Shown one piece after another: positions 1 through 64,000 of a DNA stretch of 64,000 nucleotides. Each line of letters starts with the position of its first letter. Positions within the stretch are counted from its first letter, which is position 1. The position numbers were made by a program, and so were the translations under genes. Source of the DNA: an uncultured Acidobacteriota bacterium. GTDB taxonomy: Bacteria > Acidobacteriota > Terriglobia > Terriglobales > Acidobacteriaceae. The stretch lies in NCBI GenBank assembly GCA_963696565.1, contig CAVOKS010000013.1, forward strand, positions 7,513 through 71,512, in the 5' to 3' direction. Below the pieces are notes generated by a model. It worked only from the letters and a program-made list of their open reading frames with translations, was not told where the DNA came from and did no database searches.

Positions 1-224
1 ATACCCCGGAAGGTGTAAAGGACAGTTGGAGTCCACTTGCCGCCCTCTGTTACAGGACGCTTTAATCGGACGACTGTACCGCGATACCTCGCGCCCTCGG
101 CGGTAGGGCCGTAAAGGTCTCCAAAGGAGTCAATATCAGCCCTGCGGTGAAAGCACCTGGCCCGTTGTTGCTGAACCAGTGCAGGACGATTTCTTTCCAT
201 CCCCCTCCGCTGCTTGGCGTTAAT

Positions 225-1238
225 TCAAAAGCAATCTCCTCCTCCGCTGGGGTTGCCACCTCCGGCGGTTCCGTAAAGCGAGCCTTTGGCGTCGAGAATC
301 AGTCCGCCATTCGGCTGCGCACCATCGCTGCCACCAGTGAAGACATGCACTTGCTCTTCCTTCCATACTTCGCTTTTCTTGTTCGTAGGCTCTAGCTCAA
401 ATGCCGTTCCGCAGCCTACGGAGGCACCGTACCTACAGTTCTGATTTCCGCCAGCAAAAGTAGTCCCGTAGAGTGCTCCGGTAAGGTCGAAGACCAGCCC
501 GCCGTTCGGATTGGCTCCGTCCGTGCCTCCCCTGAAGCCGTGCAGCACCTTCTCCGTCCACTTGCCACCCTTCGTCTTCGGCGGACTTAGTTTAAAAATC
601 GTTCCACAGTGCTGGTAGAAAGACGAGTTGCACGATCCGTAGCCGCCTCCGTACTGCGTCGCGCCATAAAGGTTTCCCTGCTTGTCAAAGACCAGATCGC
701 CAACCGGAAGCTGGCCATCGGCGTCGCCCTTGAAGTTGTAAAGCACGGTCTCGGTCCATGCCCCACCCTTTTGCGTCGGAGGCGACAGTTCGTATACCGT
801 GCCGCAGCCCACCCGGCTGCCCAAGAGAATGCAGTCGCCCGTTCCGTCGTAGCCAGTTGTGCCGTACAGATTGCCCGCTTGATCCAAAATTAATCCGCCA
901 AACGGAGAAGCCCCGTCGTTCGAGTCACTGCCTTTGAAGACGTACAGCACGGTTTCAGTCCACGGATCGCCACTTTTGGTTGGTGGCTTCAGTTGGAAGA
1001 CAGTGCCGCACTGAAACGGCCCACGGCAGGACGACGAGCCGCCGTTCGTAGTTACCCCATAGAGATTGCCTTGCTTATCGAAAACCACGCCACCAGCGGG
1101 CTGGTAACCGTCTGTGCCACCCTGGAAGCTGTAGAGCACTTTCTCCTTCCACTCGGCGCACGCGGTCGAAGCCACCATAAGAATAAGGAACAACAGAAGC
1201 GGGCGGCTTACCAGACGGGAACACTGTTTGTAAGTCAT
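225..1238 (-). CDS. secreted tandem-repeat protein (GloVer / Gloeo_Verruco-type repeat)
   Basis: ORF 225..1418, with the start moved to ATG 1238 (MTYKQCS..., signal peptide LLLFLILMVASTACA). It has five ~60-aa repeats of the form G.DG..P.GGL.FD..GNLYGTT...CGTVF.L.PP...W.E.VL..F. Further repeat units continue in two other frames across 1..259, with breaks near 240 and 130, so the gene probably ran past the left edge. Confidence 0.8.
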   Translation of the reverse strand: MTYKQCSRLVSRPLLLFLILMVASTACAEWKEKVLYSFQGGTDGYQPAGGVVFDKQGNLYGVTTNGGSSSCRGPFQCGTVFQLKPPTKSGDPWTETVLYVFKGSDSNDGASPFGGLILDQAGNLYGTTGYDGTGDCILLGSRVGCGTVYELSPPTQKGGAWTETVLYNFKGDADGQLPVGDLVFDKQGNLYGATQYGGGYGSCNSSFYQHCGTIFKLSPPKTKGGKWTEKVLHGFRGGTDGANPNGGLVFDLTGALYGTTFAGGNQNCRYGASVGCGTAFELEPTNKKSEVWKEEQVHVFTGGSDGAQPNGGLILDAKGSLYGTAGGGNPSGGGDCF

Positions 1239-1421
1239 CGTGAAATCTCCAGCGTGCCAGGGCGCGGCCAGCGCGGGTTCCGGCGATAGTACATCCGATT
1301 CCCTTTGGCCGTCCACATAGAAGATTCTATGGGCCCGGGCCTTCCGTTCGTCTCCGACCGACGACCTCAGCCGCCACAAATCTTTACATTCTGCGCCGTT
1401 TCTTCCGCATCCAATCATTTA

Positions 1422-1435
1422 ACTAACCAGTTAGT
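1422..1435. promoter_or_regulatory. inverted repeat ACTAAC-CA-GTTAGT in a divergent promoter region
   Basis: Read directly from the sequence between the GloVer gene start (1238, minus) and the BON gene (plus). It resembles the palindrome at the tetR promoter (27248..27263). Confidence 0.3.
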
Positions 1436-1519
1436 AAGTGGAGCAGGGAGGACAAACGAATGACAACTTTTCGCCGCAAATTGGGTTTCTTCCTTGCAGG
1501 GGATCGGAGGGTACAGTTT

Positions 1520-2278
1520 ATGAAAGCGTTTCTTCGTAGTTGTGGTTGGTTTGTTGGATTGGCCGCGTTAAGCCTGAGCATGGTCGCGCAAACCACCAGC
1601 GCAAGCCGCTACGACGCCACAATTCAAGCCAAGGTCACGCAGCAACTCGCAAGCAAGAAAGAATTTCGTGACGTCACAGCCACGGTTGACGATGGCATCG
1701 TCACCCTGAACGGCACTGTGGATCTGTATCAACAGAAATTGGATGCGGCCAAGAAAATCCGCAAAACCGAAAAGTTGCAGGGAGTGCGAAACCTGATTGC
1801 GGTGAATGGCAAGAGCGTTCCCGACGCTGAACTCACGGCGCAACTCGACCGCAAGCTGTACTACGATCGCATGGGATACGACATCGCATTTAATTTCGTG
1901 ACTGCCTCGGTCGAAAATGGCGTGGTCACGCTCAATGGCGAAACCCGCACCGAGGTTGACCGCGACTCCGCCCTGGCGCTGGTGAACGACACTGCTGGAG
2001 TGAAGGACGTGGTGAACAACATGAAAGTCGCCCCGGTTTCCGGCTTCGACGATGAAATCAGAATTCGCGCGCTGCGGGCCATCTATCACGATCCCGCGCT
2101 CGGCCAGTACGCGATTGATCCAGCGCGGCCGATCCGCATCGTAGTCGATCGCGGCAACTTGAGCCTCTACGGCGTGGTTAACAGTTCGATGGACAAAACG
2201 ATCGCGGGCATCCGGGCCAACCAGGTCTTCGGTGCCTTCAGCGTAAAGAACAACCTGGAAGTGGCCGGGAAATCGTAA
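1520..2278 (+). CDS. BON domain-containing protein (OsmY-like), secreted
   Basis: ORF 1460..2278. Signal peptide runs from ATG 1520 (MKAFLRSCGWFVGLAALSLSMVAQ). Three BON-like modules are present (VDDGIVTLNGTVD, VENGVVTLNGETR, VDRGNLSLYGVVN). Confidence 0.8.
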   Translation: MKAFLRSCGWFVGLAALSLSMVAQTTSASRYDATIQAKVTQQLASKKEFRDVTATVDDGIVTLNGTVDLYQQKLDAAKKIRKTEKLQGVRNLIAVNGKSVPDAELTAQLDRKLYYDRMGYDIAFNFVTASVENGVVTLNGETRTEVDRDSALALVNDTAGVKDVVNNMKVAPVSGFDDEIRIRALRAIYHDPALGQYAIDPARPIRIVVDRGNLSLYGVVNSSMDKTIAGIRANQVFGAFSVKNNLEVAGKS

Positions 2279-2303
2279 TTGCCCACGGACCAGCTTGATC
2301 GGA

Positions 2304-2332
2304 GGACGGAGGTTTCGGCCGTGCCTTTTTTT
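2304..2332 (+). terminator. candidate intrinsic terminator after the BON gene
   Basis: GGACGG (2304..2309) pairs with CCGTGCC (2319..2325) with one bulge, followed by a T7 run (2326..2332). Confidence 0.45.
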
Positions 2333-2413
2333 GCCGAACGAAGAAATCCGAGCCACTAGCCCTCCAAATGCACGGTTTTTATAAACCGAAGCTCAAATCA
2401 AAGTTTTGAATCT

Positions 2414-2439
2414 ACGATAGATGTATATGCATCTATCGT
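2414..2439. promoter_or_regulatory. 26-bp near-perfect palindrome, likely MarR operator
   Basis: ACGATAGATG-TATATG-CATCTATCGT has perfect 10-bp arms and ends 3 nt before the marR ATG (2443). Confidence 0.5.
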
Positions 2440-2442
2440 CAT

Positions 2443-2898
2443 ATGAACGAAGCCAACCGCACGCTTCCCGACCTGCTTTGCATGTGCGGGAACTTCCGCC
2501 GGGCGTCGCGGGCGCTTACCCAGTTGTATGACGACGCGCTCCGCCCAACGGGTCTGCGAGCCACTCAATTCACGATTCTGCAGGTGCTGTCGCGAGCCGG
2601 AGAACTCTCCCAAGGGGAGCTCGGGCAAATCCTGGCCATGGACAGCACAACCCTCACCCGCACGCTACGGATTATGAGCCGGGAGGGATGGATTGCAGAA
2701 CGCCGCGGCGAGGACCGGCGCGAACGATGGCTGCGTCTGGCCAAGGCTGGCCGCGATCAACTCAATCACGCGCTTCCCCGCTGGGAAAAAATGCAAGCGG
2801 AGTTAGAGCGTCAACTGGGCGCAAAACGCTGGCACGATCTTCACCAGTTGAGCAACGAAGTTACGGCCGTACTCACGAGAAAAGGAGATCTGTCATGA
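2443..2898 (+). CDS. MarR family transcriptional regulator
   Basis: 151 aa with a winged-helix core: LRATQFTILQVLSRAGELSQGELGQILAMDSTTLTRTLRIMSREGWIAERRGEDRRERWLRL. Confidence 0.9.
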   Translation: MNEANRTLPDLLCMCGNFRRASRALTQLYDDALRPTGLRATQFTILQVLSRAGELSQGELGQILAMDSTTLTRTLRIMSREGWIAERRGEDRRERWLRLAKAGRDQLNHALPRWEKMQAELERQLGAKRWHDLHQLSNEVTAVLTRKGDLS

Positions 2899-3532
2899 AA
2901 AACACAAGTTATGAAAGATTGACCGCCGGGCTGATCGCTGCATGGTTCGTCTTTGCATTTTCGGCCGGGGCTCTCCACGTATTCCAAACTGATCCTAAGC
3001 CTCCCGCCGCTGGCGCTTGGTTTGGCCGGGTTGATCCCGATCGTCGCGTTTCTATTCTGGTTTGCGACATCGAGGAGGATTTCGAGAATTCACCTTGTCT
3101 TTGAATCCACGCAGCTTGACCGTCGTGCAGTCCTGGAGGATTGCCGGCTTGGCGTTTCTTGCTCTCTATACGGTCGGGCTGCTGCCGGGGTTTTTCGCTT
3201 TGCCCGCAGGTTGGGGTGACATTGCCATTGGAGCAACCGCGCCCTGGGTAGCGACCGAAACTCGTGAAACTTCAGCCACCGGCGGAGCTTTATCTTCTGG
3301 CAGATCTTCGGGATTTTCGATCTAGTGTCGGCGGTTACCCTTGGGACCACCGCCCGGCTGATCAGCCCCCATGGCCGACGACTGCGCTAATGACGGTGCT
3401 GCCCTGAGCCTGATTCCCACCTTCGGCGTCCCGCTGTTCATTATGCTTCACGTGATCTCCATCGCCCAGGCCAGGCGTTGGAAAAAGCTTCAGTACGAGT
3501 ATGTCGAGGAGCAATTACCGGCTTCGGCATAA
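2895..3532 (+). pseudogene. hypothetical polytopic membrane protein, frameshifted
   Basis: ATG 2895 overlaps the marR stop (ATGA). The protein is readable only by hopping frames. It goes from MKNTSYERLTAGLIAAWFVFAFSAGALHVF to LPPLALGLAGLIPIVAFLFWFATSRR (ORF 2953..3219). It then continues to FREFTLSLNPRSLTVVQSWRIAGLAFLALYTVGLLPGFFALPAGWGDIAIGATAPWVA (ORF 3062..3325). The last segment is SLIPTFGVPLFIMLHVISIAQARRWKKLQYEYVEEQLPASA, with the stop at 3530..3532. There are at least 3 frame breaks. Confidence 0.5.
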
Positions 3533-3623
3533 GCAAAGCCAGGGCCGGAGGGGTTAGCCCATCGCCGGCCCTCGAGATTTTCCTTGTACGGTGGGGCCTG
3601 GTAGGCCCGAAGGATCTCGAGGA

Positions 3624-4370
3624 TCACAACCGGTTAATCAACGCCGCCACATACCCCGCCCCAAATCCATTATCAATATTCACCACGCTCACATTCGATG
3701 CGCAGGAATTCATCATCCCCAGCAACGCCGCCACGCCCTTAAAGGATGCGCCATAACCGACGCTGGTGGGAACCGCGATTACAGGAACGCCAACCAGCCC
3801 GCCAACCACGCTGGGCAACGCGCCTTCCATCCCAGCGCAAACAATGACCACACGCGCCCTCGTCAACGTTTCACGATTCGCCAGCAAGCGATGAATGCCG
3901 GCCACGCCCACGTCATAAAGATGCTCAACATCGTTGCCCATGATTTCGGCGGTGACGACGGCTTCTTCCGCTACCGGAATGTCGCTGGTTCCGGCCGAAA
4001 CGACGGCGATGGTTCCCTTGCCATATTTCTTTTTGTCGCGTTGCAAAACGATTGCCCGCGCCAATTCCCGGTATTCCGCCCGTCGCACTTTCTTCTTAAC
4101 CGCGGCGAATTGCTCTTTCCCGGCTCGAGTCGCCAGAATATTGCCCTCATGCTGTGCCAGCCGCGAAAATATCTCCGCCAATTGCCCCGGCGTCTTGCCC
4201 AGTCCGAAAATCACCTCAGGCATTCCTGCGCGCAGCGCGCGATGATGATCGACCTTGGCAAATCCCAGATCTTCAAACGGCAAATGCCGCAGGCGTTGAA
4301 CCGCTTCGTCGGGAGAAAGCTTTCCTCCGCGCACCTGCTCGAAAAGTTTGCGAATGGATTCAGAGTTCAA
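3624..4370 (-). CDS. larB: nickel-pincer cofactor biosynthesis protein LarB (AIR-carboxylase-like)
   Basis: 248 aa with a TTG start. N-terminal [43 protein letters not shown] and C-terminal [15 protein letters not shown]...[31 protein letters not shown] are typical of LarB. Confidence 0.9.
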
Positions 4371-4373
4371 AGA

Positions 4374-4547
4374 AGCACTCAGCAGTCAGCACTCAGCATT
4401 TAGTCGTCTAGATTAGCATCCCGTACGCCGACCGCGATTTTGAGGACCACGATGCGCAACGGAATGGCGGGCACCAGGATTTGTGCAGTGAGCGGTTTTG
4501 CTGAATGCTGAATGCTAAGTGCTAAGTGCCAAATGCTGAGTGCCGAT
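4374..4547. repeat. two inverted arrays of heptanucleotide tandem repeats flanking ~95 bp
   Basis: The left block (4374..4401) reads AGCACTC AGCAGTC AGCACTC AGCATTT. The right block (4499..4547) reads TGCTGAA TGCTGAA TGCTAAG TGCTAAG TGCCAAA TGCTGAG TGCCGAT, which is the reverse-complement heptamer family. A perfect 13-nt complement links GCACTCAGCATTT (4389..4401) and AAATGCTGAGTGC (4531..4543). The right block overlaps the last codons and stop of the ChaN-like gene. The left block abuts the larB start. Confidence 0.7.
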
Positions 4548-6147
4548 CGATGTCACCGAGCGACGCACACGGCTTCTTGCGGCTGGCGCGAACTTTTCGT
4601 GCGACTTCAAAGCAGGTCGCTCGCGCTTTCCCCGGTTCCTCGATGCGCGCCAGGAACAGATGCCGAAGGACGCTTCGGCTCACGCATCCCCGCAAATAGC
4701 CGTCGTAAAGCTGGCTGCCTAAGGTGTAGCCCAACTTCTGGGCGAGTGAGTCGAATTTGATTCGATCGCCGCGCAGTGCCTCATGCATCAGTCTTTCGCA
4801 AGCCGCCCGCGAAAATTCGCACGCCTCCTGATCGCCGATCGCGGGCCGCGCGGGATATAGCACGCGTGACCCAAAGTAGGCCAGCGCGTGCTCGAGCGTC
4901 CGAGCATAGAACCTGTCGCCACGCTGGATATCAGGCTCGCCAGGTGGCAACCGCGTGTCCATTGCGATCGCAATGGTAACCCCCGGCAAGCGTGATGCAG
5001 GAAACGGCGAAGCCTCTTCTGCCGCGCACGTCATCTGAAATTCACGAACATAAAAAGCATTGATCGCCGGTAGATAAACGCTGCCTCGCGATTCAACCTT
5101 CTGCAGCATGGCTTCGATTCGCTCCGCTTCGTCAGTCACACGCGAAAGCAGACGACGCAAGCGCGCGTCGGAAGATCCGCAATGCACCTCGGGCAACAGA
5201 TCGACCAGAAACTTCGGCTGCGTTCCGTTGTGCGGCGAATAGCGGTTTACATCAAGAAAGCGCAGCAAGCTATCGATGAGGTTGTAAATCGTGGGCGCGA
5301 TGTCGGGTGGCTGCTCGTCTTCCTGATTCCATCGCGCCAGACAGAGGCGATAGCTCTCATACTTTTCCAGCGGCGTGGAATTAAAAACGCAGACGACGTC
5401 ATCGCTTACCCGGACCGCCTCAACCCGCTCCTGTTGTGCCTCCGTTGCTTGCCAATACAGCGCGTCTACGTTTTGCAAAACCGTGAGCACGCGATCTCCC
5501 GGCAATCGTCCACGCAGCACGCGAGGAAGATGCTGAGGTGCGAGGTGCGATTCGCCGAACAGTACCAGGATCACAGCATTCGGATGACGCTGACGAATCT
5601 CGGCGATCTTGTCCGCCGCATGCTTATCGCGGGCCCCGATTTTGCGTAAATCCTCCCTCGGCTCGCAATCTAATCCATAAACTGCGTCGGCGTGCTCGCG
5701 GGCGGTTACCAGCAATTCGTAAAAGGGGGGCCACTCATAGCTCCAGTCGAGATCGAAACGAATGCGCTGGCGCAACTCCTCTTCATCGATCTCACGTCGC
5801 CACCACTCATCGAGGATGTGCTGATGCCGAGAGAAGATCGTCTCGACTCCGAGCACCACTGGACGGTCTCCTGGTTGCGCCCGCTGCTCCAGCAGGGTCG
5901 CGGCAAAACGCTGTGCCGAGGGCAGTGCATGATAATCGCCAATCAGGATCACGTCGACCGCTCTCACCGCAGCCGCCAGCTGTTCAGCATCAATCACCGA
6001 CTCGTAAGAACGAAACGCATTGCTGAAGTCCCGCAGATACTTGCGGCGCCCGCTGGGATCATTCGCCCGAACCTCCCGCTCGACACAAGCCAGCGCGTGC
6101 ATCTGCGCGGCGTTGCGGCGTGATCCCAGATTGGTTGAAGTCGCCAT
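4522..6147 (-). CDS. ChaN/Tiki-like (haem-binding uptake domain) protein with an unassigned C-terminal half
   Basis: ORF 4522..6240, with the start taken at ATG 6147 (MATSTNLGS). The N-terminal half resembles the ChaN family (VILIGDYHALPSAQRF, VVLGVETIF, ILVLFGESHLAP). No family was recognised for the C-terminal ~250 aa. Confidence 0.5.
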   Translation of the reverse strand: MATSTNLGSRRNAAQMHALACVEREVRANDPSGRRKYLRDFSNAFRSYESVIDAEQLAAAVRAVDVILIGDYHALPSAQRFAATLLEQRAQPGDRPVVLGVETIFSRHQHILDEWWRREIDEEELRQRIRFDLDWSYEWPPFYELLVTAREHADAVYGLDCEPREDLRKIGARDKHAADKIAEIRQRHPNAVILVLFGESHLAPQHLPRVLRGRLPGDRVLTVLQNVDALYWQATEAQQERVEAVRVSDDVVCVFNSTPLEKYESYRLCLARWNQEDEQPPDIAPTIYNLIDSLLRFLDVNRYSPHNGTQPKFLVDLLPEVHCGSSDARLRRLLSRVTDEAERIEAMLQKVESRGSVYLPAINAFYVREFQMTCAAEEASPFPASRLPGVTIAIAMDTRLPPGEPDIQRGDRFYARTLEHALAYFGSRVLYPARPAIGDQEACEFSRAACERLMHEALRGDRIKFDSLAQKLGYTLGSQLYDGYLRGCVSRSVLRHLFLARIEEPGKARATCFEVARKVRASRKKPCASLGDIDRHSAFGT

Positions 6148-6300
6148 GTAATCGTTCGGTGTGGCGCGGGCGCCCTCGCCCGCCGATTTGAGCTTCAATC
6201 CGACGGCTTGACTTGTCCGTCGCCCGCTCCCTATGCTCACTATGCTCAGCCTGTAGAGACGCAGCTAGCTACGATCTTTACAAAAGGATCCGAGGAGCCA

Positions 6301-6903
6301 TTGCCCAACCTTCCGCGCGAGAATCTGACTGTCGCGACCACCGGAGCCAGCGGGGCTTTATTTTGCAAACACCTGCTAGCCACAGTCGAACGCGATCCGC
6401 GCATCCGCACCGTGAACTTCATCGCCTCCGACAGCGCCCTGCGCGTCATGGCCGAGGAACTCGGACTCCGCGGCCGCAGCAACCTGGTCAGCCAAATTCT
6501 CGGCAAAGCCTCCCGCAAGATTCATCAGCAATCGAACGCTGACATCGGAGCGAACATCGCCAGCGGCTCCTATCCCGCCGACGCCATGGTCGTCATCCCA
6601 TGCAGCGTGGGCACGCTCGCCCGCATTGCCAACGGCATCGCCTCGCATCTGATCGAGCGCGCCGCCGACGTTTGCCTCAAAGAGCAGCGCCCGTTAGTTC
6701 TTTGCGTGCGCGAGACCCCGCTTAACAAAATCCACATCCGCAACATGTACCGTGCCGCCGACGCCGGCGCTACAGTCTTCCCCCTAATCCCGACCTTCTA
6801 CAACCGCCCGGCAAGCTTGGATGCCATGGCGCGCGAGTTCGTCAACCGCGTCCTCGCCCACATCGGCCTGCCCCAGTCCAAGGCCTACCGCTGGAAGGGC
6901 TGA
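6301..6903 (+). CDS. ubiX: UbiX-family flavin prenyltransferase
   Basis: ORF 6208..6903. The conserved core begins at LTVATTGASGALF, so TTG 6301 is the likeliest start. Motifs: MVVIPCSVGTLARIANG, RAADVCLKEQRPLVLCVRETPL, FPLIPTFYNRP. Confidence 0.85.
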   Translation: MPNLPRENLTVATTGASGALFCKHLLATVERDPRIRTVNFIASDSALRVMAEELGLRGRSNLVSQILGKASRKIHQQSNADIGANIASGSYPADAMVVIPCSVGTLARIANGIASHLIERAADVCLKEQRPLVLCVRETPLNKIHIRNMYRAADAGATVFPLIPTFYNRPASLDAMAREFVNRVLAHIGLPQSKAYRWKG

Positions 6904-7926
6904 GGCTCTTTCAGTGAGCGGCTTGTCAACGATCTTCATCTGAACGATCGTCACTGCAAAAGATCGGATACTTTTCGAGGGAGACTTCAAGTGTAGAAAC
7001 ACGGAGGTACCGGGGACGAGATGACCATGGGACATGTCCTGCGGGGTTTCCCAAATCATGGGGTTAGGGCGATTTGGCCTCGCAGGGGCTTGACAAAAGT
7101 TCGGGCAAAACGGGTGTTGAGACAAATCCGATGCGTCGCCACTTTTCGCTTTGGCGACAACAAAGTTGCCCGATGCTTGGGTTTGCCCAGGTCAGGCTGT
7201 CGTGGGGCTGGCGAAAGTATCCCCGGACTCGCCGATGAAGCGGCCGCGCCATCTTTGCGTTCTCTGCAAGTGTGTGTGGTGGGATAGCGCATAGAACCTT
7301 CTTCGAGATCCGATGAGGCTCGTCGGATGCGGCCTTCGAAGCGCCCACTTTCGCAAGGGATGCGAAAGATGGGGTATCTCGCGGAAGCGCAGATGCTGTG
7401 TCGGCGCCAAGGCCAGGACGGGCGCAAGCACACACCACGATACGAACTTGAGCAATAGCACCCGCCTGATCATTTGCGCACCGCCCTGCGTCCGGCCATG
7501 AGCATGATGACCGTGATCCCAACGGTCATGGAAATCGAGATTGCTAAAACCAAGCCTCCTGCGATCATTTCAGTCATTTTCTTCTCCCCAGCCTTCCTGT
7601 TGCGGCCACCAAGTTCTCTATCCAGTCTAAACTTTCGCACGATGGGCGATGGGAGCACATCACGAGATGCAGTGTTTTTTTGCTACCACGAGAGGCTTGC
7701 AGGCGCGTACCTCGTTTAGGGGGGATCGACCGGCATGTTCTGACAAAACGGCCACGAAATGATCTGGGTTGTGGCTCGGCTCGATCACGCGGAGGTCGCG
7801 TCTTCAAGTAGCCAAAACAGTGGGCAAGACAGTGCAGGACGGGTACAGGCCTTTGACGTTGCTGAATTCTGCCTGTTAGACTGAGGAATTGTCAGCACCA
7901 TCCAGAGGTATTCAGAAGGGAAGTTC

Positions 7927-8651
7927 GTGCGCGCAGAAACCCGCCATCAACTGAAAACGGACCGGTTCAGCCGAGCCACGATCGACGCCGCGGAAAGAAC
8001 CGCGCATTGGTCGGTTGAACACAAGAACAAACTGGCTGTTGCGATTGTGATCGTGCTAGTCGTCGCGGCAGCGGCGGCCGGAACCTGGTATTACTTGAGT
8101 CAACAGGATCAAAAGGCTAGCCTGGATTTGGGCCAGGCAGTGCGCACGTTGGATACGCCGGTGCGTCCGCCGAACATGCCCGCGCAGCCGGAGGAGCCGA
8201 GTTTTGCCAGCTCCAGCGAGCGCGCGACCGCGGCGCACAAACAATTCCAAGCCATCGTGGACAAATATCCGCACACCCATTCTGCGGAATTCGCGCGTTA
8301 CTTTCTGGGACTGACCTCAGCGGATCTTGGGGACAACGCCTCTGCCGAGCGTGATCTCCAGGCAGTGATTTCATCAGCCAACAGCGACGTTGCGGCGCTG
8401 GCCAAGATGGCCCTGGCATCGGTATATCGCAACACCGGCCGTAATAAGCAGGCTGAGGAACTCTACAAACAGCTGGCGGCAAAGCCCACCAGCACGGTGG
8501 GTAAGGTGGCGCTCAAGTGGAATTGGCCGCGACTTATCAGGCGGACAATCAGCCGCTTGAAGCGAAACGCATTTACGAAACCATCCAGAAGGAAAACCCC
8601 GCTAGTGAAGCCGCGCAGCTGGCCTCGTCAAAGCTGCAGGAATTGAAGTAG
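7927..8651 (+). pseudogene. YfgM-like single-pass TPR protein, one frameshift near the C-terminus
   Basis: Starts at GTG 7927, with one TM helix (LAVAIVIVLVVAAAAAGTWYYL) followed by a TPR-like region. The frame breaks near 8510. The natural tail AQVELAATYQADNQPLEAKRIYETIQKENPASEAAQLASSKLQELK lies in another frame and stops at 8649..8651. Confidence 0.5.
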
Positions 8652-8702
8652 CTGAAAGCCTTCAGCCTTGAGCTACCAGCTGCTCAACTACGGCTCCGCC
8701 TA

Positions 8703-8724
8703 ATGGTCATGATATAATGACCAT
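8703..8724 (+). promoter_or_regulatory. toxin-antitoxin promoter/operator: palindrome around a TATAAT box
   Basis: ATGGTCAT-GATATA-ATGACCAT has perfect 8-bp arms. TATAAT lies at 8713..8718. GGAG (8733..8736) and ATG 8742 follow. Confidence 0.5.
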
Positions 8725-8741
8725 AGTCATTTGGAGTGGTC

Positions 8742-8975
8742 ATGAAGACGATGGCGGCTGGACAGTTCAAAGCTCGTTGCCTTAAAGTCATGGACGAAGT
8801 GCGATCTACCCGCGAGCCCGTGGTGATCACAAAGAAGGGCCGTCCTGTGGCTAAACTTGTCCCGGCGGATGGACAGCCCGATAACGTGTTCGGATGCATG
8901 CGGGGTGAAGTGGAGGTCGTGGGGGACATCGTGTCTTCGGCTGTACCGCTGGAAGATTGGGAAATCTTGCGGTGA
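8742..8975 (+). CDS. Phd/YefM-family type II antitoxin
   Basis: MKTMAAGQFKARCLKVMDEVRSTREPVVITKKGRPVAKLVP is typical of the Phd/YefM N-terminal fold. Its stop overlaps the toxin start (GTGA). Confidence 0.85.
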   Translation: MKTMAAGQFKARCLKVMDEVRSTREPVVITKKGRPVAKLVPADGQPDNVFGCMRGEVEVVGDIVSSAVPLEDWEILR

Positions 8976-9367
8976 TTCTTCTCGACACCCACGTGCTGGT
9001 GTGGATGGTTGCCGACGAAGATCGGCTTTCCCGGCATGCAAAGTCTGCAATTCAAAGAGCCAGGCTCAGCGATGGGTTGGGTATTGCGGACGTCACGATT
9101 TGGGAGCTGGCTTTTCTGATTGCTCGAGGCACGCTTCGCACGCACAGTACAACTGAAAACACGGTTCGCAATTTTGTAACCCGCTCAGGCGTGAGTGTTA
9201 AGCCAATAACGGCTGAGATCGCGGTCCTTGCCACTCAGTTTCCGGAGGATTATCCGAAAGATCCTATTGACAGGCTTATCGGCGCTACCGCGAGGGCTGA
9301 GGGCATTGCCTTGATTACGCGTGATGAACGGATCCGCAGTAGTCCACTTCTGAGAACGATCTGGTAG
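8972..9367 (+). CDS. vapC: PIN-domain toxin VapC
   Basis: Starts at GTG 8972 (VILLDTHVLVW). PIN acidic residues are present (LDTH..., DPIDRLIGATA, ALITRDERI). About 131 aa. Confidence 0.85.
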   Translation: MILLDTHVLVWMVADEDRLSRHAKSAIQRARLSDGLGIADVTIWELAFLIARGTLRTHSTTENTVRNFVTRSGVSVKPITAEIAVLATQFPEDYPKDPIDRLIGATARAEGIALITRDERIRSSPLLRTIW

Positions 9368-9469
9368 CAGCTGTCGCTTCATATTACCTTCGTAAGCTTC
9401 ATCCCGCCTTTTGCCGTGAGTCTAGTCGCCTGACTACCGGACAATTCTTGTGACTCAAATTTTCTGATC

Positions 9470-11099
9470 GTGAGGCTCTATGGCCGTCTCCGTTCCGCCG
9501 ATTTCGTTTCTTGCTGGTTTGCGGTCTCCTCTGCGGTGCGACGGTTGGCCAGCAGGCAGACCCCGCGCCAACTGCTGGCGATAGTCCAATTCTTCTGCGG
9601 ACCAAGGCCAGAGCCTGGGAGAAATGGCGCGCAAGGTTCGAAAGGACCACACCGCTGAAGTGCAAATGTCGGACGCGGACGCGAAGGAACTTTTCAAATC
9701 GGTCGATAAGATCGTCGCTTTCGCTTCAGAGGATAGCGGCTTTCCGAAGCGCACCTCCGTCAAGCGTCGTCTGGTCGGTTCGGCTGAAGTCGAGCAGTAC
9801 ACTCGCGACGAGCAAGCGAAGGAAGGGTACGCGCAACGTTTCGCCCGCTCTGAGATGACCATGAAGAAATTCGGCCTTCTGCCCCGGGAATTCAATCTGC
9901 GGGAGTTCATGGTGAAGGCCAATGGCAAACAAATCGCCGCTTACTACGATGACGAGACGAAAACGATTTCGATGCTGAACTGGATTCCGCTGGAGCGCCA
10001 GGCGCCAATTCTTGCGCACGAACTGACTCACGCTCTGCAGGACCAGAATTATGATCTGAAGGCTTGGCTGAATGCGGGGCAAGGCGCAATCGCAAGCGGG
10101 AGAGAAAAAGGACAGCGAATCCGAAATTGACGATGACAGCGCGGGAGCGCGGCGAGCCGTGGTCGAAGGCCAGGCGCAAATCGTGTTTGTGGATTACATT
10201 CTGGCACCCCTCGGACGCAGCCTGCAAAATACGCCCGGGTTGATTTATCAGATGGAAGAGCCAGCCGTAAAAGCCAGCGCAGACTCGCAGTTGCTGCATG
10301 ACGCGCCCATGGTCCTGAGGGAAGTGGGCACGTTTCCCTATCGCGAAGGATCTGATCTTCGAAGGCGAATTACTGGAAAAAGGCGGGAAGGCGATGGCTT
10401 TTTCGGGAGTGTTCGCGCGTCCCCCTCGCAACACCCATGAGATGCTAGCAACCGACTGCTTATATCAACCGCGAGAAACTGCCGGCGGTCCGCATTCCCG
10501 ACGTTCAGCAAATACTCAGCGACAAGTATGCGGTGTATGACTCCGGCGGAATCGGCGAACTCGATGTGCGCGCGCTTCTGAAGACGTACGGAAATCGAAA
10601 AGAGGCAGAAACTCTTGCGGGATCCTGGCAGGGTGGAGCTTACGTTGCGTTTCGCAGGACTGCCAAAACCGACTGCCGGAGACGCTCACAACCGCCGACC
10701 TATCGCTTTTGTACGTTTCCCGATGGAAATCGCCTGCATCGGCGGAACGCTTTGCTCACATCTATGCGACTGCAATTGCTCAGCGCTACCAAAGCGCGAC
10801 GCCGCAGGCCGTTGCCTCATGCGCAGGCGCCAAGTGTCCCGCTTTCGCGGTACAGGTTCTTACCGAAGAAGGACCTGTGATCGTGCAGCAATGGGCAGAC
10901 AATACGGTGTTGATTTCCGAAAGTTTCGACCAAATTACGGCTGGCAAACTGGTGGATGCGGTGCGCCAAGGGAAAGCCGAAGTGCAAGCTGACAACGTGC
11001 GATCTGGACGAACTCAGTTTGCGTCTGCACGATCTGCCGGAGTTTTCCGCATTTCAGGCTCAGGTTGGCGACACAATATTGCGTGAGTTGGCAGAATAG
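9470..11099 (+). pseudogene. secreted HExxH zinc-metalloprotease-like protein, multiply frameshifted
   Basis: Signal-like start at GTG 9470 (MRLYGRLRSADF..LLVCGLLCGATVGQQ) and a zinc motif ILAHELTHALQDQ. Fragments are 9470..9658, 9511..9858, 9624..10130, 10072..10440, 10533..10880 and 10709..11086. A last frame ends LHDLPEFSAFQAQVGDTILRELAE with the stop at 11097..11099. There are at least 5 frame breaks. Confidence 0.55.
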
Positions 11100-11241
11100 A
11101 GCGAAATAGTCTAGAGCTGAGTTTCAGCGGCTCTTCTCCCGAGTTCGGACTCGCCGAGGAACCATCCCGCCTAACGAACCATTTCCCTTTTCCGTGCTGG
11201 TTGAGTACGATGTCTGTCCATATCCTGATCTTCTGCTAATC

Positions 11242-11703
11242 ATGGCAGCCATCACCCTGCGCATTAACGGCAGCGAGCGGAAAGTGGACGTCGCGCCCGA
11301 GACGCCCCTGCTCTGGGTTCTGCGCGACACGCTGGAATTGACCGGCACGAAATTTGGTTGTGGCGCCGGTCTTTGCGGCGCGTGTACTGTCCATGTGGAC
11401 GGAGCGCCCGTGCGTTCTTGCTCAACGCCAGTCTCGCAAGCCACGGCGAAAAATATCACCACCATTGAGGGATTGTCGGCGAACGGGCTGCATCCCTTGC
11501 AGCTCGCTTGGATCGAGGAGCAGGTGCCGCAATGTGGCTATTGTCAGACTGGCCAGATCATGGCTGCGGCGGCTTTGCTGGCAAAGAATCCGCAGCCTTC
11601 CGATGACCAGATTACGCAGGCGATGTCTGGCAACCTGTGCCGCTGCGGGACCTATGACCGCATTCGGCGTGCGATCCATCGGGCCGCGGGAGGTGCACGA
11701 TGA
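11242..11703 (+). CDS. (2Fe-2S)-binding small subunit of an IorA/CoxS-type molybdenum hydroxylase
   Basis: ORF 11194..11703, with the start at ATG 11242 ([17 protein letters not shown]). Cysteine clusters [12 protein letters not shown] and CGYCQTG...CRCGTY are present. Confidence 0.9.
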
Positions 11704-13820
11704 GCCAGCTCTCCCGGCGTGACTTTCTCGCTGCTGGCGTGGCCGCTGGAGCCGGACTCGTCATTGGTTTCTATTTACCTCACGGAAGCTCGGCCGGGAA
11801 AGACACATTCGCGCCGAATGCTTATTTGAAGATCACGCCTGACGGAAAGATCACGATCGTAGTGGCGCGCTCTGAGATGGGGCAAGGAGTCCGCACTTCG
11901 CTTCCCATGATTCTCGCCGAAGAACTCGAAGCGGACTGGAAGCAGATCACGATTGAACAAGCCGGGGCGAGTACGCTTTACGGTGATCAGACTACCGGCG
12001 GCAGTGCGAGCGTGCGTACTACTTGGGATCCGATGCGAAAGGCTGGAGCAGCCGCGCGCGAAATGCTGATCAGCGCTGCCGCTCTAGAGTGGGGTGTTCC
12101 ACGCTCCGGCTGCAAAGCCGAAAACAGCGCAGTCGTGCATGCGGCGTCAAATCGCCGGCTCACGTATGGACAGTTGGCGAGCAAGGCCGAGTGCGCAGCC
12201 GATTCCGACTGACGTGCCTTTGAAGCAAGCCAAGGATTACCAAATCGTCGGCAAGCCTTTGCCGAGGCTTGATGTGCCGTCGAAGGTCGACGGCAAGGCT
12301 GAGTTCGGCATTGACTTTCGTCTCTCGGGCATGAAGTACGCTGTGCTGGCTCGGTGTCCCGTGATCGGAGGCAAAGTGGCAAGCTTCGATGACAAGGAAT
12401 CCAGGAAGATCTCTGGCGTTGGTTTCGTCGGAAAGATCAGTGATTCGGCCGTGGCCGTTGTCGCTGAAAGCGTTTGGAGCGCGATGGAAGGACGGCGCGT
12501 GCTGAATGTGCAATGGGATGAAGGGTCCGAATAAGGATCTTAATTCGGCCGCGATTTTCGAGTCATTGAAGAAGTCTGCTTCCGGCAAGGCGGTCACTCT
12601 GTACTCGACCGGCGATGTATCGAAAGCGTCAGGACGCCGCATTGCAGCCGAGTACCAGCTTCCGCTGATGGCACACGCCGCGATGGAACCGGGGAATTGC
12701 ACGGCGCACTTCCGCGGATCGAGCTGCGAGCTGTGGGCGCCAACGCAGGTGCCGCAGGATGTTCGCGACTCGGTGGCGCAGGCGATCGGACTGGATCCGG
12801 ATCAGGTCAAGGTCAATGTCACATTGATGGGAGGCGGATTCGGGCGACGATTGGAGCACGACTACGGAGTGGAGGCTGCGTTGGTCTCGAAGAGCGGCGA
12901 ATGCTCCCGTGAAAGTGCTGTGGACGCGCGAAGACGATATGCGGAACTCGACTTACCGTCCCGCGAGCTATCACCAACTCAGCGCGGTGCTCGATGGACG
13001 GGGCTGGCCGGTAGCATTCACACATCGGATTATCGCGCCTTCGATCAGCGGACAAAAAAAGTTGCCCACCGCGAATGGGGTCGATCCTGACCTGCCGGAT
13101 GAGGCTGCGCTGATTTATTCTTTTCCCGCCGCGACACTCGAATATGTGATGACCGAAACCCCCGTGCCCTTGGGCTGGATGCGTTCGGTGTACGCTCTGC
13201 AAGCCGGGTTTGCCAGCGAATCTTTTATCGATGAACTCGCGGCGGCGGCAAAAAAGGATCCACTCGAATACCGGATGCACTTGCTGTCGAAAGATGAAGA
13301 CATCAAATACTTCGATACGGTTTGGTATACGGCGCGGATGCGCGGTGTGCTGCAGCTAACGGCGGAGAAAGCCGGTTGGGGAAAACCGCTGCCGGCTGGC
13401 CACTATCAAGGGATCGCCTGCTTCGGTTGTTTCAGCACTTACATGGCGGAGGTCGTGGAGATCTCGATGGAGGGCGATCAGCCGCATATACATCGGGTGG
13501 TGGCGGCGATGGATTGTGGGCAAGTGGTGAATCCGAACATTCTCGAACAACAAATCAAGGGCGGCGTGATTTACGCGCTCACCAACGCTTTGCGTGCGCA
13601 GATCACGATTGAAAAAGGACGGGTGGTACAGGGGAACTTCGACGACTATGCGCCTATTCGTATGAATGAGGCTCCGCTGATCGAACCTTATTCAGTTCCG
13701 AGCACAGAGGCGCCGACCGGTGCGGGCGAGCCTCCGGTGCCGCCGCTGGCGCCCGCTTTGTGCAATGCGATTTTCGCGGCGACGAAAAAGCGCATACGCG
13801 CCTTGCCGATTTTGAGCTGA
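11700..13820 (+). pseudogene. molybdopterin-binding large subunit (IorB / aldehyde oxidase beta type), frameshifted
   Basis: ATGA overlap with the small subunit and a twin-arginine signal [19 protein letters not shown]. Fragments 11700..12212, 12094..12534, 12506..13090 and 12909..13820 together give a full-length subunit. Breaks lie near 12195, 12520 and 12900. Confidence 0.85.
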
Positions 13821-13835
13821 GGGCGACTTATAACA

Positions 13836-15502
13836 TCAGTTAGACTGAGTGCTCATCCCCGGCGGCGGTGGCCCAACCGTCAACTTGAAGATTGCGATAT
13901 TTCTTCCAAACGATTGCGGCGTGAGTTCGCGGAACTCTGGGACTCGACTCTGCAGTTCGTGAGCCAAATCCACTTCCCATCCCGCCTGCACGACCCAAAT
14001 CGCTCGACCAGATTTCAACGGGACATCGCGCAACAGTTCATTCCACTTGGACAGGAAATTCTCAGCGGTAAATATATACAGGTCGGGACCGGCGGCAGCA
14101 ATGTGGTATCCATTGCACGAAAATTGTTCCAAGCTTCCAACTGGCGCGGAAAAAGGAACCGGCTGCTCCGGGCACAAGTAGTAGCCAAGTAAGAGACGAG
14201 TCTGGTAGTCGACGAAGATCAGGTCTGACTGCGGGACCTGCGCGTGGATGAACCCCAGGGCACGAACCATCTGGATGCGGCTTTGATCTTCACGAAGAAT
14301 GTAGGGCCGATGCGGCTTTCCGAACAAGTTACACACCGCGACGATCACGATGCCAATCGCGATTCCATGAGTGAAATTTTGCTTCAATAACTTCGCCAGC
14401 GAGAAAACTGACACCGGCCACGGCGAACATGATGAGGAACGCAGAATGACGCGTTCCGCCATATGGATAGATTCTTGCAATGGAGGCTCCCGCGCCGACC
14501 GCAAAGGGCAAAACGAAAAGAGCTACCAGTTGCCGGGAAGAAACGTTTGACCTTCCGGGCAAAATATTTTCTTTCCAAAGCAAGACCACTCCCGCAATGA
14601 ACGCCACGAACGCAAGATCGCCGATCGCTAGTTGTGCGAATACATACTGGAACACGCCGCCGGTTCTTGCGATCGCGAACAGAAGGGGATTATCGTGCGC
14701 TGGACGATAGAAAGAATTGCCGAGCCATCCGTTGATGGTGCCGGATGCGTAATCTCCCTTCAGCTTTGAAATGTGAGAGACGTACAGAGCCGCGATGAGC
14801 CCAACAGCGCCCGCCTGCCCCGAAGTCCAAGCCACGCAGACTTGGGCTGAGGGACGGCAAGCGATCACGCGAAGCAGAGAATAGAGGCCGACCGCGGCGG
14901 CAAACAAAATCGCTGAGTAATGCGAGAGCAGAGCGAGATAAAGAGACAACGCAGACAACAGCATCACGGCCGCCGAGTTTTTTTCTAAAGCGCGCTCAAG
15001 CAGATACGCAGTGCCGGCAAGAAACAAGAGGAGCAGCGCATACTGACGCACCTCCGCCGAAAGCTCGATCATCGGTGGAAGAAAAGCCACCAGGATCCAC
15101 CCGATAAAACCCGCAACAGGTCCGAGGATGTGCGTAAGCCATTTGAAGAAGATCCAGCAAAATATGGTGCCCGCGATTACCGAAGGAAGGCGCAGAACGA
15201 ATTCCGAAGTACCAACTCCGCGCCACCAGTAAAGTACAAAGGTGAGAAGCGGAGGATGAGCATTTGTAAGGCTCGCCTGATAAGCCAGCTGGCATGAGGA
15301 TTGATTGGCGAGAAGATAGTGGAGCGCTTCGTCCGGATTTAGAAATGTTCCTGACTGCAGCGCGCAGACGAACCAGGAAGGCTCCGGTCACAATCAACAG
15401 TGCGCTGAGATGCGAATGCGTCTCGAACCAGCTCACGGAGCGCTGATTTCCTCCCGACTGTGATCCGAGTTCACCCTGCAGGCCTTGCCGTGAGTGATTC
15501 AT
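13836..15502 (-). pseudogene. GT39 / ArnT-like (PMT_2) membrane glycosyltransferase paralog, frameshifted
   Basis: Fragments are 14996..15583 (start ATG 15502, MNHSRQG), 14329..15090 and 13836..14504. It has a polytopic N-terminal region (AFLPPMIELSAEVRQYALLLLFLAGTAYLL) and a soluble C-terminal domain. There are at least 3 frame breaks. Confidence 0.6.
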
Positions 15503-15515
15503 TAGAAGATACGAA

Positions 15516-16859
15516 TCAACCGTTGCTGGAAGGTCGCCCGATTGTCCGAGGCCGATCTTTCCCTTCGTCTCCAGAAATGACATACAGCATCAGGATACCC
15601 AGCTCCGGCTCGATGGGATGCCGGTATCGCGGATGAGGAAAGAGAAAGTAATACACCAGCGGATAGGAAAAGATCAGCCAAAAGAAAAGCCATGCACCCG
15701 GCTTGTGCTTACGCAAAGCGCGTTTCAAACCCCAGAAGGCAAGCACGGAAGAAGCCGCGAATAAAAATTTCCTGAAGAACGCCACGACAGGATTCTCCGA
15801 CACTTTCGGCACTCCGCCCCAGTAGTAGAAGAAGCGCCGTAAACTCAGGCCGGCGAATCGCGCGTAATCTTCGCGAATGTAAGCCATCGCTTCTCGTTTT
15901 CGTTCGGCCACATAGGCAAGCTCCCCGAGTTCTTCATAGCGGCGCATCTCGGAGACGTTCTTGGTTGGGTGAAGATAATCCATCCATGTGCCATCGGCAC
16001 CGGGTCCGTTTCCTAATCGCAGTTCGGCGCCAAAGTTAGAACGGATGAAAACAGGCTGCCCGAAGATACGGTTGTTGCGGACCAGCCAGGGTGTGATGCA
16101 AGCAGCGAAGATGACCGACGCGAGAAGAACTCCTCCGAGCGAACGCTTATCGAGCTTGGCGCGGCGGTACCAGGCCCACAATCCGGATGCGGGCAGAAAT
16201 GACAACAGGGTGGTGTTGGTGAGCGCTGCAACGCCCCACAAGAGGCCAAATTGCAGCCATGGCGTCAATCCGTCTTTTTCTTCTAACGTCAGCGTCAGCC
16301 AGAAAATCAGCGCCAGCAACAGTGCCGCGAGACTTGTTTCCCAGACCCAGCGCGTACACCAGAAAATAATGGACGGCAGCAGCGCCCAAGTCCAGCAACT
16401 CCAAACTGCGACTCTTTCGTTAAAACATCTTTTCGCGATTAAGAAAATCGGAATGCAAGTAAGCGCGGAAAAGATACTGTTAATGGTCAAGAGAAGTATG
16501 GCCGAAGTGCGACTGTAAACTCCGACGACGCGGAAAACGCCCGCGATGAGAAAGGGATAAAGCGGCGGTTCCCACGCTGTTGGCCCGGTAGTCTCGTTGA
16601 ACGGATTGCTGAAACCCTGGCCTTGAGCGAGGGAGCTCCCGATCCGGCCCATCTCGAAGCCAAAACCAAAATCCTTCTCGTTAGCTGCGAGTAACTGATT
16701 GCTGGAGTGAAACCTGTAAGTATGTCCAATGATGATGTAGCCGAGGCGCACCGCGAAGGCGATGATCACGATCCAGAAAAGAGATGTCCGCGTGCGCGCC
16801 CACCAGCGCCGACGAGCGCTCAGAGCGGCAACAGTCGGAGTCGTTGTAACATCTACCAT
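15516..16859 (-). CDS. GT39 / ArnT-like (PMT_2) membrane glycosyltransferase
   Basis: Intact 447-aa ORF with many TM helices and an N-terminus RRRWWARTRTSLFWIVIIAFAVRLGYII. The family call is by resemblance only. It lies 13 nt upstream of the decayed paralog. Confidence 0.7.
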   Translation of the reverse strand: MVDVTTTPTVAALSARRRWWARTRTSLFWIVIIAFAVRLGYIIIGHTYRFHSSNQLLAANEKDFGFGFEMGRIGSSLAQGQGFSNPFNETTGPTAWEPPLYPFLIAGVFRVVGVYSRTSAILLLTINSIFSALTCIPIFLIAKRCFNERVAVWSCWTWALLPSIIFWCTRWVWETSLAALLLALIFWLTLTLEEKDGLTPWLQFGLLWGVAALTNTTLLSFLPASGLWAWYRRAKLDKRSLGGVLLASVIFAACITPWLVRNNRIFGQPVFIRSNFGAELRLGNGPGADGTWMDYLHPTKNVSEMRRYEELGELAYVAERKREAMAYIREDYARFAGLSLRRFFYYWGGVPKVSENPVVAFFRKFLFAASSVLAFWGLKRALRKHKPGAWLFFWLIFSYPLVYYFLFPHPRYRHPIEPELGILMLYVISGDEGKDRPRTIGRPSSNG

Positions 16860-16882
16860 TTCTTAGATTATCGCGAGGAGCT

Positions 16883-17441
16883 CTAGCGGGGCCAGAGCCA
16901 GCCGAAGGTTCCGGCGGTCAGCAGGCCGTAGACGAGTCCGTCGATGACTTCTTTGATGGTCATCGACCAGGTTTGACCTTTCCAAATTCCGTCGCTGACG
17001 TGTCCCAAACCGTAGGCGAGGAAAGCGGCGGTGCCGACAACACGAAATACCACCAGATAGTTTGCGCCAAACGGAACCGTGTGCGCGGTGAGGTACGCGA
17101 CGAAGAAACCGATCAGCAGGCAATAAAAGAACCACTGAACCATAAATTTCGGCACGGCAGGCGGCCCGCTCGGCATGATGGTCATAAACCCGACCGGTCC
17201 CTGCTTGTACTTTTCGATCGCGGCGGGCGACTTCATGTCTTTCGGCAGGAAGTAAGGAAAAACGTAGAGGCCTCGTTTCAGGTTGGCAGGCCGCAGCAAG
17301 GCGAGGAACTTGTCCTCGTCAGGGATCTGGTAGCAGTCGCTCTGATGGTATTTAAGCACGCACGTGCATGATGGAGCTGGCGATAAAGACGATCACAGCC
17401 GACAGAACGATAGGCAGCCAAAGAGCGGCGAGTGGAACCAC
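16883..17441 (-). pseudogene. hypothetical membrane protein, one frameshift
   Basis: GGAGG plus GTG 17441 gives VVPLAALWLPIVLSAVIVFIASSIMHV, which runs into a stop. The sequence continues in ORF 16883..17359 (VLKYHQSDCYQIPDEDKF...). The break is near 17360. No family was recognised. Confidence 0.5.
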
Positions 17442-17550
17442 GGACAGCCTCCTCGAACGCGAAGGTGAATGCCGGAATTCGCAGGCGACGTTACGCTGCC
17501 GCGAAGTGGAAGTCAAGAGGAAGGCTGGGCTTCTCGTCTTCCCCCGCTCC

Positions 17551-17580
17551 TTGACACTACGCTCCTGCGGCCTTTATCCT
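17551..17580 (+). promoter_or_regulatory. candidate sigma70-type promoter for yceD-rpmF-plsX-fabD
   Basis: TTGACA (17551..17556), an 18-nt spacer and TATCCT (17575..17580), about 85 nt upstream of yceD. Confidence 0.3.
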
Positions 17581-17665
17581 TAAATTTCGCTCCCTGGAGA
17601 AGTTACGCCTCTGAGCGTGCTTCCGCGTTCCTTTGCGGTACCAGGTGGGGGTGCGGGGGACCTCG

Positions 17666-18217
17666 ATGCTCATCGAAATCAAAGAGTTAGAACTCCATCC
17701 GATTGATTTTGAGGAGGAGTATGGTCCGGGCGTGCTCGATTTAGGCCCGGATCTTCAGCAAAGCACGCCGCTGCACGCCGCAGGACGCGCGCAACTAATC
17801 GAGGAGCATCACGGGAAGCATCAGCTGATCCAGGATATACGGATCAACGGCGAGCTCTCCACGACACTTGAGTTGCCTTGCGCCCGTTGTCTGGAGCCGG
17901 TGATCCAAGACGTTCGGCGTAGCTTTGATTTGCTATACCGGCCGCTGGGCGCGGATGCTGGTCGGGAGGAGCTTTCTGTAACCGGGGCCGAAGCCGAAGT
18001 CAGCTATTATCAGGGCGAGGGTTTGTTGCTCGAAGATGCGGTGCGGGAGCAGGTGCTGTTAGCCGTGCCGTTGAAAGTCATCTGCCGCGAGGACTGCAAG
18101 GGCCTTTGTCCGCACTGCGGGGCGAATCAGAACCTGGAGCAATGCTCTTGCTCGGAGCCGATGGAAGATCCGCGGTGGACGGCGCTCAAGGATATTCGCA
18201 GCAAGTTGGAAGACTGA
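17666..18217 (+). CDS. yceD: YceD family (DUF177) protein
   Basis: ORF 17633..18217, with the start at ATG 17666 (MLIEIKELELHP). The C-terminal cysteine motif CREDCKGLCPHCGANQN..CSC is present. It sits immediately upstream of rpmF, the usual position. Confidence 0.85.
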   Translation: MLIEIKELELHPIDFEEEYGPGVLDLGPDLQQSTPLHAAGRAQLIEEHHGKHQLIQDIRINGELSTTLELPCARCLEPVIQDVRRSFDLLYRPLGADAGREELSVTGAEAEVSYYQGEGLLLEDAVREQVLLAVPLKVICREDCKGLCPHCGANQNLEQCSCSEPMEDPRWTALKDIRSKLED

Positions 18218-18274
18218 TCGTCATTATCTGAAAACCGCACGAGCGAGGACGCTCGCGCCTACAAAGGAATCTAA

Positions 18275-18460
18275 ATGCCAAATCCAAAACGGCGACACTC
18301 GAAAGCACGTACCGGAAGCCGGCGAGCTCATGATTCGCTCAAGAGCCATTCGCTTTCCGAATGTCCGAATTGCCACGAGCGCAAGATGCCGCATCGCGCC
18401 TGCCCCAAGTGCGGCTACTACAAAGGCCGCGAAGTTTTGAACGTCGAGGAAGCCAGCTAG
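18275..18460 (+). CDS. rpmF: 50S ribosomal protein L32
   Basis: 61 aa, MPNPKRRHSKARTGSRRAHD, with a CPNC...CPKC ribbon. Confidence 0.97.
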   Translation: MPNPKRRHSKARTGSRRAHDSLKSHSLSECPNCHERKMPHRACPKCGYYKGREVLNVEEAS

Positions 18461-18472
18461 CGCCGCCACCCC

Positions 18473-19541
18473 ATGCCAAGCGTCATAGCCTTGGACGCGA
18501 TGGGCTCGGACCGCAGGCCGAAGCCCGAGATCGAAGGGGCAATTCAGGCGGCACGGCATTACGATGTCCATATTCTTCTAGTGGGCCCGGAACCGGCTCT
18601 CCGGGCCGAGTTGGCGCGTTATCCCACCGCGGCCGGACTCCCTATTAATGTCGTCCATGCCAGCGAAATTATCAGCATGGAGGACAAAGCGGTGCAAGCC
18701 GTTCGCGCCAAGCGCGATTCGTCCATGCGAGTCGGCCTTCGTTTGGTGCGCGATGGACGCGCCTCGGGCTTCATCACCGCCGGCAACACCGGCGCGGCGA
18801 TGGCTACGGCAAAAATGGTGTTGGGAGCGATCCCCGGAGTTGACCGGCCCGCGCTGGCGGCTGTGTTTCCCACGGCGATCGGCACTGTCGCCAGTCTCTT
18901 GGACGTGGGCGCCAACGTCGACAGCAAGGCGCACAATCTCGAGCAATTTGCCGTCATGGGAGAAATTTATTTTCGCACGTTGTTTGGGACGAAGCGTCCG
19001 CGCGTGGGATTGCTTTCGATTGGCGAGGAAGAAACCAAGGGAAACGAGCTGACTCGCGAAGCCTTCCAGCTTCTGCAGAAAGCTTCCGCTGAATTTCGTG
19101 GGCAACGTGGAAGGCCGCGACTTGTATAACGGCAAAGTGGACGTTATTGTTGCGGACGGGTTCGTGGGAAACGTTGCGCTGAAGATTTCAGAAGGCGTAG
19201 CCAACCTGGTCCGCTCCACGTTGAAAGAGTCGCTGAAGGCAACCATTACGCGTCAGGTTGGCGCTTTGCTCTCGCGCAGCGCGTTTGCGGATTTCAAGAA
19301 ACGTCTTGACCATACGGAATATGGTGGGGCACCCTTGCTGGGAGTGAAGGGAGTTTGCTTCATCACCCATGGATCGTCGAATGCGAATGCGATCAAGAAT
19401 GCGATTCGCGTGGCGGCAGAGTTTGCTGAGCACCCTATTAATGCCGAGATCGAGCGAACGTTGATCGGAATTCGGGCGTCAAGGGCAGCTCGCAGCGGAA
19501 TCGAAGATGTTCCCAGCGATGTCTCTACGACCATCGCATAA
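18473..19541 (+). pseudogene. plsX: phosphate acyltransferase PlsX, one frameshift
   Basis: Starts MPSVIALDAMGSD. Fragments are 18473..19129 and 19098..19541 ([31 protein letters not shown]). The break is near 19090. Confidence 0.9.
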
Positions 19542-19544
19542 ACT

Positions 19545-20507
19545 ATGACAACTTCTTCACCCACAAATGGGTCCATTGCGTTTCTTTTTCCCGGTCAGGG
19601 GTCGCAGGCCATGGGCATGAGCAAAGAACTCGCCGAACAATATCCCATCGCCCGGCAGACATTTGAAGAGGCTGACGAAGCGCTCGGCTACAAGCTCTCT
19701 CAGGCTTGTTTTGAAGGTCCCGAAGATCAGCTTCGCTTGACCGAGATTACGCAGCCAGCGATTCTGACCGCGTCCGTAGCGGCTTGGCGGGTTGTGAACG
19801 AGAACGGCTTAACGGCTCGTTTCGTCGCTGGGCATAGCCTGGGAGAATACTCGGCGCACGTGGCGGCGGGGACTCTGAGTTTCGTCGATGCGGTGCGCAC
19901 CGTACGGCATCGCGGTAAATACATGCAGGAAGCGGTTCCCGTTGGTGTCGGCACGATGGCGGCGATTCTTGGCATGGAATTCGAGAAAGTCGCTGCGGTT
20001 TGCCGCGACGCCGCGCAGGGTGAGGTTTGCGAACCCGCCAATATCAATTCTCCCGAGCAGATTGTTATTTCTGGCCACACAGCGGCGGTGGAACGCGCTA
20101 CTAGACTCGCTGACGATCGCGGCGCGAAGCGCGCAAAAGTCTTGCCGGTCAGCGCACCGTTTCATTGCTCGCTGATGAAGCCAGCGCAGGATCGTCTGGC
20201 CATCGATCTTTCTTCAATGGCTTTCAACAAGCCCACGGCAGGAGTTGTCTGCAACGTCGACGCCGCATTGCTCGAAGATGCCGACCGCAGCCGCGACGCG
20301 CTGATCCGGCAGGTGACGGGCTCGGTGAAGTGGGAGCAATCCATGCGCCTGCTTATCGAGCAGGGCGTAGACACTTTCCTCGAGATCGGTCCGGGGAAGG
20401 TGCTTTGCGGCCTGATGCGCCAGATCGACCGCTCTCAGAAATGTCTCAACGTCGCCGACGAAGCATCGTTGCAAAAGACTTTGGAACAGATCGCCCTCAA
20501 AGCTTGA
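19545..20507 (+). CDS. fabD: ACP S-malonyltransferase FabD
   Basis: 320 aa with FLFPGQGSQ, the active-site GHSLGEYSA, and VSAPFHCSLM. Confidence 0.95.
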   Translation: MTTSSPTNGSIAFLFPGQGSQAMGMSKELAEQYPIARQTFEEADEALGYKLSQACFEGPEDQLRLTEITQPAILTASVAAWRVVNENGLTARFVAGHSLGEYSAHVAAGTLSFVDAVRTVRHRGKYMQEAVPVGVGTMAAILGMEFEKVAAVCRDAAQGEVCEPANINSPEQIVISGHTAAVERATRLADDRGAKRAKVLPVSAPFHCSLMKPAQDRLAIDLSSMAFNKPTAGVVCNVDAALLEDADRSRDALIRQVTGSVKWEQSMRLLIEQGVDTFLEIGPGKVLCGLMRQIDRSQKCLNVADEASLQKTLEQIALKA

Positions 20508-20540
20508 TTTCGCCGTCTTTGAAATCCTCGATGCAGCGTA

Positions 20541-22587
20541 TTACGGTTTGAAACCCACGCTCTCCCAGAGCGGTGCGCTTTCGTAGAGCACCCCGTTCGC
20601 GACAACCGAGCGAACGCTGCGAATATTGTGAATGTTCTCCAGCGGATTGGCATCGAGGATATCGAAATCGGCCCGCTTGCCGACTTCGATTGACCCGCTG
20701 TCGCGGTCTGCATTCATCACTCGCGCGGGCACGATGGTCGCGGCTTGTAACGCCTCCATCGGCGTGAACCCGGCCTGGTTGTATAACTCGATTTCGCGAT
20801 AGAGCGAATAACCCGGCACCGTCTGATCAGTTCCCGCGACGATGCGCACTCCCGCGCGATGCAGTGCGCCGATGATCGCCAATTCTTCCTGCACGATCTT
20901 CTGACCGGTCGCCGCGCGCGCTGGTGGCAATCCTCCATTGACCAGTTGGTCGCGGAGTTCCGGTGCCACGTGATCGACTCCAGGTTCGATTTTATCCGCA
21001 GGCACATCCGCGGGACGCTGCATGAATTCCATCAAGGCCATTGTCGGGTCTATGACGGTGTTGTGCTTTCGCAGGAATGCAACCGCCTGCTGGCCTGCGT
21101 CCGAATTCACGTCGAGCGAGGCCATCATCTTCATAGTCTCCTCGCGCGTCGCCTTTTTCGAATCGAAATCCTTTGGCATCGAGCAAATCGAGGACGTAGT
21201 GGATGTGATTGATCTGATCCATGCCATCGTTCACGCCTTCATACGCGTTCATGCCCTCCGGGATATGGCCGGTAACGGTCATTCCAAGTTTGTGCGCGTC
21301 GGTGCAGACGGCTTTGACATTTTCGGACTTCACCGAGCTGTAAATCTTCATCTGCTGAAAGCCCGCGTCGTGGTAGCGCTGCACCCACATCTGCGCATCG
21401 GCGGGCGAATTCACGCGTGTAATCCCGACTGCATACGGGCTATCTCCGTCCACGATTCCCGCCAGCAGCATGTGTGGGCCGAGTCCCTTGCCGCTGTTCA
21501 CCGCGTCTCGCACGGCGGTGATGAACTCGAATTCGTTGCCTACATCACGGACGGTTGTAACGCCCGCCGCCAGGTAAATCGGCCCCCACTCCACCTGCTC
21601 GTAATGAGCGTGCATATCCCACAAGCCGGGAATGATGTATTTCCCGGTAACGTCAATACGCTGCGCATCGGGCGGAACTTTTACTTTTTTGGCCGGGCCA
21701 GCGGCGATTACTTTGCCGTCCCGAATTACTATGGTCGCGTTTGCGATCGTTGCTTTGCCCGTCGTGTTAATCAGCGTGGCACCGACGAAGGCGAGCGCTC
21801 CAGTTCGGTGTCCTGAGAGCCCCTGACTAAGCTCATCAAGTGCGGCCATCTCGTCGCGTGCAGCGTTGGCGACGAACTTCGAAAGCGCGGGTTCGTATTC
21901 TTCGCGCACAGCTTCGAAGTGGTCGAACTCAGCGTCGGTTGAAACCAGAGCCGCCAAGTCGTTGTTGCTATCCATCCACAGCGTTTCCAGTCCCCAGATC
22001 AGGCCGCGGATGGTGTAGCGCTCCATTGGAATGCTGCGCCCGCCAATCTCGACGGTTTCAGCGCCGCGATCCTGTATCCTGACCTCGCCCGTAGGAAGGA
22101 TTGCGAGCTGTGCCGGCGAACCATGCGCCCGCCAATAGCGTATGAGCGCCATCTGCACGGCTACAGGGGCATAACCAGAGATGGTAAAAAAACTCTGCGG
22201 TGCGGCGACTGAGCGCGTGTCTTTTCCCTGGCGGATGGTCGCGCTGGAGCCGCTAAGTTCGACGTCGGAATCAATGTCCGATATGCGGGAGGTGTTGCCT
22301 TTAATAATAAAACTTTGCGGCGTATAGTCGTCCGCCGCTTTTAGCGCGGCCGAAAGAGGGACCTTCGTTCCGCGGTCGGTAAAAGCAAAGTCAGTCTTCA
22401 GCGTAAGCGAGCCGCCATCATGTGCGATGGTGTACGTCTCTTCGCCGATGGGCTGCTCGAACTTATGTAGAGTAAACTTGCCAGTCTCGTTGGCCGGAGA
22501 AGTTGTCTGCGCAAACAGGACAAACGATGAACAGATAAATAAAAGCAGCGAGAAACAAACCACACCCCGACAGCGCGAACTCTTCAC
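20541..22587 (-). pseudogene. secreted amidohydrolase family protein, one frameshift
   Basis: Fragments are 20992..22674 (likely start GTG 22587, signal VKSSRCRGVVCFSLLLFICSSFVLFAQ; metal motif GLWDMHAHY) and 20541..21227 (C-terminal VRIVAGTDQ...ADFDILDANPL). The break is near 21185. Confidence 0.7.
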
Positions 22588-22640
22588 GCGAATGAATCCT
22601 CCTGAAATAAGTTGTTGTAGGGAATCTTTACTCCGTGTCT

Positions 22641-23135
22641 TTACTCCGTAACCCAGGTCCACCAGTTTCCGCACTGTATTTCACTGGGCGAGAAAGATAG
22701 AGTTTTGTTAGATTTTTCTACCCAGACATACGCATGTTCGGTGCGAGAATTTACTGTGACCTGAACGATGACGCCGCTGCCTCCGCCGGGGCTTAGAGAG
22801 CAGTCAACAGAATAAGACTTCACTAGACCCCACTCTCCGCCCGGGCCCCAGTCGCGATAGAAGTCGTTGAACATGTACTTAGGATATTGGTTCGGATGCT
22901 GCTTCCAGTCCGGATCGCGAAACCACACCCCGTATGCATCCTCATAATTTTGACGTTGCAAGGCCGCGAAGAACTTGCTGGCTGCATTCCGCTCAGGATA
23001 ATCGCGGTAGTGATAGACGACCCACGCCGTAAGGAGAACTAAAATAATAACAACGACGATACGGGTCCGACGACGACGGTCGCGCGCAGGATCGTATTTC
23101 TCTGCATCCATCAGGGTCATGGCTTCCATAAGCAT
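22641..23135 (-). CDS. hypothetical membrane-anchored protein
   Basis: 164-aa ORF with one TM helix (IVVVIILVLLTAWVVY). No family was recognised. Confidence 0.5.
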   Translation of the reverse strand: MLMEAMTLMDAEKYDPARDRRRRTRIVVVIILVLLTAWVVYHYRDYPERNAASKFFAALQRQNYEDAYGVWFRDPDWKQHPNQYPKYMFNDFYRDWGPGGEWGLVKSYSVDCSLSPGGGSGVIVQVTVNSRTEHAYVWVEKSNKTLSFSPSEIQCGNWWTWVTE

Positions 23136-23278
23136 AACGGAAACCGGGGAAGAACAAAAAGTTCCCGAACGAATTGGGAGATATTAAGAAATCGGGTAAT
23201 CAAGTAATTTGATCAAGAGTCGGGAACGAGTGGTTTTCCAATTCCCTAATCTCTGCAGTTACTAAGGTGCCCGATTCC

Positions 23279-24391
23279 TTACAGGGTTCTCTTGAAGAGC
23301 GGCGTGGCAATGCTTAGCGTGATCACCGCAAAAACGGAGAGATAAAGCATGTCTGGCCAAACAGCGGCCATCCCCGTTTCTTTGAGCAGTATGGATTTGA
23401 AGCCGTGCACCGCAAACGTGAACGGGTCCACTCTCGCGATACCGCGGAGCCACCAGGGGAACGCTTCGATAGGATAGATCGCTCCACTGGGGAAGAACAG
23501 AAGGGTATTAAGAATTCCGAACATCGCGCGCGGCACCAGGGGATCCTCGATGCGCACCATAAGCAGAAACATCATGGTGTTGAGCGAGATTGACGTCAAC
23601 ACAATCATGATCAACAATTCGAGCGCGGTTTGCGGGTTGAAGATCGTTCCCACGCCAGCCAGGAGCGAGCCAACCACAGTGATTACGAGCCCCGTCATCA
23701 CCGCCTTGAGGGCTCCGGCGGCATTCAGACCGAAGACCAACTCGGTCTTGGTGATGGGCGTAACCAAATATCCTTCGTGCACGCCCCGGGCTTTGTCATC
23801 GATGTAAAGCATTCCGCCGCCGATCATCACAGAAACGAACATCGCCAGGGTGATCGAACCGGGCAAAAGATACTTCATATATTCGATGTAAGGATAAAGC
23901 TCGACAATCTGTAAGACGGTCTGCTGCAGGATTCGCGGCTCAATCGTGGGCTGGTTGAGCGCGTTGGTGATGCTGGTGAGTTCGTCCTCAAGCGTCGAAC
24001 TCATAAAGTTGTCGCTGTTATCGACCACGAGCGCGATGCGCGGCTGGTCTTGTTCGTACACGCGCCGCGAATACTGCGGCGGAATAATTACGGCGCCCTG
24101 GATCTTGCCGTTGCGCACATCGTCCATCGCCGTCTTTGGGTCGTTGTAATAGACCGGTTCGAAGGTTCGCATGTTGGCGCGAACCGAATCAAAGGCCTCG
24201 CGGATCTTGAGAGCCTGGGTGCCTCCGTCCTGATCGACCAGTCCCAGCTTGGCGTCCCGGATCTTTCCGCCGAAGGCGTTGCCCAGCACGATGAGTTGCA
24301 CTAGGGGAAAAACCATCGACGCCATCATGAGCGCCGGAGAGCGAAAGAATTTGCGCATTTCGCGCTCGACGATGGCGAGAATGTGATTCAT
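23279..24391 (-). CDS. ABC-2 type transporter permease
   Basis: 370 aa with an N-terminal TM helix, a large loop and five C-terminal TM helices. It overlaps the upstream ATPase ORF by 4 nt. Confidence 0.85.
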   Translation of the reverse strand: MNHILAIVEREMRKFFRSPALMMASMVFPLVQLIVLGNAFGGKIRDAKLGLVDQDGGTQALKIREAFDSVRANMRTFEPVYYNDPKTAMDDVRNGKIQGAVIIPPQYSRRVYEQDQPRIALVVDNSDNFMSSTLEDELTSITNALNQPTIEPRILQQTVLQIVELYPYIEYMKYLLPGSITLAMFVSVMIGGGMLYIDDKARGVHEGYLVTPITKTELVFGLNAAGALKAVMTGLVITVVGSLLAGVGTIFNPQTALELLIMIVLTSISLNTMMFLLMVRIEDPLVPRAMFGILNTLLFFPSGAIYPIEAFPWWLRGIARVDPFTFAVHGFKSILLKETGMAAVWPDMLYLSVFAVITLSIATPLFKRTL

Positions 24392-26562
24392 GGCTGCAAC
24401 CCCGGTCTGGGCGGCATGACGAAGGCAAACGCCTTTACCAGTTCATCGCGCAACTGCCGCCCGGTGTAATGGACGAACACATCGTCGAGCGTGGTGTTCT
24501 GCACGGAGAGTGACCGGATTTTGACCCCAGCGTGCACGGCCGCTTCCACAAGTTCAGTTGTAGTTCGCGATCCGTCCCCGGTAAGGACGCGGTACATGCC
24601 CGCGCCTTCGTGTTGCACCGAGGTCACCTCGGTCAGTTTCTTCAGACGATCTTCCCAGTCCGCAGGTGCGCCATCGAATTGTGCTTCTATCACGTTCGAT
24701 CCGGGCACACTGGCCTTTAACGCCGGCGGCGTATCAAGCGCAACGAGCTTGCCGTGATCGACAATGGCGATGCGGTCGCACAGCCGATCGGCCTCGTCCA
24801 TGTAGTGAGTTGTGATCAGGATGGTGAGCTGTCGATGGCTCTTGATGTTGGTCAGCATCTCCCAGACTGCGACGCGAGACACCGGATCCAGCCCGGTCGT
24901 TGGCTCGTCCAGGAAAAAAATTCGCGGGCTGTGCACCAGGCCTCGGGCAATTTCGAGCCGCCTTCTCATGCCGCCCGACAAGGTCTTGGTCTGGGCCGAA
25001 CGCCACTTCGTCAGGTCGACCAGTTCGAGCAACTCGTCAATTGCTTCCTTTCGCTTTTTCGCAGGGACATCGTAGAGCTTGGCGTAGATATTGAGATTCT
25101 CTTCGATGGTCAGATCAAGATCGCTGGTGAGCGCCTGCGGAATCACGCCAATCGCCCTTCGAGCTGCGTCCGGATCTTTCTGCACATCGTGACCCGCAAT
25201 ACGAGCTGTCCCCGAAGTAATCGGGATGAGCGTGGTCATCATCCTTATCAACGTGGACTTGCCTGCACCATTCGGTCCCAGCAAACCGAAGATCTCTTCT
25301 TCCTTTACGTTGAAGGAAACGTCATCGACGGCGGTAAAATCGCCGTATTTCTTGACGATATGTTCCACTGCGATGGCGTCGAACGCAGCGGGATCGCCGG
25401 CGGCACCGTGCCCGTTGGTGGAAACTTCATCGCTCGACCCACCGCGAGAATTGAGATCGGTGATCATGGATGCTGTTCCGCCGAAACGTTCTCTTGCGGC
25501 GTACCCTTGAGCTGATCCGGGCGAGACTAAGACTTCCGCCGTCATGCCCGGCACATACGCGCCTTTCGGATTGTCTAAGCGAACCTTTAGCACGATAGTG
25601 CGAATGTCACGCTTGCGCCGGCCTACATCGCGTTGCGTCGCAAAGTCTGCCTCGGCTGATTTGAAGAACACCTTGCCTGATGTGATTGTCCCTCCGGGCA
25701 GCCGAATCCGGAGCGTGTCACCTAGACCGATGTGATCGGACTCGGTTTCAGGAATTGCCGCGCGAACCCACGTGTCGCCGAGGTCGACGATGGTCACGAT
25801 TGGCTGCCCGGCATTCAGCACTTCCCCTTCGCGCGCGGCGCGGACAGAGACAGTCCCCGTTACCGGCGCATAAATCTTGGTGTATCCCAAGCGAACTTCA
25901 GCCTGCTTCAGCATGCTTTCCGCATTGGCGACTTGCGCGCGAGTGGATTCGACTTCACTGCGGGCCGCATGGGCCTGATGAGTATTCGCAATCGCGGTAT
26001 TCAGGTCGGCTTCAGCGGCGCTTACCTGCTCTTTCAGCGATTGCACCAACGCCTTCTGTGCGGCGAGGTTACTTTCCGCCTGCACCCGATCCTGATCAGA
26101 GGCAACACCCTCTTTCGCCAGTTCAATCGTGCGGCGACTATCGCTCTCCGTGCGCTGCAGAGTCGCTTCCGCCTGTAGCAATTGCGCGCGCATAGATTGC
26201 AGCCGCGCCTGCGCATTAACTACGCTGCTCGACGTGGATCCCTGCGTGGCCTGCATCGTCGACTGGGTCTCGGCCACCTTGGATTTCAAACTGTCGATAG
26301 TGGCTGCCGCCGCGCGCTCTTCCGCCTCTAATTCCGAGGGATCGAGTACCGCGATCAGGTCACCCTGTTTCACCTGGGTTCCCTCGTCAACCAAGAGCTT
26401 CGCCAGTCGGCCCTCGATCTGCGGGCTCACGATCACCTGATTCGAATCGACGGTGCCGATCAGAATCAGATCCCTGCTGCGCGGCGTGGACAGCAAGTAG
26501 TAGGTCAGCGAGATGGTGAAGATGACGCCGAGAATGATTAGAAATTTATTTCGTACACTCAC
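24388..26562 (-). CDS. HlyD-type membrane fusion protein joined in frame to an ABC transporter ATPase (join probably artefactual)
   Basis: Residues 1 to ~350 have a TM anchor, a coiled coil and a barrel region of the HlyD family. Residues ~400 to 724 have Walker A GPNGAGKST, the signature LSGGMRRR and Walker B IFFLDEPTTGLD. At the junction an alternative frame ends in TGA overlapping the ATG of MITDLNS (ATGA). Confidence 0.85.
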   Translation of the reverse strand: MSVRNKFLIILGVIFTISLTYYLLSTPRSRDLILIGTVDSNQVIVSPQIEGRLAKLLVDEGTQVKQGDLIAVLDPSELEAEERAAAATIDSLKSKVAETQSTMQATQGSTSSSVVNAQARLQSMRAQLLQAEATLQRTESDSRRTIELAKEGVASDQDRVQAESNLAAQKALVQSLKEQVSAAEADLNTAIANTHQAHAARSEVESTRAQVANAESMLKQAEVRLGYTKIYAPVTGTVSVRAAREGEVLNAGQPIVTIVDLGDTWVRAAIPETESDHIGLGDTLRIRLPGGTITSGKVFFKSAEADFATQRDVGRRKRDIRTIVLKVRLDNPKGAYVPGMTAEVLVSPGSAQGYAARERFGGTASMITDLNSRGGSSDEVSTNGHGAAGDPAAFDAIAVEHIVKKYGDFTAVDDVSFNVKEEEIFGLLGPNGAGKSTLIRMMTTLIPITSGTARIAGHDVQKDPDAARRAIGVIPQALTSDLDLTIEENLNIYAKLYDVPAKKRKEAIDELLELVDLTKWRSAQTKTLSGGMRRRLEIARGLVHSPRIFFLDEPTTGLDPVSRVAVWEMLTNIKSHRQLTILITTHYMDEADRLCDRIAIVDHGKLVALDTPPALKASVPGSNVIEAQFDGAPADWEDRLKKLTEVTSVQHEGAGMYRVLTGDGSRTTTELVEAAVHAGVKIRSLSVQNTTLDDVFVHYTGRQLRDELVKAFAFVMPPRPGLQP

Positions 26563-27239
26563 TTGCGCGCTCCTCGGGGTTTTCCATTGGGACGTTGGAA
26601 CAATGCCGCAGAAATTAAGTCCAGCACCGCCGCGCGCCGCGTCGCCACTCGCTCCGGAGACATGGGATCCTTCCCACTCATAAGGCGCATCACCGGCGCG
26701 CTGGTGAAATAGAAGACAATCACCGCAATCATGGAAGGAACGAAATGCAGGGGATCAACCGCGCGGAATTCGCCTGCCGCTTGTCCCTCCCTGAGAACTT
26801 GCGCTACGCGTCCAAACAACGGGCGAAAGTACTTTTTCACGATCGGCTCAAGATGGCTCGCCCTACCCCGGCCTGCGCTCATCATTTCGACTTGTACAAT
26901 TCGAGGGTACAGGGGATTAGTTGCGACATAGTCGAAGTGCGCGCCGGCATAGGCAAGAATTTTCTCGCGGGGCGGAAGATCGCGAGACAAGACTTCGCCG
27001 ACACAAGCGATCAGTCCGCCAAACACCTGATCGAGTACCGCGCCGTACAAAGCATCTTTATCCTTAAAGTAGTAATAAAGGAGAGCCTTGTTCACCTTGG
27101 CCGCGCGGGCAATGGCATCCGTTCTGGCTCCGGCAATACCCTCGTAGGCAAATTCACGAACAGCAGCATGCAGAATCGCAGCCCGGCTCTGCTCGGGTCG
27201 TCCGCGAGAGCCCAGACGTGATTTGGAACTATTGGACAT
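26559..27239 (-). CDS. TetR/AcrR family transcriptional regulator
   Basis: 226 aa with the HTH region RAAILHAAVREFAYEGIAGARTDAIARAAKVNKALLYYYFKDK. It is the first gene of the efflux operon. Confidence 0.9.
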   Translation of the reverse strand: MSNSSKSRLGSRGRPEQSRAAILHAAVREFAYEGIAGARTDAIARAAKVNKALLYYYFKDKDALYGAVLDQVFGGLIACVGEVLSRDLPPREKILAYAGAHFDYVATNPLYPRIVQVEMMSAGRGRASHLEPIVKKYFRPLFGRVAQVLREGQAAGEFRAVDPLHFVPSMIAVIVFYFTSAPVMRLMSGKDPMSPERVATRRAAVLDLISAALFQRPNGKPRGARK

Positions 27240-27247
27240 TTATCATT

Positions 27248-27263
27248 AATTAACTAGTTAGTT
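27248..27263. promoter_or_regulatory. palindrome, candidate TetR operator
   Basis: AATTAACTAGTTAGTT, with a perfect 10-bp core TAACTAGTTA (27251..27260), starts 9 nt upstream of the tetR start. Confidence 0.4.
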
Positions 27264-27361
27264 AGATTCTATCAAAAGCCGGAAACATATGCCAGTGCAC
27301 CAAAGTGCGTAGGTGAAAGTTTGTGGGAGGATTGCCCCTTGGTGACGAGTGGCTTGCTCTA

Positions 27362-28627
27362 CTAATCTGCAACGCGCAAAACGACGCTTTTACTCTTTTC
27401 GATACCCAACTCCGCAATGTCACGGCGCGACGTCTCGATCGCCATCCGCGAACAAGCACGGGTGAGCACTCGAACCTGGTGTTTCCTGGAATCGCTCCGC
27501 GCCCATACGGCGGCGGCTCGAGCCACTCCGACGCCGTTCCGCTCCAGGATAGTCGTGATCGATCCGATATCGCTGGGACTACCAACCGTGACACGAAGAT
27601 AGTGCCTGCTATCGCAATCGGCAGCCCTCGCCGCGACGCGGCCGCCGCGACTCATCGAAAATCCGCCTCGGTGGCAAGCAATGTCGACCACATCAGAAAG
27701 CACAGCGCTGGCACTGGGCAGCGAACCCGCTCCCTTGCCCGAAAACAACATTTCTCCCACCGCATCTCCGCGAATCAGCACCGCGTTATTTTCATCGCGA
27801 ATTCCGGCTAATTGATGCGACACAGGCAATAACACCGGGGCGCAACCGAGCGACACAGCATCCCCGTTCAGTTCAGCGGCAGCAACATGCTTGATCACAA
27901 AACCCAATTCCTTGGCTGCCTGCACGTCATCGGCAGCAATGTCGCGGATCCCCTCTACCTGAACCGTTCCAGCATTTACCTGCGCGCTAAAAGCCAACTC
28001 GGTGAGGATTTTCAACTTCTGTGCCGCGTCGTGGCCGTCGATGTCGAGCGTGGGATCAGCTTCAGCGAAGCCTTTAGCTTGTGCCTCGCGAAGCGCAGCT
28101 TCGAACTCGACGCCATCCTCGGTCATGCGCGTCAGAATGTAATTGCAGGTGCCGTTTAGAATCCCGCTGAGCCTTTGAATGTTGTTTCCAACCAGGCCAT
28201 CTCGCAGGGCGCGGATAATCGGAATGCCGCCGCAAACGCTGGCTTCAAATCCCAGGCGAACTTTCTGTTGTTCCGCCGCCTTCATTAAACTGAAACCATC
28301 CAGCGCGAGCAGAGCTTTGTTGGCGGTAACGACGTGTTTGCCGCGCGCCAGCGATCGCTCGATAAAACTTCGCGCCGGCTCGATCCCTCCAACTAATTCC
28401 ACAACCAGATCGCAGCCGTTATTTAACACTTTGTCCGGATCGCTGGTGAGAAGCGCACGATCCACGCCGTGACGCTCTTTATCGAGATCGCGAACCAATA
28501 TCTTGGTGATGCGCAATTCCACGCCAGAGCGCTGACGCACGAGCGCTTCATTCCTGCCCACCAACTCCACCAGGCCGCGGCCAACCGTTCCGCAACCCAA
28601 CAATCCGATTTTTAATTTACGTGTCAT
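27362..28627 (-). CDS. hom: homoserine dehydrogenase
   Basis: ORF 27362..28633, with ATG 28627 giving MTRKLKIGLLGCGTVGRG. Both the catalytic domain and a C-terminal ACT domain are present. Confidence 0.92.
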   Translation of the reverse strand: MTRKLKIGLLGCGTVGRGLVELVGRNEALVRQRSGVELRITKILVRDLDKERHGVDRALLTSDPDKVLNNGCDLVVELVGGIEPARSFIERSLARGKHVVTANKALLALDGFSLMKAAEQQKVRLGFEASVCGGIPIIRALRDGLVGNNIQRLSGILNGTCNYILTRMTEDGVEFEAALREAQAKGFAEADPTLDIDGHDAAQKLKILTELAFSAQVNAGTVQVEGIRDIAADDVQAAKELGFVIKHVAAAELNGDAVSLGCAPVLLPVSHQLAGIRDENNAVLIRGDAVGEMLFSGKGAGSLPSASAVLSDVVDIACHRGGFSMSRGGRVAARAADCDSRHYLRVTVGSPSDIGSITTILERNGVGVARAAAVWARSDSRKHQVRVLTRACSRMAIETSRRDIAELGIEKSKSVVLRVAD

Positions 28628-28959
28628 GGCCAAACTTCACGTGGGGTCCGGGCTAGGACCGCCCCGACCTCCTTTGCGCTATACGCTCCACCGGCAATCG
28701 ACGGCACCAGCAAAACCTCATCGCCATCCTGGAACGCGTAAGTGTTTCCGCCCAGAAATCGGATGTCCTCCTCGTTGACATACACGTTGAGGAACCGCCG
28801 AATCTCGCCGGCTTCATCCCGCAAGTGTTGCTTCAAATCCGGGAACTGCTGGTCGAGCGCGGAGAACAGTTCTCCCAAGTTTGTCGCCGAACATTTCACT
28901 TGTCCGGTTCCGGATGTCAGGCGGCGCAATGCCGTCGGAATTTGCACGGTAACTGTCAT
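28624..28959 (-). CDS. MoaD/ThiS-family sulfur-carrier protein (CysO-like) with a C-terminal extension
   Basis: MTVTVQIPTALRRL...FLNVYVNEEDIRFLGG...GDEVLLVPSIAGG parallels CysO-type carriers. Twenty residues follow the GG. The stop at 28624..28626 overlaps the hom ATG (ATGA). Confidence 0.8.
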   Translation of the reverse strand: MTVTVQIPTALRRLTSGTGQVKCSATNLGELFSALDQQFPDLKQHLRDEAGEIRRFLNVYVNEEDIRFLGGNTYAFQDGDEVLLVPSIAGGAYSAKEVGAVLARTPREVWP

Positions 28960-28960
28960 C

Positions 28961-30248
28961 TCAAGCCTCCACGGTTTCTGGAAACGTCTCCAGCGTTCTC
29001 TGCAAAAATGTTTCGAAGTCGGCGACCTTGGGCCGAATCGGCTCTTCCGCTTCGTACTTTCCGGCGAGCACGTCGGTGGTCTTCAGTCCATTGCCAGTGA
29101 TGCACAGGACGGTCGTTTCGTCCGGCGCGATGCGTCCTTGCCGATAAAGTTTGCGCGCGCATCCAGTGGTTACGCCGCCAGCTGTCTCGGTGAAGATGCC
29201 TTCCGTCTCCGCCAGAAGCTGAATGGACTCGATCATTTCCGGATCGGAAACATCCTCCGCCCAGCCGCCGGTCTTGGTGATGGTCTTTATGGCGTAGTGC
29301 CCGTCGGCCGGATTGCCAATCGCCAGCGATCGAGCCAGCGTCGCCGGCTTCTGCGGCTCTATATCGGCATTCCCAGTGCTTTACTGCAGTCGAAATCGGA
29401 GAACATCCCGTCGCCTGCGCGCCGAAGAACTTCACCGCTTTCGCTTCGACCAAGCCCAGCTGAATCAGTTCGTCGAAAGCCTTTTTGATCTTCACAATCA
29501 ACGACCCGCCGGCCATTGGGCACGACCACGTTGTCGGGCAAGCGCCATCCCAATTGCTCGGCAATTTCGAATCCGACGGTCTTCGAACCTTCTGCGTAGT
29601 AAGGGCGCAGGTTGACATTGACGAATCCCCAGCGATGTTCATCCGCGATCTGCGAGCACAGGCGGTTTACCTGGTCGTAGCTACCGGCGATGCGAACCAG
29701 CCGGGCGCCAAAAACCTGTGTGCCCAGAATTTTGGCCGGCTCAAGATCGGCGGGAACAAAAATCCAGGCTTTGAATCCGTTGCGCGCGGCCTGCGCGGCT
29801 ACGGAATTTGCCAGGTTGCCAGTCGAAGAACACGCCACCGTGTCGAAGCCAAAGCTGCGCGCCTGCGCCAGCGCGACCGCAACCACGCGGTCTTTGAAGC
29901 TAAGGGTGGGCAAGCAGACCGCGTCGTTCTTGATGAAGAGATTCTTGCGCCCAGGCGCGCTCCCAGTTGCTGCGCCCGCAGCAGAGGCGTGAAGCCCACC
30001 GGCAAACTTGGCTGATAATTTAGCGGCAGCGGAAGCAGTTCCGCATAGCGCCACATGTTGGGAGCGCGGGCAGCGATGCGTTCACGCGTGAAACTTCCGC
30101 GCACTGCGTCGTAATCGTAGAAAACTTCCAGCGGAGAAAAACAGTCGTCGCAGATCGACCGAGGCTGGTTTCCCCAGCTCTTGTGGCATTCCCGGCAGCG
30201 CAATTCATATTTGGCCGAGGCAGGACGTAGAAACAGCTTTCGAAACAC
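28961..30248 (-). pseudogene. threonine-synthase-fold PLP enzyme with an N-terminal zinc ribbon (ThrC-like, possibly MetM-type), frameshifted
   Basis: Starts at GTG 30248, with a ribbon CRECHK...CDDC and the PLP lysine motif LSFKDR. Fragments are 29799..30248, 29359..30054, 28956..29642 and 28961..29236. There are about 4 breaks, near 29945, 29505, 29370 and 29240. Confidence 0.85.
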
Positions 30249-30380
30249 TCGCAGTAGCGCTCATCAGCAAAATCGCTTTCCGTAACTGCGGGACGAGCCG
30301 TCGAAAACTGTCTTAACCGCTTTGCCGGAAAAATTATAAGGAGGAGAAGGAACCGAGATGCTGAAAATGCGGGCACCCCG

Positions 30381-30493
30381 AATCTCATGTCCCCCGTTTC
30401 CGGGTGAGAGTTGACACCAGACGACCGGGAGATGACTCCCGATCCGGTTGTCGTGGCTTCTTAGGGCTCGTCCCTCAGCCACTCTTCATGAAA
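30381..30493 (-). promoter_or_regulatory. SAM-I (S-box) riboswitch aptamer
   Basis: The minus-strand RNA is UUUCAUGAAGAGUGGCUGAGGGACGAGCCCUAAGAAGCCACGACAACCGGAUCGGGAGUCAUCUCCCGGUCGUCUGGUGUCAACUCUCACCCGGAAACGGGGGACAUGAGA. It shows P1 UUUCAUG/CAUGAGA, P2 GUGGC/GCCAC with a GAGGGA...AAGAA internal loop, a P3 hairpin, and P4 CCCG-GAAA-CGGG. It matches the S-box consensus (AAGAG.GGC.GAGGGA..GCCC..GAAGCC..CAACC...GGUG.CAA.UC) by eye. Confidence 0.85.
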
Positions 30494-30527
30494 TCCAAGG
30501 TCTGCTCCGAAGAGCAAACTTGATCGA

Positions 30528-30556
30528 ATATTACATGGCGCCAATTGTTACGTCAA
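30528..30556 (-). promoter_or_regulatory. near-consensus sigma70 promoter for the riboswitch operon
   Basis: On the minus strand: TTGACG (30556..30551), a 17-nt spacer and TAATAT (30533..30528). A UGCUC-UUCG-GAGCA hairpin follows near the predicted 5' end. Confidence 0.55.
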
Positions 30557-30625
30557 GTCGCTGGAGTTCAGAATTCGGACAACTGGGCGAAACGCCGGTT
30601 TTACGCCAGATCACAATCGGAACTT

Positions 30626-31051
30626 TCACTCAGGAAGTCGAATGCTTCCATCCTCCGCGATTGGAAACGATGGGTTCCATGCGACCTCCCACAAAAATCC
30701 ATCCGGATCGGAAAAGTATCCCGAATAACCGCCCCAGAAAGCTTGCTCGGCGGGCTTTAGAATTCTCGCGCCCGCGACTTTCGCTTCGGCAAGAACTGCG
30801 TCTACTTCGTCACGAGTCCGGGCATTATATGCGAGCGCCATTCCGTTGAATCCCTGGCCATCGACGGCAATATTCGCATCCTTGGCCAGTTCACTGCGCG
30901 GGTACAAAGCCACAGCCATTCCGCCGGCCTGAAAAAAGACGATGCCTTCCTCGTTCGCCATCGACCGCCGCCATCCCAAGCGCTCATAGAATTCTCGACT
31001 GCGCTTTAGATCCGCCACGCCAAGCGTGATAAGGCTTACCCTTTGCTCCAC
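30626..31051 (-). CDS. VOC (glyoxalase/bleomycin-resistance fold) family protein
   Basis: ORF 30626..31255, with the start set at GTG 31051 after GGGAG (MEQRVSLITLGVADLKRSREFYERLGW...GYFSDPDGFLWEVAWNP). Confidence 0.75.
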   Translation of the reverse strand: MEQRVSLITLGVADLKRSREFYERLGWRRSMANEEGIVFFQAGGMAVALYPRSELAKDANIAVDGQGFNGMALAYNARTRDEVDAVLAEAKVAGARILKPAEQAFWGGYSGYFSDPDGFLWEVAWNPSFPIAEDGSIRLPE

Positions 31052-31083
31052 AGTACTCCCTCTGGACCTCGGATCTAACTCGC

Positions 31084-31453
31084 TCACTTCGCCTGCAAGG
31101 CCAACGCCGTAGGGTGTTTCGGTTGGTAGAGACCGAGATGTCCGCCGCCAGGAAGTTTGATTCTGGTGATCGATCCCCATCGCTCGTCTTTGAACATCGG
31201 AACAGGCCACGCCTTTCTTCTTCAGCGCGGACATCTCAGCACTTGAGATCGTCACACATCAGATAAAGTTCGTGCCGGTCATTTTTCTCGTCGGGCTTTC
31301 GTCGGGATGAAATGCGGCTTCCGCCGGAGGCAAGGCGAAAATCAGCCATCCGTGGCCTGCATCTACGGATTTGAATCCGAGAATATCTCTGAAGAAGGCG
31401 CGATCCGCCTCCGCGTCTTTGCTGTACACGATTACGTGAGCGCCGATGATCAT
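31084..31453 (-). pseudogene. second VOC family protein, two frameshifts
   Basis: MIIGAHVIVYSKDAEADRAFFRDILGF (ORF 31259..31453) continues to HELYLMCDDL and then SAEMSALKKKGVAC. It finishes as FKDERWGSITRIKLPGGGHLGLYQPKHPTALALQAK, with the stop at 31084..31086. Confidence 0.65.
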
Positions 31454-31541
31454 GTGCGAGTTTGTCCTTTCTCTTCGGAACTATTTTATCCGTATAGAAG
31501 CTTCCTCTCAGCCAGAAAGTCGCGATCACCCCGCCAGTGAC

Positions 31542-32363
31542 TCAATCTCGCTCACCGCATCCGATGGAGAGTGTCAGGTGGACGCTGGCGAGGTCCTGCT
31601 TCATGTGTTCGGCGTTCGAGGTACCGGTCAGCGGCAGCATCCCAACTGCGCGAGCGAAGCTGAAAATGACCTGTGCCGGAGTCGCGTTCGCGCGCGCGGC
31701 CAAGCCAGTAATCAAAGGATGATGCAGCACTTCCACATTCGCGGTGAGAAGCGAAAATCCCTGATAGATAATCTTCCGTTCCCTGCAGAACAGCCGCACA
31801 TCGCGGTCCCAACCGAAACGGGCGTAACAGCGGTTCTGGACAAATGCGGGACCCTCGACGTGGGCCACCCCCATCTGCTCAAGATGCCGCAACGAAACGT
31901 TGCTCACGCCGAGGAAACGAGTGCGGCCCGTATCGCGCTCCTTCCTCATCGCTTCCCAGACTTCGCTGTCAGCATCGGTCCAACCATAGCCCGAAGCGGG
32001 TCCGTGCAGCACGTAGCTGTCGACATGGTCAGTCCCAAGATGCTCGAGCGAACTGGCCATCGACTGCGCAACCTGATCTGAAAGGCTTGCGGCAGGATCG
32101 TAAGGCAGCCGGTGGTCCTGGCCTGGCTGATAAGTGAATTTTGTCTGCAAAAAGAGATCGGCTCGCGATACCACGCCCGCGCGATAAGCGGCGGCCAACC
32201 CCTGGCCTACTCCGGCCTCGAAGTAATGCCGCCGTTGGTTCGCCGTGTCGATGCCGCGAAAGCCCATCCGCAGAGCTAGTTCGGTCAGCGCGGGCGTGCG
32301 ATCTTCTTTCCAGGCGGTGCCATACAGAAAATCGGGGAGAGCTGAAGGCTGCTTCGTCGGCAT
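31542..32363 (-). CDS. aldo/keto reductase
   Basis: 273 aa with LYGTAWKEDRT, GFRGIDTANQRRHY and VDSYVLHGP. Confidence 0.9.
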   Translation of the reverse strand: MPTKQPSALPDFLYGTAWKEDRTPALTELALRMGFRGIDTANQRRHYFEAGVGQGLAAAYRAGVVSRADLFLQTKFTYQPGQDHRLPYDPAASLSDQVAQSMASSLEHLGTDHVDSYVLHGPASGYGWTDADSEVWEAMRKERDTGRTRFLGVSNVSLRHLEQMGVAHVEGPAFVQNRCYARFGWDRDVRLFCRERKIIYQGFSLLTANVEVLHHPLITGLAARANATPAQVIFSFARAVGMLPLTGTSNAEHMKQDLASVHLTLSIGCGERD

Positions 32364-32436
32364 TGCGTTATTCTGCCATGTCGGCTGCGGGTACAGTGGA
32401 ATTCAGAAAAAGAAACCGCTCAGCGATAATGCTGCG

Positions 32437-32922
32437 ATGAGGAGTGGATCTTTCATGTTTACGTTTAAGCCAATTGGACACGTCAGTAGTCCTTACCAAG
32501 ATACTTCGAGCATACCGAAAGGCCTTGGCGCAAAACACGAGGCCGAAGGCGTACTTGAAATCATGCCCGAATTTGAGCTCGGCCTCACCGATATCGAGGG
32601 CTTTTCGCATCTCTTCGTTATCTGGGCATTCCACCGCTCTGTGGATTTCGAATTGATGGGCACGCCGCCAATCGACAATCGACCGCACGGAGTGTTTGCG
32701 ACACGATCTCCGAGACGGCCCAACCCGATTGGCCTCACCGTGGTCGAATTGCTTCGCCGCGAGGGAAGGCTGCTGCACGTCCGAGGAGTTGACATGCTGG
32801 ATGGAAGTCCCATCCTCGACATTAAACCTTACCTCTCGAGCGTTCCGACCGAGGCGTTGCGCCGCGGATGGATCGCAGAAGCTGAAGCGCGCAAGCGCGG
32901 CGGGACCGACAACGTCGTCTGA
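32437..32922 (+). CDS. trmO: tRNA (N6-threonylcarbamoyladenosine(37)-N6)-methyltransferase TrmO (YaeB family)
   Basis: ORF 32245..32922. The real start is ATG 32437 or 32455 (MFTFKPIGHVSSPY). Motifs: FSHLFVIWAFH, RSPRRPNPIGLTVV, MLDGSPILDIKPY. Confidence 0.85.
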   Translation: MRSGSFMFTFKPIGHVSSPYQDTSSIPKGLGAKHEAEGVLEIMPEFELGLTDIEGFSHLFVIWAFHRSVDFELMGTPPIDNRPHGVFATRSPRRPNPIGLTVVELLRREGRLLHVRGVDMLDGSPILDIKPYLSSVPTEALRRGWIAEAEARKRGGTDNVV

Positions 32923-33012
32923 GTCAACGCGCGAAGTGCCTTCGGCTGGCTGGCCATTGGGTCAGTTAAGATTCAAATTCAGGCCAGCCAGCGGAAGCGT
33001 GATGGTCTCGAT

Positions 33013-34282
33013 CTAGCGTCGTACCCCTTGCGTGAGGCTGGCCAGCGTGACCTTCGCCTGATCCGAGCCTACGCTGTTCAAATCGGCAGACTCCCGCAGA
33101 TAGCGCTCTGCGGCCGCTTTGTCCCCGGATTTAAGAGCTATTTCACCAGCGTGACGGAACATCTTCGCGTCTCGGACACCAACCGCCAGAGCGGTTTCGA
33201 TTTGTTTTCTTGCGTCCTCGTATTGACCGTTCTGATATAGCGCCCAGGCGTAGGAGTCCAACGTGAACACATCGCGCCGGCGGGCGATTTCCCGTTGCGC
33301 TACTTCGAGCGCTTCTGCCGGCTGCCCGGCATAATCCGCGTAATAGAAGATCAACTCGTGATTGGAATTGTCTCCGCGATTGGTTTCGAGCAGAGATTTC
33401 TGTTCGAACTCGGCAAAGGCCTTGTTCGCATCGTCTGTCTTCCCGGCCAACTGCAGGGCTTGCGCAAGATCGTACAGATTCTCCGCGTGCGGCGCTGCGT
33501 CGTAACGCTGCTTTCAGCAGGACCACTGCTTCGTCGTACCGCTTCTGCTGAATTCTCACCTTCGCCAGATTACCGAGAGCGTAGTGATATCCGGGAAACA
33601 TGATGAGGGCTTGCTGCGACAACTTCTCGGCCTCGTCGATCTTTCCGATTGCCAGCTTCAGGTGGGCCATCTGAGTTACGATCCAGGCTCCGTCTTCGAC
33701 TTCGCCCGGCGGTGTTGATTGATACGCCATGTTCATAAGTTCCAGAGAGCCTTCTATGTCGCCGAACAATTCGCGAAGATACGCGGCTCGCGTCAAGCCG
33801 GGCGTGTTCCCTGGTTTGAGATCCAACATCCACTGAGCGGCCGTTTCTGCATCTTTGTAATTGCCCAGTTCTACATTCGCGTCGGTAAGGAAGCCGTAGA
33901 GCATTACATCATCAGGCATTTTCTGGTTGAGCTTCATCGCTGCATCCCGAGCTGCAGCGAACTCATGTTTTCCCAGCAGCAGCCAAACATGAATTCTCTC
34001 GCCATCAAAATTGTCCGGCGCGATGTCGAACGACTTCTGCAACGTCTCCTCGGCCTGAGCGTAGAATTTCACGTCAGAAGTCTCACGTGCCCGGCGCGAC
34101 AGTGCCAGAGCCAGCGCGTTGTAGGCCTCGAAATCTTTCGGGTTTTTCTCGATTAACTTTCTCGCCTGATCCATGCTGCGTTCAGCAGGAGAGAGCCTGG
34201 TTTCAGCAGGGGCGGACGGCGCTTGGGCAAATCCAGCAGCCGTGCCCAGGAGCAACAGTAGAAGAGCCGCAATTCGTTTCAT
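33013..34282 (-). pseudogene. secreted tetratricopeptide-repeat protein, one frameshift
   Basis: Starts at ATG 34282 (MKRIAALLLLLLGTAAGFAQA). Fragments are 33143..34312 and 33013..33450. The break is near 33510. It lies immediately downstream of the DUF4331 gene. Confidence 0.7.
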
Positions 34283-34384
34283 GACATTCCTCTCTTTAAT
34301 TGGTGAATCCAATTTTCGAACCTAATCTTTGAACTCTTCAGAAAAGATTCGTGACCGCCGCTTGGCAGCGGCCACGAAGCCAAG

Positions 34385-35876
34385 TTATTTCACCGGACAA
34401 ATATCATTGGGTTGGCCGGTGCAACCTTTCTGGCCGGGCCCAATGTGGTGGCTGTCACGCCCGTTGTGCGCTGGTTTCACCCACGGGAAGGTAGTGCCGT
34501 AGCCGACGTCGTTGAGTTGCACACCATCGCCGATGCGCGTGCCGTATTTCTGCGAGTCGACCAGGATGCCTCCTACGGCACGAGCGGCGATGTCTACGAC
34601 ATCGTCAATGGGCCGACGGCCATCCGGGAATCCAGCATCGTCTCCTACGAGGAAGCCGAGACGCTTTTGGTTGCCGATCGGGAGTTGGCGGAATTCCTGT
34701 GTTCAGGCGCAGAAAGTCCGCGACCGGACCGGCGTCGCCCTTCCGACAACCCGGACAGATTGGCGGCTCGTACTGGACCAGCAACAGCAGGTCATTGCGC
34801 GGCGGCGGCGGTACCGGAATCCCGATCGAAGCGAAGAGCTGCGCGAGCAGAGGATTGAGTACGAAGCTGGCAAACTGCTTGTCATTGATCGGGGCGTCGG
34901 TGCTGAACTTATCTTTGGAGCCGGTTCCAATAATCAGTTCATTGATCAGCGGGTTGCCTTCGCGGTTTACCTGCCGCCATTGGTTGCTGTCGGCGTCGGT
35001 TTGCCCTGCAACTCGCCGCACCGTGACGCGCTGGCGCGACGTAGCTCCGTAAGTCCCAATCACTGCGTCTTTGTCGTTTGCGTTGTGCCTCTTCCCGTCC
35101 ACCGTCAGCATCGTGATCGGAACTTCAAGCACAATGGAGTTCACATTGAAGCCGGCCACCGCATCAGGGGCGTAGTTGTGAGTGTCGTCGGCATCTTCCG
35201 CTTCAGGCAGCACGCCGCCAACCCCCATGCGGAAGTTGAGAGAGTCAAAGGCCGCGCCCAGGTCAATGAAGAACGGATCGTCCACCGTTCCTGCGAACAC
35301 TCGCACGTCATTGCCCAGGTCGAAGACTCCTTGTCTGAACAACTCGTCGTAGTGCGGCATGGTTTGTGGGCCGACATTCGAAGGCACTGCATAAAGGGTT
35401 TTTCCTTCACTTAGTACGGTCCGCACGCCGTTCTTGACCATCACCACCGAATAAGTTTGCCGAAGACTCAAGCCCTCGGAACCGTTGCCGGATAGCGAAG
35501 TGATGGGAGGAATGCCGGCGATGCCGCCCACAAAGCCTGTGAAAACGCCTGGCATGCGAATTTCGGTCTTGAAACGGAATTGGAAAGTGACATCAGGAAT
35601 TCCGTCTCGGTTGTTGTCGACGTGCATTTCGTACAGAACGTTGGGATCGAAAGGAAAATAGTTGGGTCCGTTCGAAGGTTCGAGGAACCCATCGACGTTG
35701 AGAATCATGCTCACGCGGTCGGGGTGGTCGTAGCTGACGAACGCATACCAGTCGGTCACGTCCGCGGCGTGGTCCAGGGCAGAGATAGGCGCTTCGCGGT
35801 GGCTGGACGCGAACAGGCTGGCCGGAACCAGCATGAACAGCGCCAAGGCGAAGGTCACCATCGTTCTTGGTTTCAT
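34385..35876 (-). pseudogene. DUF4331 domain-containing secreted protein, one frameshift
   Basis: A signal peptide is followed by the signature SSHREAP. ORF 34605..35876 breaks near 34680. The conserved tail PIGNQKRLGFLVGDDAGFPDGRRPIDDVVDIAARAV...GDGVQLNDVGYGTTFPWVKPAHNG continues in another frame to the stop at 34385..34387. Confidence 0.8.
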
Positions 35877-36021
35877 AAAGTTTTCCTCGGGGATTGAAAT
35901 TGGTGGACGTGGCCGCGTCGTGGGCTAGGCCACTGGGGCGGTGCGCCATGCCCCAGCGGTTTACGACCGGCTGCGTCTACTGGATCAAGTACGCGCAAAA
36001 TCGCAGATTGGATTTTTCGAT

Positions 36022-36110
36022 TAGGGCGGACACTCTCGTCCGCCGACGTTGGTCTTGATTTCTGATCTTTGAATAAGATCAACTGCTGCGTACAAGAGTG
36101 TCCACCACAG
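36022..36110. repeat. pair of inverted REP-like hairpin elements
   Basis: TAGGGCGGACACTCTCGTCCGCCG (36022..36045) is paired with the reverse-oriented GCGTACAAGAGTGTCCACCACAG (36088..36110). They belong to the same family as 45690..45803. Confidence 0.5.
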
Positions 36111-36113
36111 ACG

Positions 36114-36141
36114 AAAAAGGCGCTCCCCGATTGGGAGCGCC
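36114..36141 (-). terminator. intrinsic terminator of the fasciclin gene
   Basis: On the minus strand: GGCGCUCCC-AAUCG-GGGAGCGCC followed by UUUUU, 22 nt after the stop codon. Confidence 0.65.
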
Positions 36142-36162
36142 TGCACAGCCGGAACGACAATG

Positions 36163-36717
36163 TTAGTTTGGCAGAAGCACGGTATCCACTACCTGGATCA
36201 CGCCATTCGATTGGAAAACATTCGGGATCGTTACGGTGGAAAGGTCACCCTTTTCGTCCTTCAATACGATGTTTTTGCCTTGCATCATCGCGATCAGAGT
36301 GCCGCCGCTTACCGTCTTCAGCGTGGCTTGCCCGTGCCCAGCTTGGATTTCTTTCTTCAGATCCGAAGCGCTCAAACGGCCAGCCACGACGTGATACGTC
36401 AGCACCTTCGTCAACGCATCTTTGTTTTCGGGCTTCAGCAGATTGTCGACCGTGCCCGCGGGAAGTTTCGCAAAGGCTTCGTTGGTCGGAGCAAACACGG
36501 TGAAGGGACCGGGCCCTTTCAACGTATCAACCAGGCCTGCGGCCTTTACAGCGGCCACCAGCGTGGTATGATCCGCCGAATTAACGGCATTGTCGATGAT
36601 GTCTTTGGTGGGATACATTTCCTGCCCGCCGACCATGGGATTTTTGGAACCGGCCAGTGCAGAAGTGGCGGCGATGGCCATGATGCTAAGCAATAGAACT
36701 GCGATTTTCCTGTTCAT
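36163..36717 (-). CDS. fasciclin (FAS1) domain protein, secreted
   Basis: 184 aa with the signal MNRKIAVLLLSIMAIAATSALA. Motifs: TVFAPTNEAFAKLPAGTVDNLL, LTYHVV, VIQVVDTVLLP. Confidence 0.9.
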   Translation of the reverse strand: MNRKIAVLLLSIMAIAATSALAGSKNPMVGGQEMYPTKDIIDNAVNSADHTTLVAAVKAAGLVDTLKGPGPFTVFAPTNEAFAKLPAGTVDNLLKPENKDALTKVLTYHVVAGRLSASDLKKEIQAGHGQATLKTVSGGTLIAMMQGKNIVLKDEKGDLSTVTIPNVFQSNGVIQVVDTVLLPN

Positions 36718-36829
36718 CGTGTCTCCTTTGAATTTGAACTGCTTTCATGAGAGTACGTAGGATCGGCCAACTCGGATGTACAAGGGATGCGCACGTCGGT
36801 ATCAGTGACCTGAGATTCGCGCGGACGGG

Positions 36830-37751
36830 ATGAGGCCAGACTCAGTCTTAACCATGAACAAGCCTGCTGAGGCGGTTGCGAGAAGGAGTCTGGCAAGCCT
36901 GGTGCTGTGGGCGCTTCTAATGCTGTACGCCATCGCCCGGGTCTTGCAAATCTTTCCCGGCCAAGTTCCCATAGTCGCGGTCGTCGCGCTACATATTCTT
37001 CCGCCCATTGTCTTTGCCCTGATTCACGGCGCGATGTTCTACCGGATGGCGCGGCATCTTAGTCTTCTTTGCCATTTGCCTCGTGGTCGGGAACATCTTT
37101 GAGAACCTGGGCGTTCGCACCGGCTTTCCCTTCGGGAGTTATTACTTCACAGACCTGATGGGGCCAAAGCTTTTCGTCGTTCCCGTCCAGCTTGGACTTG
37201 CATATTTGGGCATGGCCTATCTTTCGTGGACGCTGGCTCGCGTGATTTTAGGAAACATGCGAAGTCCTGTTGCTGGGTCGCGCGTTGTGACTCTGCCTTT
37301 GGTCGCGGCATTCATCATGGTCGCCTGGGATTTTTCGCAAGATCCGGTCTGGTCGACTATCTTGCATCTTTGGATCTGGCGGAAGGGAGGAGCTTATTTC
37401 GGCGTGCCCGTGAGCAACTTCCTGGGTTGGTATCTCACGGTGTATGTCTTCTACCAGTTGTTCGCGTTCTATCTGCAAGGCCGATCGACGAACCCCGATC
37501 CTCTCCCTTCGAACTATTGGAATGTGCCGATTCTCTTTTACGCAATTTCCGCGGCGGGAAACATCCTGCTGGTTATTCCGAGGCCGATAGTCTCCGTAGT
37601 TTCCGATCCTGCCGGAGCACAGTGGAGGGTTACCGACATCACCCGCACCTGTGCATTAGTCTCCGTTTTCACTATGGGAGCATTCGCCGCGCTGGCGTGG
37701 GTAAGACTCGCCAATGAGAAGGCTGAAGCTGGAGAATTGCGGCGAAGCTAA
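36830..37751 (+). pseudogene. carotenoid-biosynthesis-like membrane protein (DUF422 family), one frameshift
   Basis: Fragments are 36830..37102 and 37083..37751. Motif: NLGVRTGFPFGSYYFTDLMGPKLFVVP...FSQDPVWST. The break is near 37045..37085. The family call is by resemblance. Confidence 0.55.
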
Positions 37752-37912
37752 TTCTGCACCCCGGGCGGCATGGCATTATTCAGACCGTCCCCACTGTTCT
37801 TTGCGCAACATGGACACGTGACCACGGCATTCTTGTCCGCCATTTCCCTTAAGAATGCCGTAAAAGTCTGCCCGCAGTTCTTGCAAAGCACTTCGATTGT
37901 CGGTTCGCCCAT
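37748..37912 (-). CDS. 54-aa zinc-ribbon protein (below the 60-aa cut-off of the ORF track)
   Basis: GGAGA-N3-ATG at 37912. Translation: MGEPTIEVLCKNCGQTFTAFLREMADKNAVVTCPCCAKNSGDGLNNAMPPGVQN, with CxxC...CxCC. The stop is at 37748..37750. Confidence 0.4.
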   Translation of the reverse strand: MGEPTIEVLCKNCGQTFTAFLREMADKNAVVTCPCCAKNSGDGLNNAMPPGVQN

Positions 37913-38021
37913 TGTCTCCGATCCTGATTGGTCTCTTGACGCGACTGCTAGTGTCGCCTAACAACTGGCCACATTGGATGCCAGAACACCGTAACGAATT
38001 CTAGAATTTCAACTACACTAA

Positions 38022-41000
38022 ATGTTTTCACGGGTGAGGACCAACCAGGTGCAAATCAATAAGGTGCAAGAGTGTGCCGTTAGATTTCAATGTCTGCTTA
38101 TGATTTTCCTTTCGTTCGTTGTGCTTACATCCGCCGCTGCCCAGACTGTTCCTCCTGAACTGTATAGCGGGCTCAAATGGCGCCTGATCGGCCCATTTCG
38201 CGGCGGCCGAGTCGTCGCCGTGGCAGGGCTTCCCGGAAGCTCGACTACTTTTATTTTGGTTCGGTCGATGGCGGAGATTTGGAAAACCACCGACGCGGGC
38301 ATGGTGTGGAAGCCAATCTTCGATGGACAACCGATCGCTTCGATCGGCGCGCTCGCCGTGGCGCCGTCCGATCCCAAAGTTATTTACGCGGGTACGGGAG
38401 AGTCCGACATTCGCTCCAATCTGTCATCCGGCGACGGCGTTTATAAATCGACGGATGGCGGACAGACCTGGAACAACATGGGCTTGCGCGATTCGCGCCA
38501 GATCAGCAAGATCGTTGTCGATCCGCAAAATGCCAACATCGTCTACGTCGCTGCTTTCGGGCACGCATACGCACCGAACGACGAGCGCGGTGTCTACAAG
38601 TCAACCGACGGCGGCGCGACTTGGACAAAAGTTCTGGATCAAGGTCCGGACATCGGCGTTTCGGATCTGGCCATTGCCACGGAAGACCCGAAGATTCTTT
38701 TCGCCACCACATGGCGAAGCCACCGTCCGCCATGGAGCACCTACGCTCCGCTCGACGGGCCGGGCAGCGGCCTCTTCCGCTCCGCAGGACAGCGGCCAAT
38801 CGTGGTCGCGTCTCACCGGCAATGGATTGCCTGAAGGAGACTGGGGCCGCACGGCCGTTGCCGTTTCGCCCAACGGCAAGCGCGTGTACGCGCTTATCAG
38901 CGCTTCCAAGAAACCAGGACTCTATCGCTCCGACGATGGAGGAAATACCTGGACACTGCAGAACGAAGACCGCCGGCTCACCAGCCGCGCCTGGTATTTC
39001 GGAAACATCACGGTCGATCCGAATAATCCGGACGTGATTTACATGCCCAACGTCGCGCTCTATCGCTCCGAAGATGGCGGCAAAACGATTTCAATAGTGC
39101 GCGGCGCGCCCGGCGGAGACGATTACCACCAGATCTGGATCGATCCCAAAGATTCTTCGCGAATGATTCTCGGCACCGATCAGGGCGCGACCATCAGTCT
39201 GGATTACGGCCAGACCTGGAGCACCTGGTACAACCAGCCCACCGGGCAGTTCTATCACGTCATCACAGACGATCAGTTTCCCTACACGGTTTACGGCACG
39301 CAGCAGGACAGCGGCAGCGCCGCGGTTCGCAGCCGTGGCGACGCCGGACAGATCACGCCTCGCGACTGGTTTCTCGCCAGCGGCAGCGAGAGCGGATACA
39401 TCGCGCCCGATCCGAAGGATCCGAACATCCTTTACGCCAGCGGAACCTACGGAGACGTCACGCGTTTCGACATTCGTACTTCGTTCAGCCAGGACATTAC
39501 TCCGTGGCCAATGTCGAACTTTTGGCAGTGAAATTAACTCGCGCAAGTATCGCGATCCGTGGACGCCGGTGCTGGTGATATCTCCGTTCGACAAGAAAAC
39601 ACTTTATCTGGGTACGCAATACGTGATGAAGACGCTCGATGGTGGCCTGCATTGGGAAACCATCAGTCCTGATCTGACCGGAGCGACGCAGCGCCCGGCG
39701 ATAAGAAGCCCGAAGGGCCACCCACGGTGGAGAACGCAAAGGAGCGAGGCTACGGCGTTGTCTACACGATTGCGCCTTCGAGCTTGAACGGAAGTTTGAT
39801 CTGGGCAGGCAGCGACACAGGACTCATCCACATTACGCGCGACGGCGGCAAAACATGGAAAGATGTCACGCCCAGCGGCCTCGAGGACTGGAGCAAGATC
39901 TCGTTGATAGAGGCTTCGCACTTCGATCCCGCAGAAGCCTATGCGGCCGTTGATCGGCATCGCCTCGACGACCAGAAACCGTATCTTTATCGCACTCGCG
40001 ATTACGGCGCGACCTGGCAGTTGATCACAGACGGCATCGGCGCGTCCTCGTTCTTGCGGGCTATCCGCGAAGATCCACAAACTCGGGCTTGCTCTTTGCC
40101 GGAACCGAACTTGGCGTTTATGTTTCATTCGACGACGGCGACCACTGGCAATCGCTGCAGTTGAATCTTCCTACCGTTTCGATCCACGATCTGGACATTC
40201 ACGGAGACGACCTGGTCGTCGCCACCCACGGGCGTGCGTTTTGGATTCTCGATAACATCACGCCATTGCGACAGGCGCATGATGCCGTGAAAGCGGGCGG
40301 CGCATATCTCTACCGGCCAGCCACGGCCGTCCGCGTCGATAATGATGACTTCGTGTCCACTCCGATACCGCCGGAGGAACCTACCGCGAACAATCCGCCC
40401 AATGGCGCCGTCGTTGACTACTACCTCAACGCCACTGCGGCACACATCAAGCTCGATATTCTTGACTCAGCACAGACTCTTGTTCAGAGCTTCTTCCTCC
40501 GACGATCCAAGAGTGCAGCACCCTCCTCGGCCCATCGCCGAGCGCTGGTTTCCGAAACCGGAGATTCTTGGAACCACTCCCGGCATGCATCGTTTCGTGT
40601 GGAACCTCGCCTGGGGCAACTCCGGCCCCAAGCCTGCGAGTCAACCCGCCGGAGACGAGTATCGATCCCCTCGCGGCCCACGCGCGGTTCCAGGCGCTTA
40701 TCAAGTGCGTCTCACCATCGACGGAAAGACTCTGACGCAACCGTTAAAGATCGTGATGGACCCGCGGTCCCCCGCGACTGCTCGCGACCTCGAACAACAA
40801 CTCCAGTTGGGCCGACAGATTTTTGCCGAGGCCACTTCCAGCCGGCAATCTCTGGCAGAGATCAGGTCGGTGCAGAAACAGTTGTCCGACCTTGAACAAA
40901 AGCTCGACAGTCATCAGGCTCAGCTGAAGTCGGCAACCTCACAACTCGAAGCTGAAATTCGCAAGATCCTGGCGGGCAGTGAAGATCCCGCGAACAAAAC

Positions 41001-41256
41001 ACTCGGACTGGAGACCGTCAGCTCAGGGCTAACTTCCGCCCTGGCCGTGGTCGAGAGCAGCGATCGCGCTGTGCCTTCGCAAGCTATTGCCCTTTACCAT
41101 GAATCGAGCGAAGCTTTGAAGCTGCGTCTCGCGGATTGGAATCACGTCAAGACAAACTGGCTGCCGCAACTCAACTTTCACTTGCGTGAGGGAAACCTCG
41201 CGCCGATTGTGCTCGCTGGGATGGCCGAACTTTCCGAAAACGCTGACACTGATTGA
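38022..41256 (+). pseudogene. BNR/Asp-box repeat, sortilin/VPS10-like secreted protein, multiply frameshifted
   Basis: Fragments are 38022..38834, 38323..39531, 39335..39787, 39727..40164, 40089..40895 and 40342..41256. Repeated S.DGG.TW Asp-boxes are present (YKSTDGGQTW, YKSTDGGATW, YRSDDGGNTW, YRSEDGGKT, TRDGGKTW, SFDDGDHW). There are at least 6 breaks, including a compensating pair near 38248 and 38275. Confidence 0.8.
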
Positions 41257-42674
41257 CAATGAACTTGTCAAATTCGATGCCCAAAGGCTACACTCGCGGC
41301 TCTCAGGAGAATCAAGTGAAAGCTTCTGGTTCGAGATGTTTGGTTCTGTGTCTGTTTATTTCTTTTCTCTGCGCAAGTGCGCTGGCGCAATATACCGATC
41401 CGGTTGTCATCAACGATCTTGGCGGCCCGCAGGAGTTCGCGCGGCGCCGCCAAGAACTTGCCAAACAGCTTAAGACTGGCCGCCTGATCCTGTTTGCGCG
41501 CACCGTGCTTCCCGAAGCCAATCACTATCGCGAGGACAATGATTTCTTTTATTTCACCGGACTGGCCGATCCGGGCGCGATCATGGTCATGGACGCGAGC
41601 AACGGCGACGCTATGATTTTTGAGCCGCAGCAAGGCCCGCGCGGGAAGCAGGTCTACGGCGCAAACTTGCTCTCGATGACTCCTGAATCACAGGAAAAAC
41701 TTGGATTCAAGACCGTGTTGCCCCTCGACAGTCTCGATGGCATGCTGGCGTTTTTCTTGGGCAAAGACACCGATCTGTGGCTGCGTTTGACTTTCGCCGA
41801 CAAAGCCGATGGCGCGCGTTTCGAAGTCGGTCGCGATTACGCCGCTGATTATTCGAACCCCTACGGCGACCCCTTGCCCGGTGATCGTGCCGCCCTCAAG
41901 AAGTTAGCCGAGCGCTATCCTGCAGCTCATCAGCGTGACGCTACGCCGTTCATCGACGATATGCGCAACATCAAAACTTCACAGGAAATCGAACTGCTCC
42001 GGCGCAATGGCAAACTGAGTGCCGAGGGAATCAAGCAGGCGATGGAACACGCCCATCCTCCGATGTTCGAATACCAGATCGAAGCCGAAGCCGCCTATGT
42101 CTTCCGCAACGGCGGCGCGCAAGGCTGGGCTTATCCCGCGATCGTCGGCACCGGCGAGAACATCAACACCTGGCACTACTTCAGTGACCGTCGCCAGATC
42201 CAGCCGAATGACCTGGTAGTTTTCGACTTCGCCGCCGACCTCGATCACATGACGATGGACATTACGCGCACCTTCAACATCAGCGGAAAATTTACCCCTG
42301 AGCAAGCCAAGTGGTATGCGGTTGATCTCGAATCCCAGAAGGCGTCCATCGCGCTGCTCAAACCCGGAAACACCTACGAGCAAGTTGCCGATGCAGGCAA
42401 GGCCGTCTTTGAGAAAAACGGCATCGCGAAACAGTGGTACGGTTTCCCTGGGCACTTCGTTGGCTTGGCCACGCACGATGTGAAGATGCCAACCGGACCG
42501 GTGAAAGCTGGCCAAGTTGTGACCGTCGAACCGATTGTCGAGTTCCCCGACCAACACATGCACTTCCGCGTCGAAGACACGATTCTCGTCACCGACAACG
42601 GTCCGGAAATACTTTCGTCCGGCGTGCCCAAAGAGATGTCCGACGTGGAGAAACTGGTAGGCAGCGCAAAATAA
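41253..42674 (+). CDS. M24 family Xaa-Pro aminopeptidase
   Basis: Intact 473 aa with a signal peptide and an N-terminal creatinase-like domain. M24 metal ligands are present (VVFDFAADLDHMTMDITRT, GHFVGLATHD, TVEP, RVEDTILV). Confidence 0.9.
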   Translation: MTMNLSNSMPKGYTRGSQENQVKASGSRCLVLCLFISFLCASALAQYTDPVVINDLGGPQEFARRRQELAKQLKTGRLILFARTVLPEANHYREDNDFFYFTGLADPGAIMVMDASNGDAMIFEPQQGPRGKQVYGANLLSMTPESQEKLGFKTVLPLDSLDGMLAFFLGKDTDLWLRLTFADKADGARFEVGRDYAADYSNPYGDPLPGDRAALKKLAERYPAAHQRDATPFIDDMRNIKTSQEIELLRRNGKLSAEGIKQAMEHAHPPMFEYQIEAEAAYVFRNGGAQGWAYPAIVGTGENINTWHYFSDRRQIQPNDLVVFDFAADLDHMTMDITRTFNISGKFTPEQAKWYAVDLESQKASIALLKPGNTYEQVADAGKAVFEKNGIAKQWYGFPGHFVGLATHDVKMPTGPVKAGQVVTVEPIVEFPDQHMHFRVEDTILVTDNGPEILSSGVPKEMSDVEKLVGSAK

Positions 42675-42795
42675 ACGTGGGATAGCCAACGAGCAAAGCT
42701 TCGCAGGTTCGTTTTTACAACTTACTTGTCATCCCCGGTAAAGCGAGGATCTAGTTTTTTTGCCTGTGCGGCGACCCTGGTCACGCGAGTAAAAC

Positions 42796-45549
42796 TTAGC
42801 TGAACAAATCCCCTTGCCACAATTTCTGCCCCGCCAGCGCGTTGTAGAAGCCCCAAATGGCCAGCGCGCCAAACCCCAACACAGGGAGCCACGCGCTGCT
42901 AAAATACCACGCGGAAAAGTCTAGAGTCACTGGCGCATTGGCCAGCAATTCCGTAGTAAATATTCCAACGGCCAGGGTTACAAATCCGAAACGAAATACG
43001 ACGATTGCGGCGCCCCCGTACAACAGCGCATTCGCCGTTCCGTCAATCAACGGATATTCGCTGCCCAAGGTTTTCAATGCCACCCATATCGCCACGAACA
43101 CAATGGCCGCCAGCCATTCCTTTCGCAGCGTCACGCGCAGCACGAAGAGCAGAAAAAAGAACAGCAGTGTGGCTTCAATTGAGTCCGGGATTTGAAATAG
43201 CAACGCCCCAAGCACATGCCGACCCCCCAAAAGATAACTCGTCGAAAAGAATTGCGGAGGCCCGCCTTTCCCCATGGTCAGTAATTGAGCAACTTCGAAA
43301 ATCAGCAGCCAGACAACCCCCAGGATTACGCCAAACAAAACATCGCGCCCTACCAGCGGATCGCGCAGTCGGCCCATCACCACCCGGCTCCAGGACACCA
43401 GCGCTTGCGGCCAATGGCGGCGCACATAAGGCTCGAGCGAAAGATACAGCAGCCATATAAGGCCAGAAAAGAAAAGCGCCGTGCTGATCGCCATGGCGAA
43501 CGGAAACAACATCTCCAGCCCCGGCACCATATGCCCGCGGCATAACCACAACACGATCAGCGTCGTAAAAAGCACGCAGGCCAGGCGGAACGCGCCTCGA
43601 CGATCGCCTCTTCCTCGAATGTAGTTTCGCCGCGCCAACAACGCAGCTCCTCCGACGACCGACAAAATCATTGCCAGAAAAAACAAATTCCCCGCTCGTT
43701 GCGCCGGGGTCTTCGGCTGCTCCGGCTTCATACGCTGTGGCCGAGTCCAGGGCCCGATCAACGAAAAAAACACCGGCTTGCCTTCGAATGCCGCCGCTTC
43801 AATGCGCAATGGGCGGCTGGTGCCGGGCCAGGTCCCCGTCCACGCCACCCTCGTGTCGGAGGTGGCGAGAGACGTCCAGAGCGGCTCCGTTGCCTTGAAT
43901 TGTGTTGCATCCAGCCCGGCTTCGCGAAACAACACGTTCCAGTCAACTGCCTGCGCATGAGCCCCGCCATTCTCGTTTTGCACTTGGGGCGGGATCGCCT
44001 GGAAAAACGTCAGCCGTCCTCGCGGGTCTAGGGTCAGGTTCACCATCCCCGAAAGGATGGGCGGCGGATCGTCCTCCGTTACCATTCCCGGAGTCAGCGT
44101 CGAATCGTGGAAATCGATCCCCATCATGTATTGCGCGCCCTGCCGGTATAAATATTGCAGCGGCGCGGGCCGTCCGGATACCACCTCGTCCCAGCGCGCG
44201 TGCGGCTTGTCATTCTTCTCCACGTACTTCAGGAAATCGTTGTCGTAAGCGAAGTCGCTGGCGGTGTCCGCCGGCTTATCCGTATACCCGAGTTGGCTTA
44301 CAATTTCTTTCGCCTTCTGGGTCAAGACTTCCGGCGATTGCTCAAGTCCCAGTTTCCCCATGCCACTCGTCTTAATGGCAAAGTAGCTAACCAATGCCAG
44401 ACCCACCATCGCCGCTGCCAGACAAAGGATTGCCGTCCGCGGCGCCAATCCCGTGGTTTCTCCCGCCGCCGCAACCATCTGCGGAGACGGCGTTTCTCCC
44501 GCCGCCAACGCCGCCGCCAGCGGATCGCCTCCCGGCAACGCTGCCGCCACACTCAACGCCGAGCCCATCCTGTTTGTTGGATCTGCCTCGAGACAACGCA
44601 AGATCACCCGCTCCACCGCGGGATCGAGATCCTTCACCAGCGTCGATGGCTTGCTCGGCGCCGATTCGCTGCGCACCCGCACCAGTTCTGGCAAAGATTC
44701 CACGCTGAAGGCCCGCTTGCCCGTGAAGATTTCGTACAGCACCAGACCCAGCGCGTAAATATCGCTCTTCGCGTTGACCTCTTTGCCTTCCAACTGCTCC
44801 GGAGCCATATAAGCCGGCGTCCCGCTCCGCACATCGCTGCCCGGAATCTGATCGACCAATCCAGCCAGCCCGAAATCCGTGACCACCACCTGCCCACGCC
44901 CATCGAGCATGATGTTGGCCGGCTTCAGATCACGATGCAGCACTCCCTTGGCATGAGCCGCAGCTAAACCAGCACAAAGCTGGCGTGCGATTTCCAAAGC
45001 CTTGTCGGCGGGCAAGCGCCCAATGCGCCGTAACAAGGACGCCAAATCCTCGCCGTCCACATACTCCATCGTGAAAAACGTATGCCCATCCACTTCGCCG
45101 ACGTCGTAAACCCGGCAAACATTGGGGTGCGACACCCGCCGCGATAACCGAACCTCATTGCGAAATCGCTCCAGCAGAGTTTCGTCCTTAGTCGCTTCTT
45201 CGGGTAGAAACTTGAGCGCGACCGGTTGCCCCAGCGTCAGATCATCGGCGCGATACACCTCGCCCATGCCGCCTCTGCCCAGTAGCGCAATAATGCGGTA
45301 ACGCCCTGCCAGCAGGCGCCCAGGCAGAAATCGGCCTTCAGTCAGCAGGCCGCCCGAAGAACTGGGAGTCCGCCCGCCAGATGTCTTCGCACCCGACCCC
45401 GATGACGCTTTCCCCGATGGTCTGGGCTTCGAATCCAGATACTCCATGGTCGCGAGTTCGTCGCCAGACGCCATGGCCGCGCCACAAGACGAACAGAATC
45501 GCCCCGTCTCCGACACTTGCGAACCGCATGATACGCAAATGGACATCAA
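42796..45549 (-). CDS. Ser/Thr protein kinase with an N-terminal zinc ribbon and a large C-terminal polytopic membrane domain
   Basis: Intact 917 aa. It has CVSCGSQVSETGRFCSSCG, Hanks motifs GRGGMGEVYRA, HRDLKPANIM, DFG and APE, and multiple TM helices in the last ~330 aa. Confidence 0.9.
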   Translation of the reverse strand: MMSICVSCGSQVSETGRFCSSCGAAMASGDELATMEYLDSKPRPSGKASSGSGAKTSGGRTPSSSGGLLTEGRFLPGRLLAGRYRIIALLGRGGMGEVYRADDLTLGQPVALKFLPEEATKDETLLERFRNEVRLSRRVSHPNVCRVYDVGEVDGHTFFTMEYVDGEDLASLLRRIGRLPADKALEIARQLCAGLAAAHAKGVLHRDLKPANIMLDGRGQVVVTDFGLAGLVDQIPGSDVRSGTPAYMAPEQLEGKEVNAKSDIYALGLVLYEIFTGKRAFSVESLPELVRVRSESAPSKPSTLVKDLDPAVERVILRCLEADPTNRMGSALSVAAALPGGDPLAAALAAGETPSPQMVAAAGETTGLAPRTAILCLAAAMVGLALVSYFAIKTSGMGKLGLEQSPEVLTQKAKEIVSQLGYTDKPADTASDFAYDNDFLKYVEKNDKPHARWDEVVSGRPAPLQYLYRQGAQYMMGIDFHDSTLTPGMVTEDDPPPILSGMVNLTLDPRGRLTFFQAIPPQVQNENGGAHAQAVDWNVLFREAGLDATQFKATEPLWTSLATSDTRVAWTGTWPGTSRPLRIEAAAFEGKPVFFSLIGPWTRPQRMKPEQPKTPAQRAGNLFFLAMILSVVGGAALLARRNYIRGRGDRRGAFRLACVLFTTLIVLWLCRGHMVPGLEMLFPFAMAISTALFFSGLIWLLYLSLEPYVRRHWPQALVSWSRVVMGRLRDPLVGRDVLFGVILGVVWLLIFEVAQLLTMGKGGPPQFFSTSYLLGGRHVLGALLFQIPDSIEATLLFFFLLFVLRVTLRKEWLAAIVFVAIWVALKTLGSEYPLIDGTANALLYGGAAIVVFRFGFVTLAVGIFTTELLANAPVTLDFSAWYFSSAWLPVLGFGALAIWGFYNALAGQKLWQGDLFS

Positions 45550-45689
45550 TCTCTCCGCTTAACAATCTACTGCGTGGCCCTGTGCTGTCGCCAGTCAAGG
45601 CGGGGAATGCGAATAGTAAAGTAACTTTACAACCCTTTACACACGCGGGCCGCAAAAGGGATAAAATATCACCATTCTCTTTGAGCCGT

Positions 45690-45803
45690 GTAGGGTGGAC
45701 ACTCCTGTCCACCGCCCTTGAGGGTATGACGAATTCTGGGCTGATTGGTTTCGATTTAACAATCTTGATAGCCAAGGTCAGCGGACAGGAGTGTCCGCTC
45801 TAC
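45690..45803. repeat. pair of inverted REP-like hairpin elements
   Basis: GTAGGGTGGACACTCCTGTCCACCGCC (45690..45716) is paired with GTCAGCGGACAGGAGTGTCCGCTCTAC (45777..45803). The second is the reverse complement of the first with 5 mismatches. Each copy is itself a hairpin. Confidence 0.5.
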
Positions 45804-45947
45804 ACCAGCGACACGAATCTTGCGACGAAACGCAACCTCGGGGCCTCGATGCCAATCCTAGCTGGGAACCGCAACTTAAGCTCATCATCCGGGTTTGAAG
45901 CAACGAACCGCGTAGCCTTGCGCATGACAGAAAGCGGAGTAATTCAC

Positions 45948-46490
45948 ATGAAATCAAATTCTGGGGTATCAAATTCCGGGGTCTCAAGTTCTCGGATATC
46001 AGAATCACAGACCTCGATGCCATCAACTTTGTTCCTGAAGACTGCATGCCTGGGAATTGCTCTGCTGATGCTGGCTCTTCCAATTCCAGCGCTAGCGGCA
46101 TTGGGCGGTGACGTTAGCTCCGTCCAGCAAGATCAGGCGCAAATGAAAGGCACCCTGAAGACCACGGAAGCCGACGCCTACACCACCCACGAAATCACCG
46201 CTCCAGGCAAAACCATCGTGAAGGAATACGTTTCCCCGGAAGGCAAGGTGTTTGCCATCTCCTGGAGCGGGCCGTTCATCCCTAACATGCAGCAACTGCT
46301 GGGGACGTACGCAGGTCGGTTCGTGCAAGCCGCCAAAGTCCAGCGAGAGAGCCAACCGGGCCATAGGCCGGTCAGCATCCATCAACCTGATTTCGTTTTC
46401 CAAAATGGCGGACACATGCGCTCGTATTTTGGCAGAGCTTATCTCCCTGCCATGGTGCCGCAGGGCGTTAACGTCGACGCATTACAATAA
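45948..46490 (+). CDS. DUF2844 domain-containing secreted protein
   Basis: Part of ORF 45381..46490. GGAG-N8-ATG lies at 45948, with an alternative ATG at 46017 just before the signal peptide LFLKTACLGIALLMLALPIPALA. Conserved core: VKEYVSPEGKVFAISWSGPFIPNMQQLLG...GHMRSYFGRAYLPAMVPQGV. Confidence 0.65.
   Translation: MKSNSGVSNSGVSSSRISESQTSMPSTLFLKTACLGIALLMLALPIPALAALGGDVSSVQQDQAQMKGTLKTTEADAYTTHEITAPGKTIVKEYVSPEGKVFAISWSGPFIPNMQQLLGTYAGRFVQAAKVQRESQPGHRPVSIHQPDFVFQNGGHMRSYFGRAYLPAMVPQGVNVDALQ
45953..46008 (+). repeat. 15-bp tandem repeat, about 3.7 copies
   Basis: ATCAAATTCTGGGGT ATCAAATTCCGGGGT CTCAAGTTCTCGGAT ATCAGAATCAC. It is in frame with the DUF2844 ORF and encodes SNSGV SNSGV SSSRI. 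Confidence 0.6.
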
Positions 46491-46500
46491 GGAGGAAAGT

Positions 46501-48082
46501 GTGCGCAGCTTCTTGGTCTTAACTTTGATCGGGGCCCTCGGGATTTCTCGCGGGGTGTGGTAGCAATGGAACGCCCGCAGGAGTCGTGATTTCGATCAGC
46601 TCACTCCCAGCAGCGCATCCCTCAACGCGAATCAAAGCGTGAACATTACCGCTAGCGTTGCCAACGACTCCAGCGGTAAAGGTGTTAGTTGGTCTCTGAC
46701 CGGCGCTGGAACGTTGAGCAACCAAACCACCACGGGGGTAACCTACACTGCTCCGGCCACGGTGACTAGCACCTTTGTCGCGACTGTCGTGGCAACCTCG
46801 ATAGCCAGCCTCCACCGTTACGGCGTCGTTGCCAATCACTGTTTCGCCCGCTGGCACCACGCGAACGTTGTGCCCATCTCGGTCAACGGTGGCCCATTGA
46901 TGACCGCGAATCCTCCTGCGATCTACACCAACGCGGCTTTCGTCAGCGTCCAGATCTGCGCTCCACAAACGGCGCTTGCCAGACCATCCCCGACATTCTG
47001 GTGGATACGGGATCGTTCGGCCTGCGAGCTCTTGGGCTCACAGCTTACGCTCCGACTCACGCGGGCTCACTCCACTGACTAGTGGCAGCAGCACGCTGTA
47101 TGACTGCGTTCAATTTGTGGACGATTCGTTTCTATGGGGAGCCGTGGCGCCAGGCGAATATTATCGTGGGCGGAGAGACCGCAACTTCGACCTCGAGTTC
47201 AGATAATCGCGAATCCCAGCTTCGGTATACCAGGTACCTGTCGGATAAGCGCGGGGACGAACGAAGACACGCAGGGAGCTGTTGGGCGCAAACGGCATAT
47301 TGGGCGTGGGCCCAGAGCCGTTTGACTGCGGTCTGGCCTGCGATCCCAAGCGCTGGCGGAAACAGCTCCAGCGGTTTATTATCTTTGCTCCTCTGGCGGT
47401 AACTGCGCACGGCATTCGTGTCCTGCGGCACCCTGTGCTCGGATGCCGAATCGCCAACCAACAGGTGACCAATCCGGTTTTCAACTTCCCGGTGGACAAC
47501 AACGGCATCATTCTCACGTTGCCGCAAGTCAACGACGTGGCGCCTACCGTGAATGGCAGCTCTGACGTTCGGCATTGGCACCGAATCGAACAATACCATT
47601 CCGAGCACGCGCAACTCTGTTCACGCTGAATTCGGCAGACAACTTCACGACCAATTTCGAAAGCCAGTCCCTTACCGCCAGCTTCATTGACAGCGGTTCA
47701 AACGGGCTCTTTTTCCCGCAGATCAACAATCTCGCCAAACATTTGTACCGACAACAACTCGTGGTATTGTCCCCGCGACGACCACGCATTTACGGCGACC
47801 AATGTGGACCCGAATAATAATACGACGTCGAACACAGTCAATTTCAGCGTGGACGATTTCGATACCGTGACCAATGCCAATCCCAGCGCTGCCGCATTCA
47901 GCAACTTGGCCGGACCAATGGGCAGCGGCGCCTGTAGTTCTTCGAATACGTCGGCATGCAGTTTCGACTGGGGGCTTCCGTTCTTTTACGGGCGGTCGGT
48001 GTTTACCGGCATCGATGGCGCGACGCCTCAAAGCGGCCTTCCAGTCTGCAACACGTTGCAGTGTCCTTTCTGGGCGTATTAG
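46501..48082 (+). pseudogene. DUF3443 domain-containing lipoprotein, multiply frameshifted
   Basis: AAGGAGG-N5-GTG lies at 46501 (VRSFLVLTLIGAL). Fragments include 46639..47082 (PISVNGGP...NAAFVSVQICAP) and 47687..48082 (FDWGLPFFYGRSVFTGIDG...CPFWAY). There are at least 5 breaks. Confidence 0.65.
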
Positions 48083-48104
48083 CCCGCTCGGACCGTAAGT
48101 CTCT

Positions 48105-48140
48105 CCGCGGTGGACTTCAAATAATCGAAGTTCACCGCGG
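48105..48140 (+). terminator. 14-bp stem-loop after the DUF3443 gene (no U-tract)
   Basis: CCGCGGTGGACTTC-AAATAATC-GAAGTTCACCGCGG, with one G-U pair. Confidence 0.4.
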
Positions 48141-48160
48141 TCATACTTCCTAACACTCCG

Positions 48161-48382
48161 TCATCCTGAGCGAAGGCATCTGTTTCGCGGAGCGAAGCAG
48201 ACGCCGCAGTCGAAGGACCCCAGCTTGCCGATCCGGTATTGAAGTGTCAGGGAGTTCCCGCAATTAATTTCGCCAACACCTTCGCTGGAATGCCCGCTGT
48301 CCTTATCTCGGTGCAATCATCGATGGGTCCTTCGACTCCGCAGACTCTCCGCGTTGCGGAGAATCTGCCGCGCTCAGGATGA
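48161..48382. repeat. ~220-bp imperfect inverted-repeat element (MITE-like or structured RNA)
   Basis: Termini are TCATCCTGAGCG (48161..48172) and CGCTCAGGATGA (48371..48382). Inner arms are CCGCAGTCGAAGGACCC (48204..48220) and GGGTCCTTCGACTCCGCAG (48325..48343). A partial copy GTCATCCCCGGTAAAGCGAGGATC lies at 42728..42751. Confidence 0.6.
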
Positions 48383-48445
48383 TCTCTGGAGGGACCGGCA
48401 ATCCCGAGTTGGAGCATCCATCCCTGCCCGATTACACTATCCGCC

Positions 48446-49402
48446 ATGAAGACTTTCGAAACTCTGAACCAGCGCGAGATTCTCGCCTTGGCCATTTCGC
48501 TCGAAGAAGAAGATGAGCGCATCTTCGCCGATTTCGCCGAAGGATTGCGCCAGGACTTCCCCGCTTCGGCCGCGGTATTTGAAGGGATGCAGGCTGAAGA
48601 ATCCGGACACCGCAGAAGATTGATCGACTTGTACCGGCAGAAATTCGGCGAACATATTCCGCTCATCCGTCGCGTTGACGTGAAGGGCTTCGTACAACGA
48701 AAGCCGGTTTGGCTGGCGCGGCCGCTGCGCCTCGATGTCGTGCGCAACGAAGCCAGCGCCATCGAGGTAGAGACCCGCAGGTTTTATGAGAAAGCTGCGG
48801 GACGAACCCAGGATGCCAGCATCCGACAATTGCTCGACGACCTGGCTCAGGAAGAGCGCGCCCATGAAGACCGCGCCCAGGAGTTGAAAGAAGAAGAACT
48901 ACGCCCCGACGTTGCGCAAGATGAAGAACGGGCCCGCCGCAGGCTTTTCGTTTTGCAGATCGTGCAGCCCGGTCTGGCTGGTTTGATGGACGGCTCCGTG
49001 TCCACCCTCGCACCGGTATTCGCTGCGGCATTCGCCACTCGCAATCCCTGGGACGCTTTTCTGGTCGGCATGGCAGCCTCGCTCGGCGCCGGCATCAGCA
49101 TGGGATTTGCCGAGGCGCTCTCCGATGACGGCAGCCTCACCGGCCGCGGCCATCCCTGGGTGCGCGGATTGATTTGTGGCGCCATGACCGCACTGGGAGG
49201 GGTGGGCCACACTTTACCCTTCCTGCTTCCCAGTTTCCATCTGGCACTTGGCGTCGCCTTCGTGGTCGTGCTGGTCGAGCTCGGAGTCATCACCTGGATT
49301 CGCCATCGCTACATGGACACCCCCACCGTTTCCGCGGCCCTGCAAGTAGCCCTCGGCGGGGCACTGGTTTTCGCGACAGGAGTCCTCATCGGCAGCTCCT
49401 AG
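48446..49402 (+). CDS. erythrin (ferritin-like) domain fused to a VIT1/CCC1 iron transporter domain
   Basis: Intact 318 aa. The N-terminal four-helix ferritin-like region has [18 protein letters not shown] and [12 protein letters not shown]. The C-terminal region has VIT1-type TM helices ([29 protein letters not shown]). Confidence 0.85.
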
Positions 49403-49742
49403 ACTCAGCTTCTTAAATGGAGGACGGCCGTCCCTGGCGTCCCGACAGCTACAAAAACATTCCGATTTTCGAGGGCGCAGTACTTTCGAACTCGCGAAAA
49501 AACTTTCGATTCGTATCAGGGTATGCCTTCAGGCATACCGCAACTCGATTAAAAATGAGCCCTGCTTTAGCCGCTGGGCTCGATGTTCCAACTGTAAAAG
49601 GCATTTGTCCGCAGCACCATGCGCAGGCGGGATCGCGCGTAACTCCAAGAAACAACAGATGTTTCCATCAATATATGTACATATATATGCGTACATAATC
49701 GCACTAACAAAATGTTCCACGTGGAACACTTCTCGCTCTATT

Positions 49743-51074
49743 TCAGGCGATGTTTCGCTTGAGACGTGCGCCACGGCCGCGAGCTTCGCTCGCGCTCTCG
49801 ACTCGATTGCGGCCCGCCTTCTTGGCCCGATACAGAGCCTTGTCGGCGGCTTGAATTACTTGTTCCACCTCGCGCGTCTTCGCAGTCTGATTCCGCGACC
49901 CCGATGCTCACCGTGACCGAGAGTCCGAGAGATGTTTCCGGCGGTGGGTTGCGAGGCCGGCCTAGTTTGCGACGCGTGCTTCTCTTATCTTCGCTTCTGC
50001 GGCCGGCGCCGCGAGGAGCGCCGCGACGCTCGGGCGTGTTGCGCACCCGGAACCTGGATTCTTCGATGAGAACTCTGAGCGAATCAAGATGGGGCACGAC
50101 TTCTTTCGCGGACTTTCCCGCGAACAGAATCGAGAACTCTTCTCCGCCAACCCGGAATGCCTGCCCGTTGCCGCTCACGCGGGCAAGTCGCGAAGCGACC
50201 ATGCTGAGAACCTGATCTCCGGTGTCGTGTCCATAGGTGTCGTTGAAGTTTTTGAAGTGATCGATATCGACGACAGCTATGGAGTAAGGCGCTTCGAGGC
50301 GCAGCAGGGCTTCGTTGAAGGCGCGGCGCGCGGGCAGCGAAGTGAGTTCGTCGTGATAGGCCAGGACATAAGTGTTCTCGATGATCGATGCGATCAGGAG
50401 CAGGCCCGCCGTCGCCCAATAGGCAACCGCGATTCGTCCCACAGCGTTTGCCTGCAGGCCTAGAAAAGTCGCAGCCAGCGACCAGAGCAGGCCAATTTCG
50501 ACCGGCTTGCGATAGAGAAAGATGCGGGCGAGCAGAACCACGAAAGCCGCGACGAAAGCCAGCCAGGCAAGTTGCGGGATTTTCGTCCAGTGAAATAAAG
50601 ATCGGCTCACGAACGCGAAGTTAAGAAATGCCGGACTGGCAATCTGTCCGGGCCGGCAGAGGACCGCGACGAAGACGGACTCAAGGAACACCAAGACAAG
50701 ACGAGGAGTAATGTCTGGAATCGATAGGCCGCGCTCGCGAATGAGCGCCAGCACGATGAAGTTGGCGGGGACGAGAAAGGCGATGGCTTCGAACGCAATG
50801 CGACCCGGCCCGCTCGCGACCGCTCGCCCACCGGAAAAGAACTCAAGGGCGCGGTGAGCCAGAAGCAACATGATCAGAGCGAAGAGGACGCGGCTGGAGT
50901 TGAAACGCCAAGCCAGCAGAATTCCGGCAATGAAGACTGCGTAATAGTAGAAGTCGACTGCGGCCGCGGAGATCGGACAGAAATCCCGCCCGACAACAGT
51001 ACGACTGCGGCCAGCAGGAGTATGCCGCCAGGCACGAACAGGGATTTCAGCGTTCCTTTGCTCCCCAGATCCAA
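49743..51074 (-). pseudogene. membrane-bound GGDEF diguanylate cyclase, two frameshifts
   Basis: Core from ORF 49738..51630: about 7 TM helices, then YHDELTSLPARRAF, DIDHFKNFNDTYGHDTGD and RVGGEEF. The N-terminus lies in ORF 50874..51074, with a break near 50985. The true tail KTREVEQVIQAADKALYRAKKAGRNRV lies in another frame (break near 49870), with the stop at 49743..49745. Confidence 0.8.
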
Positions 51075-51270
51075 GCCGGTGTGATCCTTTAGTAAAAGAA
51101 AGGTGTGTCAACGAATTATCGTCGGCAGAGCAGAGCGCGAGTGAGTGGCGGAGCAGGTTCCGGGGCAAACGTTCCCGTTTGCGGAAGGCAGAGACCTTCG
51201 TGCAGCACAGGAATCTCCAATCTTCGGCTGGTTCTTGCCTAGAATCGGAAGTGCAGGTTAGAGAAACCTT

Positions 51271-52530
51271 ATGCGCATTCTGATTGCTGAAGACGATTCC
51301 GCACTCGCCAGCTTCGTGAAAAAGGGCCTTGACGCCGAACACTACGCCGTAGACGTTTCGAATGATGGGGAGCAGGCTCGGGCCATGGCGGGCGAATTCG
51401 ACTATGACCTGGTGGTGCTCGACCTGAGCCTGCCGCGGCTGGATGGAGTTGCGATTCTGCGTTATCTGCGCACGCGGAAACCCAGCATGCCGATCCTGGT
51501 GCTGACCGGGCGTACGCGAGTGGAAGACCGGGTGCAGTGTCTGGATCTCGGGGCGGACGATTATCTGGGCAAACCGTTCTCGTTCTCGGAGCTTTCGGCG
51601 CGGATTCGGGCGCTGCTGCGGCGTTGCCATCTGCCGGCGGAATCGGTGCTGACGGTGGAAGATCTGAAGCTTGACCGGGTGGAGCGCAGGGTAGAGCGCG
51701 CGGGACGCCGCATCGATTTAACCGGCAAGGAATTTGCTTTGCTGGAATACCTGATGCGCAACGCCGGCCGGCGAATCACGCGCGCCATGATCATCGAGCA
51801 CGTGTGGAATTTATCTTTTGATACCTGCACCAATGTTGTCGATGTGTATGTGAATTACTCGACTGCGCAAGTTGACAAGAAGAAAGTGAACCGGCTTGCA
51901 ACCGCTATACAGGTCGCGTTCCAACAGTTGGGAGCGTACCCAACCGCGGACACGTCGGACATCGTCGCAATCGAACCAGAGGTTGTCGTCCCCAAGACTG
52001 CCCCGGTTGTGCCACCGCCCATTAGCGACGAAAGCCGCGATTTGACTGAACTGCGAAAGGAACTGGAGCACGCTTTGGCACCGGAGATTGCCCGGGGCGA
52101 AGTAGAAGTGCGAAGTGGACATGAGGGCCTGGTGATTAGCTTGCGAGAAGCCGGATTCTTTGACAGCGGTTCAGCCGGCGTTAAAGCCGGCTCTCAGCAG
52201 GCTTTCAGCCGCATGGCCACACTGCTTGGGGAGCGCCAATACAACCTTCGCATCGAGGGCCATACCGACAATGTGCGTATCCACAATAACCAATTTACCT
52301 CCAACTGGGAGCTGTCAACGGCGCGCGCGACCGAAATGATCCGCTTGCTGATCACCAAATACGGTTTTGCTGCGCAACGATTATCGGCGGGTGGTTACGG
52401 AGAATATCATCCTATTGCCAGCAACAGCACAGAGGCCGGGCGCGCGCTTAATCGCCGCGTGGATGTGGTGGTCGTGGGAAAACATGCACCCGATCCTGCT
52501 CCAAACCTTCCGCCCGAGACTGTGCATTAA
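51271..52530 (+). CDS. chimeric ORF: OmpR-family response regulator (truncated) fused in frame to a MotB/OmpA-like C-terminal domain
   Basis: Residues 1 to ~196 form a receiver plus most of a winged helix (ILIAEDD, DLVVLDLSLP, LTGKEFALLEYL, TNVVDVYVNY). Residues ~197 to 419 read STAQVDKKKVNRLATAIQVAFQQLG...IEGHTDNVRI..FTSNWELSTARA..NRRVDVVV. Confidence 0.8.
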   Translation: MRILIAEDDSALASFVKKGLDAEHYAVDVSNDGEQARAMAGEFDYDLVVLDLSLPRLDGVAILRYLRTRKPSMPILVLTGRTRVEDRVQCLDLGADDYLGKPFSFSELSARIRALLRRCHLPAESVLTVEDLKLDRVERRVERAGRRIDLTGKEFALLEYLMRNAGRRITRAMIIEHVWNLSFDTCTNVVDVYVNYSTAQVDKKKVNRLATAIQVAFQQLGAYPTADTSDIVAIEPEVVVPKTAPVVPPPISDESRDLTELRKELEHALAPEIARGEVEVRSGHEGLVISLREAGFFDSGSAGVKAGSQQAFSRMATLLGERQYNLRIEGHTDNVRIHNNQFTSNWELSTARATEMIRLLITKYGFAAQRLSAGGYGEYHPIASNSTEAGRALNRRVDVVVVGKHAPDPAPNLPPETVH

Positions 52531-52681
52531 GCTCTGCATACCTCACGCCGTGTAAAGCCCGATCACCGGCGGCCCGTCGATCGCTTCTCGTCTCGTGAAG
52601 AGCACTCGGCCGCCCGACGCGCCACACACTTACAGCGCTCACGCAGCAGATCTCGACGCCGCTCAGGAATGACAAGCCAAT

Positions 52682-53188
52682 TCAGACCGTGGCGTTAGCT
52701 GTCTCCTTCTGCCCGAGGACCTGCGTTACCTTTCGGGTAAGCGACTGCAGCGAAAATGGTTTTGACAGGTAGAACATTCCGTCTTCCTGGATTCCATGTC
52801 GCGTCACCACATTTTCCGGATAGCCGGAGATGAAAAGAATTGTCAGCGTTGGACACACCGCCCGCAAGTCGTTTGCAAGGTCGCGGCCATTTTGTCCCGG
52901 CAGAACTACATCGGTCAGCAAGAGTCGTACGATGGATTTGTATTCGGTGAAAGTGGATGTCGCTTCCGCCGCGTTCCGAGTCTTGAACACCCGATAGCCG
53001 GCGGACTCCAGAATCTCGCAAGTCACTTCACGGAGGAACTCTTCATCCTCCACAAGCAAAATGGTCCCACGATTTCGTTGTGGATCAGTGCCCCGGGCGA
53101 AGGATACCGAATCGGGGACTGTTTCCGTGGGTGATTGTGTGTGATTCAAACTGTTGTCCTCCCAGCACGAGAACGTATTAGCACCCAC
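52682..53188 (-). CDS. CheY-like single-domain response regulator
   Basis: Motifs: TILLVEDEEFLREV, LLLTDVVLPGQNG, FISGY, YLSKPF. It has a ~45-aa N-terminal extension if ATG 53188 is used. Confidence 0.8.
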   Translation of the reverse strand: MGANTFSCWEDNSLNHTQSPTETVPDSVSFARGTDPQRNRGTILLVEDEEFLREVTCEILESAGYRVFKTRNAAEATSTFTEYKSIVRLLLTDVVLPGQNGRDLANDLRAVCPTLTILFISGYPENVVTRHGIQEDGMFYLSKPFSLQSLTRKVTQVLGQKETANATV

Positions 53189-53412
53189 TCTTCCATCCAG
53201 AACGGCCTATGCCCGAAACCACAAGATGCTATATCGCACTGCGAGTTACGGTCATAAGAGGTATCAATACGAACTCTGGAACCGCTTAAGCACGGACGCT
53301 GAATAACCGTCTTGGGAAGAACCCTCCAAATTTTCGGGAAATGTGTCCTAAAACGGTCGAACCGCGAACCGGCCAGGCCTATCGAGGTCGCGACAAGACG
53401 GTCTGCTCGGGA

Positions 53413-55976
53413 TCAAGTACGACCTTCCGTGCGCCTAGAGGCTGCGGTCAAATGAAACGCAGTCTCGGGTCCATCGGCGAACACTCGCCCCAGCAGCACC
53501 ATTCTCCCTGCCACTGAAACGTAAAGCGGAACCGGCGTGACCAAATCGTCGGGCGCATCCTTCTGCACGATAACCCCACTGATCGTGGTCGAGCCGGGAG
53601 TGTCCGAATACTTCACCCCGTGCAATTCAAAACGAGGAATTGCAATGCCGTTAATCCATCCTTCGTAGAACCAATCCAGCGATTTGTGGTGCTCGTACCA
53701 CAAGGAGCGCGGCAACTCATTCTCGAAGGCTTGTAATAACTCGCGAGTGGTAATGGGTTTTCCCTGATAGCGTTCCCTGACCGCGCGGAGCACTCGCACG
53801 AAAGGCTCATCGGGTTGGCCCGCCTTGCCATCACCTCGGGCGTTTCCAGTGCTGGTCCGCTCGGCGTCGCGCATCATAAAACGCAGCATGTGGAACAGCC
53901 ATGTGCCGCGTCCGTAGCTGATGGCTTCGTAGCCGCTGGGGAATTGGGAACAGGATAGCCGCGTGCCCAAGGTTACCGGGCCGTCTTCCATCAACTCCTG
54001 CCCAGCTTTATTTTTCTGCAAGAGGTCATCCCGGTATTTCTCCATCGCGGCGCGAAACTTCGCTGGATTCTCGGATTCGAGAACCATCATCGAACTGTAA
54101 TTCGCCAAGCGCTTCTACGAGCCATTGGTCGCGGTAATCGTTGTACATCACCAAATCGCCCCACCACTGGTGAGCGGTTTCATGCGCGATCACTTGGTTG
54201 ATCAGCGTCCTCTCAACCGGAGTTAAGCGCAGTTGCGATTCTTCCGCGCCTGTAAGAAACGAAGCGCTGGAGAGAAAGATCAGCCCGGGCCATCCTTGAC
54301 TGAGCGCTCCCGGCATCTGTACCACCTTCAAATCGCTGTAAGGGAATGGGCCGTAACGTCGCGCGTAGAAGTCGATCGCCTGTGCGGAAGCATCCGCGAC
54401 ATTTTGCGCATTTCGTGCAGGAGAAGGGTGCACAGGCACGAGAATCGGCGGGGGGTGGTGCGGACCGCTGGTTCAATCGGGTTTGGTATCACACTTTTGA
54501 TCGACGGCGTCGGAAATCCGCGTTCCATAACTGCCGTTGCGTAGGTCTCGACAGTCACATCGCCGGCATGGGCCACCGCGCGATCGTATTTTCCAAGATC
54601 GAATCCAGCGATAGGGATGGGTCGTTCGGATATCCAGCGGCTGACTTGTCCACCTGCTGATGAAGCGCCTGCTGGGACCTGATCGCCTGGGTTGGAAGAA
54701 GACTTGGCATCGGTCCGTTTTCCGGTCGCTACCAAGGTCCAACCGGCCGGATAGTGAAACTCCAAGTCGAAGTTGGACATGGCCAGTCCGCGATTTGGAT
54801 ACCACATGCCTCGCGCACCAACATAGAGCAGCCGACTCCAGCCTCTGCAAGCACCTCGCCGCCATACACAAAGCGCAGTTCCATGCGTTGCCCGGTCCGC
54901 AAGGGCTGGGGAAAGACCACAGCCACCAGGTCGTTGCCCTGTCGGGCCAGTTGGGTTCCTTCAATTGCGGGATTATGAATGAACTCGATCGAGATGGCCA
55001 TCCGCCTCCACTCGCTTGATTTGAAGGGCGCGAGAGAATTCGAACAAGACCGTCCGCTGACCACCTTGTCGCACTTCCATTTCGAGAGACGCTTCGGCAT
55101 CGATTTGAGTGGGCGGTTTTATGTCCGCACGAATCTTGTAGCGAGATATCGCGATGGAATCAGGACTTTCCACCTTCGCCAACCGTCGCGTTAACAGCTT
55201 CCGCACTCTGGTTCACTTCCGCGGAAGAGAACGAAGTCCAGACATCGTAGAAATTGATGCCCTCCGCAGTTTTTGACTGACCGGCCCAGATTTGCTCAGG
55301 CGTGTCCTCGTCGAAATAAAGATCAAAGCCTCCCAATCTTAGCCCTTGCAAGTGGGCGTGCAGAAAGCGGTCGTGGTTGTTTTCCGGTGCGAGGGCGTTG
55401 CAGCATCTTCGGTGGCACCGCCTTCGACAGGCAGAAACTTGCTGAAGGTCATGAACAGGCGGAGCGCATCCACTTCGGCCAGATTGCGGGCGGTTTCATT
55501 CCATTGCGCCAGGAATGCCTCCGCGTTATCCACTGGCATCAGGGACGGTCGCAAGTCCGAAAAGGTATCGTCATTAAAACGGAAGTACGCCGTTACAAAC
55601 TGTTCTTCCAGAATCGCCTCCTCGGTAAATAAGGCCATGGAGGCGCGCTCGTACCGGTTAGGCGGAGATAGCAGGACTTCTCCATCCCCTTCAAAAAAGG
55701 CTCCCGTGACATGACCGGCGACATCCTCGGTAAAAGCAATAGTGCCGTCATTGAGAGTGATCTGAATTGCTGCCCGATCGATGGAGACATCGCGCAAGCG
55801 ATAGACCCGCGTCTTGTCAAAGGCGTGTTGCCCAATTGTAGATAGAGGTTCTCAGCGGAATTGAGATGCGTCGGCGCGCCTCGCTGGCAGCTTTGGAGCG
55901 CATTTGTTTCCAAGGCAGCGCCAACAGCGGCAGAAACCAAGAACAACCAGGCTAGTGGAACGCTCCTAGTCCGCAT
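53413..55976 (-). pseudogene. secreted M1-family (gluzincin) aminopeptidase-like protein, heavily frameshifted
   Basis: Signal MRTRSVPLAWLFLVSAAVGAA (ATG 55976) and zinc motif VIAHETAHQWWGDLV in fragment 54026..54439. Nine overlapping fragments run from 55593..55997 down to 53413..54108. There are at least 8 breaks. Confidence 0.75.
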
Positions 55977-56025
55977 TTTTGAGATTACCCTGGTCACCTA
56001 CGCCTGCTGCTTAATAGCCTCTAGA

Positions 56026-57472
56026 ATGCGCCTTAGTGCGCACTCCTGTCATCTGCCCTTGTTATCGGTTCTGCTGCTGGCCGCGGCAGCGGTTTGCGCT
56101 TCCGCCGAAGTCATTCATCTGAAGAACGGACGCACTATTTGGGCCGACCACGTTCGAGACACCGGAACCCACATCGAGTACGATCTCGGCGATAACACCT
56201 TCGCGATACCCAAGTCTCTGGTGGATCGCGTCGACGCTGGTGGAAGCCCGCCTGACGTATGCCACCGACGGACGGAACCGCCAAACCAGCCCACGATCTG
56301 CCGGAGTTCGCTCCCAGCCGACAATTTGAAAAATGATCCTACGCTCATCGGCAAGATCATTCAGGACGACCGGGTCGATCCGGATGCGCTGTCTGCCCTG
56401 GAACAGGCGGGCAACGGCTCCGCCGACTGCCGCTGGCTACTTTATTGCGGGCAAGCATGAATTCGACCACGGAAATTTCAGTAAAGCGCGGTCTTATTTC
56501 GAGGCCAGCTTGCGTTTCGATTCGCAGAATCCTACGATTCTGAATTACTACGCCGCCCTGCTGGTTAGAACCGGAAATGCCCCCGAAGCGTTGCCTTATG
56601 CCGAGCGAGCTGTCCGCAGTGCTCCAGATTCGCCGGACGCGCTCACCGTGCTGGGATACGTCCAGTTCGCCGCCGACCGTACTCAGGACGCCATACGCAG
56701 CTGGAAACACTCTCTGGAACTCCGTCCCGATGCCACGGTACAAAAATACCTGGAGAAGGCGCAGCGCGATGTCACTGCCGAGGCTGATTACACGGAACAC
56801 GAGAGCATTCACTTCACGCTGAAATATGAAGGTAAAGAGACATCGGAGGCCCTGCGCGGCCAACTGCTCGCTACTCTGGAGTCGGAATACGATGATCTGG
56901 TGCGGGAACTCGGGATCGCTCCGCGTAATAGCATACCCGTGGTTCTCTACACCGAGCAGTCCTTCTTTGACGTCACCCAGGCGCCTTCATGGAGTGGGGC
57001 GGTTTTTGATGGGAAGCTACGCATTCCCATCAACGGTTTGACCTCCGTCACGCCCGAACTGGCGCGCGTGCTTAAGCACGAACTTGCACACTCCTTTATC
57101 AGCCAGCTTTCTGGCGGACGTTGCCCGCAGTGGCTCAACGAGGGTATTGCTCAGGCGGTCGAACCCAAGCAGATCGCTCATGGTCGGCTTCTGGCTGATC
57201 TGTTTCGTACCCAACGCGAGATCCCGCTAAATGCTCTTGAGGGCAGCTTTATGCAGTTCTCCAGCACTCAGGCCACCGTGGCCTATGAAGAATCCCTTGC
57301 CGCCGTGCAATATATCAGCGAAACCTATGGCATGAGCGATCTGCAACGGATTCTCGAAAGGCTGGGACAGGGAAGTTCGACAGAAGCCGCGCTGCGCGCC
57401 ACCATCCACTCCGATTATGGCCAATTGGAAGCAGAGGTCGGCAAATACCTCATTGGTAAATATGGGAATTAG
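56026..57472 (+). pseudogene. secreted TPR plus peptidase-MA-like (HExxH) protein, frameshifted
   Basis: Starts at ATG 56026 (MRLSAHSCHLPLLSVLLLAAAAVCASA). Fragments are 55861..56460 and 56333..57472. It has TPR repeats, then VLKHELAHSF...WLNEGIAQ. There are one or two breaks between 56260 and 56440. Confidence 0.6.
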
Positions 57473-57633
57473 TGGCGAGCGCCCGGAAAGGCGGAGCTTT
57501 CAGGGCGCTGTCTACCAATTCGATTGGAATCGGTTCGCATTTCCTACCCGCCGATTAAGGGGAGCCACGCCGAATTCCGCTTTTTGTTGGTTTTTTGCTC
57601 GAATTCTGTGCTAACGTCTCGGCTCGATTTGCC

Positions 57634-58386
57634 ATGCGCGCGCTCCTCCGTTCTCGCCGAGTCTCGGTCCGTTGCGGTGCGTGATCCTGTCCACTCCGAA
57701 GTATCCTCGAAGTTCACGGAGCCGAACTTGCCTCGGCTTATTATGGTCTCCGTATGGCAGGCGATTTCTGTGATTTCATCCGCGTTGGTCCCAATCGCGT
57801 TCTTTTCGGCCTCCTCGATGTCGCTGGCGGTTTGAACGATACTCGGCCCATCACCACGGCGGCCCAACACACTTTCCGACTGCCGGGACCGAGCTATTTG
57901 CCCGCCGGGATATGAACGAAGCTGACGCGATGATGGAATTATGCCTGCAATTGAACCAGGCCATATTAAAGACCGCCGATGGGGTTCGCTCATGCCCGGC
58001 CTTCGCTGGTTCCTACGATGAAAATCTGGGCATAATTTGTTATTTCAACGCGGGCCATACTCCGGGACTCATCCGGGATCGCAAAGGGATTAGCGAACTT
58101 CCCGCCACCGGCCTGCCTCTGGGGCTTTTTTCCCACATGACCTCTGATGCGCCCATGGTCGCTCTGGAGCCCGGCGGCGCCTTTTCTCGCGTCGCGTGGC
58201 GTGGTCGAGGCGAAAACGGAAATCGAAGAGTTCGGCATGCAGCGAGTGAAGGAAGCGCTGCGAGAAATCCAATGGAGGCGGCGCGAAAAAATCTGCGTAT
58301 CCGTGCTTGACCGGATGCGGCTGTTCATGGGGAACTCACGCACCCACAACGACGTGACTGCGCTCGCCCTGGCTCGAAATCCGTAA
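57634..58386 (+). pseudogene. PP2C/SpoIIE-family serine phosphatase, frameshifted
   Basis: Pieces in three frames: LEVHGAELASAYYGLRMAGDFCDFIRVGPNRVLFGLLDVAGG, then YDENLGIICYFNAGHTPGLIRDRKGISELPATGLPLGLF, then EIEEFGMQRVKEAL...THNDVTALALARNP. The stop is at 58384..58386. The start coordinate is uncertain. Confidence 0.6.
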
Positions 58387-58472
58387 GAACTCACCGTTAA
58401 AACGACTTTTGTTGGGCTTTCCACCGAGCGTAGCGGTTTGCCCAAGCTCGTAGTCGGTGTCACAATGCTTAA

Positions 58473-59369
58473 ATGCAAAAATCTATTACTCCGCTGGCAA
58501 GTGCAATGGCCGCTGCGATCATGCTGCTCGGGAACGCCCTGGCGCAGCAGACTCCCCCGGCAACGACTCAACAGACTCCTGCGGCGGGAAGCCAGACTGC
58601 TTCCCCGTTCAAGACGCAAAAAGATAAAGTCAGCTACGCCATTGGGATGAACATTGGAACGACCCTCCATAAGCAATCGGTCGACGTTGATCCGAAAGTG
58701 CTGCAGCAAGGCCTCGAAGACGCCATGGCCGGAGGCAAAACGCTCCTTTCGGAAGATGAAGCGCGCGCCACCCTCACCGAGTTCCAGACCGAGATGCGCA
58801 AGAAGATGCAGGAGAAAATGCAGGCGGAGGGCGAGGCAAACAAGAAGGAAGGCGCCGCATTCCTGGCTGCAAACAAAGCAAAAGACGGCGTGGTCACGTT
58901 GCCCAGCGGTCTGCAGTACAAGATCCTGACACCCGGTACAGGGCCGAAGCCGACAGCGAGCGACTCCGTGGTGTGCAACTATCGCGGCACACTCATCGAC
59001 GGCAAGGAATTCGACAGCTCCTACAAGCGCGGTCAGCCCGCGACATTTCCAGTCAGTGGCGTCATCAAGGGTTGGACGGAAGCCCTTCAACTGATGCCCG
59101 TAGGATCGAAGTGGCAACTGTTCGTTCCCTCTGACCTGGCATACGGCGAGCGCGGTCAAGGGCCAGACATTACCCCCAACGCTACCCTTATCTTTGAAGT
59201 GGAACTGATTTCCATCCAGAGCAAGGAACAAAGGTCAAGACAAGGCCCCGGACCAAAACAAGAAATAGCCAGATCGTTGCTGGAGGCTGAGGAGAATCGT
59301 CGGCCCCTTCCGTGCTTTAGCGGAAGGAGCCTGACTTCATTTGCCTCCGACCCGCAACGCGCGATGTAA
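58473..59369 (+). CDS. FKBP-type peptidyl-prolyl isomerase (Mip/FkpA-like), secreted
   Basis: N-terminal dimerisation helix region plus an FKBP domain (VVCNYRGTLIDGKEFDSSY, FPVSGVIKGWTEALQLMPVGSKWQLFVPSDLAYGERG, LIFEVELISI). The ORF tail overlaps the convergent TMEM175 gene. An alternative frame ends NKGQDKAPDQNKK at 59266..59268, so a break near 59225 is possible. Confidence 0.85.
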   Translation: MQKSITPLASAMAAAIMLLGNALAQQTPPATTQQTPAAGSQTASPFKTQKDKVSYAIGMNIGTTLHKQSVDVDPKVLQQGLEDAMAGGKTLLSEDEARATLTEFQTEMRKKMQEKMQAEGEANKKEGAAFLAANKAKDGVVTLPSGLQYKILTPGTGPKPTASDSVVCNYRGTLIDGKEFDSSYKRGQPATFPVSGVIKGWTEALQLMPVGSKWQLFVPSDLAYGERGQGPDITPNATLIFEVELISIQSKEQRSRQGPGPKQEIARSLLEAEENRRPLPCFSGRSLTSFASDPQRAM

Positions 59370-59939
59370 AGGCAGGGCAAAAAACACTGCCAATGCTACA
59401 TTCAGGAGCAGACTTAGCGGTACGTTGACGAATGCTAAGGCAATGCACACCAGGTAAAGCGCTGGTCCCACCGCATATTTGGCCGAGATTTTGTCAGTAG
59501 CAGCGACATCCACGTCTTCGCCTAACAGATGGCGGTTTGCATATCTCCACAAGAGGTTAAAGAAGACCGCAATGACGAAATAGGTTCCGTGATACAGAAT
59601 CGCCGCCGCCCGCTGATCGCTTTGGCCGAGATGTTGCGCCAGCACGGCCGTCGGAAACGGAACCGCAGTGACACCCAGTAAAAGAAGAAGGTTCAAGAAC
59701 AGAAGCGCATTATTCGACCGCTTGATGTGAGTGAACAAGCGATGGTGATTGATCCACATAATCCCGATGAAGGCGAAACTGAAGACGAAGGCAAAGTAAG
59801 AGGGCCACTGGCGCAGAAGTTGAACGGTAAGATTTCCGCTGCCCGCAGTCGGAATCTTGATTTCCAGAATGAGCAGAGTAATGGCAATGGAAAAAACGCC
59901 GTCAGAGAAGGCTTCGATGCGCGCTGTTTCTTTTTCCAT
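59337..59939 (-). CDS. TMEM175-family (DUF1211) potassium channel
   Basis: 200 aa with the signature RIEAFSDGVFSIAITLLILEI near the N-terminus and six TM helices. Confidence 0.85.
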   Translation of the reverse strand: MEKETARIEAFSDGVFSIAITLLILEIKIPTAGSGNLTVQLLRQWPSYFAFVFSFAFIGIMWINHHRLFTHIKRSNNALLFLNLLLLLGVTAVPFPTAVLAQHLGQSDQRAAAILYHGTYFVIAVFFNLLWRYANRHLLGEDVDVAATDKISAKYAVGPALYLVCIALAFVNVPLSLLLNVALAVFFALPLHRALRVGGK

Positions 59940-59968
59940 GAGAGACCGCTCGATCTCGACGCGCCGGT

Positions 59969-61747
59969 CTATCGGCTCCGAGCTTTCTTTCGCGCAGGCC
60001 CCGCATTCGGCGGCCGATTCACGATCGGCGCTAGTTCATCGGCAGTCACGAACAGCGGCTCGATGTCAGTGGGGATTCCCTGTAAACCATCCAGCGCCTT
60101 CCGTACAGCGGGGCGCATGACCCCGAGTTCATCCAACATCTTTTTCGCGCCGGCATAATTGCCCTCGGCCTCGATGGTCAGAAGATCGTGATCGAGCGCC
60201 GCGATCGCGGATTTTATCTTCGTCATATCCACGGAAAAAGTGCCGTCCGGCGTGTTGGACAAACGCACCTTTATCCATCAGGTAATTGAACTGAATTGCC
60301 ATGCCTTTGCCGTGAGCGTCGTTCAGCCCGAAGCGCAGGCTGCGGAATGTGGAAGCCAGATACGTCGTGTAAAGTTGCCGTTGCGCGGCCTCATCAGATG
60401 GCAATGACGCGCCCAGTCCCATTTCCTTCGAGTGGTCCATCATGTACTGCAGAGCGAATAGTCCCGGTGACATCGGCTTTCGGCTCTTCAATCGCGCTGT
60501 ACAAGTCTTTCAGTTCTTCGCGCGGCGTCGTATCGCGGCCTTGAACTTTGATCTGATGCGGTCCCAGCCCGTGCATCAATTCATGCGCCAGAATGTGCGT
60601 AAAGAACAGCTCAAAGCTCACATCCACCATGGCCGTTTGCGACAGTGTTCGCCGCGCAATGGGCAGCAGCACGCTGCGGAACTTTGCCTCCTGCACATTC
60701 TTCAGCATGACTCGCTTGCTGCCCTTCTGTTGCACCACGCGGTCGTCGTTAGGCAGATTGTATGCGGCGGTCTGCACGCCGTGAGCGCCATCGCCTGCGC
60801 TCAGAATCTCGTCTACCACTCGAATCGGCGCTCCCGCACCCAGCTTCGGGTTACGGTACTGCGGATCGATGGGCAAATTGTTTTCGATCTCCTGCAGATG
60901 CTGGGTGAAAACCGATAGCTTGGCGGACTCCTCATCATCGCGCAGATTTACATAAGCCTCAAATGACGCCTTGTAGCCGAAAAGTTCGTCGTTGTAGGTT
61001 TCGTACGGACCAATCGTGATGTCCAGTGGCGCATCCAGGTCCATCCACGCCATATCGCTTTCGTAATAGTCATTCGTGAGAAACGCGTCAGCTCGTAGAT
61101 TAAGAAACTTCTTGAGCGATGCGTTGTCAGTCAAGCCCGCCGCCTCATGAAGCAGGTTTGACGCCTTCGTAAGGCCGTCGGCATATTCCTGGCTGTAGGG
61201 AACGGCTAAGAAACTATTCGGCGCCTTGCTATTGTCCGGCAGACGAATCACGGTGAAAAAGCTCTTCGCTTGCTCCTGCTCCTTCGGCGACAACTGCGCA
61301 ACCCAGCTCTCGAAAGCTTCCTTGGTCATGCTCTCGGGATAGAAATTCGCTCCCAAGCGGTTTGCGTGGAGGCACGCCCGGCAAAAAAGCCTTGTATTCG
61401 TCAAGATCTGACCACGGTCCCTTATTGATCCAAAAATAGTGCAGCCGTGCTTTGCCTAGTGGCGTAGTGTCTTTCTGTAACCGGGCATAGAGCGCGAGGT
61501 TGCCATCCCACATTTGCTGCATGAAGACATCGTTCAGGACCCGCGCAGCCTCAATCAGTTTCACCAGCGCCTGCCGATCGCCCGAGGAGAGTCTCGAGGT
61601 GTCGACTCTTAACGGCGTCGGCGCGAAACGACTTGCCATCAGGTCGAGTTGCGCCAGGTCCGGCAGCGCCCCATTCTTCTGTGCTTTTACTGAAATACTC
61701 GTCACTCCCATAAGTAGTACAAGAATAAAGCAGGCGGTGAGTTTCAT
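59969..61747 (-). pseudogene. secreted zinc-metallopeptidase-like protein (HELMH motif, DPP3-like family), frameshifted
   Basis: Starts at ATG 61747 (MKLTACFILVLLMGVTSISVKAQ). Fragments are 61229..61762, 60394..61404 (FTHILAHELMHGLGPH), 60129..60491 and 59969..60268. There are 3 breaks. The family name is by resemblance only. Confidence 0.6.
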
Positions 61748-61903
61748 GATTTCTCCTCCCATGCCGATGCGGCCGAAAACGGATTATGATAGCAGGACGC
61801 GCGGTAGCCGCGACCAGACATCTGGCGGTACAATTTACAAAAGCGTGGCAGCCCAGAGCCGAATAGGCGGTTCTGGCTGTGGTTTCAGGCGAACAGAATT
61901 CTT

Positions 61904-62995
61904 ATGCGAAAATTTCTCCCTGGCTTGCTCCTGCTTTCTTTCGTTGCTGTGTCCGTCATTCTTAGGGCGGACGATGAAGTGGTCGAAGAGATCGTCGCCC
62001 GCGTCAACAACCAGATCATCACTCGCAGCGAATTCCTGCACAGCAAAGACGAATTGAGGAAGGAAGCCGCGCAACAAGATCCTGTGAATGCGGACAAACT
62101 CGTCGCCGAACGCGACAAAGATGTGCTTCGCGACTTGATTGATCAGGAATTGCTGCTCGAAAGGGGCAAGGACCTGGGCATAACCGCCGATACCGAAGTC
62201 ATCAAGAAGCTCGACGACATGCGTAAGGACATGAAACTCGACAGCATGGAGGAACTGGAAAAAGCCGCCCAGTCCCAGGGAGTCTCCTTCGAGGATTTCA
62301 AGCAGAACATACGCAATCAGATCATTACCCAGCAAGTCATCGGGAAAGAAGTGGGCTCAAGGCTGATCATCAACAAAGACGACGAACAGAAATTCTACGA
62401 AGAACACAAGAACGACATGGAGCAGCCGGAGACGATTCGATTGAGCGAAATTCTGGTCTCGACCGAAGCCAAGCCAAATGATACCACCGATGAAGCGCAA
62501 CGGCTCAAAGCGGCCCAAGCAAAAGCGGCCGACCTTCTCGACCAGATTCGCAAAGGCGCCAAGTTCGAAGACGTCGCCAAGAAAAACTCCGATGGGCCCA
62601 CTGCCGCCCAGGGTGGCGACCTCGGCGAATTTAAACGCGGTACTCTTGCCCAGCAAATCGAGGAAAAGACTTTCGTCATGAAGCCAGGCGAGGTATCGGA
62701 CGTAATCCAAGCCAAGCAAGGGTTCATCATCCTGAAGGTCACCGCGCATCACAGTGCGGGCGTTCCGCCTTTCAGCGAGGTCGAGCCGCGAATCCAGGAC
62801 GCGCTCTACATGAAGAAGCTACAGCCCGCGCTGCGCGAATACCTCACAAAACTCCGCGAGGACGCATTCATCGATATCAAGACTGGCTACGAAGACTCTG
62901 GCGCCAGCCCCAACCAGACCAAGCCCATCGAGACCGCGAACAAAGAGCCCAACCCCAAGGATCTCAAAAAGAAGAAAAAACTCGGCATCTTTTAG
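61904..62995 (+). CDS. SurA-like chaperone / parvulin-type peptidyl-prolyl isomerase
   Basis: Intact 363 aa with a signal peptide, a SurA N-terminal-like domain (IVARVNNQIITRSEF) and a PpiC domain (GGDLGEFKRGTLAQQIEEKTFVMKPGEVSDVIQAKQGFIILKV). Confidence 0.85.
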   Translation: MRKFLPGLLLLSFVAVSVILRADDEVVEEIVARVNNQIITRSEFLHSKDELRKEAAQQDPVNADKLVAERDKDVLRDLIDQELLLERGKDLGITADTEVIKKLDDMRKDMKLDSMEELEKAAQSQGVSFEDFKQNIRNQIITQQVIGKEVGSRLIINKDDEQKFYEEHKNDMEQPETIRLSEILVSTEAKPNDTTDEAQRLKAAQAKAADLLDQIRKGAKFEDVAKKNSDGPTAAQGGDLGEFKRGTLAQQIEEKTFVMKPGEVSDVIQAKQGFIILKVTAHHSAGVPPFSEVEPRIQDALYMKKLQPALREYLTKLREDAFIDIKTGYEDSGASPNQTKPIETANKEPNPKDLKKKKKLGIF

Positions 62996-63078
62996 GTTAA
63001 GCTTGGCCTGAACCGGCGGACTGTATCGACTGGGTCTATCCGCGAACAGGCCTTTCACACGTCCCGGAGCAATGGACC

Positions 63079-64000
63079 ATGAAGGAATTCTTCCTATCCG
63101 ATTGCGGTCACCACGAAAACAAGGTCATCACTTCGACTTTCGTGGTCGTATCCAAGCAGGTTAAACCCAAGAAGAGCGGTGAGCCCTATCTGGCGCTGAT
63201 CCTGGGCGATCGAACCGGCCAACTCGAAGCCAAGATGTGGGATAACGTCGAGGACGCGCATCGACGCTTTCGAGCAGGACGACTTCCTCAAAATCAAAGG
63301 CCTGCTCAACAAATATAAGAACCGCTTCCAGATCACGATTCACAAACTCCGCCGCCTCGGCGACTCCGAAATCGACTTCTCAGATTACCTGCCTAAGACG
63401 ACCAAAGATATCGGCGAGCTGTGGCAGACCCTGGCAACTTTCGTAGCTTCCTTTCGCGATCCCCATCTCAAGGCGCTGGTGGAAGCTTTCATGTCTGACC
63501 CGGAGATTGCCGAGCCTTACCGCAATGCTCCTGCCGCCAAAACTCTGCACCACGCCTACATCGGCGGATTGCTCGATCACGTGGTGTCGCTCTTCCGTTC
63601 CTGCGATCTGATGTGCCAGAATTATCCGCAGATTAATCGCGATCTTTTGCTCACCGGCGCATTCCTGCACGACATCGGCAAGATTCACGAACTTACCTAT
63701 AACCGCTCGTTCTCCTACACTACGCGTGGGCCAGTTGCTCGGCCACATGATCATCGAACTGGAAATGCTGCAAGCCAAACTTGCGCAGTTCCCCGACTTC
63801 CCCGACGAACTCAAAATCCTGGTCGAGCACCTCATCATCAGCCATCATGGCGAATACGAATTCGGCTCGCCCAAGTTGCCCATGTTTCCTGAGGCTCTGA
63901 TGCTGCATTATCTCGACAACCTCGATTCCAAGATGGAAAGCATGCGCGCTCATTTTGAACGCGAAGCTGCTTCCGACGGCCCTTGGACCGGCTACAATTC
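63079..64000 (+). pseudogene. YhaM-like 3'-5' exoribonuclease (OB fold plus HD domain), frameshifted, runs off the window
   Basis: OB part: GEPYLALILGDRTGQLEAKMWDN. HD part: LHHAYIGGLLDHVVS, AFLHDIGK, ISHHGEYEFGSP. Breaks lie near 63255 and 63720. The 3' end lies beyond 64000. Confidence 0.75.

Follow-up and report, generated by a model that had tools for sequence, protein, structure and literature searches.

A SAM-I riboswitch ahead of metM-like, metO-like and hom genes in a Terriglobales bacterium, probably serving homocysteine synthesis

A minus-strand operon of three genes (metM-like, metO-like, and hom) in a member of the Terriglobales (Acidobacteriota) lies behind a sigma-70-type promoter, is probably repressed through a SAM-I riboswitch, and appears to encode a route to homocysteine, a reading to which we assign a probability of roughly 0.78. 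The operon lies in the window, by which we mean the whole 64-kb stretch of DNA that was analysed. This soil acidobacterium most likely makes homocysteine by the MetM/MetO route, using an enzyme that carries the threonine synthase (ThrC) label together with a small sulfur carrier. The riboswitch and the three genes that the first-pass annotation had described are confirmed, and its interpretation of the operon as one for carrier-dependent homocysteine synthesis is supported. The span that it had assigned to the system, 28624-30556, indeed contains the leader, the enzyme gene, and the carrier gene, but it leaves hom outside (Table 1). The Streptomyces pathway that it invoked does exist, in that MetM, MetO, Mec, and MoeZ of S. 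albulus are reported to convert O-phosphohomoserine to homocysteine (Hasebe et al. 2024, Appl Environ Microbiol 90:e01247-24, as described in citing papers). Because MetM and MetO with a SAM riboswitch were already published in 2024, the pathway itself is a known one, found here in a new phylum.

In the proposed route, homoserine dehydrogenase would supply homoserine, which a kinase encoded elsewhere would convert to O-phosphohomoserine. The ThrC-fold PLP enzyme would then (i) remove the phosphate from O-phosphohomoserine and (ii) accept sulfur, where threonine synthase adds water, from the carrier, whose C-terminal Gly-Gly would bear it as a thiocarboxylate, to yield homocysteine. The two extra C-terminal residues of the carrier (SV) would be trimmed before activation, after which an E1-like MoeZ/ThiF enzyme would adenylate and sulfurate the carrier. 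The 64-kb window encodes neither this E1 nor a peptidase for the trimming (JAB type included), and it likewise lacks thrB and other met genes.

Table 1. Features of the operon and its leader, in window coordinates; the promoter and the switching elements are predictions.
Feature	Position	Strand	Details
hom, homoserine dehydrogenase	27362..28627	-	421 aa from ATG 28627, intact
metO/cysO-like sulfur-carrier gene, ThiS/MoaD family	28679..28959	-	93 aa repaired, ...SIAGG-SV
metM-like gene, ThrC-fold PLP enzyme with N-terminal CxxC...CxxC ribbon	28961..30264	-	~433 aa repaired
Translation initiation region	30259..30281	-	SD-like GGAAAG (30281-30276), G-AUG-AGC (30265-30259), ATG 30264-30262
Element E (GGCUCGUCCC, 30299-30290) + GCAGUUAC	30282..30299	-	alternative predicted pairings: 5' strand of P2, or across the start codon
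Post-aptamer segment	30338..30381	-	hairpin UCGGGGUGC/GCAUCUCGG, then CU-rich tract UUCCUUCUCCUCCUU (30352-30338)
SAM-I (S-box) riboswitch aptamer, P1-P4	30382..30494	-	RF00162
5' strand of P2 (GUGGCUG-A-GGGACGAGCC)	30465..30482	-	candidate switching strand; complement of element E
5'-terminal stem-loop GUUUGCUC-UUCG-GAGCAGAC	30500..30519	-	at predicted transcript start
Sigma-70-type promoter (putative)	30528..30556	-	TTGACG (30556-30551), 17-nt spacer, TAATAT (30533-30528)

The putative promoter was found where the first-pass annotation had placed it and matches 9 of 12 positions in a consensus scan; relatives L001-L003 keep it despite diverged flanks, with an identical -35 box and a similar -10 box. 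A promoter and leader do precede the enzyme gene, as had been proposed, whereas the leader length of ~270 nt needed correction to ~257 nt, because the enzyme starts at ATG 30264. This start (MSATASV...) was set by alignment to intact homologs, which rules out a GTG at 30248. The stem-loop at the 5' terminus of the predicted transcript is part of the minimum-energy fold, was flagged as a hairpin, and is kept in relatives; it may possibly stabilise the mRNA.

The aptamer aligns with the full RF00162 model (1-108 of 108) at 69.2 bits, well above the gathering score of 44.4 (E 4.4e-14), and is the sole Rfam match in the 64 kb. Its helices, listed in the first-pass annotation as P1 (AUUUCAUG/CAUGAGAU), P2 (GUGGC/GCCAC, with GAGGGA...GCCC), P3, and P4 (CCCG-GAAA-CGGG), are those of the cmscan alignment, and a purpose-built covariance model scores the window aptamer at 121.8 bits. 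Across 48 homologous aptamers from at least seven phyla, pairing holds in 98.3% of cells, and compensatory changes on both sides occur at 14 of the 26 aptamer pairs, values that none of 500 shuffles reaches, while slid controls show 40-49% pairing. Of 84 related loci, 47 have a SAM-I aptamer directly upstream of the homologous genes, with no further occurrence in 1.5 Mb; the loci concerned belong to Acidobacteriota, Planctomycetota, Verrucomicrobiota, Kiritimatiellae, Chloroflexota, and Deltaproteobacteria, and also to Micromonospora. The model score, the recurrence in related loci, and the strong covariation together establish that the riboswitch is real, and we infer that S-adenosylmethionine represses the operon through it.

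Beyond the aptamer, our view of the regulation comes from structure prediction and comparison. A canonical intrinsic terminator (CCUCUUUUCC/GGAAAAGAGG and a U-run) follows the aptamer in about half of the homologous leaders, which is consistent with an OFF switch; none is found at this site in the window or in L001-L003, L038, and L006. The CU-rich tract of the window (30352-30338) and the 5' arm of that terminator are homologous, and in the predicted fold the tract pairs with the GGGGGA..GAGAU of the aptamer to form an anti-aptamer, or antiterminator-like, helix.

The leader also has the potential for a long-range helix between the 5' strand of P2 and element E. In the window this duplex comprises 17 bp at -32.9 kcal/mol (RNAduplex), compared with -13.9 +/- 2.7 kcal/mol for shuffled sequences (0 of 200 reach the observed value); its core is the only inverted repeat that a repeat finder returned for the leader, and the helix also forms when the leader as a whole is folded freely to its minimum energy. 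In 21 loci, a segment of 9-12 nt at a fixed position, +73 to +92 past the aptamer, is an exact complement of P2b, a match that at most 3 of 300 shuffles attain in each locus; the full duplex spans 16-20 bp in all 19 loci analysed. When the platform is folded alone, GCUCGUC pairs with GAUGAGC, and with E free the initiation region is predicted to be buried in a hairpin of -15.3 kcal/mol. Without S-adenosylmethionine, the 5' half of P2 would pair with E and leave the start site open; with it, the aptamer would retain P2, and E would fold across G-AUG-AGC and close the start site. In most relatives a predicted intrinsic terminator also lies between the aptamer and E, an element that the sub-clade of the window has lost. 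The predicted shift in start-site accessibility is modest (0.39 to 0.58; 0.44 vs 0.57), its direction is as predicted in 14 of the 19 loci, and the sequestering hairpin is weak in the sub-clade of the window, so that the thermodynamic support for this switch model is modest. Conservation of this long-range helix, of 17-20 bp in the clade, suggests a translational checkpoint.

A partial precedent is provided by Xanthomonas campestris, where a SAM-I riboswitch is reported to control metA-metB-hom translationally, with hairpins over the SD and AUG and no intrinsic terminator, on a platform that also binds initiator tRNA (PMC7270179, accessible text). Both systems place a SAM-I aptamer on an operon that includes hom, whereas metA and metB are the regulated partners in X. 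campestris, and the pairing of the P2 5' strand with a downstream strand seen here is not among the features described for the Xanthomonas platform in that text (PMC7270179).

The enzyme and carrier genes are both interrupted by frameshifts, and it is conceivable, though improbable, that the operon of the source genome is a decaying pseudogene in which relaxed selection would account for the frameshifts, the loss of the terminator, and the weakness of the sequestering hairpin. Mapping against relatives, including L002 and L003, located five uncompensated 1-nt indels in 1.6 kb, four of them in the enzyme gene (~30226, +1; 29947, -1; 29516-21, +1; 29375-8, +1), which is somewhat above the window-wide rate of about 1 per 0.8 kb and the block average of about one per 0.8-0.9 kb. 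Further in favour of decay, the stretch 31.3-28.7 kb holds nine to ten indels, the indels are not of the homopolymer type, and the leader of the window has an extra mismatch in hairpin H. However, 1-nt indels occur throughout the window, relatives up to 98% identical are intact, and in a syntenic 21 kb at least 14 of 21 genes carry uncompensated 1-nt indels, housekeeping plsX and fabD among them, which points to sequence or assembly error. Moreover, the repaired enzyme matches intact homologs at 97-98% identity (98% for P0001, an intact protein of 431 aa), its only premature stops derive from the frameshifts, the aptamer sequence agrees 100% with the one in intact relatives, and the terminator loss is common to L001-L003, whose genes are intact.

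The enzyme scores 222 bits with Pfam PALP and 265 bits with TIGR00260 (cut-off 167), and its family conserves the four ribbon Cys as well as the SFKDR lysine motif; its description as a threonine-synthase-fold PLP enzyme with a Cys ribbon is thereby borne out. With canonical ThrC (TIGR00260; PDB 2zsj, 1uim, 6cgq, 2d1f) it shares fold type II, the SFKDR lysine motif, most of the motifs that bind phosphate and carboxylate, and the presumed substrate, O-phosphohomoserine. It differs from canonical and solved ThrCs by (i) ~65 extra N-terminal residues with the four conserved Cys (a Zn ribbon), (ii) a substrate loop that reads STGN-L in the family instead of STGN-T, (iii) SAM control, (iv) pairing with a carrier gene, which is the direct neighbour in 74 of the 84 related loci and across at least 10 phyla, and (v) coexistence in five relatives (L052, L054, L055, L061, and L076) with a separate canonical ThrC of 363-375 aa, located within 2-8 kb of the pair. 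At 33-36% identity to solved ThrCs the family forms a separate NJ clade and so lies outside the solved canonical ThrCs, in line with the first-pass annotation, though the enzyme passes the TIGR00260 cut-off.

These differences bear on the possibility that the enzyme is a true threonine synthase of a Zn-ribbon subtype, with the carrier serving another pathway and the riboswitch balancing the threonine and methionine branches at O-phosphohomoserine. Such a role would accord with the TIGR00260 score, with the catalytic lysine and most of the substrate-binding motifs held in common with solved ThrCs, and with a Microcystis homolog that reportedly made some threonine in vitro (a paper citing Hasebe et al. 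2024). We nevertheless regard it as very unlikely, in view of the adjacent carrier gene, the E1, JAB, and CysM genes that co-cluster in some loci, the additional ThrC in the same cluster of five genomes, and the separate clade; a SAM-OFF switch on threonine synthase would also be metabolically illogical, as less threonine would be made when methionine is plentiful.

Every homolog found is called 'threonine synthase', just as had been anticipated for automated annotation, NCBIfam has no MetM model, and MetM is often misannotated as ThrC (according to papers citing Hasebe et al. 2024). The enzyme is 48-51% identical to members from Micromonosporaceae, which have a SAM-I riboswitch and no adjacent carrier, and 53-58% identical to cyanobacterial members; no Streptomyces member is among the top matches listed. 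One of the cyanobacterial members, encoded next to a metO-like gene, is reported to be 51.6% identical to MetM, and the cyanobacterial homolog studied by experiment showed no clear MetM behaviour in vivo (a paper citing Hasebe et al. 2024). Membership of the Terriglobales enzyme in the MetM family is thus suggested by transitive similarity and shared context.

The carrier gene encodes a CysO-like protein, as proposed from the letters, with 47 bits for Pfam ThiS (PF02597), a full-length match to M. tuberculosis CysO as its best solved relative (3dwg_C, E 9e-20), and a ...AGG end that is invariant among the carriers and is followed by SV in the closest relative. A longer, 111-aa ORF at 28624..28959 is spurious and results from a 1-nt deletion at ~28687, the orthologs in L001-L004 being 93 aa. 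The carrier gene begins 1 nt past the enzyme stop, the two products being probably coupled in function, and hom starts 49 nt past the repaired carrier stop. The identification of the third gene as homoserine dehydrogenase holds (NF004976, 457 bits vs a cut-off of 205; NAD-binding and catalytic domains by PF03447 and PF00742). The same enzyme-carrier-hom order occurs in L001-L003, L024, and L038, a scan between the carrier gene and hom returned no promoter-like site, and the three genes are probably co-transcribed.

Among the related loci, seven have a ThiF/MoeZ E1 gene immediately after that of the carrier, nine have aspartate kinase nearby, and three have a JAB/Mec-type peptidase beside the pair, with CysM also co-clustering in some lineages; the relatives with E1 and JAB beside the pair are from other phyla. 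The co-location of hom (in the clade of the window) and of aspartate kinase with the pair argues for a homoserine-derived substrate. SAM-I riboswitches also control some cysteine genes, the closest solved relative of the carrier belongs to a cysteine pathway, and the pair adjoins CysM/CysK-like genes in L080, L050, L043, and L056, so the carrier may be common to both pathways, but that the pair itself makes another sulfur compound (cysteine from O-phosphoserine in the manner of CysM/CysO, or a thio-metabolite) is the least probable reading of all, given a fold that is ThrC and not CysK/CysM, CysM-like genes that are additional and separate where present, the neighbouring hom and aspartate kinase, and a characterised family member that is reported to make homocysteine.

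The closest known system to the homocysteine route proposed here is that of S. albulus, which likewise has a ThrC-homologous PLP enzyme, a ThiS/MoaD carrier, the threonine synthase label, and a SAM riboswitch upstream of metM (PMC12172450, and Hasebe et al. 2024 as described in citing papers). A MoeZ-type E1 and a Mec/JAB peptidase are required there, both of which co-cluster with the pair in relative L080. As far as that literature describes it, the S. albulus system, from Actinomycetota rather than Acidobacteriota, differs from ours, in which hom is part of the operon, the carrier has two residues after Gly-Gly, the riboswitch platform is of another design, and the window has no E1 or peptidase gene close by.

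The CysM/CysO/Mec/MoeZ pathway of M. tuberculosis (PDB 3dwg, 3dwm) is also similar in that it combines a PLP enzyme, an O-phospho amino acid, and a protein thiocarboxylate, features that the enzyme studied here would share. A comparable gene set, with CysM-like, JAB, and E1 genes in or beside the cluster of the pair, occurs in L080 (in the order CysM-JAB-enzyme-carrier-NIL-MoeZ), L050, and L083. Unlike CysM, however, our enzyme has the ThrC fold and a Zn ribbon, is under SAM control, and would be expected to convert O-phosphohomoserine to homocysteine. Krishnamoorthy and Begley are said to have described, in 2011, a protein-thiocarboxylate methionine pathway (HcyS/HcyD/HcyF/MetY) in Wolinella succinogenes, where a metalloprotease reportedly cuts the C-terminal extension of a ThiS-like carrier, which is then activated by an E1 and donates sulfur for homocysteine. 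The enzyme there is reportedly the O-acetylhomoserine sulfhydrylase MetY (fold type I), acting on an acylated homoserine, whereas the Terriglobales operon encodes a ThrC-fold enzyme that would use phosphorylated homoserine.

The minus-strand leader examined here and the three genes that follow it probably form a SAM-repressed homocysteine operon of the MetM/MetO type, named for the ThrC-homologous enzyme and the sulfur carrier of Streptomyces albulus; we place the probability of this reading at about 78%, S. albulus MetM being compared with our enzyme by published description. A consensus scan returned the same TTGACG-17-TAATAT promoter that the first-pass annotation had proposed, and it is kept in three independent related contigs, where the surrounding DNA is just 86-96% identical. 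The aptamer is the sole Rfam match in the whole 64-kb window, scores above the gathering threshold, and aligns in cmscan with the very helices that had been named from the sequence. The gene content proposed earlier, namely (i) a thrC-like PLP enzyme, (ii) a CysO-like carrier, and (iii) homoserine dehydrogenase (hom), is likewise borne out by Pfam and NCBIfam scores and by a solved-structure match. The enzyme has ~65 extra N-terminal residues with four conserved cysteines, as well as the SFKDR lysine motif, and NF006050 scores it at 290 bits, slightly below the cut-off of 303. Among solved structures, the carrier matches M. tuberculosis CysO best (3dwg chain C, full length, E 9e-20), and next the CysO-type carrier of 4n6e. 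Alignment with intact homologs sets the enzyme start at ATG 30264 (MSATASV...KAVSTPASAKYELRCREC), so the leader is ~257 nt long and not ~270 nt, as first estimated. An upstream extension of the ORF that reaches into the aptamer, of the kind called in one homologous protein (P0012, 474 aa), was rejected, its frame not being conserved among relatives. The spacer between carrier and hom (window 28628-28678, 49 nt) holds a strong AAGGAGG ~35 nt upstream of the hom start, a distance too great for it to be the Shine-Dalgarno (SD) sequence of hom, and also a GGUCC...GGACC hairpin; in two related loci, L024 and L038, this spacer is just 7-8 nt.

Coordinates of the operon and leader features in the window and of comparison features in related loci (L numbers)
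Feature	Position or loci	Strand	Evidence or remark
Sigma-70-type promoter, TTGACG-17 nt-TAATAT	30556..30528	-	consensus scan
SAM-I/S-box aptamer, RF00162	30494..30382	-	69.2 bits (gathering score 44.4), E 4.4e-14, full model
Element E, GGCUCGUCCC	30299-30290	-	exact reverse complement of aptamer P2b hairpin
Paired strands of long-range helix	30282-30299 and 30465-30482	-	
thrC-like PLP enzyme, threonine synthase fold	from ATG 30264	-	Pfam PALP 222 bits, TIGR00260 265 bits
ThiS/MoaD-family carrier	after enzyme gene	-	PF02597 47 bits
Homoserine dehydrogenase (hom)	third gene	-	NF004976 457 bits
Canonical ThrC, L052	1974-3101		
Canonical ThrC, L054	2168-3268		
Canonical ThrC, L055	11838-12929		
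Canonical ThrC, L061	17647-18738		
Canonical ThrC, L076	18132-19223		
Intrinsic terminator in relatives (loci listed)	L005, L008-L015, L024, L041-L047, L050, L057, L065, L071, L072, L079		

The enzyme/carrier pair is widespread. A family-alignment scan of GTDB species genomes recovered 80 loci at 53-88% identity from Acidobacteriota, Cyanobacteria, Planctomycetota, Nitrospirota, Nitrospinota, Verrucomicrobiota, Kiritimatiellae, Chloroflexota, Deltaproteobacteria, Thermodesulfobacteriota, and a Heliomicrobium, and in 74 of the 84 loci examined the carrier gene comes directly after that of the enzyme. The carrier C-terminus invariably reads ...P(S/A)(I/V)AGG, with about half of the proteins stopping exactly there and those of the window's clade continuing for 1-2 residues. 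In one Acidobacteriaceae/Terriglobus sub-clade (L026, L027, L030, L032, L034, and L036), the carriers have a Cys-rich tail of 16-34 residues beyond the Gly-Gly, e.g. ...IAGG-SCSCCSYCGREECVCG, which would have to come off before thiocarboxylate formation and for which metal binding or a persulfide relay are possible roles.

Neighborhood clustering, combined with Pfam and NCBIfam scans, placed a ThiF-family E1 directly 3' of the carrier in seven loci, aspartate kinase near the pair in nine, NIL-domain proteins in four, and JAB peptidases in three. The Caldimicrobium locus (L080; 8616-12946) is a compact cluster of a CysM-like protein, a JAB peptidase, the thrC-like enzyme, the carrier, an NIL protein, and a full-length MoeZ/MoeB-type E1 with a rhodanese domain. 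Similar clusters, with a CysM/CysK-like protein, a JAB peptidase, a Zn-ribbon ThrC-like enzyme, one carrier, and NIL, are present in L050 (9983-14191), where the carrier ORF continues into the NIL domain, and in L083 (286-4580). The makeup of these three clusters suggests that one carrier may serve both cysteine and homocysteine synthesis. Within the 64-kb window, our search found no thrB, second thrC, E1, JAB peptidase, or other met genes.

In five genomes, a second, canonical ThrC (363-375 aa) lies 2-8 kb from the pair, and two paralogs therefore coexist in them. These canonical proteins have no Zn ribbon and score 320-342 bits against TIGR00260; in the Nitrospirota loci among them, the gene order is enzyme, carrier, NIL, ThrC, and aspartate kinase. 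Members of the Zn-ribbon family share 33-36% identity with solved ThrCs and read STGN-L where canonical ThrCs read STGN-T. On the question of placement raised by the first-pass annotation, the Zn-ribbon enzyme fell outside the solved ThrCs, as a separate clade in a neighbor-joining tree that is crude and holds three canonical ThrCs. Its forecast of an automated thrC label also held, in that the intact homologs we found are all named 'threonine synthase'. MetM has no model of its own in NCBIfam release 20, and all family members tested scored above the threonine synthase cut-off.

Riboswitch control accompanies much of this family. RF00162 itself was matched in three distant loci, and a covariance model was built from the acidobacterial aptamers, the cross-phylum MAFFT alignment being too poor in P3/P4. 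This model found 48 aptamers in 1.5 Mb, each of them preceding the enzyme gene by 120-350 nt on the coding strand, with no hit at any other site. By phylum label, 31 of 41 acidobacterial loci, all five of Planctomycetota, and both of Verrucomicrobiota and of Chloroflexota were positive, as were Kiritimatiellae and deltaproteobacterial loci; the model detected no aptamer in any of the 15 cyanobacterial loci. In these 48 aptamers, paired cells make up 98.3% and compensatory changes occur at 14 of 26 pairs, with both controls far lower. A SAM-I aptamer also abuts the homolog of Micromonospora coriariae, a member of the same phylum as the Streptomyces with the characterized MetM, and this homolog has no adjacent carrier gene. 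Neither our cluster look-ups nor a second homolog search had a Streptomyces homolog among the top hits, which were Micromonosporaceae, archaeal, and metagenome proteins.

The pathway that the first-pass annotation had invoked is indeed described for Streptomyces: according to papers that cite Hasebe et al. 2024, that study showed that S. albulus MetM turns O-phosphohomoserine into homocysteine using the MetO thiocarboxylate, with MetO matured and charged by the peptidase Mec and the E1 MoeZ. GapMind 2026 includes the pathway and points out that annotations often mistake MetM for threonine synthase. An mSystems paper (PMC12172450) places a SAM riboswitch upstream of S. albulus metM, and that paper reports a Microcystis 'ThrC' with a metO-like neighbor that is 51.6% identical to MetM. 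Together with the comparative evidence, this published, SAM-riboswitch-associated pathway supports the original homocysteine interpretation of the thrC-like/carrier/hom operon. SAM control of a hom-containing operon has a precedent in Xanthomonas (PMC7270179). The experimentally studied cyanobacterial homolog showed no clear MetM action in vivo (PMC12172450), and function may therefore differ among the clades that lack the riboswitch.

In open-access text, we found no literature linking the MetM/MetO pathway to Acidobacteria. The SAM-controlled pair may be a major, systematically misannotated methionine route in Acidobacteriota, Planctomycetota, and Verrucomicrobiota. Recognition of the riboswitch-enzyme-carrier signature would extend a pathway characterized only in Streptomyces to at least seven further phyla sharing SAM control. 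Because the enzyme is named threonine synthase in every database, a spurious second thrC will turn up in metabolic reconstructions of abundant soil Acidobacteria and of several other phyla, and a gap in methionine synthesis may appear in them as well. MetM/MetO-type pathways could be recognized by a genomic rule, namely a Zn-ribbon ThrC homolog followed by a ThiS-like gene ending in AGG, often with SAM-I upstream.

The expression platform varies by lineage, with a terminator, no terminator, or an aptamer abutting the start codon, as in Micromonospora (L085). A clear intrinsic terminator, formed by CCUCUUUUCC/GGAAAAGAGG and a U-run (-12 to -23 kcal/mol), lies 15-35 nt past the aptamer in about half of the relatives that carry the riboswitch. 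Neither a consensus scan nor a hairpin-plus-U-tail search found one in the window leader, where the equivalent segment is 30338-30381. It is also absent in L001-L003, L006, and L038, and in these loci and the window the 3' arm is now GGCAAAGC. The former 5' arm, a CU-rich tract with no terminator partner in the window, remains able to pair with the 3' side of the aptamer in the fold of the window leader. Pairing of this tract with the ribosome-binding region as an anti-SD was rejected, the duplex energies being no better than those of shuffles (fraction at least as good, 0.06-0.96). As an alternative, Rho might terminate transcription at the exposed C-rich tract.

Downstream, ~80 nt past the aptamer and beyond the terminator where there is one, lies element E. 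Its position is constant across 21 loci, in each of which no more than 3 of 300 shuffles match it, and the same element as in the window is found in L001-3, L005-16, L024, L038, and L047. In all 19 loci analyzed, E and the next 7-9 bases are predicted to pair with the entire 5' half of P2 over 16-20 bp, with an energy of -33 to -39 kcal/mol, compared with -13 to -17 +/- 3 kcal/mol for shuffles, none of 200 reaching the observed energy in any locus. The core of this pair is the only inverted repeat that a repeat finder detected in the leader. Moreover, with the full leader folded without constraints, the minimum-energy structure contains the P2-E helix in each of the five loci tested, and this fold beats the aptamer and platform folded apart by 4-19 kcal/mol.

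The bases after E are also the 5' arm of a platform hairpin, H; the 3' arm of H stops 1-6 nt short of the AUG. Ten loci have a strong H. Its base stem persists despite loop insertions of 90 nt in L007 and L009, and L047 shows compensatory changes in H with complementarity to P2 kept. In the window's sub-clade H is weak, and the E core GCUCGUC is predicted to pair across G-AUG-AGC in a hairpin of -12 to -18 kcal/mol; a second acidobacterial clade has the same architecture with different sequences. In a simple intermolecular test, pairing of E with the start region was significant in L011 and L013 alone and marginal in L010; it does appear with the platform folded as a single strand.

We tentatively propose, at somewhat under even odds, that these elements provide a second, translational checkpoint in the Terriglobales clade, in which the P2 5' strand would switch in place of the usual P1 3' strand. 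Without SAM, P2 would capture E and leave the start site open; with SAM, the aptamer would hold P2, and E would fold back over the SD/AUG region and close it. Such a checkpoint would silence even transcripts that escape termination, and in the window's sub-clade control would depend on the translational layer alone. Computed start-site accessibility was 0.44 versus 0.57 (versus 0.50 with E shuffled), a modest change, in the predicted direction in 14 of 19 loci. We therefore regard the modeled helix as well supported, and treat its regulatory consequence as a hypothesis that comes close to an even chance. If true, the long-range P2 switch would be a further variant of how SAM-I couples ligand binding to expression. 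The checkpoint and the reading of the pair as a major methionine route were graded jointly, and for the two together the balance tips slightly against.

Compared with the related contigs L002 (95.9% DNA identity) and L003, the enzyme gene contains four frameshifting single-base indels (~30226, 29947, 29516-21, and 29375-8). The carrier gene contains one, a deletion at ~28687, which carries the frame past the true stop, so that the 111-aa ORF is false; the orthologs have 93 aa and end in ...SIAGG-SV. Uncompensated 1-nt indels affect at least 14 of the 21 genes in a 21-kb syntenic block (window 18900-40400), plsX and fabD included, at ~1 per 0.8-0.9 kb. Other sites in the window, mostly outside homopolymers, include 25517, 31186-31295, 33514, 34680, 37047, and 38784-40085, and one indel joins the HlyD-like and ABC ATPase genes as a 724-aa ORF (24388..26562). 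The indels are therefore a property of the sequence and not specific to the operon, and assembly error is their likely source, since many related MAGs are long-read 'MFD' assemblies. True decay of the operon in the source genome is improbable given this spread beyond it, even though the 31.3-28.7-kb stretch holds more indels than the block average and they are not of the homopolymer type. Soil metagenomes and Terriglobales MAGs are rich in intact enzyme homologs, with identities of up to 98%.

Elsewhere in the window, pieces of a molybdopterin-dependent oxidoreductase (a 2Fe-2S subunit, then MoCoBD domains) are spread over several ORFs at 11194-13820 on the plus strand, and these splits probably reflect the same indel problem. 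Further observations are unrelated to the operon, namely a 917-aa Ser/Thr protein kinase at 42796-45549 on the minus strand and, at 49738-52530, a GGDEF protein as well as a response regulator that shares one ORF with an OmpA-like domain.
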